In this document: positions 1 through 24,000 of the stretch, one piece after another
Numbering within the stretch: position 1 is the first letter of the stretch
How the letters are laid out: each line of letters opens with the position of its first letter
Source: Chloroflexota bacterium
Lineage (GTDB): Bacteria > Chloroflexota > Dehalococcoidia > Lucifugimonadales > UBA3495
NCBI GenBank assembly: GCA_027623675.1
Contig: JAQBVF010000003.1
Coordinates: 1-24,000 of the forward strand
Length of the DNA stretch: 24,000 bases
Reading direction: 5' to 3'
Notes under the pieces: generated by a model
Database searches by the model: none
What the model was told of the DNA's origin: nothing
What the model saw: the letters and a program-made list of their open reading frames with translations, nothing else
Program-made: the position numbers and the translations under genes

Positions 1-210
1 GTCCGGCGATCCTACTTGGGTCCGGCGTCAACCGAATATTCCTAGGACTCTATCGCCGCCCGCATCAGGAAAGCTCTGGCCTATCTACTCCCGGAGCACC
101 TGATGCTGGCTCCCGACTGCGGAATGAAATACCTGCCCAAGGACGTGGCGTTCGGCAAACTACAGGCCATGACCCAAGGAGTGGAGTTGGTGCTGGCCGG
201 ACTCCGGTAA
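1..210 (+). CDS. 3' end of a cobalamin-independent methionine synthase (MetE / COG0620-like) family gene; the 5' part lies outside the window
   Basis: Frame-1 translation of 46-207 reads DSIAARIRKALAYLLPEHLMLAPDCGMKYLPKDVAFGKLQAMTQGVELVLAGLR, followed by TAA at 208-210. The L.L.PDCG.K motif near the C-terminus is typical of the MetE C-terminal fold. The same frame carries TAG at 43-45 (see findings). Confidence 0.55.
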
Positions 211-474
211 TTAATAAATGATATTTCGCGCCCGCAATGTTTTCAGGAGGTCGATGAAGGAAACCATCGAATGGGCCACGAGTATAAAGCCCATCACGTT
301 AATGAAGAGAGCCCGTCCGTCTAACCCCAGAATAGTATTCGTACCACTAACCGGGATGTAAATCAGATAAAAAATCGAGATACCGGCAATTCCAAATGGC
401 CACAGCACCACTTTAGAAAAGATTTCTACAATGCCCTCAATGCCCAAACGCATCAGAATCTCTTTAACTGACAT
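211..474 (-). CDS. Small hydrophobic membrane protein (87 aa, two predicted TM helices, basic C-terminal tail), unknown function
   Basis: ORF 211..510 (-). The internal ATG at 474 is preceded by AAAGGAAATTCAAC (AGGA-type RBS). The ATG at 510 lies inside the stem of a very strong hairpin. Hydrophobic stretches are VVLWPFGIAGISIFYLIYIPV and ALFINVMGFILVAHSMVSFIDLL. No family recognised. The gene is visibly AT-rich compared with its neighbours. Confidence 0.45.
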   Translation of the reverse strand: MSVKEILMRLGIEGIVEIFSKVVLWPFGIAGISIFYLIYIPVSGTNTILGLDGRALFINVMGFILVAHSMVSFIDLLKTLRARNIIY

Positions 475-504
475 GTTGAATTTCCTTTTTGAATTTTGGT
501 GAAT

Positions 505-536
505 ATGCATGCGGCCCCAATCGGGGCCGCATGCAT
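505..536. repeat. Perfect inverted repeat / stem-loop (14-bp stem, 4-nt loop)
   Basis: ATGCATGCGGCCCC-aatc-GGGGCCGCATGCAT read directly. It lies 12 nt downstream of the YjzC-like stop and about 30 nt upstream of the small membrane protein start (both minus strand). There is no U-tract on either strand. Confidence 0.7.
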
Positions 537-548
537 CGCTAACCCGAC

Positions 549-731
549 TTAGCTCTTGTGCTTTGTCGAATCGGGCTTTCCGTAGCCCATTCCAGGCTTC
601 GGAGTTGGGGGAAAAGGCTCCCCCTTTACAACGGTGACCTCTCGGCCCTGGTCTCCACCCTTTGGTCCTACCAAAGGATATTGGCCCGAACGTTTAGCGG
701 TTTCACCTGGCTTATGTGCCGGTTTAGCCAT
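549..731 (-). CDS. YjzC-like small protein (60 aa)
   Basis: MAKPAHKPGETAKRSGQYPLVGPKGGDQGREVTVVKGEPFPPTPKPGMGYGKPDSTKHKS matches my recollection of the YjzC family pattern (KPG.kaP.sG.Y ... G..FPPT). The ATG at 731 is preceded by GGTAGGTG ccaag (AGGTG RBS, 5-nt spacer). The GTG at 746 offered by the track has no RBS. Confidence 0.6.
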   Translation of the reverse strand: MAKPAHKPGETAKRSGQYPLVGPKGGDQGREVTVVKGEPFPPTPKPGMGYGKPDSTKHKS

Positions 732-883
732 CTTGGCACCTACCACAGATTATCTCGCCGAGAGAGGAGGGCAATCGAAGCGTACAAAGACGCGTTACCC
801 GGGCTTGACCCCAAGTACCACCAGAGGTTACCCTCCGGTTTGTCTACGGCAAATGGGAGTCCCTGTCTCGACGGGGAACCCCG

Positions 884-917
884 AAAAAAAGACCCCGCCT
901 GATTTATGGCGGGGTCT
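884..917 (-). terminator. Rho-independent terminator (minus-strand orientation)
   Basis: 10-bp stem AGACCCCGCC (890-899) / GGCGGGGTCT (908-917) with an 8-nt loop. On the minus strand the hairpin is followed by TTTTTTT (complement of A884-A890). On the plus strand the trailing sequence is only ttgctc. Confidence 0.75.
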
Positions 918-1261
918 TTGCTCATACTGTATAGTACGGGCCGCATCGGTTGATTGAAACCCCGCCGATGCAAGAGCCATGGAAGTTACTAGCTTCTGTG
1001 GCTCTATCTATTTAAACTTTAACTCACCAGGTTAGGTTGTCATAACGTTTCGGGCTAAGTCAATAGAATATTGGGGAATATTGCGGACTGAAATTTATGA
1101 ATCCCAACCGCTGGTTTGTTATCCCACTTAAGCACCCGGTGCCACCGAAACATAGAGTTCAACGCCGAGCTCGGAAGGAAGATAGCAGACTCTCGTTCCA
1201 GCAAGAAAGCCCCAGTGCTTCAGGGAGCGGGCGGGGTTTCGTTTGCGGTGTCCTCGTTGGC

Positions 1262-3067
1262 TTAAAGCCCTATGGCGTAACAGGCGCGGCGGGGGTCGCC
1301 ACCGGTGGCCAGGTGGCCCGTCTGCGGGTCTCTTGCCGAGACGGTGGCGCCCAGGCCGCAGTTGGCGGCCCAGCCGATCTGATGGCCCAAGGCCCTCAGG
1401 GCGTCGGCCGTGCTCTCCGGGATGCCCGGCTCAAGGTCCAGGCGTCCGGGCAGGTAGGTGTGGGGGTAGAACGAGTTCTCCACGCTCTGGCTGGCGAACC
1501 GTGGCGCCTCCACCGCCTGCTGCGGGTCCATGCCGAAGAGCAGCACGTTCAAAACCAACTGCACGTTGGCTTGCGCCTGGTTGTCGCCGCCGGGACAACC
1601 GATGGTCATCACCGGTTGGCCGTCCTTGCGGGCCATGTAGTTGATCAAGGTGGTGCGGGGGCGCTTCCCCGGCTCGACCACGTTGGGGTGGCCCTCCTCG
1701 CAGTTGAACATCTCGATGCGGGTGCTGAGGCAGCAGCCCAGCTCCGGGAAGAACACCGACTTGGCGAAGGCCCCGCCGCTGATGGTGCCGCAGACCATGT
1801 TGCCCTGGGCGTCCAGCACCGACACGTGGGTGGTGCCTTCATGGGACGACGGGTCGGATGCGCCGTTGGACGCGCCGGTGGCGGCGGGCTTTCCGGTGGG
1901 GACCGCGCCGTTCCGCTTGGAGTGCTTCCAGGGGTCGCCGGGGGCGGGCTGCTCCGGGTAGGCGCGCTCCGGGTCGATCAGGCCGGCACGTTCGGCGGCG
2001 TATTCCTTGGACAGCAGGCCGTCGATGGGAATCTCGGCGTAATCCGGGTCGGCGTAGTATGCTTCGCGGTCGCCGAAGACCTGCTTCAACGCCTCGCAGA
2101 CGGTGTGGATATAGGTGGGCGAGTTGTGTCCCATGGCCTTCAGGTCAAAGTTCTCCAGGATGTTCAGCGTCTGCTGGAGCATGGGCCCCTGGCTCCAGGT
2201 GTCGTGGCCCAGGATCTCGTGTCCGGCGAAGGTGCTGGAGACCGGCTCGCCGAACTGACTCTTATAGTTTGCCAGGTCGTCCATGGACAGTATCCCGCCG
2301 ACTTTCGCCGACGACTCGACGATGGTCTTGGCCACCGAGCCTTTGTAGAAGACGTCCCGCGCGGCTTGGAGTCCGGCCTTCCTGTCGCCGGAGACGGCCG
2401 CGGCGGACATGGCTTTGAGGGTGTTCGCCAAGCCGGGCTGCACCAGAAGGTCGCCGGGCTGGGGCACCTGCCTGTCGTTGAAGAACACGTCCCAGCCGCC
2501 GGGCGGGTAGTTGTCGAACTGGACCGGCGTGCTCTTGGACTTGAGCCGCTCCAGCATGTATTCGTAGTGGGGGATGCCGTTCTCCGCGTAGTCGATGGCC
2601 GGCGCCAGCACCTGGTCGATGGGCAGGCTGCCATACCGCTCCAGAAGGGATATGAACGCCTCGACGACGCCCGGCACGGTGAACGAGAAGTGGGCCTTGT
2701 CACCAGGGCCGGTGGGGATGCGGTCCATGCCCTGGGACTTGTAGAAGTCGGCCGTGGCCTTGCCGGGAGCGCCGCCCTGGCCGCTCAGAGAGAGCATCTC
2801 ATCGCTGGCCGCGTCGTAGACCATGAACACGCCCTCCGCCGCCAGGGAGTACGACGCGATGGGTTCGATGACCGCGGCAGCGAAACCGGCGGCGGCCATG
2901 GCGTCGAAGGCGTTGCCGCCGTTCATCAGCATCCGCATGCCGGCCATGGACGTCAGGTAGTGTCCGCTGGAGATCACGCCCTTGGTGGACCGGACCACCG
3001 GACGCCCGGTCTCGGGCAGCTTAAGGTCTCCCTGTTCCAGTTCATGATGCGGTGTCTGGATGGCCAT
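1262..3067 (-). CDS. ggt: Gamma-glutamyltransferase family protein (Ntn hydrolase), apparently cytoplasmic with no signal peptide
   Basis: 601-aa ORF with GGT-family blocks: GHYLTSMAGMRMLMNGGNAFDAMAA near the N-terminus, the autoprocessing/catalytic Thr context HEGTTHVSVLDAQGNMV, and GCPGGDNQAQANVQLVLNVLLFGMDPQQAVEAPRF. AGGAG lies 6 nt upstream of the ATG at 3067. Confidence 0.9.
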   Translation of the reverse strand: MAIQTPHHELEQGDLKLPETGRPVVRSTKGVISSGHYLTSMAGMRMLMNGGNAFDAMAAAGFAAAVIEPIASYSLAAEGVFMVYDAASDEMLSLSGQGGAPGKATADFYKSQGMDRIPTGPGDKAHFSFTVPGVVEAFISLLERYGSLPIDQVLAPAIDYAENGIPHYEYMLERLKSKSTPVQFDNYPPGGWDVFFNDRQVPQPGDLLVQPGLANTLKAMSAAAVSGDRKAGLQAARDVFYKGSVAKTIVESSAKVGGILSMDDLANYKSQFGEPVSSTFAGHEILGHDTWSQGPMLQQTLNILENFDLKAMGHNSPTYIHTVCEALKQVFGDREAYYADPDYAEIPIDGLLSKEYAAERAGLIDPERAYPEQPAPGDPWKHSKRNGAVPTGKPAATGASNGASDPSSHEGTTHVSVLDAQGNMVCGTISGGAFAKSVFFPELGCCLSTRIEMFNCEEGHPNVVEPGKRPRTTLINYMARKDGQPVMTIGCPGGDNQAQANVQLVLNVLLFGMDPQQAVEAPRFASQSVENSFYPHTYLPGRLDLEPGIPESTADALRALGHQIGWAANCGLGATVSARDPQTGHLATGGDPRRACYAIGL

Positions 3068-3337
3068 GCTTTACTCCTGAGGTGTTCGGTTTGTAGGGGG
3101 TGGTTTGCGACAAATGATACCAGGCGTGCGGGTGTGGGGGTAGATGCTCGGGGCTAGAGAACCTGATCAACCGGCCATCGGGTCCTCTAATCCCGGCCTC
3201 GTGAAGCCGAACGAAACCCCAGTCACTCGCCACGAAAAATCGGTCATGGCCCTCCCGCCGTGGGAGTTGTTGGGGCCGATGGGTACCTGTCTGTCGCCCG
3301 CCGCGTACTTGGTGAGCCGATGTTGGCAGACCGGGAG

Positions 3338-4315
3338 CTAGATACTAACCGGCAATCCGGTCTGGGCCGATTCGTAGGCCTTCAACACCAGCGCAAGGTC
3401 GTTAAGTCCTTCTTCACCGGTCATCGCCGGCTCCGATGACTCTAAGATGCTCCTCCGGAACTCCAACACCATGGGTAAGATACCAAGGTGGTCATCGTCA
3501 AAACGCCTCGTTTCTTGGGAGTTGTCGTAGTCAATCTTGAGCAGGGAACCGCCCAACTCAAAAGACACGTTCGCAAGCGTGCCGGCCACCCTGACCCACG
3601 GACGCTCGGTTGCCTTGGCCACACTCCAAGAATGGTTGATGATGCCCACCGCCCCGCGCGCCGAGCGGGTGGTTACGACGATCCCGTCCTCGGCTTCCAG
3701 TCCCGGCGTCCCCTGTGGGACTTGAGCGGCATACAGCTGGTCTGGCCGCCCGGCTAGGTAGGCCAGGACACTGGCTTTGTGGATCCCGCCGTCAATGAAC
3801 ACTCCGCCCCCATTCCGTTCCCGGTCGTTGCGCCAGGAACCTGGATTGAAGGGGAATTCTTCCTGTAGCTGCACGAGGCGCACTTGGCCTAATGCTCCCG
3901 ACTCAATCAGCCGCTTCGTTTCCTGTACCGGCGCCAGGAACCTGTAGTTCTCGGCAACCATCAGATTAACCTGGGCATCAGCTGCGGCGGAAATGATTAA
4001 GCGGGCTTCTTCCAGGCTTCGGGCTATCGGTTTTTCCACGAGGATGTGTTTCTTCCCAGTTGCCGCCAGCCGGGCGTGCTCCAAGTGAAGGTCATGGGGA
4101 GTGCAGATGTAGAGGGCGTCTATCCTAGGGTCGCCGGCGGCGTCTTCATAAGAGCCGAAAGCCCCCGCGCCGCCGAACCTTTGGGAGTAGGCGATGGCTC
4201 GGCCAGGGTCTCGGCTGGCGAAGTAGAGGTCCACGCGGTCCCGCGCGGTCGCCAGCGATTCGGCAAATGTGCGCGCGAACCCGCCACAACCTATCACGCA
4301 GAGCGCCAGCTTCAT
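3338..4315 (-). CDS. Gfo/Idh/MocA family NAD(P)-dependent oxidoreductase
   Basis: N-terminal Rossmann motif MKLALCVIGCGGFARTF, the conserved HILVEKPIA (EKP) motif and a C-terminal alpha/beta domain. The start is taken at ATG 4315 (AAGGA 6 nt upstream) rather than the track's 4351. Confidence 0.85.
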   Translation of the reverse strand: MKLALCVIGCGGFARTFAESLATARDRVDLYFASRDPGRAIAYSQRFGGAGAFGSYEDAAGDPRIDALYICTPHDLHLEHARLAATGKKHILVEKPIARSLEEARLIISAAADAQVNLMVAENYRFLAPVQETKRLIESGALGQVRLVQLQEEFPFNPGSWRNDRERNGGGVFIDGGIHKASVLAYLAGRPDQLYAAQVPQGTPGLEAEDGIVVTTRSARGAVGIINHSWSVAKATERPWVRVAGTLANVSFELGGSLLKIDYDNSQETRRFDDDHLGILPMVLEFRRSILESSEPAMTGEEGLNDLALVLKAYESAQTGLPVSI

Positions 4316-4712
4316 TCTCTGTCCTTGACCATTGATTGGCCCACTGTACACCCTATCCCGCTAAGTGGGTAATCAGAACCCACATCGGCGTTGTTCCCGC
4401 CGACGAGCGGGGTTAGACCGGCGACCCAGGTTTTTATCAGCAGACCCGTCCTGCCTATTTCTGGCGAGCGGGCGACTGTTCCAGATATACTCATTCTAAT
4501 AAAGAGGGTGGGCCATACCCGTGTCCGTGAATTGTAAAGTTTCCAGGTCATGCGGGCACCCAGGCAGAGTGGTTTGCCTGAAGCGTCGGGGTTGCCAGGC
4601 TTCAACACAACTGGCCGAACTGCTGTTCGGCCAAATTTGAGTGTTCGCCCAACCCCACCGCCAAGGGCTAGCAATAGCTGAGGAGTCAATAATAGTCTGA
4701 AGGAGAAAACCG

Positions 4713-5428
4713 ATGGTCAACCCAATCGCACATTTTCAAAATCCCAGACTGGTCAACGCCATATTCGGTGCGACTGAACTCTCATGGATCTGGCTGATTG
4801 CCCGAGTCTACATCGGCTGGAATTGGCTGGAGGCTGGCTGGCACAAAGTAACCGATGACGCTTGGATGGATGGGGGGCAGCCCTTGAAGGCTTCTGGCAG
4901 CGCGCCATCTCTATTCCGGAGCAAGGCAGGCCCCCGATCTCTTATGACTGGTACCGGGAATTCCTAGAATACATGCTCAACCATGGCTGGGCGGTTTGGT
5001 TCAGTCCCCTGATCGCAGTGGGAGAAGTCATGGTGGGCCTAGGGTTGCTCCTGGGCGCTTTCACCGGCGTCGCCGCATTATTTGGCGCCGTCATGAACTG
5101 GAACTTCATGTTGGCAGGCACGGCCAGCACCAACCCAGTCCTAGGATTGATCGGGATCGGCGTGATGCTTGCTTGGAAAACATCGGGCTGGTGGGGTGTC
5201 GACCGGTTCCTCCTCCCCCGGGTGGGCGCTCCGTGGCAATCTGGCACGCTGTTTGGGCGCGCCAGCCTCCTCTCCCGCCCAACTAGCCGGCAGGAATTCC
5301 TCAGGGCGATGGAGGAGTGGACCAGGATGCTGATCGGGGTCGGCTTGGGGCTCTTCGCCCTTATCCCATATGCCCAGGATGGATGGCATGGAGACCGCTC
5401 TACGCCTCAAGAACACATTCCCCATTAA
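4713..5428 (+). pseudogene. DoxX/DoxD-like family membrane protein, reading frame broken at a G6 homopolymer (4872-4877)
   Basis: ORF 4713..4967 (..WIWLIARVYIGWNWLEAGWHKVTDDAWMDGG) and ORF 4862..5428 (..AALEGFWQRAI..YDWYREFLEYMLNHGWAVWFSPLIAVGEVMVGLGLLLGAFTGVAALFGAVMNWNFMLAGTASTNPVLG..) are the N- and C-terminal parts of one DoxX-like protein. Adding one G to the run restores AWMDGGAALEGFW. AAGGAG lies 7 nt upstream of ATG 4713. Confidence 0.7.
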
Positions 5429-5874
5429 CCGGGTGCGCCGTAAGCATCCTGAACTATATGGGTTAAACAGTATAATACGAGTACGAACAGAGTGATGGCT
5501 TTGAGGAGGTGACGACGAGCCATCCCACGCGATCGGGGTTCTGTTTTTAGCATATTGTCCTTTACTGTGTTACGAAATGTTGATATCTCTGTACGAATGC
5601 CAGCTGTTGATAGGCATACTTGGAATACGGCGGGTCGATTCGATGCGCCAGATAGTAGATTCAACTGGGTATTTTGTCAAGATGTTTTGGATGTTCGGCC
5701 ATACGGATTATCATGCTGAACGGTTGCGCAGTAGGTATTTAGCGCCGTGCCAACCGCAGACAGGTTCGGGCTTGAGGGTCGGACCGCCGCCACCGTCTTG
5801 GTGGCCGCCAGGCGGGCATTCTCCGCGCCTCCGCCGGTGTGAAGCACTCGCCTACGAATCAAGCTTAGATTCCG

Positions 5875-5904
5875 TTGACTATGAATGGCATAAATTTCTA
5901 TGAT
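5875..5904 (+). promoter_or_regulatory. Candidate sigma-70-like promoter for the heliorhodopsin gene
   Basis: TTGACT (5875-5880), an 18-nt spacer, then TATGAT (5899-5904), about 65 nt upstream of GTG 5971. Bracketed by near-identical AATCAAGCTT (5857-5866) and AATCAAAGCTT (5944-5954). Confidence 0.35.
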
Positions 5905-5970
5905 ATCGGCTGAATCACGTATCTATACCGATCAGTTTGGACCAATCAAAGCTTGGTGTTTATTTCTTAG

Positions 5971-6870
5971 GTGGTGGATTCGAAAAGATACTTCGAATAC
6001 GGCTCTAAGGCTGATGTTGTGAGAGGGCAGATGGAAGAAACCTCGAGAGGTCCGCTGCCTGCCGGCGGCGATGCGCCAACCCCCGGCGGGCCGGATGACG
6101 GCGGAAATGCCAGCACATTAGCAGGACTGCGCCGGTTCAACGCGATCATGGCCGTGTTCCACCTGGCCCAGGGAATCGTACTGATCTTGCTGAGCACCGA
6201 TTTCAGCCTGCCGGTAACTTCGTCATTCCTGAAGTTTGACGCAGTCGCCAACAAGCTGGTCGCGGCGCCCGACGAGATCGCCAGCCTTCCTTTGGCCCCA
6301 ATGATCGCCGGGTTCCTCTTTATCTCGGCGGCGGCGCATGCCGCGGTGTCGTCCCCCTGGTTCTTCCCGTGGTACGCGAGGAATCTCCGCAAGGGCGTCA
6401 ACTACGCGCGGTGGATCGAGTATTCCGTGAGCGCCTCGGTGATGATCGTGGTCATCGCCATGCTGGTGGGGATCTACGACATCGCCAGCCTCATCCTGAT
6501 CTTTGCGGTGAACGCGTCCATGATCCTGTTCGGTTGGCTGATGGAGCTGCACAATCAGACCACGGGAGAAACCGATTGGACCTCTTTTTGGTTCGGCACA
6601 TTCGCAGGGACCATCCCGTGGGTGGTGATCGCGGTATACCTGATCGGCTCCGGCAGCGGCGAAGGGGGGCCGCCAGGTTTTGTTTACGGGATCTTCGGCT
6701 CGATCTTCGTATTCTTCAACGTCTTCGCCATCAACATGGTCCTCCAATACAAGAAGATCGGCCCTTGGCGCGACTACCTATTCGGTGAACGGGCCTACAT
6801 CATATTGAGCCTGACGTCCAAGTCCATCCTGGCCTGGCAGGTGTTTGCCGGCACCCTGCGGCCGGTCTGA
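5971..6870 (+). CDS. Heliorhodopsin (retinal-binding 7-TM photoreceptor, inverted topology)
   Basis: Near-colinear similarity to heliorhodopsin 48C12 as I remember it: RFNAIMAVFHLAQG (TM1 His), RWIEYSVSASVMIV (counterion Glu, codon 6418-6420), FAVNASMILFGWL, FWFGTFAGTIPWVV, PGFVYGI, GERAYIILSLTSKSILAWQVFAGTLRP (Schiff-base Lys, codon 6820-6822). The start is ambiguous: GTG 5971, or ATG 6031 preceded by GAGAGGG. Confidence 0.9.
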   Translation: MVDSKRYFEYGSKADVVRGQMEETSRGPLPAGGDAPTPGGPDDGGNASTLAGLRRFNAIMAVFHLAQGIVLILLSTDFSLPVTSSFLKFDAVANKLVAAPDEIASLPLAPMIAGFLFISAAAHAAVSSPWFFPWYARNLRKGVNYARWIEYSVSASVMIVVIAMLVGIYDIASLILIFAVNASMILFGWLMELHNQTTGETDWTSFWFGTFAGTIPWVVIAVYLIGSGSGEGGPPGFVYGIFGSIFVFFNVFAINMVLQYKKIGPWRDYLFGERAYIILSLTSKSILAWQVFAGTLRPV

Positions 6871-6961
6871 TCTTTTGGCGCGGGTCCGCTGTCTTGTGAC
6901 GCCAAGGCCCCAAGCGGCCGCGCTCGGGTCCTGGAGCGGACTTGTGATGGATTGAGGTTCG

Positions 6962-8005
6962 TTGGCAGCACAAGAAGACCTAAGATTTAACTGGTCACAT
7001 CTGCCGCCGGTGGCGTCTCACCTGGCGTCGACCGGAGGTGAGATACGGTCGCGCCTGGAAGATTTCGTGGTTACCGAGATCCCCAAGTACCTGCCCAATG
7101 GCCAGGGACTGCACGCCTACGCTTTCATTGAGAAGAGGGGCCTCACCACCCACGACGTGATCTCCCACCTGCGGTCTCAGGGCGTGGCGATGAAAGATGT
7201 TGGCGTGGCCGGCCGGAAGGACAAATACGCAGTAACACGCCAATGGATCAGCGTGCCCGCAGAGTCAGAGAACGCCCTCGCGTCTCTGGACGGATTGGAT
7301 GGGGTAACGGTGCTCGAAACCTCCCGCCACCGAAACAAACTGGGCGTGGGGCACCTTGCCGCCAACCGGTTCGAGATCACGGTCCGCGGCCCGGTGGACG
7401 ACTGGCAGACCCGAGCTCAGGCCATCTTGGGCCACCTGGAGCGGCAAGGATTGCCCAATTACTTCGGTCCTCAGCGGTTTGGCCGGTTCAATAGCAATGT
7501 TATCGACGCCATGCGGCTGCTCAAAGGCGCCGATGTCCCTGGGGGGCGCAGACTCCAGATGTTCTTTCTCTCTTCGCTGCAGTCCCATCTATTCAATTGG
7601 AACCTGAAACGGCGGATGGAGTCGGGCTTCTACCAGCAGGTGCTGGAGGGTGACAGGGCACAGAAGCACGACACGGGCGGCGTGTTCGTGGTGGAAGACG
7701 CGGCCAGAGAAAGCGAACGGGCGGCCAGGTTGGAGATCAGTGCGTCCCTGCCTTTGCACGGGCACAAGGTGCGTTACAGCGCTGGGCATGCTGGGAGATT
7801 GGAACAGGAGATCTTGGACCACTTCGGTTTTTCCCGCGGCGACCTGCGATTCTTGGGGCTGGGTTCATGGAGGATCAGCCGGGTGCGGGTAGACGAGATA
7901 TCCCTAAAGACGGTGGACGGTGGGTATACGGTCGGGTTTACCCTTCCCAGTGGCGCCTATGCCACCTGTCTGCTGCGTGAGTTGGTCGGCCCAGAAGCTC
8001 GATAA
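6962..8005 (+). CDS. truD: tRNA pseudouridine(13) synthase TruD
   Basis: 347 aa with TruD blocks: EDFVVTEIP, the catalytic Asp motif GVAGRKDKYAVTRQW, LPNYFGPQRFG and FTLPSGAYATCLLRELV. The TTG start at 6962 has GAGG 5 nt upstream. Confidence 0.9.
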   Translation: MAAQEDLRFNWSHLPPVASHLASTGGEIRSRLEDFVVTEIPKYLPNGQGLHAYAFIEKRGLTTHDVISHLRSQGVAMKDVGVAGRKDKYAVTRQWISVPAESENALASLDGLDGVTVLETSRHRNKLGVGHLAANRFEITVRGPVDDWQTRAQAILGHLERQGLPNYFGPQRFGRFNSNVIDAMRLLKGADVPGGRRLQMFFLSSLQSHLFNWNLKRRMESGFYQQVLEGDRAQKHDTGGVFVVEDAARESERAARLEISASLPLHGHKVRYSAGHAGRLEQEILDHFGFSRGDLRFLGLGSWRISRVRVDEISLKTVDGGYTVGFTLPSGAYATCLLRELVGPEAR

Positions 8006-8080
8006 CGCCGCAATGGCCCGCAGGCACCGGCGCTAAATCATTTGCCTAATCTGGAGATCGAAGCTCCCGTGGGATTCATT

Positions 8081-8109
8081 TTGATCGGGCCTGGGCGTGA
8101 TTTTATATC
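8081..8109 (+). promoter_or_regulatory. Candidate sigma-70-like promoter upstream of the ureA leader
   Basis: TTGATC (8081-8086), a 17-nt spacer, then TATATC (8104-8109). If used, the phased pentamer array lies in the transcribed leader. An alternative weak TANNNT (-10) candidate, TAAGGT, sits at 8235-8240 just downstream of the array. Confidence 0.3.
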
Positions 8110-8155
8110 TGATTAAGTGAGAGATCGTGCGTATTCCCGCTGATTCGGTATCGCT

Positions 8156-8215
8156 GAAACACATACGTAACATCTCAGCAACATTTATTTAACCTAGGCG
8201 AAATTCAACCGAAAC
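8156..8215 (+). promoter_or_regulatory. Array of six direct pentamer repeats phased at exactly 11 bp; GlnR-box-like / OmpR-family regulator binding-site candidate
   Basis: GAAAC(8156) n6 GTAAC(8167) n6 GCAAC(8178) n6 TTAAC(8189) n6 GAAAT(8200) n6 GAAAC(8211), read directly. It matches the Streptomyces-type GlnR box scheme gTnAc-n6-GaAAc. It lies 167 nt upstream of the ureA start. Confidence 0.45.
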
Positions 8216-8381
8216 AGGTCTCGCTTAGTCTCAATAAGGTTTCGTAGCGATACGTGCGCTCTGATCAAGCCCGGTAGCGGCGAAACCTGTGGGGGAAGTC
8301 AGACGCTCTAGGTATCCCGGCGGTGCGGTAGCGCCGTTGAGAGCACAAGGGCATTTGACCAAACATCGTGGAATCATTGAA

Positions 8382-8684
8382 TTGTTTCTAGCACCAAGAG
8401 ACCAGGAAAAGTTGTTGATCTTCATGGCCGCGGAACTGGCAAGACGCCGGCGTGACCGGGGATTGAAACTTAACCACCCAGAGGCAACTGCCCTTATCAC
8501 CTTCGAGATTCTTGAAGGGATCAGAGACGGACGCTCTGTGTCGGAACTCATGGCATTTGGGGCGACCATCCTCACTCGAGACGACGTGATGGAAGGCGTT
8601 CCCGAGATGCTGGCTGAGGTCCAGGTCGAAGGCACGTTTCCTGACGGAACGAAGCTGGTGACCGTTCATAACCCCATTCGATAA
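8382..8684 (+). CDS. ureA: Urease subunit gamma (UreA)
   Basis: (M)[99 protein letters not shown] is colinear with canonical 100-aa UreA (MxLxPRExxKLL..). TTG 8382 gives the canonical length. The track's GTG 8289 would add 31 non-homologous residues. Confidence 0.9.
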
Positions 8685-8937
8685 ACCCTCCCAACGGAAC
8701 TTGCGAGACGCTTCCGCCGCTTCCGTAAGGACGACCGGCGACGGTTGGCGCCCCTTTAAGTAACACGTGTTAGCTTTCTTCGTGCACAAGACGGCTGGCG
8801 CAAAACTCGGGGAGGCCGGCCATAGGCGACTTGTCGGTTGGCACATGGATAGTTTGGCGGGCAGCCGTTGAGCTTCAAATCAAATTCATTCAATCCCGGC
8901 TTTCACGTCTGCCGCGATTAACTCAAGGAGAACCCAG

Positions 8938-10221
8938 GTGACTTTTCTTAAAAGTGTCATAAACATTCCGCGCGGGGCACTGGCCATATTCGCCATGTTG
9001 GTTCTGGCCGCGGCGGTCGCTTGCGGCGGATCTGATCCTACTTCAGCTCCGGCAACCGCCGCGCCTGATTCTGGCGGTGGGTCCGGCTCGGGTAGCGGCT
9101 CCGCGGAAACCATCAAGGTCGGCGTCCTCCATTCCCTGTCTGGCACCATGGCGATCAGCGAGACGGCGGTACGCGATGCCACGCTGTTGGCGATTGACGA
9201 GATCAACGCCTCCGGCGGCGTGCTAGGCAAACAACTTGAACCCGTCGTGGAAGACGGCGCGTCCGATTGGCCGACCTTTGCTGAAAAAGCGCGGAAGTTG
9301 ATTCAATCTGACGATGTTGCCGTGGTCTTTGGAGGCTGGACCAGCGCGAGCCGAAAGGCCATGCTTCCCGTTTTCGAAGGTCTCAACGGTCTTCTGTTTT
9401 ACCCGGTCCAGTACGAAGGTTTGGAAGCATCGCCCAATATCTTCTACACCGGCGCAACGACGAACCAGCAGATAGTCCCAGCCGTGGAATCGTTGCTGGA
9501 AGACGGCAAGACCCGGTTCTTCCTGCTTGGCTCCGACTATGTTTTCCCCCGCACTTCCAATCTGATCATCAACGCTCAACTCAAGGCCGCCGGCCTAGAG
9601 GCGGTTGGTGAGGAGTACACACCTTTGGGCCACGTGGAATACTCCACCGTGATCAGCAAGATCATCGCCGCCGACCCGGACGTGGTGTTCAACACTTTGA
9701 ACGGTGACTCCAATGTGGCTTTCTTCAAGCAATTGAAGGACGCGGGTATCGGAGCAGAGGACATCGTCACCCTGTCGGTCAGTGTTGCCGAGGAAGAGAT
9801 CGTTGGCATCGGGGCCGAAAACATCAAGGACCACTTGGTCGCCTGGAACTATTTCCAGACCACCGATACGCCCGAAAACGAGAAATTCGTCGCGGCCTTT
9901 AAAGCCAAGTATGGTAGCGACCGTGTGACTGACGACCCGATTGAAGCCGGATATTTCGGGGTTTACCTCTGGGCCGCCGCCGCTGAGAAAGCCGGCAGCA
10001 CAGACGTCGCCGCCGTAAAGGCTGCCGCGCCCGGAATCTCCTTCCAAGCGCCAGGCGGATTGGTTACCATCAACGGCGATAACCAGCACGTTTCCAAGAC
10101 TGTTCGCGTTGGTAGAGCCCTTGGCGACGGACAGATCGAAGAGATATGGAACTCGGGTGGACCAGTTAGCCCTGACCCGTATCTGGAAACATACGAGTGG
10201 GCTTCCCAGTTCCACCGGTAA
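8938..10221 (+). CDS. urtA: Urea ABC transporter substrate-binding lipoprotein UrtA
   Basis: [80 protein letters not shown] is typical of UrtA. The N-terminus has a signal peptide with lipobox LAAAVAC followed by a Gly/Ser linker ([10 protein letters not shown]). GTG 8938 has AAGGAG 7 nt upstream. Confidence 0.9.
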
Positions 10222-10289
10222 CCAGCACTTGGTCCAGATATAGGTAAACGACTGTCCCTAAATAGCGTTGTTTACTATCTCGCAGGCGA

Positions 10290-10324
10290 ACGGAATGGTA
10301 CCCGGCTAACGGGTACCATTCCGT
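10290..10324 (+). terminator. Strong intercistronic stem-loop between urtA and urtB (possible partial terminator or mRNA-stabilising element)
   Basis: ACGGAATGGTACCCG / CGGGTACCATTCCGT forms a perfect 15-bp stem with a 5-nt loop. No U-tract follows. A second 9-bp hairpin lies at 10244-10252 / 10267-10275. Confidence 0.4.
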
Positions 10325-10435
10325 GCATCGGCTGCATTGGCAAGGAAGATCACTGGATGCTGCTGGCAGACCAGATCAGCCGGTTTCCGGACGGAATATC
10401 TTGAACGACGGACCGCTTAACATGGACATCCGGAA

Positions 10436-11341
10436 ATGACAGATCCAGCAACGTTTGCTCTGCTTTTATTCAACGGCCTAAGCATGGGTTCGATCCTGCT
10501 GCTGGTTGCTCTTGGCCTGGCCCTCTCTTTCGGTTTGATGAACATCATAAATCTCGCCCACGGCGAGTTTATTATGATTGGCGCCTACACCGCTTATTCC
10601 ATTCAGCAGTCAGCGATATCCCTCACCGGAGACGCGTCGCCCGCGATCACCTACCTAATCTCGATTCCGGCCTCCTTCCTGGTGGCCGGGATCATGGGTT
10701 TTGCGACTGAACGACTGATCATCAGACACCTTTATGGCCGTTCGCTGGACACGCTCCTGGCTACTTGGGGCGTCGGCCTCGCCCTGCAGCAACTGGCCCG
10801 AAGCATCTTCGGAGCGCCAAACGTACAGGTTGTTTCGCCGGGGTGGCTCGCAGGAAGCCTTCATGTCACGGATGTTTTAGTTTTCCCGATCAAACGGATC
10901 TTTATCATAGTATTGGCGTTCGTTTGCGTTGGGGGTCTCTTCTGGTACATGTACAAGACTCATTGGGGTCGCAGGACCAGGGCGGTGATGCAAAACCGGC
11001 AAATGGCCTCCAGCTTAGGCGTGGCCGCCAATCAGGTTGACGGTCTCACGTTTGCACTGGGTTCCGGTTTGGCCGGAGTTGCTGGTTGCACCCTAGCCCT
11101 GATCGGACCCATCGGCCCTTCGATGGGAACGTTCCACATCGTCGACGCATTCATGGTTGTTATTTTGGGGGGTATGGGGCAAATAACCGGCGCGATCGTC
11201 GCAGCCCTGACCATCGGGATGCTGAATAGCATCTTCGAATTCTCCACCAACGCGGTGCTGGGCAAAGTAATGGTATTTGCGATGATTATCTTGTTCCTGC
11301 AGTGGAAACCGAACGGTCTGATGCAGCTGAGTAAACGATAG
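10436..11341 (+). CDS. urtB: Urea ABC transporter permease UrtB (LivH-like)
   Basis: 301-aa polytopic protein with LivH-family blocks ([47 protein letters not shown]), positioned directly after urtA. Confidence 0.88.
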
Positions 11342-11375
11342 ATCAAATGAGATATTCGCCCATCTCGGACTGTGT

Positions 11376-12509
11376 ATGTTAGACAGATTGATCGAGAATA
11401 TTCCAACCGGCGTCCGGACCCAGCTGATTCGTTTCGGTCCGCTACTGCTGCTCGCCATTTTCCTATTCGCGGCCCCGCTGGTGTTGTCTGACTTCCGTGT
11501 GAACCTCATCGGCAAGATCCTCACCTTTGCCATATTGGCTTTGTCACTGGACCTGATATGGGGTTACGCCGGGATGCTCAGTCTTGGTCACGGTGTTTTC
11601 TTTGGCCTGGGCGCCTACGCGTTCGCAATGTTCTTAAAGCTCGAGGCATCCGCAGGCAAGCTTCCGGATTTCATGTTCTGGAGTGGACTCGAAGAGTTGC
11701 CCTTTTTCTGGTCACCCTTCCAGCATGCCTGGTTCGCCCTCCCCATGGTAATCATCATGCCGGGCGTGCTGGCCGGCGCCATCGGCTACCTGGTCTTTAG
11801 AAGCCGCATCACCGGTGTTTACTTTGCGTTGATAACCCAGGCGTTGGCCTTGATGGTCAGCATCCTGTTCATCGGCCAACAAGCCTACACCGGCGGGACC
11901 AATGGACTGACCAATCTTACTGCGGTCTTCGGCCACTCGATCTACAGCACCAGTACCCAGCAGACCTTGTATTACATCACTGTGGTATCCCTTTTGGCCG
12001 CCTACCTGTTGTGTATGGGAATCGTGGCCTCGCCATTTGGACGGTTGCTGGTGGCGATCCGCGACGACGAGAACCGGGTGCGATTTTCGGGATATGACCC
12101 GGCGATAATCAAGTCGGTGATATTTTTTGTCTCGGCTAGCCTGGCCGGGATCGGTGGCGCTTTGTATGCCCCGCAGGTGGGTATCGTGTCTCCATCGATC
12201 ATGGGGATCGTCCCTTCGATCGAGGTGGCCGTGTGGGTGGCGATCGGCGGTCGAGGAACTCTGATCGGAGCGATAATCGGGGCGATCATCGTGAACTACG
12301 CCAAGAGTTTGCTCAGCGAATCCTTCCCGGATTTTTGGACTTATTTCTTGGCGGTATTATTCATCGGCGCCGTGCTATTGTTCCCCCGGGGTATCATCGG
12401 ACTATTGCGGCGGGAAGGATGGCACTGGCCCCAATGGGTAAGTGTCGCCCGCGCTCGGATCAGCTTCCTCACCAACTTCGCGAATACCATGAGGCGGACG
12501 GCCAGATAA
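11376..12509 (+). CDS. urtC: Urea ABC transporter permease UrtC (LivM-like)
   Basis: 377-aa polytopic protein with LivM-family blocks ([46 protein letters not shown]). The stop TAA at 12507-12509 overlaps the urtD ATG by 1 nt. Confidence 0.88.
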
Positions 12510-13441
12510 TGGAACAGAATGGACATATTGGAGGAGCCGATATCAGCAACGGCCATCAGGACGACGGCACTCAAAATATCCTTTCCGTTTCTGACGTAAC
12601 CATCAGTTTCGATGGGTTCACGGTCTTGGACAATCTGGGATTTTTCATTAACCGGGGCGAGATGCGTTTTCTCATCGGCCCTAACGGCGCGGGAAAGACG
12701 ACCCTTCTTGACGTGATAACCGGTAAGTCAAAACCGGACCGTGGAATTGTCACATTTGATGGCGAAGTGAACCTGTCACGCCGCTCGGAACATGCCGTGG
12801 TGAAGCTTGGCATCAGCCGTAAATTCCAAGCACCGACAGTGTTCAACAGTTTGTCGATCCTCCAAAACCTGGAAACATCCGTCCGCTTTCGAAATCGGGT
12901 CATCGGGATGTTCAGATCGCTTTCGGCCACACAATCACAGATCGTTCAACAAACGTTGGAACTGATCGGGTTTGAGGGCCGCGCTCATCGGAATGCTGGG
13001 GTGCTATCCCACGGGGAGCGTCAATGGCTGGAGATTGGGATGCTGTTGGTACAGGAACCCAAACTGCTGCTGCTCGATGAACCGGTGGCGGGCATGACCC
13101 GGCGAGAACGTGATCGGACCGGGGAATTACTCCAAGAGATCGCCAGAGAAAGGTCTGTTCTAGTTGTCGAGCACGACATGGAATTCGTCCGGCGGTTCGC
13201 CAAAACGGTGACTGTACTGCATCAGGGAAAGGTCTTGAGCGAAGGAACCATGGACATGGTCCAGCAAGACCCCAAAGTAGTCCATGCTTATCTGGGTCGC
13301 AGCAGAGAAGCATCGCGGCACGCAGTCCCAGCAGGTCATAAGCTATCCGCAAATGGATCTGGGGCGTTGGAGCCTGAGGGATCACCGGTGTGGGGGAACC
13401 AGCAAAACCTGGTGAAAGATGAGCGGAATGCTGTCAATTAG
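12509..13441 (+). CDS. urtD: Urea ABC transporter ATP-binding protein UrtD (with N- and C-terminal extensions)
   Basis: Walker A GPNGAGKTT, signature LSHGERQWLEIG, Walker B LLLLDEP and FDGF near the N-terminus, as in UrtD. The start is taken at ATG 12509 (TAATG overlap with urtC); the track's 12233 start lies inside urtC. About 50 residues follow the usual ..AYLGR end. Confidence 0.85.
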   Translation: MEQNGHIGGADISNGHQDDGTQNILSVSDVTISFDGFTVLDNLGFFINRGEMRFLIGPNGAGKTTLLDVITGKSKPDRGIVTFDGEVNLSRRSEHAVVKLGISRKFQAPTVFNSLSILQNLETSVRFRNRVIGMFRSLSATQSQIVQQTLELIGFEGRAHRNAGVLSHGERQWLEIGMLLVQEPKLLLLDEPVAGMTRRERDRTGELLQEIARERSVLVVEHDMEFVRRFAKTVTVLHQGKVLSEGTMDMVQQDPKVVHAYLGRSREASRHAVPAGHKLSANGSGALEPEGSPVWGNQQNLVKDERNAVN

Positions 13442-14129
13442 CGGTCTGTCCGCCGGATATGGCCAAAGCACGATCCTCAAGGAGGTTAACATTGACCTCC
13501 TTTCGGGTCAGGCTATCTGTCTGATCGGGCGAAACGGAGTGGGTAAGACCACGCTGCTCAAGACAATCATGGGACACATTCGGCCCAACTTGGGAAAGAT
13601 CGTCCTAGAAGACAATGACGTGACCACCTGGGCAGCCAACAGGCGGGCTGTCGCCGGTATCGGTTACGTTCCTCAGGGTCGGGAGATATTCCCGTTTCTG
13701 ACCGTACACGAGAACTTGCTGATGGGGCTTGAAGCTCTGCCAAAGAGACAGCGTTCTATCGACGCCCTTGACGGGATGTACGATAAGTTTCCGGCCCTTA
13801 AGACATTTCGCACCAAGGCAGCAGGAACCCTCAGCGGCGGGCAGCAGCAACAGTTGGCCCTGGCCAGGGTCCTGGTCCGGAAACCCAAAGTATTATTACT
13901 AGACGAACCCACGGAGGGTTTGCAGCCCAACATAGTCCAAGAGATCGAGGACCTTCTCCACGGTATCCGCGATTCGCATGAAACTTCGATATTGCTGGTG
14001 GAGCAATTCTTAGACTTTGCCATGAGTGTCGCTGATCACTGCTACGTGATGGAAAACGGCGAGATTGTTTTGGAAGGTCAATCCAAAGACCTCGACCGAA
14101 CGTTGGTCAGAGAATATCTGGCTGTCTAA
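13419..14129 (+). CDS. urtE: Urea ABC transporter ATP-binding protein UrtE
   Basis: Walker A GRNGVGKTT, signature LSGGQQQQLALAR, Walker B LLLLDEPTEG. The LivF-like architecture and operon position fit UrtE. It overlaps the urtD 3' end by 23 nt. Confidence 0.9.
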   Translation: MSGMLSISGLSAGYGQSTILKEVNIDLLSGQAICLIGRNGVGKTTLLKTIMGHIRPNLGKIVLEDNDVTTWAANRRAVAGIGYVPQGREIFPFLTVHENLLMGLEALPKRQRSIDALDGMYDKFPALKTFRTKAAGTLSGGQQQQLALARVLVRKPKVLLLDEPTEGLQPNIVQEIEDLLHGIRDSHETSILLVEQFLDFAMSVADHCYVMENGEIVLEGQSKDLDRTLVREYLAV

Positions 14130-14151
14130 ATCTTCAACTAAGATTAACTGA

Positions 14152-14180
14152 TTGACGTCCACTCTCAGTATTTATATCAA
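14152..14180 (+). promoter_or_regulatory. Candidate internal sigma-70-like promoter for glnA, embedded in an inverted repeat
   Basis: TTGACG (14152-14157), a 17-nt spacer, then TATCAA (14175-14180). TGATTGA (14149-14155) and TCAATCA (14177-14183) are perfect reverse complements overlapping the -35 and -10 hexamers. Confidence 0.4.
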
Positions 14181-14210
14181 TCAACCGATTAAAGCATGAG
14201 GGATTACAAA

Positions 14211-15548
14211 ATGGTTTCACGGAACGCCGAGGAAATAGCATTCGTGGTGCAGGCCGCCAGCGAAGCCGACGTCAAATTTGTTCGTTTATGGTTTCCGGAT
14301 ATTCTGGGGCAGCTGAAAGGGTTCGCGATCGGAGTAGACGACCTGGAGGACTCCATCCTTCACGGGGTGGGTTTCGATGGGTCGGCGATCGAAGGTTTCG
14401 CCAGGATACAAGAGAGCGATATGCGTGCCTTCCCCGATCCAACGACTTTTACATTGCTGCCGTGGCGACCGCAGCAGAACGCCGTCGCCAGGATGTTCTG
14501 CGACATCCGTGGCCCCCGGGGCGAGGTCTTCAGCGGCGACCCGCGACTCGCTTTGAAGCGCAATCTGGAAAAAGTGGCCCGGTTGGGCTACACCTACTAT
14601 GTGGGAACCGAGTTGGAATTCTTCTATCTCAAGAATTCCATCAACCCTGAACCTCTGGACAACAGCGGCTACTTCGACCAACTCTCAGGCCAACTGGCCA
14701 GCGACCTCCGCCGGGACACGGTGCTGAACCTCTCTGAGATGGGCGTGCCGGTTAAATACTCCCATCACGAGGCGGCACCCAGCCAACATGAGATTGACCT
14801 ACAGTACACCGGCGCGCTGGCTATGGCTGACAGCGTGATTACGGCCAAACTGTTGATTAAAGAGTTAGCGCAATCACGGGACGTATACGCAACTTTCATG
14901 CCCAAACCCCTCGCCGGCGTGAACGGGTCGGGCATGCACACGCATCAGTCGTTATTCAAAGGCGACAACAACGTTTTCTATGACGGGGACGACGAGCATT
15001 ACCTGTCTGATATCGGGAAGAAATTTATCTCAGGTCTGCTGTATCACGCGCCCGAGATCACGTTGGTGACGAACCAATGGATCAATTCGTACAAGCGCCT
15101 GATACCGGGGTTTGAGGCGCCGGTTTATGCGTCTTGGGCGCATGTTAACCGGTCTGACCTGATCAGGGTCCCCGCCTATAAGCCAGGATATGAAAGCTCG
15201 ATGCGCATCGAGTACCGGGCGCCCGACCCGGCCTGCAATCCCTACCTGGCATTCAGCGTCATGTTGGCCGCCGGCATGAAGGGAATCGAAGAAGATTACC
15301 CGATACAACAACAGGTGGTCGGCAACGTTGCTGAAATGACCGAGGAGCGGCGTCAGTCATTGGGCATCAAGACGCTGCCGAGCAGCCTGGGTGAAGCGAT
15401 CGCATTGGCGGAGGACAGTGAACTGCTCGAGGAAGCGCTGGGTTCCCACATCCACCGCAGTTTCATAGAGAATAAGAAGATCGAGTGGCGAGAGTACCGG
15501 GCGACGATCACCGACTATGAGATCAACCGTTACCTTTCGGTCCTGTGA
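14211..15548 (+). CDS. glnA: Glutamine synthetase, type I (alpha-like; no obvious adenylylation loop)
   Basis: GS-I blocks: VKFVRLWFPDILGQLKGF, FDGSAIEGF, YYVGTELEFFY, HHEAAPSQHEID, KPLAGVNGSGMHTHQS, NSYKRLIPGFEAPV, RIEYRAPDPACNPYLAF. The region equivalent to the E. coli NLYDLP adenylylation site reads GNVAEMTEE. ATG 14211 has GAGGG 8 nt upstream; the alternative ATG 14196 has no RBS. Confidence 0.9.
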   Translation: MVSRNAEEIAFVVQAASEADVKFVRLWFPDILGQLKGFAIGVDDLEDSILHGVGFDGSAIEGFARIQESDMRAFPDPTTFTLLPWRPQQNAVARMFCDIRGPRGEVFSGDPRLALKRNLEKVARLGYTYYVGTELEFFYLKNSINPEPLDNSGYFDQLSGQLASDLRRDTVLNLSEMGVPVKYSHHEAAPSQHEIDLQYTGALAMADSVITAKLLIKELAQSRDVYATFMPKPLAGVNGSGMHTHQSLFKGDNNVFYDGDDEHYLSDIGKKFISGLLYHAPEITLVTNQWINSYKRLIPGFEAPVYASWAHVNRSDLIRVPAYKPGYESSMRIEYRAPDPACNPYLAFSVMLAAGMKGIEEDYPIQQQVVGNVAEMTEERRQSLGIKTLPSSLGEAIALAEDSELLEEALGSHIHRSFIENKKIEWREYRATITDYEINRYLSVL

Positions 15549-15599
15549 ACGAGGGGTACACCTTTTGGAACGCGAGTCTGGAAAAAACAGGAATTGCAG

Positions 15600-15974
15600 A
15601 TGATACCAGGCGAGATCGTATTGGCCGATACCCTGATTATTGCTAATGAAGGGCGTTTAACCGTGGAGCTAACGGTCGCAAACACGGGAGACCGGCCGAT
15701 TCAAGTGGGGTCGCATTTCCACTTTTTCGAAGTGAACCGTGCGTTGCGGTTCGATCGAAAACCCGCGTTCGGCATGCGCTTGAATATCCCGGCAGGTACG
15801 GCGACCCGCTTCGAGCCGGGTGATGACAAGCTTGTGACCCTGGTTGAACTTGGCGGCCGCAAAGAAGTGTACGGGCTCAACTCCCTAACAGATGGTCCAA
15901 CAACCGGGGAAACGGCCCGAGCCGCCGCGGTGGCGAAAGCCAAGGCCGCAGGTTTCTCGGTGGACGCGCGATGA
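15600..15974 (+). CDS. ureB: Urease subunit beta (UreB)
   Basis: [52 protein letters not shown] is canonical UreB. ATG 15600 has AGGAA upstream. The stop overlaps the ureC start (ATGA at 15971-15974). Confidence 0.92.
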
Positions 15975-17689
15975 GCCTGGGAATACCTCGCCGGCAATAT
16001 TCCGACCTGTTTGGTCCGACCACCGGTGACCGTATCCGGCTGGCCGACACCAGTCTGTTCATCGAGATCGAAGAAGACTTAACTGCCCACGGAGATGAGA
16101 GCAAGTTTGGCGGCGGGAAGGTCTTGCGAGACGGCATGGGGCAATCATCTTGGGCGGCCCGGTCCGATGGGGTTCTCGACACGGTCGTGACCAACGCGGT
16201 GATTCTTGACCACTGGGGAATCATCAAAGCCGACGTGGGAATCCGCGACGGGCGAATCATCGCCATAGGCAGGGCCGGCAATCCTGACATCATGAATGAC
16301 ATATCCCCCAACATGGTTGTGGGGGCGGGGACGGAGGTCATCGCCGGCGAAGGAATGATCCTTACCCCTGGTGGGATCGATCCTCACGTCCATTTCATCT
16401 GCCCGCAACTGGCCTGGGAGGCTTTGGCGTCCGGGGTGACTACCCTGATCGGCGGGGGCACCGGACCAGCCACCGGGACCAAAGCGACGACGTGTACGCC
16501 CGGTGTTTGGAACATTCACCGGATGCTGGAGGCCGCGGAAGAGATTCCGATCAATCTTGGTTTCTTGGGTAAGGGCAACGCGTCTTATCAAGAACCCCTC
16601 GCAGAGCAGATTCTTGCCGGGGCAATGGGCCTGAAACTTCATGAAGACTGGGGCACCACCCCGGCGGCGATAGACTCGGCTTTGACTGCCGCCGAGTTGT
16701 ACGACGTTTCGGTGGCCATCCACTCGGACACGCTGAACGAGGCTGGCTATCTGGAAGATACCATCCGGGCTTTCAAAGGCCGGACGATCCATACCTACCA
16801 TACGGAAGGCGCTGGCGGTGGCCATGCACCCGATATCATCCGCGTGTGCGGTGAGGCCAACTGCCTGCCGTCGTCGACCAACCCCACCATGCCGTTCACC
16901 GTTAACACCATGGATGAGCACTTGGATATGCTCATGGTCTGTCACCATCTGAACGCGAGCGTGCCCGAAGACCTGGCTTTCGCCGAGTCACGGATCAGGG
17001 CCGAAACCATTGCCGCCGAAGACATCCTGCAGGACATGGGTGCGATCAGCATGATGTCGTCTGATTCCCAGGCGATGGGCCGAGTGGGCGAAGTTATCCT
17101 CCGTACTTGGCAGACAGCCGACAAGATGAAGGTCCAGCGGGGTCCTTTGGCCGGAGAAAAACCTGGGAACGACAATCTACGCGCTCGTCGTTACATCGCC
17201 AAATATGCCATTAACCCCGCCATAGCCAATGGCTTTGCCGATGAAGTTGGGTCTATCGAAGTCAACAAATTGGCAGACATGGTGCTTTGGCGGCCGGCAT
17301 TCTTCGGAGTAAAGCCGGAACTAGTGATCAAGGGCGGGTTTATCGCCGGGGCCGCCATGGGTGACCCTAACGCCTCGATCCCCACTCCACAGCCCGTGAT
17401 TTTCCGTCCGATGTTTGGAGCGATGGGCCGGGCGCGTTACACAACTTCCGTAACATTCCTGTCCGCCGCGGCGATAGAGGCTGGCGTACCCCAAAGTTTG
17501 GGCCTGCAGAAACGGACCGTGGCCGTTCATAACTGCAATAACTTAACCAAGGCCGACATGGTTAATAATGACGCCTTACCGAAGATCGAGGTTGATCCCG
17601 ACACCTATGAGGTGCGCGCCGACGGCGAATTGCTAAAGTGCGAACCAGCCGAGACCTTGCCGATGGCCCAGCGTTATTTTTTGTTCTGA
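15971..17689 (+). CDS. ureC: Urease subunit alpha (UreC)
   Basis: 572 aa with nickel-site and flap motifs: [22 protein letters not shown] (carbamylated Lys), [44 protein letters not shown]. Confidence 0.95.
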
Positions 17690-17707
17690 TCGGCTGATTC
17701 GAATCAA

Positions 17708-18421
17708 TTGAAACGGAGCAGTATCTTGGACCGAGAAGTTGCAAGTCATGTCAGCCTGCTCCAGTTTGCCGACTCGCTCTTTCCCATCGGCGGACAGGCC
17801 CATTCTTTCGGGCTTGAATACTATGTTGACCAGGGTTTGGTAACCGGCGCGAATGGCGTTCAAGAATTATTGGTCTCCCACCTGAGCGGCCGGGCTGGGC
17901 CTTGTGATGCCGTGGCCGTGGTGGTTGCCGAGCGCCTGGCACGTAAGAATGACCTGGCGGGATCTATCTCATTGGACCGAGATATGGACGCCCAGAATCA
18001 TGTTAAAGAGTCCCGGAATGCCAGCCATCAGATGGGCCACCAGACGGCCCGTCTGGCGAGCGCTCTGACCAAAGACCCGTTCATCAACTCGTACCTAGAC
18101 GCTGTCGAGTCGTCGGATACGCCAGGAAATCACTCCGTTGCTTTCGGCCTCTGCGGTGGGGTGATCGGCTGGAGCCCCGAGCAGACAGCATCGGCGTTTT
18201 TGTTCTCAACGGCCAGTCAGATGGTGGGAGCGGCGACGCGGCTGGTGCCCATCGGTCAGTTGGACGCTCAGAAGATACTGTGGGCGGTTGGTCCGCTGAT
18301 CTCCGAATTGTCAGCCGGAGTTATAGACAAGGCTCGCGACGATATCTGGAGTTTCAGTCCTGGACTAGAGATCGCGGGTATGCGGCACGCCGGTCTGGAA
18401 CAACGGCTATTTCGCTCCTGA
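17708..18421 (+). CDS. ureF: Urease accessory protein UreF
   Basis: LLQFADSLFPIGGQAHSFGLEYYV is the UreF N-terminal signature. The start is uncertain: TTG 17708, or TTG 17726 with GGAG 8 nt upstream. Only 18 nt separate it from ureC, so no ureE fits between them. Confidence 0.85.
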   Translation: MKRSSILDREVASHVSLLQFADSLFPIGGQAHSFGLEYYVDQGLVTGANGVQELLVSHLSGRAGPCDAVAVVVAERLARKNDLAGSISLDRDMDAQNHVKESRNASHQMGHQTARLASALTKDPFINSYLDAVESSDTPGNHSVAFGLCGGVIGWSPEQTASAFLFSTASQMVGAATRLVPIGQLDAQKILWAVGPLISELSAGVIDKARDDIWSFSPGLEIAGMRHAGLEQRLFRS

Positions 18422-18480
18422 CGGGGGCTTAAGATTCGGCCGAACGATCACCGGCAAGCGAGTCTTTGATCGAGGTGGAT

Positions 18481-19101
18481 ATGGCACAAAAACCAACAGT
18501 CATTGGGATCGGCGGCCCGGTTGGCTCCGGAAAAACAGCTTTGGTGGAGGCGTTGTGCCGCAAGTTAAGTGATGAGCATGAGATGGCTGTCATTACCAAC
18601 GATATCTACACCAAGGAAGACGCAGAATTCTTGGTCCGTAGAGGGGTCCTGCCAACCGGGCGGGTAATGGGCGTCGAGACCGGGTCTTGCCCCCACTCGG
18701 CGATACGGGAGGATGCGTCGGTCAACCTTGAAGCCATACGTGAATTGAACCGCCGGTTCCCCAACTTAGAGTTGATCCTGCTTGAAAGCGGAGGGGACAA
18801 CTTATCTGCCACATTCAGCCCTGAATTGGTCGACTCCGCGATCTACGTGATCGACGTGGCCGGCGGCGAAAAGATCCCGAGAAAAGGCGGCCCGGCCATA
18901 ACCCGTTCGGAACTTTTGATAATCAATAAGACCGACCTGGCATCGCAGGTAGGCGCGGACCTGGGAATCATGGAAACCGATACGATTCGGGTCAGGGAAG
19001 GCCGCCCATTTTATTTCACGAACCTCCGTGACGCCGAAGGTATTGGCGCCGTATCAGACTGGGTGCTGGAACGGTTAACTACTAGGATGACAAGCGGTTG
19101 A
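18481..19101 (+). CDS. ureG: Urease accessory GTPase UreG
   Basis: P-loop [14 protein letters not shown], the CPH motif ([13 protein letters not shown]), ESGGDNL and INKTDL. ATG 18481 is preceded by GAGGTGG. There is no His-rich N-terminal stretch. Confidence 0.92.
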
Positions 19102-19138
19102 TCCGCTTCGTTCTACGGCGCCGAGCGACGATTAAATC

Positions 19139-19957
19139 ATGAATGGCAGTATGAGCTTGGGCTTTGAGAGCCGTGGACCCAAAACCGTGATGACGCACAG
19201 CCGTTCAACCTCGCCGCTGAAAATATCGAACCCGATATATCTAGACGACAGCGACGCGCTTTGCGCCATGTTTCTAAACCCATCCGGAGGGCTGCTCGGG
19301 GGTGATCGCCTCATTACGGATATCAATCTGGCCGAGAACGCCCATGTTGTGTTTACGACTCCTTCAGCCAGCAAGGTATACCGGACGAACGCGGACCCCG
19401 CCTCACATCGGACTACCGTTCATGTAGAAGAAGGGGGGGTGTTGGAATACATACCGGACCATGTTATTCCCCACCCTGGGTCGTCCTTCAGCCAGTCCCT
19501 AACTGTGAATCTTGAGGCAGGAAGCCGGGCAATCATCTTTGATGGATTTTCTGTGGGACGCATCGCCCGGAATGAGAAATGGCGCTTCAAGGAATTCAAC
19601 ACCGAGCTTGAGGTTAATCTTCGCGACAGAGCGGTTTTCCGCGATCGAATCAAGATTCAACCGGATAACTGGACCCCGTCACAGCTCGGAGGATCGGAGT
19701 CCGCTAATTACGTGGCCACAATGGTGGTCTACGCTGATGTTGATCTAGATTGGCAAGAAATGGCTGATGGTTTTACTCGAGTGGTTTCAGACGATCGTGA
19801 TTCGGTCGGAGCGGCTTCAACTCTTTCCGATGGCGGATGCCTCGTCCGTTATTACACCGTGTCAGCCCACGGTCTAAACAAGGTCACCAGTAGGTTATGG
19901 GCGATGGCCAGACGCTCCCTCTTAGATAGACCCGCTTTAGAGTTAAGAAAATGGTAG
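19139..19957 (+). CDS. ureD: Urease accessory protein UreD (UreH)
   Basis: NPSGGLLGGDRL..FTTPSASKVYR.. is the typical UreD core. It is the last gene of the same-strand cluster. Confidence 0.85.
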   Translation: MNGSMSLGFESRGPKTVMTHSRSTSPLKISNPIYLDDSDALCAMFLNPSGGLLGGDRLITDINLAENAHVVFTTPSASKVYRTNADPASHRTTVHVEEGGVLEYIPDHVIPHPGSSFSQSLTVNLEAGSRAIIFDGFSVGRIARNEKWRFKEFNTELEVNLRDRAVFRDRIKIQPDNWTPSQLGGSESANYVATMVVYADVDLDWQEMADGFTRVVSDDRDSVGAASTLSDGGCLVRYYTVSAHGLNKVTSRLWAMARRSLLDRPALELRKW

Positions 19958-20294
19958 CTCTCACTCTGGGCAAAACGCTGATCCATGACACACCGATCGG
20001 CTAATGTTTGAGCCAATTGAGGGAATCGAGATGGAGCCGGTTTTTCGGACGGGTGGCCCAGTGAGGGCTTCGTTCGTTACATAGCAACGAATAGGAACAG
20101 GCGTTGTGGTGAACAAGGAGTGGGGAGGCGGGGAAGGGTTGATTGGCGGGATAAAGTGACCCATCGCGGGGTCGAATCAAGAACCTACTGGTTGAGCGTC
20201 AGTTTCTGTGCTTGATGGCCTTGTAGTTTTTTATCTGAAGTGGGTTGTGATTTTCCGAAGGAAATCACGATTCAGAAGTATTTCGTAGAGAAAA

Positions 20295-20369
20295 TGGTCG
20301 GGGTGAGAGGATTTGAACCTCCGGCCTCTACGTCCCGAACGTAGCGCGCTACCCCTGCGCTACACCCCG
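20295..20369 (-). tRNA. tRNA-Pro (anticodon CGG), CCA encoded
   Basis: Minus-strand read: CGGGGTG TA GCGC AGGGGTA GCGC G CTACG TTCGGGA CGTAG AGGCC GGAGG TTCAAAT CCTCT CACCCCG A CCA. It forms a full cloverleaf with a 7-bp acceptor stem, anticodon loop TTCGGGA and T-loop TTCAAAT. Confidence 0.92.
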
Positions 20370-20438
20370 ACACTGCCTGCCGCTTGGTGAGTCCGAGCCT
20401 TCTGGCGCAGGAAGCGGACTCCGGGCAGGGCTAGAAGT

Positions 20439-20444
20439 ATTATA
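20439..20444 (-). promoter_or_regulatory. Candidate -10 box (TATAAT) for the tRNA-Pro transcript
   Basis: The minus strand reads ..GTGTTGCGGTATAATACTTC.., about 70 nt upstream of the mature tRNA 5' end. The -35 region (GTTCCA) is weak. Confidence 0.3.
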
Positions 20445-20567
20445 CCGCAACACAGCCGGGATGGAACGATCTGGCCGCCACGGATGCAAAATGCACGCCG
20501 ATTCCGGCTCAGGGTAGATGCGGGCTTCCGGTAGCCGGAATCACGAGCCTGTGGATACCGGCTTTGG

Positions 20568-21143
20568 CTACTGATCAAGCATCTCCAAGGTCTTCTCCTC
20601 CAGCACTTCGCTGTTCAACGCTCCGGTCCACTTGTTGTGAATCGTGCCGTCGGCATTGATGAATATGGTGGTGGGCATACCCAAGACTTGGTATTTTTGG
20701 ACCACGTCGCTGTCCGGGGTGAAACCGGCAGGGTAGGTCAAGTCCAGTTCCCGCAACAGGTCCTTGGCATCATCCTGAGTGCCCAATCCGGTGAACTGGC
20801 CCAGGTCGATCCCCAGCAAAAGCGCCCGGTCTTTGAACTTGTCATTGAAAACTTCCAGGTCGGGCATCTCGGCCCGGCATGGGGGGCACAGTCCCGCCCA
20901 GAAGTTGAGCACGATGGGCCGTTCGCCGATCAGGTCTTGGAGAGTCACTTCCTGGCCGCCGACCACGTCATCACCCTGAAACATGGTGATGGCGAAATCG
21001 GGCGCCTGGCTACCTGCGCTGCTGCCGCAGGCGATCGCCGCCAACGTCAGCACCAACGCCAATGGGAGCAGGAACCTCACCTTGCTTTTCTTGATCGCGG
21101 CTCTCCCGCCGAGAGTCGAGTTGTCTATCGAATCGCCAGTCAA
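20568..21143 (-). CDS. TlpA/ResA-like thiol-disulfide oxidoreductase lipoprotein (thioredoxin fold, CPPC)
   Basis: Signal peptide plus lipobox LTLAAIAC, then APDF..RPIVLNFWAGLCPPCRAEMP..VLGMPTTIFI, which is characteristic of TlpA/ResA/DsbE. The TTG start at 21143 has GGAGG 5 nt upstream. Confidence 0.85.
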   Translation of the reverse strand: MTGDSIDNSTLGGRAAIKKSKVRFLLPLALVLTLAAIACGSSAGSQAPDFAITMFQGDDVVGGQEVTLQDLIGERPIVLNFWAGLCPPCRAEMPDLEVFNDKFKDRALLLGIDLGQFTGLGTQDDAKDLLRELDLTYPAGFTPDSDVVQKYQVLGMPTTIFINADGTIHNKWTGALNSEVLEEKTLEMLDQ

Positions 21144-21338
21144 GGTTTCCTCCGCTAATTGTCATGGACCGGGCAGGCCACTGCTGCCTTCCATCTGAAC
21201 GTTCAGACTAGACGTTGTGAACTTTACGAAGGGTTAGATGTGGCCGCGCCGGTACGGGTTCATCTGTCGTTGTAGCTAATACGCCTGAATGCTAGGTGCG
21301 GTTTGCTGGGGTGCGAAAAGACCTGGCGGACGCAGGCG

Positions 21339-24000
21339 TTAGTCGGCTGACGCCTGAGTGCCCACCGCCTGCCGGAGGTTCTCCTGGAACGCGCCGAACC
21401 GCTCGAGCACCCTGGTCAGGCGGGACAGCCATTCGTCTCCCAGGCGGCGCAGGGGCATCTGCATCTGGGTGTTGCCGACCTGCACCGATGGGCCCAACGC
21501 CCGCTGCAACGGCACCCGCGCCCCACCCACCGGAACCCGCAGCGACATGACGATGGCGTCGTTGCCCTGCACCAGAGACTCCAATCCCACCGAGGCCGCC
21601 AGGGTCCGCAGGTTGGCCAGGGTCAACAGGTTCTCGACCTCTTCGGGCAGAGGGCCGAACCGGTCTCGAAGTTCCTCTCTTATCTCCGGCAAGTCGTCGG
21701 GGTCGGACAGCTTGGCCAGCCGTTGGTAGACCGCCAGCCGCGTGGGCAGATGATCGACGTAGTCCTCGGGGATGCGGGCGTTCATGGGAAGCTCGATACG
21801 GGGTAATTCGGGGGGCAGATCGCCGCCGTCCCCGCCGGATTCCTCGTCAAGTTCCCGCACGGCTTCGTTCAGCAGTTGGGTGTAGAGATCCAGGCCGACC
21901 TCTTGGATGTGGCCGCTCTGGGACGCGCCCAAGATGTTGCCAGCGCCGCGTATCTCCAGGTCGCGCATGGCGATGCGGAACCCAGCCCCCAACTCGGACG
22001 CTTCCAAGATGGCTTGGAGGCGGTGCTCGGCGCCCTCGGTGATGCGCCGGCCCCGCGGGGCCAGCAGGTAGGCGTAGGCGCGGTGTTCGCTGCGTCCCAC
22101 CCGGCCCCTCAGTTGGTAGAGCTGGGCCAGGCCGAAACGGTCGGCCCTTTCCACGATGAGAGTGTTCACATTGGGCATGTCCAGTCCGGACTCGATGATG
22201 GTGGTGCAGACCAGCACGTCGGCCTCGTGGTTGGCGAAATTCACCATCACATCTTCCAGTTCCGTCTCCGCCATCTGACCGTGGCCGACCATGACCCGCG
22301 CCTGGGGGACCATCTTGACGATCTCGGCGGCGGCTTGGTGGATGGTACGGACCCGGTTGTGCAGGTAGAAGATCTGGCCGCCCCGTTCCAGTTCCCGCAG
22401 GATGGCCTCTTTGATCACATCTTCCGAATATTCGGACACGAACGTTTTAACCGGCAGGCGGGCCTCCGGCGGCGAGTCCATGGTGCTGAGGTCGCGGATG
22501 CCGGCCAGGGCCATGTTCAACGTGCGGGGGATGGGCGTGGCGCTCAGCGTCAGCACGTCCACCTGTTGCCGCAACTGCTTCAGGCGCTCCTTATGGCTAA
22601 CCCCAAAGCGCTGCTCTTCGTCCACTACCGCCAGCCCCAGGTTCTTGAACTGCACGTCCTTCTGCAGCAGCCGGTGGGTGCCGATGACGATGTCCACCGT
22701 GCCGTCTTTCAGGCCGTTGATCACCTGTTGCTGCTCTTTGGGTGTACGGAACCGGCTCAATACCTCGACCGTGACCGGGAAGGGACTGAGCCGCTCGCTG
22801 AAGGTCGCGTAATGCTGCTGGGCCAGGACGGTGGTTGGGACCAAGATGCCCACCTGCATGCCGTCGTTCACCGACTTGAACGCCGCCCGGAGCGCGATCT
22901 CGGTCTTGCCGTAGCCCACGTCGCCGCAGATCAGCCGGTCCATTGGGCGCAGGGTCTCCATGTCGCCCTTCACGTCGATGATGGCCTTCGCCTGGTCCGG
23001 GGTCTCAACAAAGGGGAACGAATCCTCAAGCTCCTGCTGCCAGACGGTGTCCGCGCCGTGTTCGTGACCCTCCGCCAACGCCCTGGCGGCGTTGATGCGG
23101 AGCAGTTCCTGGGCCATCTCCCTGGTTGCGCCCTTGACCCGCTGCTTCACCCTGGCCCATTCGGCAGTGCTGAGGCGGGTTAAGGACGGCGGCTGGTCCT
23201 GCGCGCCAACGTAGGCCGACACCCGGTCCAGGTGGTCGGTGGGTACGTACAGCTTGTCGTTCTCCGCATATTCCAGGATGAGGTATTCCTTCTCATCCTC
23301 GTCGTCGCCGATGCGGGTGGTGCCGGCGAACCGGGCCACGCCGTGGTCGATGTGCACCACGTGGGCGCCGGGGACCAGGTCGGCTAGAACAACCTCCGGC
23401 CCGTGCTCGGCCTTGCGCCGGCGGTAGTGCCGCTGTTCCTTCACCGTGCCGAAAAGTTCCGAGTCGGTCAGCAGCACCAGACCCTTGGCAAGTACGTTGT
23501 CTGCTGCCTCGCCGTTGTCGTTCAGTTCGACGACCCAGCCGTCCCTCAATGAACCGGGCAGCAGGCAGACCTGGCCGGGCGAGGGCGCGCTGGTCAGTGC
23601 ATCCGCCTGGGTGACGCCGATGCCCTCCTGCTCCAATATCTCGGCCACCCGCCGTTGGTGCTGGGTGACGGCCACCACCGCGTAATCGGCTGACTGGTGG
23701 CGGCGCACGTCGGCGGCCAGGACTTCTAACTTGCCGAAATAAGGCGTGGCGGGCCGGAAGATCTTGTCTTCATCGTCGCCCACCCACGTTTGGAGCTGCA
23801 TCTGAGGCACGCCGCTCAGCCGGTTGGTGAACTCCTCCCAACCCATATAGGGGGGAGGGAAGTTGACCGGCAACTCGCCGCGGCCTTCACGGGCCTCACG
23901 CATGCGGTCGAAACGCTCTTCCAGCTCCTGGGCCTCGGCTTCCACCCGGCCCGAGCGTTCCAGCACCACCAGGCCGTTCGCGCCGATATATTCCATGAGG
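21339..24000 (-). CDS. mfd: Transcription-repair coupling factor Mfd (N-terminal part beyond the window end)
   Basis: FPFVETPDQAKAIIDVKGDMETLRPMDRLICGDVGYGKTEIALRAAF, DEEQRFGV, TLSATPIPRTL, QIFYLHNRV, GQMAETELEDVM and RGRVGRS are the Mfd/RecG-type helicase blocks, followed by the C-terminal TRCF domain. The 885 aa seen are shorter than typical Mfd (about 1150 aa) and the frame remains open to the window edge. Confidence 0.95.
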   Translation of the reverse strand, partial: LMEYIGANGLVVLERSGRVEAEAQELEERFDRMREAREGRGELPVNFPPPYMGWEEFTNRLSGVPQMQLQTWVGDDEDKIFRPATPYFGKLEVLAADVRRHQSADYAVVAVTQHQRRVAEILEQEGIGVTQADALTSAPSPGQVCLLPGSLRDGWVVELNDNGEAADNVLAKGLVLLTDSELFGTVKEQRHYRRRKAEHGPEVVLADLVPGAHVVHIDHGVARFAGTTRIGDDEDEKEYLILEYAENDKLYVPTDHLDRVSAYVGAQDQPPSLTRLSTAEWARVKQRVKGATREMAQELLRINAARALAEGHEHGADTVWQQELEDSFPFVETPDQAKAIIDVKGDMETLRPMDRLICGDVGYGKTEIALRAAFKSVNDGMQVGILVPTTVLAQQHYATFSERLSPFPVTVEVLSRFRTPKEQQQVINGLKDGTVDIVIGTHRLLQKDVQFKNLGLAVVDEEQRFGVSHKERLKQLRQQVDVLTLSATPIPRTLNMALAGIRDLSTMDSPPEARLPVKTFVSEYSEDVIKEAILRELERGGQIFYLHNRVRTIHQAAAEIVKMVPQARVMVGHGQMAETELEDVMVNFANHEADVLVCTTIIESGLDMPNVNTLIVERADRFGLAQLYQLRGRVGRSEHRAYAYLLAPRGRRITEGAEHRLQAILEASELGAGFRIAMRDLEIRGAGNILGASQSGHIQEVGLDLYTQLLNEAVRELDEESGGDGGDLPPELPRIELPMNARIPEDYVDHLPTRLAVYQRLAKLSDPDDLPEIREELRDRFGPLPEEVENLLTLANLRTLAASVGLESLVQGNDAIVMSLRVPVGGARVPLQRALGPSVQVGNTQMQMPLRRLGDEWLSRLTRVLERFGAFQENLRQAVGTQASAD

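Follow-up and report, generated by a model that had tools for sequence, protein, structure and literature searches.

The cellular role of heliorhodopsins (HeRs) is still poorly understood, and a family member that brought a clear partner or a new domain would be of value. Structures of the family prototype 48C12 and of TaHeR have been solved. AbHeR, from Actinobacteria bacterium IMCC26103, binds and up-regulates the adjacent glutamine synthetase (GS) AbGS, and the contacts mapped by experiment place the partner binding of heliorhodopsins in intracellular loops 2 and 3 (ICL2 and ICL3), not at the N-terminus (PMC9529153). OcHeR modulates the ABC transporter OmrDE, and ten recurrent groups of HeR neighbours have been listed, with neither TruD nor urease among them (PMC11109279). 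Extensions at the N-terminus were catalogued by Bulzu et al. 2021 under the names MORN-HeR, Znf-HeR and ntv1-10. They exceed 50 aa, and those that can be interpreted consist of MORN or zinc-ribbon domains. N-terminal 'extensions' in heliorhodopsins can arise by migration of the start codon or by the choice of a gene caller, so orthologues need to be checked before such a segment is read as a docking site.

Here we analyzed the heliorhodopsin gene in a window of 24,000 nucleotides, the whole stretch of DNA under study, from a Chloroflexota bacterium. Very probably, the product of this gene is a canonical bacterial heliorhodopsin that is most likely translated from ATG 6031, carries a tail which is a weakly constrained, leader-derived extension, and follows the family-type mechanism of a light sensor or regulator. 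It provides neither a clear partner nor a new domain.

Identity, signature residues and fold

The open reading frame at 5971–6870 on the forward strand gives a 299-aa product from its first GTG. Residues below are numbered in the 279-aa form that begins at the best-supported start, with the 299-aa numbering in brackets. The gene and its signature residues are as follows.

6031–6870, forward strand: heliorhodopsin gene from the best-supported start, ATG 6031; 279 aa; stop codon TGA at 6868–6870
6160–6162, forward strand: codon of the TM1 histidine in VFHL, H44 (H64), equivalent to H23 of 48C12
6337–6339, forward strand: codon of the TM2 histidine, H103 (H123), equivalent to H80 of 48C12
6418–6420, forward strand: codon of the Schiff-base counterion glutamate of TM3 in RWIEYS (R-W-x-E-Y motif), E130 (E150), equivalent to E107 of 48C12 and E108 of TaHeR
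6808–6822, forward strand: SxxxK motif of TM7, with the serine codon at 6808–6810, S260 (S280), equivalent to S237 of 48C12
6820–6822, forward strand: codon of the retinal-binding lysine in SLTSKSILAWQ, K264 (K284), equivalent to K241 of 48C12

The Pfam model Heliorhodopsin (PF18761, cut-off 26.7 bits) matches the product at 348 bits (E 3e-104), and positions 1–242 of its 242 align to residues 53–296 in the 299-aa numbering. The NCBIfam equivalog NF038020 'heliorhodopsin HeR' (cut-off 100 bits) matches at 350 bits, with positions 1–244 of 244 covering residues 33–276 of the 279 aa. A phmmer search against solved structures returned TaHeR (6is6, E 2e-72) and 48C12 (6su3, E 5e-68), and the identity to these two crystallised proteins is 45–49%. 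Both profile scores are far beyond chance and bear out the family assignment that an earlier note had made from the letters of the DNA. Judged by its sequence, the product is a genuine, full-length and ordinary heliorhodopsin, and the assignment is secure.

The equivalences listed above come from a residue-by-residue alignment to the solved heliorhodopsins 48C12 and TaHeR. The columns of both histidines, of the counterion glutamate and of the serine and lysine of SxxxK are invariant in family alignments of 26 and 53 sequences. The TM1 histidine, the counterion glutamate and the retinal lysine, which had been picked out as the signature of the protein, are all homologous to residues of 48C12, with the glutamate and the lysine encoded at the positions claimed for them. 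Both the HMM search and the alignment to 48C12 and TaHeR thus came out in favor of the earlier reading.

An AF2 model, built from the 53-sequence alignment, has a mean pLDDT of 79 and displays seven TM helices, together with a β-hairpin in ECL1 (strands 66–70 and 75–79). When the model was compared with the PDB by Foldseek, structures of heliorhodopsins took all of the ten best places (E 1e-13 to 1e-16). Their target-normalised TM-scores range from 0.78 to 0.84, with 0.83–0.84 for 6is6 and 7clj, and type-1 rhodopsins appear only at E>1e-3 (given also as E>4e-3). We counted four K/R residues in ICL1, four in ICL3 and an RR pair adjoining TM1; the extracellular loops hold 0–2. This distribution, taken with the homology to solved HeRs, is compatible with an N-in (inverted) topology, in which the C-terminus would face outside.

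From what holds for the family, the product would be a seven-helix membrane protein whose N-terminus is cytoplasmic. All-trans retinal would be attached to Lys264 as a protonated Schiff base, with Glu130 as the single counterion and His44 and His103 nearby. Light would isomerise the retinal and lead to a long-lived photointermediate, and the protein would pump no ions. A conformational change at the cytoplasmic face may then be read by partner proteins, by which the protein would act as a light sensor or regulator.

The heliorhodopsin gene is already known and is correctly named in NCBI. A 100% identical 279-aa protein (P0001) is deposited there as 'heliorhodopsin HeR [Chloroflexota bacterium]' (MDA0263809.1 / MDA1269960.1). 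These entries represent the same gene as that in the window, and the only discrepancy is a 299-aa gene call (P0121). Assemblies from JGI, ENA and Logan also contain the identical protein, on contigs that reach 234 kb and keep the gene order of the window, and the context of the window's contig is found in four public assemblies. Meanwhile, the homology search gave at least 7982 relatives at E<=1e-20 out of 8000 scored candidates. The nearest of them are Chloroflexota/Dehalococcoidia MAGs at 70–81% identity.

Gene neighborhood and nitrogen assimilation

The heliorhodopsin gene is followed on its own strand by truD and by a cluster for nitrogen assimilation. The features around it are as follows.

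1262–3067, reverse strand: gamma-glutamyltranspeptidase, upstream
3338–4351, reverse strand: Gfo/Idh/MocA oxidoreductase, upstream and divergent
about 4862–5428, forward strand: DoxX-like membrane protein, upstream
5875–5904, forward strand: promoter-like site TTGACT-18-TATGAT, a consensus match only (10 of 12 positions)
6962–8005, forward strand: truD (tRNA pseudouridine-13 synthase), Pfam TruD 240 bits, 91 nt after the HeR stop codon
8289–19957, forward strand: nitrogen-assimilation cluster ureA, urtABCDE, glnA, ureB, ureC, ureF, ureG, ureD, by Pfam and NCBIfam matches
14196–15548, forward strand: type I glutamine synthetase (glnA), inside the ure/urt cluster

The ure/urt/GS cluster echoes the published link between a heliorhodopsin and GS, yet it is unconserved at the other loci examined. 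The heliorhodopsin could be imagined as a light-dependent regulator of the nitrogen-assimilation products encoded downstream, binding the type I GS and/or the urea ABC transporter in the manner of AbHeR with AbGS and OcHeR with OmrDE. The order HeR, truD, ureA, urtABCDE, glnA, ureBC, ureFGD on one strand speaks for such a link. It places a GS and an ABC importer 2–8 kb downstream on the same strand, and there are precedents for a HeR with a GS (PMC9529153) and for a HeR with an ABC transporter (PMC11109279). The KK motif of ICL3 (QYKK) is likewise present in the window protein; however, QYKK is near-universal in heliorhodopsins and hence non-diagnostic.

The arrangement of the genes argues against this link. 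In the 'GS group' of HeRs, the GS is adjacent, lies in one operon with the HeR and is shared by phylogenetic neighbors, whereas in the window it lies 7.3 kb downstream with eight genes between. The gap between truD, whose start is ambiguous (TTG 6962 or ATG 7010), and ureA is at least 283 nt, which suggests that ureA belongs to a separate transcription unit.

We further compared all 19 proteins of the window by tblastn with 164 other HeR loci (80 GTDB-representative loci, 80 metagenome loci and the 4 of the closest relatives), 102 of which are at least 8 kb long. GS, UreA/B/C and UrtA gave no hit in the flanks of any of the 164, the closest relatives (74–81% identity) included. The other matches were generic ABC ATPases at 25–29% identity and one TruD. 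The latter (80% identity) stands at the locus L086, so the HeR–truD pair recurs there but is missing from the remaining 163 loci. Among the close relatives, L085 is flanked by glycine-cleavage genes, and L087 and L088 by other unrelated genes. Because it is absent from the 164 other HeR loci, we deem the adjacency of the HeR to the urease/urea-transporter/GS cluster specific to this genome, and as evidence of function it is weak. In the literature searched, we found no paper joining heliorhodopsin and urease. Altogether, we regard a regulatory link to nitrogen assimilation as unlikely, and keep to the reading of an ordinary heliorhodopsin with a family-type role.

The DNA around the gene was also searched for regulatory and RNA elements. 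An intergenic region of about 600 nt lies ahead of the heliorhodopsin gene and holds one promoter-like match, the site at 5875–5904 listed above. Promoter-like sites number three where shuffled sequences lead one to expect 1.5, which is weak evidence. At the Rfam gathering threshold, no riboswitch or RNA element was detected in this upstream region or in the HeR–truD spacer; the sole Rfam match at E below 1, mir-584, is a chance hit. Folding of the spacer is no stronger than that of shuffled sequence (z = -0.3). We also set aside an intrinsic terminator behind the HeR gene: the site at 6847–6866 matches the consensus weakly, and such sites are no more numerous than shuffles lead one to expect.

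A 16-nt direct repeat is present at 5616 and 5988. As a candidate operator it was rejected, since it has two copies only and is equalled in 4 of 100 shuffles.

The N-terminal tail and the start codon

Ahead of TM1, the protein carries a tail, and ahead of the tail the reading frame stays open for a further 20 codons.

6031–6129, forward strand: N-terminal tail of 33 codons, MEETSRGPLPAGGDAPTPGGPDDGGNASTLAGL, outside both family HMMs
5971–6030, forward strand: 20-codon in-frame stretch from GTG 5971 to ATG 6031, probably a non-coding 5' leader

The earlier note had described a low-complexity tail of about 30–50 residues. The low-complexity stretch PLPAGGDAPTPGGPDDGGNAS is confirmed in the N-terminal region, and the tail itself stands; the upper estimate is too long, as 33 residues precede the conserved Arg of LRRFN when counted from ATG 6031. 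This is about 21 residues more than in 48C12 and about 15 more than in TaHeR. The tail is acidic, with a net charge of -4, rich in Gly, Pro and Ala (85% of it is P/G/D/A/T/S/E/N) and contains no Cys. The tail is predicted to be disordered: in the AF2 model, residues 1–22 form a coil with a pLDDT of about 51, ahead of a TM1 helix that starts at residue 23. Neither the Pfam nor the NCBIfam search found a domain in the tail. Its GC content at third codon positions (GC3) is 0.58, like that of non-coding DNA, versus 0.84 in the core.

The canonical in-frame starts are GTG 5971, GTG 5974, GTG 6019 and ATG 6031, and the next one, ATG 6148, lies inside TM1. We rejected initiation further downstream, which would do away with the tail: no ATG, GTG or TTG occurs between 6031 and 6148, and a start at 6148 would lose LRRFN and half of TM1. 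The N-terminal tail must be translated, because no usable start codon follows ATG 6031.

A comparison of tail lengths had been proposed across HeR clades. We made it among close relatives, with 112 of the 120 best, namely those in which we could place the anchor motif. The length before the conserved Arg varies from 7 to 42 residues, with a median of 14.5 and clusters at 10, 12, 24 and 26. The 33 residues of the window protein fall within this range and tie for the third longest, among the four longest of the 112. The sequence of the tail is shared with the three closest orthologues at 6/16, 11/31 and 16/32 positions (35–50%), while their cores are 81–83% identical; with the next dozen relatives, it shares 1–5 positions.

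Aligning the DNA revealed that the 5' leaders of the two closest loci, L086 and L085, are homologous to the tail-coding DNA of the window. L086, the closest relative (81% identical), has GCG at the codon aligned with ATG 6031. Its sole available start is an ATG situated 16 residues ahead of the conserved Arg, aligned with Thr-17 of the window protein in the 279-aa form. The L086 protein lacks the distal half of the tail, because the homologous DNA lies upstream of that sole start. L085 has GTG at the codon aligned with ATG 6031, and the proximal ATG seen in L086 is also there. As these alignments indicate, the start codon has moved within this small clade. A start codon placed further upstream than in the closest relatives would have drawn former leader DNA into the coding region, and the tail would then be a weakly constrained, disordered extension that holds no conserved functional module.

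The tail had been proposed as a partner-docking segment. As a functional cytoplasmic element for docking or regulation, the acidic tail would either recruit a partner or fold onto the basic intracellular loops and gate the binding of a partner there. Several properties are consistent with such a role: the N-terminus is cytoplasmic in heliorhodopsins (family knowledge; PMC9529153), the tail is unavoidably translated and ranks in the top four of the 112 relatives by length, and its net charge is opposite to that of the K/R-rich ICL1 and ICL3. In addition, the tail of the relative P0003 is likewise acidic and Gly-rich and begins from the same aligned position, and N-terminal fusions (MORN, zinc ribbon) are known in other heliorhodopsins (Bulzu et al.).

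However, the docking reading is unsupported by the comparisons made here. The sequence of the tail is unconserved even where the cores are 81–83% identical, its distal half is untranslatable in L086, and its length lies inside the range of 7–42. Residues 1–22 are a coil of low pLDDT, GC3 is non-coding-like, and no Pfam or NCBIfam domain is present. Moreover, 10–12 residues suffice in most relatives, and the mapped partner contacts of heliorhodopsins fall in ICL2 and ICL3 (PMC9529153). Some selection or role of the tail at the level of composition may exist, given the acidic, Gly-rich character that it has in common with P0003 and a charge opposite to that of the basic loops, but no evidence supports it. 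A docking function of the tail therefore appears decidedly improbable to us.

It is very improbable that the two ideas hold jointly, that is, that the heliorhodopsin was recruited as a light switch for urea/ammonium assimilation, acting on GS and/or the Urt importer, with the basic partner-binding loops engaged by the lineage-specific acidic N-tail, an intramolecular competitor or tether.

Translation from GTG 5971 would give 299 aa and put 53 residues ahead of the conserved Arg. The open frame from 5971 and one ENA gene call (P0121), the only one with this GTG form, agree with such a start; it is hardly credible given that this GTG abuts the TAG at 5968 in T-rich surroundings without a Shine-Dalgarno (SD) sequence, that the 60-nt segment 5971–6030 has the non-coding GC (0.48) and GC3 (0.55) of the upstream intergenic DNA, that no relative has alignable sequence there, and that four of the four public contigs examined and both NCBI protein accessions take ATG 6031. 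GAGAGGG lies ahead of ATG 6031, and the relative P0003 starts with a TTG at the position aligned with this ATG, with an AGGAG SD ahead of it. The true start is most likely ATG 6031, giving 279 aa.

Comparison with described systems

The HeRs catalogued by Bulzu et al. 2021 likewise have an extra cytoplasmic N-terminal segment before TM1. In those proteins the extension measures more than 50 aa and in some cases forms a recognisable domain with conserved Cys motifs, whereas the tail in the window is a low-complexity, unconserved segment of 33 aa that contains no Cys and has no match in Pfam or NCBIfam. [quoted passage not shown]

AbHeR belongs to the same family as the window protein. In the window, a type I GS is encoded on the strand of the HeR, and a Gfo/Idh/MocA oxidoreductase lies near both HeR loci. 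In contrast to AbHeR, whose GS directly adjoins it in one operon, the window has its GS 7.3 kb away, within the urease/urt cluster, and a divergent oxidoreductase, an arrangement that occurs in no other relative.

48C12 (PDB 6su3, 6su4, 6uh3, 9ljj), the family prototype from an actinobacterial fosmid, is 45–47% identical to the window protein (E 5e-68). In 48C12, 12 residues lead up to the conserved position, compared with 33 in the window protein, and H23, H80, E107, S237 and K241 of 48C12 are all matched.

TaHeR (PDB 6is6, 7clj, 7u55), from a Thermoplasmatales archaeon, is 49% identical (E 2e-72). The window protein is about 15 residues longer at the N-terminus, where its residue 33 in the 279-aa form aligns with chain residue 18 of TaHeR, and its ECL3 (GSGSGEGGPPG) is longer by four residues; the host of TaHeR is archaeal. 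The two proteins share the same 7-TM fold, predicted for the window protein, together with the ECL1 β-hairpin, and the counterion Glu, both His residues, the SxxxK motif and the QYKKIG motif of ICL3 in TaHeR are all present in the window protein.

Sequences around the heliorhodopsin start codon

In the two closest relatives, an upstream ORF of 26 codons precedes the heliorhodopsin (HeR) gene, at 6317–6397 in L086, the nearest HeR locus, and at about 9969–10049 in L085. It has a strong Shine-Dalgarno sequence, AGGAGG, spaced 5 nt from its ATG, and in L086 it reads MLPKSPTSTTGRKQQEESRRLPAVAF. The ORF crosses DNA homologous to the window tail, the 33 codons ahead of the conserved Arg of LRRFN, in a different frame. 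In both relatives it is closed by TGATG, which overlaps the HeR ATG; this overlap is a translational-coupling layout. In the window, only ATG-TTG-TGA (6014–6022) is left of this ORF.

A 16-nt direct repeat, ATACTT[G/C]GAATACGGC, has two copies 5' of the window HeR ATG (5616–5631 and 5988–6003, +), matching at 15 of 16 positions. The second copy falls between the promoter-like site (TTGACT-18-TATGAT) and the HeR start codon. Because at least two matches to the repeat were reached in 4 of 100 shuffles, it may be either a chance occurrence or a regulator site.

truD and the split urease operon

Directly 3' of HeR lies truD (6962–8005, +), whose start is ambiguous, being either TTG 6962 (347 aa) or ATG 7010 (331 aa). 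Its match to Pfam TruD is strong (240 bits), and its score against TIGR00094 (167.2) is slightly under the cut-off of 172.2. Among the 164 other HeR loci examined, the HeR-truD pair occurs only in L086, the closest relative.

The urease operon (8289–19957, +) is split, with ureA, the gamma subunit gene, separated from ureB-ureC by the following genes:

8938–14129, +, complete urea ABC transporter urtABCDE
14196–15548, +, type I glutamine synthetase

The start of ureA is ambiguous: depending on the gene caller, it encodes 89 or 131 aa, and its Pfam match starts at residue 34 of the 131-aa ORF. Downstream of ureB-ureC are ureF, ureG and ureD (+), and ureE is absent between ureC and ureF. Within ureC, the Rfam family 5_ureB_sRNA (RF02514) is matched antisense at 16123–16421 (−); the match scores 76 bits, where the gathering threshold is 40. 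This match is most likely due to conservation of the sequence that codes for urease alpha, and not to a genuine antisense sRNA.

Remaining window genes

A 686-aa ORF (1097–3157, +) has no Pfam match. It is a shadow ORF of the gamma-glutamyltranspeptidase gene, which is called on the opposite strand (1262–3067, −) in public contigs. Towards the window end lie:

20295–20369, −, tRNA-Pro (CGG)
20568–21143, −, thiol peroxidase, AhpC/TSA family
21339–23996, −, Mfd/TRCF transcription-repair coupling factor, extending past the window end

HeR neighbourhoods in relatives

In relatives, the region ahead of HeR (L087, 5530–8048; L086, 4606–6087) holds a divergent NAD-epimerase/NmrA/DUF2867 gene. In L087 this region additionally carries a protein with B12-binding and HTH domains and a DUF1722 protein. 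These arrangements hint at a light-responsive neighbourhood for the relatives' HeR genes, whereas the window has no such neighbours. The B12-binding and HTH architecture of the L087 protein is that of CarH/LitR-like light-responsive regulators.

Follow-up and report, generated by a model that had tools for sequence, protein, structure and literature searches.

To our knowledge, GlnR has been described only in Actinobacteria. It is an orphan OmpR-family protein that joins a special N-terminal domain (GlnR_1st, PF21695) to a Trans_reg_C domain (PF00486). Its targets include the amtB, glnA, ureA and urtA promoters of Streptomyces and Mycobacterium. The GlnR box follows the scheme gTnAc-n6-GaAAc, in which the A at position 4 is irreplaceable. 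The coding strand is the usual location of these boxes, of which a promoter typically has two, with three at S. coelicolor amtB (PMC10704036). The same boxes are also bound in Actinobacteria by MtrA and PhoP, and MtrA represses there (PMC10704036). In the cryo-EM structure of GlnR with RNA polymerase, four protomers are arranged head to tail on a promoter scaffold spanning −64 to +13; the one at the proximal b2 site, which is located 3′ of the −35, touches the beta flap and sigma region 4 (PMC10235972). Here we compare these systems with a phased array of six pentamers found in the window, by which we mean the whole 24,000-nt stretch of DNA that we analysed.

A phased pentamer array ahead of a urea and glutamine operon

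The array sits in the 376-nt gap between truD and ureA, on the coding strand and 167 nt 5′ of ureA (Table 1). Successive pentamers are separated by 6 nt, and the six units make up three contiguous boxes. The preliminary description of this DNA had reported the six pentamers, their positions and their exact 11-bp phasing, and direct reading confirms all three. Searching both strands of the window for [GT]NAA[CT] at an 11-nt period returned 645 single matches, 10 doublets and one run of at least three units, which is the six-unit array itself. Comparison with composition-matched random sequence, proposed in the preliminary description, bore the array out: runs of five units appeared in none of 300 first-order Markov simulations (24 kb, both strands, with the composition of the window or of the local intergenic DNA), and a run of six is expected analytically about 6e-7 times per window. 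The array is not a chance arrangement. Tandem Repeats Finder reported no repeat at the array, indicating that it is not a recent tandem duplication. The G+C content of the array region is about 0.50, versus 0.58–0.62 in the flanking genes. The motif [GT]NAA[CT] was defined after the array had been seen, and a crude motif-blind periodicity score of little power reached 5.8 against a null mean of 4.4 and a null maximum of 6.2, which is not significant by itself. The decisive support is therefore the independent recurrence of the array, described below.

Table 1. Features of the window (coordinates in nt; position 1 is its first letter)
Feature	Coordinates	Strand	Basis and details
Heliorhodopsin gene	5971–6870	+	Pfam PF18761, E=3e-104
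truD	6962–8005		
Six direct-repeat pentamers, exact 11-nt period	8156–8215	+	Read directly; starts: GAAAC 8156, GTAAC 8167, GCAAC 8178, TTAAC 8189, GAAAT 8200, GAAAC 8211
−35 position	8200–8209	+	Inferred; ATTCAA 8203–8208, 17-nt spacer
−10-like hexamer TAGTCT (TANNNT)	8226–8231	+	Begins 15 nt past the first base of the last pentamer
Transcription start, near 8238	8236–8240	+	Inferred from the −10-like hexamer; leader of about 144 nt
5′ leader	8237–8381	+	Two predicted hairpins, about 8237–8288 and about 8298–8359; kept in the two closest lineages
ureA, urease gamma subunit, first gene of the operon	8382–8684	+	Pfam Urease_gamma; 100 aa, TTG start
urtABCDE, urea ABC transporter	8938–14129	+	Pfam families of called genes; urtA 8938–10221, urtB 10436–11341, urtC 11376–12509, urtD 12509–13441, urtE 13428–14129
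glnA, glutamine synthetase, inside the operon	14211–15548	+	Pfam Gln-synt_N and Gln-synt_C
ureB, ureC, ureF, ureG, ureD	15600–19957	+	Pfam Urease_beta, Urease_alpha, UreF, cobW (UreG), UreD
Helicobacter 5′ ureB antisense sRNA match	16123–16421	−	Rfam RF02514, 76 bits; inside the ureC coding sequence

Other nitrogen and phosphate operators were sought across 8006–8381. On both strands, no consensus site was found for NtcA, TnrA/GlnR (MerR-type), AmtR or NtrC (palindromes scanned: GTAN8TAC, TGTNAN7TNACA, CTATN6ATAG and TGCACN5-7GTGCA). The E. coli pho box CTGTCAT and the B. subtilis PhoP hexamer TT[ATC]ACA are absent from the same interval, in which one octamer, TTTAACCT at 8188, matches the cyanobacterial SphR repeat PyTTAAPyPy(T/A). 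We rejected a pho box (PhoB/PhoP/SphR) identity on the absence of these cores, bar the single SphR-like octamer, and on the genes downstream, which serve nitrogen assimilation and not phosphate. Rfam gave no RNA family at the array, either at the gathering threshold across the window or at E<=10 across 7950–8450.

As the preliminary description had anticipated, the target genes are those of nitrogen assimilation: urease, urea uptake and glnA are all held in the downstream operon. This gene content suggests that the unit spans urea uptake, its hydrolysis and the fixation of the ammonium into glutamine, and no terminator-like site was found in 7900–9000. The start of ureA is most likely the TTG at 8382, because residues 1–99 align to positions 1–99 of the 99-position Urease_gamma profile. 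Close homologues of UrtA carry the name 'Urea ABC transporter substrate-binding protein'.

The order of the genes is unusual and variable, with ureA split from ureBC by urtABCDE and glnA. Three orders are seen in relatives (L005–L008, L175 and L179): urtABCDE-glnA-ureA-ureB, urtABCDE-ureA-glnA-ureB and ureA-urtABCDE-glnA-ureB. Whichever gene leads the operon, the phased array stays in front. Two genes 5′ of this glnA-containing operon is a heliorhodopsin gene, and in Actinobacteria a heliorhodopsin is reported to bind the glutamine synthetase encoded beside it and to regulate that enzyme (PMC9529153). In the window, the heliorhodopsin gene and glnA are separated by truD and the predicted promoter, and no heliorhodopsin was seen 5′ of the operon in two close relatives, one of which (L167) has other genes there while the other (L170) is covered for a short stretch; the link between heliorhodopsin and glnA may accordingly be coincidental. 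The antisense sRNA match within ureC most likely reflects conserved urease alpha coding sequence and not an sRNA gene.

The window is part of a 234-kb metagenomic scaffold, and its DNA is also present in the NCBI MAG GCA_027592465.1. Among species-representative genomes, the nearest relatives of its UrtA belong to Dehalococcoidia/Chloroflexota MAGs (77–84% identity), and the closest named UrtA proteins are labelled '[Chloroflexi bacterium]'. The housekeeping protein Mfd shares 89–90% identity with its counterparts in MAGs named 'SAR202 cluster bacterium' and 'Dehalococcoidia bacterium', Tara Oceans material among them. Together, the relatives of UrtA and Mfd identify the host as a marine SAR202-type Chloroflexota bacterium and not an actinobacterium. 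GlnR-dependent promoters are marked by an actinobacterial host, and by the same two proteins this locus departs from them. The fit to the actinobacterial GlnR box that had been proposed for the array holds for its box-like form and fails for its host.

Recurrence of the array in relatives and in Actinobacteria

Recurrence was assessed in 160 loci around UrtA relatives and in contigs of closer relatives. Throughout 1.92 Mb from 164 loci, runs of at least six relaxed [GT]NNA[CT] units occurred only 5′ of the orthologous urtA/ureA operon, and always on the coding strand. They were found in copies of the window, in four Dehalococcoidia/Chloroflexota MAGs (L005–L008, with 6, 6, 8 and 6 units) and in a MAG labelled Nitrospinota (L082, 6 units); these arrays lie 260–375 nt 5′ of the point where the urtA protein match starts. 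Counting shorter runs, ten related lineages with Chloroflexota-type operons carry four to eight in-phase units before the same operon. The two closest share the ureA-first order: L170 (UrtA 92% identical) reads GAAAC GTAAC GCAAT GTAAC GAAAT GAAAC, and L167 (91%) reads AACAC GTAAC TTAAC TTAAC GAAAT GAAAC. Five units and a degenerate sixth are present in L179 (81%), and four units each in L175 (77%) and L085 (75%).

A comparison of the window with L170 shows differences at 2 of 30 pentamer positions and 16 of 36 spacer positions (Fisher p = 5e-4); for L167 the corresponding counts are 4 of 30 and 13 of 36 (p = 0.03). Conservation before orthologous ureA had been set as a test in the preliminary description, and the array is indeed kept while its spacers drift. 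Pooled over the ten lineages, the 60 units give the consensus G-(T/A)-A-A-C. Position 4 is A in all 60, as it is in each of the six units of the window, in line with the earlier proposal that the motif fits the GlnR half-site scheme. Position 1 is G in 46 units and T in 13, the same split as between C and T at position 5, and A is found at position 3 in 49 of the 60 and at position 6 in 33, whereas spacer positions 7–11 carry 0.05–0.17 bit. As the search motif had fixed positions 1, 4 and 5, the unbiased signal is that of positions 2, 3 and 6. Judged from these alignments, the pattern of conservation is one of selection on a recognition motif and not on a repeat.

The array in L082 (5687–5746 of that locus, JAYGFR010000149.1) reads GAAAC GAAAT GCAAC TTAAC GAAAT GAAAT, with TAGATT at +15, and its unit order is nearly that of the window; the UrtA of this locus is only 52% identical. 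No array was found in the nearest UrtA relatives of L082 within the data set. The promoter may have been transferred together with the operon, the contig may be misbinned, or the regulator may be more widely spread. In L179, two extra GAAAC units (GAAAC-n6-GAAAC, at 9290–9312 of that locus) stand 5′ of the main array and 3 nt out of phase with it, and the pair resembles a separate additional box.

The same data set holds actinobacterial controls. Four-unit arrays stand before urtA or a divergent ureA in loci of Nonomuraea, Streptomyces, Cellulomonas, an Acidimicrobiia MAG and Microbacterium. The preliminary description had called six units unusually long. Set against these four-unit urtA promoters, that judgement stands; set against the three boxes at S. 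coelicolor amtB (PMC10704036), the length is not unprecedented. We built a 6-position matrix from the Chloroflexota units only and scored it over four in-phase units. Next after the training loci, it ranked the urtA/ureA promoters of 11 Actinobacteria, and it also retrieved the amtB promoter beside the glnR gene on L173; loci of Firmicutes, Cyanobacteria and Proteobacteria were essentially missing from its top ranks. This retrieval across phyla suggests that Chloroflexota and Actinobacteria share an operator design at orthologous genes.

Promoter geometry and the search for a regulator

In L085, as in all ten lineages, a TANNNT hexamer stands exactly at +15, counted from the first base of the last unit, against a background of 0.64% of positions in the DNA of the data set. 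The hexamers of the relatives are TAGACT, TAGTCT, TAATAT, TAGAGT, TAAGTT, TATCTT, TATCGT, TACCGT, TAGATT and TACTCT, and among the actinobacterial controls the same position holds TAAGGT in Nonomuraea, TACGTT in the Acidimicrobiia MAG and CANNNT in Streptomyces and Microbacterium. We read TANNNT as a predicted −10 element, with the last unit ending 10 nt before it. With that reading, unit 5 would overlap the −35 position and unit 6 would fall between −35 and −10; relative to the inferred start, the units begin near −27, −38, −49, −60, −71 and −82. The hexamer at the −35 position, ATTCAA, is a poor match to TTGACA (2/6 positions), and a sigma-70 consensus scan found no promoter in 7900–9000. 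The poor −35 and the lack of a consensus promoter fit an activator-dependent promoter. Tandem direct repeats at 10–11 bp over a weak −35, the generic layout of an OmpR/PhoB operator, are what is found here.

The leader downstream of this predicted promoter may form a stabiliser hairpin at the 5′ end of the transcript, or it may be a cis-regulatory RNA not yet recognised. In an alignment fold of only three sequences, 5 pairs are changed on both sides (for example GGTTTCG/CGAAACC versus GTCTCG/CGAGAC), the single-sequence z-score is only −1.48, and the leader had no Rfam match at E<=10. A palindrome in the ureA–urtA spacer was dropped, as relatives do not conserve it.

Turning to the protein, we found no GlnR-type gene (PF21695 with PF00486) within about 45 kb around the array, which takes in some 9–11 kb of the source contig on either side of the window. 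The window and the 8.7 kb on its left contain no OmpR-family gene, and tblastn with OmpR and GlnR against the loci of the data set gave no match in any Chloroflexota locus. Searched against a 5.8-billion-protein set, M. tuberculosis GlnR had only Mycobacterium among the matches listed. A representative search listed the 150 closest GlnR-like clusters, and the named members of the 20 that were checked are all actinobacterial; tblastn of the GlnR N-terminal domain against plasmids likewise hit only Actinobacteria. A full-text literature search found no paper tying an OmpR-type GlnR to Chloroflexota.

About 6 kb past the right end of the window, 3′ of proB-proA, lies a two-component module (4152–6647 of L182, about 29.5–32 kb in window coordinates) that comprises a GAF-HisKA-HATPase kinase, a single receiver protein and an OmpR-type regulator (4152–4847). 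The receiver domain of this regulator is canonical, whereas its recognition helix, TVRTGIGILRKKL, is atypical; it reaches only 27 bits against GlnR, and in relatives it does not adjoin the operon. No other OmpR-family gene was seen near the operon, and nothing more links this one to the array; we consider it a weak candidate for the protein that would bind there. GNNAC repeats at 10–11 bp are common to several OmpR-family regulators, so the motif alone does not name the protein.

Readings of the array and comparison with known systems

We propose that the six pentamers serve as operator for a promoter that depends on an activator. An OmpR/PhoB-family winged-helix response regulator would bind them head to tail on one face of the DNA, and its specificity would be that of GlnR from Actinobacteria (one half-site, G-T/A-A-A-C, every 11 bp). 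Its last two protomers would flank the weak −35 position and contact sigma region 4 and the beta flap, and the upstream protomers would add cooperative affinity and contacts to the alpha subunit. Under nitrogen limitation, binding would switch on a single 12-gene transcript, ureA-urtABCDE-glnA-ureBCFGD, by which urea would be taken up and split to ammonium, and the ammonium fixed into glutamine. We infer the protein binding, the activation, the nitrogen-status signal and the start of transcription from the DNA itself. We judge it probable that the array is genuine, is bound by a protein and acts as an OmpR/PhoB-type operator related to nitrogen. The preliminary description had likewise seen an OmpR/PhoB-type, GlnR-box-like array at a nitrogen operon, for which motif, phasing, conservation, register, targets and controls together provide good support. 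Given such an operator, the chance that the protein is a true GlnR orthologue, with a GlnR_1st domain, is even or somewhat lower, and the balance falls to another OmpR-family regulator with GlnR specificity. More tentatively still, and with some doubt outweighing belief, we suggest that a GlnR-type global nitrogen regulator also operates in SAR202/Dehalococcoidia and possibly in the Nitrospinota-labelled lineage, either as a distant orthologue or as a convergent OmpR-family protein with the same specificity and promoter geometry, and acting through six to eight protomers in place of four.

The architecture could be as proposed and the signal another, if the array were bound by a canonical, phosphorylated OmpR-family two-component regulator: a PhoB/PhoP/SphR-type phosphate regulator, a urea-specific system or the GAF-kinase/regulator pair beyond the right end. 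The OmpR family generally recognises GNNAC-like direct repeats at 10–11 bp, the unit at 8188 matches the SphR repeat, a GAF-HisKA kinase, a single receiver and an OmpR-type regulator are encoded on the same contig, and PhoP and MtrA bind at actinobacterial GlnR boxes (PMC10704036). We nevertheless hold a different signal to be unlikely, as the operon serves nitrogen assimilation purely, neither the E. coli pho box nor the B. subtilis PhoP hexamer is present, the predicted placing of the last site 3′ of the −35 is a GlnR-specific geometry, and the neighbouring regulator, with its atypical helix and its low score against GlnR, does not accompany the operon in relatives. The sign of regulation could also be the opposite, with a filament of the regulator over −82 to −23 blocking RNA polymerase until released. 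This is decidedly unlikely: the poor −35 (2/6) and missing consensus promoter are as expected where an activator is needed, the fixed 10-nt gap to the predicted −10 matches the activated GlnR complex (PMC10235972), and actinobacterial GlnR activates genes for scavenging urea and ammonium. In favour of repression, the array spans the −35 region and the spacer, where a bound protein can obstruct polymerase, GlnR represses some of its targets, and MtrA is a repressor at GlnR boxes (PMC10704036).

Two further readings dispense with a specific protein. Phased A-rich pentamers might curve the DNA or act in the manner of an UP element, given AA/AAA steps every 11 bp, near the helical repeat, and a region poorer in G+C than its flanking genes; however, the GTTAC, GTCAC and TTCAC units of relatives have no A-tract, the conserved G1, A4 and C5 form a recognition pattern and not a bending pattern, and curvature leaves unexplained both the strict register with the −10 and the match to GlnR-target promoters. 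We consider this highly improbable. The idea that the pentamers came together in an intergenic region by accident draws on the post hoc motif and the non-significant periodicity score, and it has to contend with the simulations, in which no run of five arose, and with an array that recurs at the same place in ten lineages, its pentamers kept and its spacers drifting. Conservation effectively refutes it, leaving a probability that is close to nil.

The dark ocean counts SAR202 bacteria among its most abundant cells, and we know of almost nothing on how they control nitrogen use. The predicted promoter offers a testable handle on this, with a defined motif, a −10 register and a single operon leading from urea uptake to glutamine. 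What stands out here is the extension of GlnR-box-like sites to SAR202/Chloroflexota and the length of the arrays, at six to eight units. If the binding protein is a relative of GlnR, work on Actinobacteria would have underestimated the age or the mobility of the GlnR system, and the matrix could predict nitrogen regulons of uncultured Chloroflexota from metagenomes. If it is not, the array would represent convergent operator design within the OmpR family.

Among described operators, pho boxes (those of PhoB in E. coli, PhoP in B. subtilis and Streptomyces, and SphR in cyanobacteria) resemble the array in their 11-bp direct repeats and in head-to-tail binding by OmpR/PhoB-family proteins, and they likewise replace a weak −35 about 10 bp before the −10. 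They differ in their cores (CTGTCAT, TTAACA, GTTCACC and PyTTAAPyPy(T/A)), only one of the six units here being SphR-like, and in serving the phosphate regulon. AfsQ1 is an OmpR-family regulator reported to bind GlnR-box-like GTnAC-n6-GTnAC repeats at Streptomyces nitrogen genes. MtrA, of the same family, occupies such repeats at nitrogen genes in Streptomyces as well (PMC10704036). Both differ from the regulator proposed here in being canonical two-component regulators of Actinobacteria, and MtrA represses. From actinobacterial GlnR boxes the array departs in its SAR202/Dehalococcoidia host and in its six to eight strictly contiguous in-phase units, versus the usual four. It shares with them the 5-nt half-sites, the invariant A4, the 6-nt spacers, the coding-strand orientation and the nitrogen-assimilation targets, and the predicted −10 would place its last unit, like the proximal site of GlnR promoters, 3′ of the −35 and 10 nt before the −10.

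Follow-up and report, generated by a model that had tools for sequence, protein, structure and literature searches.

Actinobacterial-type urease operons follow the order ureABCFGD, as in Mycobacterium tuberculosis, and in Actinobacteria they are controlled by GlnR. The sites bound by this regulator consist of several GTAAC, gTnAc or GaAAC elements placed 6 nt apart at nitrogen-assimilation genes (PMC10235972). In the cyanobacteria Synechocystis PCC 6803, Synechococcus PCC 7002 and Thermosynechococcus the urease genes are scattered, and in Synechocystis PCC 6803 ureA, ureB and ureC occupy separate loci (PMC6737895). Among Chloroflexota, the use of urea by SAR202-like groups of the deep ocean has been reported only recently (PMC11697164), and clusters in other families of this phylum run ureFDABC-urtABCDE-ureG (genome G505), urtABCDE-ureABCFG (G264) or ureABCFGD-urtABCDE (G598).

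Here we analyse a 24,000-nt stretch of DNA, referred to as the window (GenBank GCA_027623675.1, contig JAQBVF010000003.1, positions 1 to 24,000), from a Chloroflexota metagenome-assembled genome of 48 contigs and 3.07 Mb, 91% complete with 5.7% estimated contamination. Twelve genes lie on its + strand in the order ureA-urtABCDE-glnA-ureB-ureC-ureF-ureG-ureD. A first-pass annotation set this order against a canonical, contiguous ureABC and asked how a 1:1:1 subunit stoichiometry could be maintained. Contiguity is no rule, as the separate cyanobacterial loci attest, and because those loci encode the three subunits apart, the stoichiometry question is not new either (PMC6737895). We argue that the cluster is probably one functional urea-to-glutamine module, expressed as a single operon under nitrogen control in which ureA is the gene closest to the promoter, and that its order is old and most likely of mosaic origin.

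Gene content of the cluster

Pfam and NCBIfam profiles recovered all twelve genes at the positions and on the strand first assigned to them. The leading gene, ureA (8382-8684), encodes a urease gamma subunit of 100 aa that matches PF00547 (Urease_gamma) over positions 1-99 of 99 (E 7e-47) and scores 164.7 bits against the NCBIfam model NF009712 (cut-off 123). Its closest solved structure, over residues 1-99, is PDB 2fvh (E 1e-42), presumably the mycobacterial UreA. Following ureA is a complete UrtABCDE urea importer, whose binding protein is encoded first, then a pair of permeases and a pair of ATPases. The substrate-binding protein UrtA (8938-10221) scores 575.7 bits against TIGR03407 (cut-off 492.75); UrtB (10436-11341) and UrtC (11376-12509) are BPD_transp_2 permeases; and UrtD (12509-13441; TIGR03411, 341.3 bits against a cut-off of 304.1) and UrtE (13419-14129) are ABC_tran ATPases. 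The glutamine synthetase gene glnA (glnA-U, 14211-15548) encodes a type I enzyme with Gln-synt_N and Gln-synt_C domains (TIGR00653, 456.7 bits, cut-off 429.15); its longest reading frame opens at 14196, and the ATG at 14211 is common to relatives. A second glnA copy, 75% identical, follows amt genes elsewhere in the genome (C44:52455-53789).

The remaining urease genes follow glnA. The beta subunit gene ureB (15600-15974; PF00699, E 1.6e-43) has a longest reading frame from 15594 and probably starts at the ATG at 15600, while ureC (15971-17689; PF00449 and PF01979) encodes the alpha subunit, which matches the Klebsiella aerogenes alpha chain with an E value of 3e-258. Aligned to chain 8hcn_C of the K. 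aerogenes enzyme, the nickel ligands, the carbamylated lysine and the catalytic residues are all identical; in K. aerogenes numbering, with residue numbers counted by hand along the target line of the alignment, these are H134, H136, K217, H246, H272 and D360, together with C319/H320. The maturation proteins are encoded by ureF (17708-18421), ureG (18466-19101) and ureD (19139-19957), with UreD, UreF and UreG recognised by PF01774, PF01730 and PF02492, respectively. A search of the genome, which is 91% complete, revealed no ureE; UreE is not known to be universal among urease systems. A tRNA-Pro (CGG) gene on the - strand (20295-20369) marks the downstream edge of the cluster, which is lower in GC. 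The genome holds one copy each of ureA, ureB and ureC, and nowhere in it did we find a second ureA or a ureB adjoining any ureA.

Distribution and origin of the gene order

Three arrangements recur within this Dehalococcoidia family: Type I, the commonest, is urtABCDE-glnA-ureABC; Type II is urtABCDE-ureA-glnA-ureBC; and Type III, the order of the window, is ureA-urtABCDE-glnA-ureBC. Type III occurs in six genomes from four genera. Besides the window, it is found in G028, G021 and G167, and likewise in G003, though without glnA, whereas G014 shares the downstream part alone (urtC to ureF) on a contig that diverges upstream, before ureA. A survey of ureA-ureB distance, which the first-pass annotation had suggested, found the two genes separated in about 27 of the 77 urease-bearing genomes of the family and in 1 of 65 elsewhere in Chloroflexota, where the gap is 9-330 nt in 64 genomes and 878 nt in the exception. 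The order is thus unusual at the scale of the phylum, as had been claimed, but it is not a one-off. This goes part of the way towards an order common in the clade, which the first-pass annotation had named as a refuting case; our literature search found no paper that catalogues the Type III order. We conclude that Type III is an old, stable permutation of one clade within one Dehalococcoidia family.

The ureA|ureB junction is occupied by glnA in Type II and by urtABCDE, with or without glnA, in Type III; other genomes of the family carry a PQQ-propeller gene, a transposase or a 1.1-kb insert without a recognised gene at this point. Other DNA has entered the junction repeatedly within the family. 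In G137 the split is chromosomal, with ureA remaining beside urtABCDE-glnA and ureBCFGD at a separate locus that has no visible GlnR boxes. Genomes G027 and G146 contain ureA fragments or an orphan ureA beside decayed pieces of urt and glnA.

Sequence comparisons point to different histories for the parts of the Type III cluster. In the glnA tree the urease-linked copies from all three types group together as a single clade (SH-aLRT 96), and Type III UrtA is 74-85% identical to that of Types I and II, against 61-67% to other Chloroflexota. For UreC the relation is reversed: Type III proteins are 63-64% identical to those of Types I and II and 70-72% identical to those of other Chloroflexota families. 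The UreC tree places Type III with these other families (support 84-92) and Types I and II apart (99); the trees are quick searches with SH-aLRT support only, and the grouping of Type III UreC with the other families stays below 95. The most likely route of origin is a mosaic one, whereby a urease set from another lineage would have come to hold a family-typical urtABCDE-glnA module at its ureA|ureB junction.

Junctions and intergenic regions

The junctions of the cluster have the dimensions first given for them. Overlaps of 1, 23 and 4 nt join urtC to urtD, urtD to urtE and ureB to ureC, the last by ATGA coupling, and the ureA-urtA and urtA-urtB gaps measure 253 and 214 nt. The third large gap, put at about 80 nt, is that between urtE and glnA, which spans 81 nt from the ATG at 14211 or 66 nt from 14196. 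All junctions other than the 253- and 214-nt gaps are 1-81 nt long or overlapping.

Of the hairpins and promoter-like elements ascribed to the three large gaps, a significant hairpin was borne out for one gap only, that between urtA and urtB, and no second GlnR-box promoter was found. The ureA-urtA spacer (8685-8937, +) contains no terminator, no GlnR boxes and no structure beyond chance (z -0.35); a terminator or excess structure after ureA is absent from all five Type III loci, among which this spacer is conserved in neither sequence nor length (137-264 nt). By contrast, the urtA-urtB gap is strongly structured (z -4.2) and holds a stem-loop (10282-10335, +) with an 18-bp inner stem. Each of the five Type III loci has a hairpin of -27 to -41 kcal/mol here, with differing sequences. 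The stem-loop after urtA has no U-tract; it is probably a partial attenuator or an mRNA stabiliser that would raise UrtA over the permeases. Before glnA, a sigma-70-like TTGACG-17-TATCAA with flanking inverted repeats is present, which is not conserved in relatives. A simple sigma-70 scan, for which 7.2 sites were expected, returned 1, and this did not lie in a gap.

A predicted GlnR-type promoter upstream of ureA

Upstream of ureA lies an array of six GTAAC-like pentamers (8156-8215, +) with 6-nt spacing and an 11-bp phase, which we read as putative activator boxes of GlnR type. A predicted -10 element, TAGTCT (8226-8231, +), follows 10 nt past the last box and would place the transcription start near 8238. 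A strict scan of the 3.07-Mb genome returned two such arrays, upstream of ureA and of the first ammonium transporter gene (amt1), and a looser scan, which gave 0 matches on the reversed genome, added three, before the second amt-glnA2, the gene of a GlnR-like regulator and an ABC importer. The window array and the genome's other arrays fit the published definition of GlnR boxes (PMC10235972). The full box-plus-(-10) pattern has exactly one match in the genome, upstream of ureA, and no second array is present inside the cluster or elsewhere in the window.

The arrangement extends across the family. In four Type III loci the strict scan found arrays 167-215 nt upstream of ureA, and in L003 a weaker, interrupted array was recognised by eye only. 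Whatever the type, the leading gene has a box array at a fixed distance from the -10 element ahead of it; this gene is ureA in Type III and urtA in Types I and II, where the arrays were read by eye and one alone passed the strict scan. The geometry of box, 6 nt, box, 10 nt and TAnnnT was seen in about 19 of 21 upstream regions read by eye, the amt promoter included. A candidate regulator is encoded by the GlnR-like reading frame L133:1568-2245, in which a Trans_reg_C domain was recognised but no receiver domain. Its nearest solved relatives are the actinobacterial GlnR structures 8hig, 8hih and 8hml (E about 1e-28 for 8hig and 8hih, against 4e-19 for the next family), and it reached no NCBIfam equivalog. 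Both 8HIH and 8HML are confirmed as GlnR structures (PMC10235972).

Selection on ureA and its start codon

Comparison of the five Type III loci gave a pN of 0.073 and a pS of 0.74 (saturated) for ureA, and a pN of 0.074 and a pS of 0.67 for ureC. ureA is under purifying selection as strong as that on ureC. Its start codon in the window is TTG with a weak Shine-Dalgarno sequence. Across Type III the start is TTG (four loci) or GTG (one), as opposed to ATG in 44 of 44 Type I, Type II and canonical loci, and Shine-Dalgarno pairing is weak in three of the five; in L002 a TTG start is paired with a strong Shine-Dalgarno. The TTG or GTG start of Type III ureA may tune subunit dosage; the correlation of weak starts with gene order is confined to one clade and therefore counts as a single evolutionary event.

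Discussion

Because all three types have a box array ahead of their leading gene and neither a second array nor a terminator follows ureA, we infer that the cluster is one nitrogen-regulated operon. The promoter would lie about 145 nt ahead of ureA, and a GlnR-type activator of the OmpR family, bound to its six phased boxes, would drive one 11.6-kb polycistronic transcript from ureA through ureD. UrtABCDE would take up urea, UreABC, matured by UreFGD, would hydrolyse it, and a second glutamine synthetase, dedicated to the cluster, would fix the ammonium set free; the glnA paralogue within a urease cluster points to urea nitrogen going straight into glutamine. UreA would remain the gamma subunit of the same urease, altered in gene position alone. 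Subunit balance would then be set post-transcriptionally, which fits both the weak TTG or GTG start on the promoter-nearest gene and the hairpin after urtA, by which transcript levels may be divided.

An alternative is that the cluster comprises several transcription units, with a short ureA transcript from the GlnR-box promoter and urtABCDE, glnA and ureBCFGD served by promoters of their own in the 253-, 81- and 51-nt spacers. The 253- and 214-nt gaps are roomy enough for promoters missed by a simple sigma-70 scan, transcription could stop at the strong hairpin that follows urtA, the element before glnA with its inverted repeats resembles a promoter, and ureBCFGD of G137 functions at its separate locus without visible boxes. 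Against this, the Type III loci all lack a terminator-like site and excess structure downstream of ureA, the window has a single box array, the spacer sequences are unconserved even inside a genus, the hairpin has no U-tract, and the sigma-70 scan fell short of its expected count and found nothing in the gaps. We regard several units as rather unlikely. The repeated displacement of ureA alone could be adaptive rather than neutral, with the gamma subunit made first, in amounts tuned by the weak TTG start, to seed urease assembly, or with a second role coupling the Urt importer or the glutamine synthetase to urease; ureA shifts towards the promoter, away from ureBC, and in G137 it is kept with urtABCDE-glnA. 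To this reading we attach little weight.

Two further explanations were considered. The detached ureA might be a decaying relic or a repurposed gene, beside a urease that is inactive or independent of it; relics are known in the family (G027 and G146) and the start codon is weak. This is very improbable, given that ureA is intact, full length, constrained as strongly as ureC and the sole gamma-subunit gene in the genome, and that its partner genes are all intact, with the catalytic residues of UreC conserved. Misassembly, which the first-pass annotation had named as a way in which the order could be spurious, would mean that ureA was wrongly joined to an urt-glnA-ureBC cluster and that the true ureABC is contiguous, and a 48-contig metagenome-assembled genome with some contamination invites the thought. 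However, the same order recurs in four further independent assemblies, which represent four genera, one of them on a 2.4-Mb contig; a fifth, G014, shares only the downstream part. The cluster proteins co-diverge, the TTG or GTG start is specific to Type III, the box promoter stands directly before ureA (four of five loci by strict scan), and no other ureA, or ureB beside one, exists in the genome. By synteny across independent assemblies, misassembly is effectively refuted.

The cluster is no more than a known system in a new gene order and leaves the current understanding of urease itself unchanged. The three stable permutations of the family, with the same twelve genes and the same promoter type, amount to a natural experiment on how the subunit ratios of a multi-subunit enzyme depend on where a gene lies, how strong its start codon is and which hairpins the cluster contains. 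In annotation, rules based on contiguous ureABC could mis-score these SAR202-like Dehalococcoidia as lacking a complete urease.

Compared with its own family, the Type III cluster shares with Types I and II the twelve genes on one strand, the glnA paralogue clade and the box-plus-(-10) promoter before the first gene; it differs in the position of ureA, in a TTG or GTG rather than ATG start for that gene, and in urease genes of another lineage (UreC 63-64%, UreF and UreD 22-38% identity). The clusters of G505, G264 and G598 likewise interleave transporter and urease genes and encode UreC proteins 67-72% identical to that of the window, but in them ureA-ureB-ureC is contiguous and glnA is absent. 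As in cyanobacteria, where urt lies beside ure in many species and the enzyme still works, the subunits are encoded apart; cyanobacterial loci, however, are unlinked and under NtcA-type control, while here a single same-strand cluster is retained and ureA alone is displaced, always nearest or next to the promoter. With the actinobacterial operon the cluster shares three separate structural subunits and an accessory order F-G-D without ureE, and 2fvh is the nearest solved UreA. The GTAAC-type boxes 6 nt apart match the actinobacterial GlnR system as well (PMC10235972). Unlike that operon, the window belongs to a Chloroflexota host, and the genes of a urea importer and of a glutamine synthetase hold its ureA and ureB 6.9 kb apart.

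Gene content of the urease cluster

Twelve genes on the same strand, identified from an open-reading-frame listing and profile searches, occupy positions 8382–19957 of the window. The first is ureA, a full-length profile match to the urease gamma subunit (100 residues), which begins with a TTG codon. It is followed by urtA, urtB, urtC, urtD and urtE, with UrtA and UrtD scoring above the NCBIfam equivalog cut-offs, then by glnA, encoding a type I glutamine synthetase, and finally by ureB, ureC, ureF, ureG and ureD, in that order. The overlaps described in the first-pass annotation (urtC/urtD, 1 nt; urtD/urtE, 23 nt; ureB/ureC, 4 nt) match the open-reading-frame listing, and its gaps of 253 and 214 nt are present as described. 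Comparison with relatives places the start of glnA at ATG 14211, from which the gap it gave as about 80 nt results, and that of ureB at ATG 15600.

The window genome, a 3.07-Mb assembly of 48 contigs that is 91% complete, carries one copy each of ureA, ureB and ureC; ureE was not detected in it. Aligned to the Klebsiella aerogenes enzyme, UreC retains all nickel ligands and the carbamylated lysine. The other glnA of this genome, 75% identical to the cluster copy, lies on a different contig behind two ammonium-transporter genes, and the housekeeping glnA groups with a sequence whose record bears the label 'SAR202 cluster'. Nickel urease, Urt importer, type I glutamine synthetase and GlnR-type boxes are all ordinary representatives of their families; the unusual feature of the cluster is the gene order. 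Directly upstream, on the same strand, are a heliorhodopsin gene and truD (5971–8005).

Three gene orders in one family

We searched urease gamma and beta profiles in 203 species-level genomes, comprising all of the Dehalococcoidia family to which the window genome belongs, and mapped the 12 cluster proteins onto about 60 fetched loci. Three orders emerged, distinguished by the position of ureA. Type I, urtABCDE-glnA-ureA-ureB-ureC-ureF-ureG-ureD, occurs in about 46 genomes of genera g2, g11, g17 and g18; Type II, urtABCDE-ureA-glnA-ureB and onward, in about 14 genomes of genera g7, g12, g43, g48, g50 and g51; and Type III, ureA-urtABCDE-glnA-ureB and onward, in six genomes of genera g1, g3, g10 and g48, namely the window genome (G000), G028, G021, G167, G014 and G003. 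Within Type III, urtA is duplicated in G021, glnA is missing from G003, and only the downstream part of the cluster is present in G014. In this last genome, of the same genus as the window, the match to the window starts at the end of urtC (locus L012, G014:C194), the 3.7 kb upstream of the partial urtC resembles neither urtA, urtB nor urtC, and no ureA was detected in the genome. Rearrangement or truncation of a Type III cluster could account for this, as could a chimeric assembly.

The five complete Type III loci show saturation at synonymous sites (pS about 0.7), and pN matches between ureA (0.073) and ureC (0.074), from which it follows that the order is old and that full constraint acts on the displaced ureA. 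As far as these sequences allow, the Type III order is neither an artefact nor a one-off. That the order is unusual, as the first-pass annotation had claimed, was borne out by a survey of ureA-ureB gaps in an even sample of 400 Chloroflexota, which yielded 65 urease-bearing genomes outside the family. The gap spans 9–330 nt in 64 of these and 878 nt in the lone exception. Taken with the family loci, separation of ureA thus marks out this family and is seldom seen in the rest of the phylum.

All further order variants among the family loci affect the ureA|ureB junction. It is occupied by a gene for a 797-residue PQQ-propeller protein in G036, by a DDE transposase in a second, decaying copy in G128, and by a 1.1-kb insert without a recognised gene in G112; contigs break exactly at this junction in G103 and G176. 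A clean split is found in G137, where urtABCDE-ureA-glnA and ureBCFGD occupy separate loci about 1 Mb apart. One 21-nt sequence, GGGGTTTCCGTCCGAGTTTCT, is common to both breakpoints of this split Type II cluster, lying downstream of glnA at one locus (L110) and upstream of a small open reading frame before ureB at the other (L111); it may be the repeat through which the two parts separated. Away from the junction, many Type I clusters have an extra gene of ~0.9 kb between ureF and ureG (L113:5318–6055 and the corresponding place in several Type I loci), and the gene in this interval in G112 matches a Uma2-family putative endonuclease.

Origin of the Type III cluster

The modules of the Type III cluster differ in their affinities. 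A single clade (SH-aLRT 96) unites the urease-linked glnA genes of Types I, II and III and is distinct from the family's housekeeping glnA, including the window genome's own second copy. Likewise, the window UrtA is 74–85% identical to those of Types I and II, versus 61–67% for other Chloroflexota families. UreC is 86–91% identical within Type III, 63–64% between Type III and Types I and II, and 70–72% between Type III and several other Chloroflexota families, which Type III joins in the UreC tree (support 92), with Types I and II in a separate clade (99). Both ure lineages are present in a single genus, g48, whose members are equidistant from the window genome in Mfd (70–71% identity). With family-like glnA and UrtA and a UreC of a different lineage, the Type III cluster is therefore most probably a mosaic. 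Judged by these comparisons and by quick trees with no rooted species tree, it is a family-typical urtABCDE-glnA module flanked by ureA and ureB genes that come from another urease lineage. A local hop of ureA inside a Type I ancestor was considered as the sole origin of the order and rejected, because the ure genes of Type III are not of the same lineage as those of Types I and II. Together with the other inserts at the junction, the mosaic points to a ureA|ureB boundary at which insertions are tolerated.

The cluster has a G+C content of 53–60%, against about 64% in its flanks, and a tRNA-Pro gene lies at its end. It is carried by 3 of the 19 genomes of the window's genus, and its flanks vary even there, with truD missing upstream in G003; the heliorhodopsin and truD context is not common to the other Type III loci. 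The low G+C, tRNA edge, variable flanks and patchy presence would fit a history in which the cluster was gained and lost as one block.

A predicted GlnR-box promoter at the head of each cluster

Each Type III locus has 5–8 pentamers of the form G(T/A)AAC, TTAAC or GAAAT, spaced by exactly 6 nt, about 170–230 nt upstream of ureA; in the window, this array spans 8156–8215. The GlnR site has been described as gTnAc/GaAAC units (consensus GTAAC) separated by six bases, in the paper reporting structures 8HIH and 8HML (PMC10235972). A strict periodic scan of the whole window genome returned only two arrays, one before ureA and the other some 90 nt ahead of the first ammonium transporter gene. With a four-site core pattern at up to two mismatches, five sites were found in the genome versus none in a reversed-genome control: before ureA, amt1, amt2-glnA2, an ABC importer operon and the gene of an OmpR-family regulator. 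The best solved relatives of this regulator, which has no recognisable receiver domain, are the actinobacterial GlnR structures 8hig, 8hih and 8hml. Its open reading frame (L133:1568–2245) has its own GlnR-box array, at 59418–59455 of contig C43 of the window genome, and is followed by nitrate/nitrite-assimilation-like genes; downstream, to L133:6421, are a molybdopterin oxidoreductase, an MFS transporter and a nitrite/sulfite reductase. The locus has the appearance of a nitrate-assimilation cluster that regulates itself, here in a member of the Chloroflexota. Three to four tandem copies of a short repeat, GGGATTAGCCATTT, lie just ahead of the first amt gene, in the stretch separating its GlnR-box promoter from its start codon (L131:3140–3205, contig C44 of the window genome).

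A TAnnnT hexamer follows the last box at a distance of exactly 10 nt in the window, in the amt promoter and in almost every related locus; in the window the predicted −10 hexamer is TAGTCT (8226–8231). An exact match to two boxes plus the −10 is unique in the genome, whereas at one mismatch the pattern is unspecific (8 genome hits versus 8 in the control). In Types I and II the same layout lies ahead of urtA, and in Type III it lies ahead of ureA, with nothing similar ahead of urtA, glnA or ureB; the regulatory region therefore always heads the first gene. The strict automatic scan found an array in 1 of about 40 Type I and II loci, because their half-sites are more degenerate (TTTAC, GCAAC, GAAAT), and these arrays were read by eye. 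No second box set was found inside the cluster at up to three mismatches to the four-site core, and a two-site pattern occurred there only at chance level.

Spacers and candidate RNA elements

No terminator-like site was found in the ureA-urtA spacer, which folds at the level of shuffled sequence in the window (z −0.35) and in the four remaining Type III loci (z −0.5 to +1.6) and whose sequence is unconserved among them. A perfect 12-bp palindrome, TAACACGTGTTA, lies within this spacer in the window (8761–8772) and is absent from the other four. A sigma-54 promoter here was rejected: a search of the genome yielded no Sigma54_DBD, the spacer is unconserved and the motif is probably due to chance. 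The urtA-urtB spacer forms a very stable stem-loop without a U-tract (gap z −4.2), and a comparably strong hairpin of differing sequence occurs at this place in all five Type III loci. Hairpins after the binding-protein gene are usual in ABC importer operons, where they allow more binding protein than permease to be made. The other junctions overlap or span 18–81 nt, with Shine-Dalgarno sequences, and a promoter-like element before glnA is restricted to the window genome.

A riboswitch or leader RNA before ureA was rejected: Rfam gave no match in the leader at E values up to 1, and five aligned leaders showed no conserved structure, with a consensus energy of only −3.6 kcal/mol and an unfavourable covariation term. 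An Rfam match to 5_ureB_sRNA on the minus strand (16123–16421), antisense within ureC, scores 76 bits, which exceeds the gathering score; the Helicobacter-derived model has most likely picked up conserved urease coding sequence here, not a small RNA.

Subunit stoichiometry

The first-pass annotation asked how a 1:1:1 ratio of UreA, UreB and UreC is maintained in this order. Separate encoding is no barrier in principle: Synechocystis PCC 6803 and other cyanobacteria carry their ure genes at dispersed genomic sites (PMC6737895). The ureA start codon is ATG (ATGATG...) in each of the 44 loci examined of Type I, Type II or canonical order; in Type III it is TTG in four of five loci and GTG in the fifth. 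Shine-Dalgarno pairing is also weak in three of the five (about −3 kcal/mol, versus a mean of −6.7 in the other types). Weak initiation at ureA could offset a greater abundance of message at the promoter-nearest position; if there is more message there, the weak start would fit, as a correlation within a single clade.

Comparison with known systems

No published description of the Type III order was found in literature outside subscription journals; the first report of urease genes in SAR202, presented as a novel finding, dates from 2024 (PMC11697164). The arrangement poses no challenge to current understanding, but it is useful for annotation, and the three orders form a natural series in which operon architecture can be studied. 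In G505, a genome of another Chloroflexota family, urt and ure genes are interleaved as well, in the order ureFDABC-urtABCDE-ureG; here (locus L135, G505:C2:452500–472400) the urtABCDE insertion falls between ureC and ureG, and the two modules are combined in another way than in the window. Separation of the urease structural genes is known from cyanobacteria.
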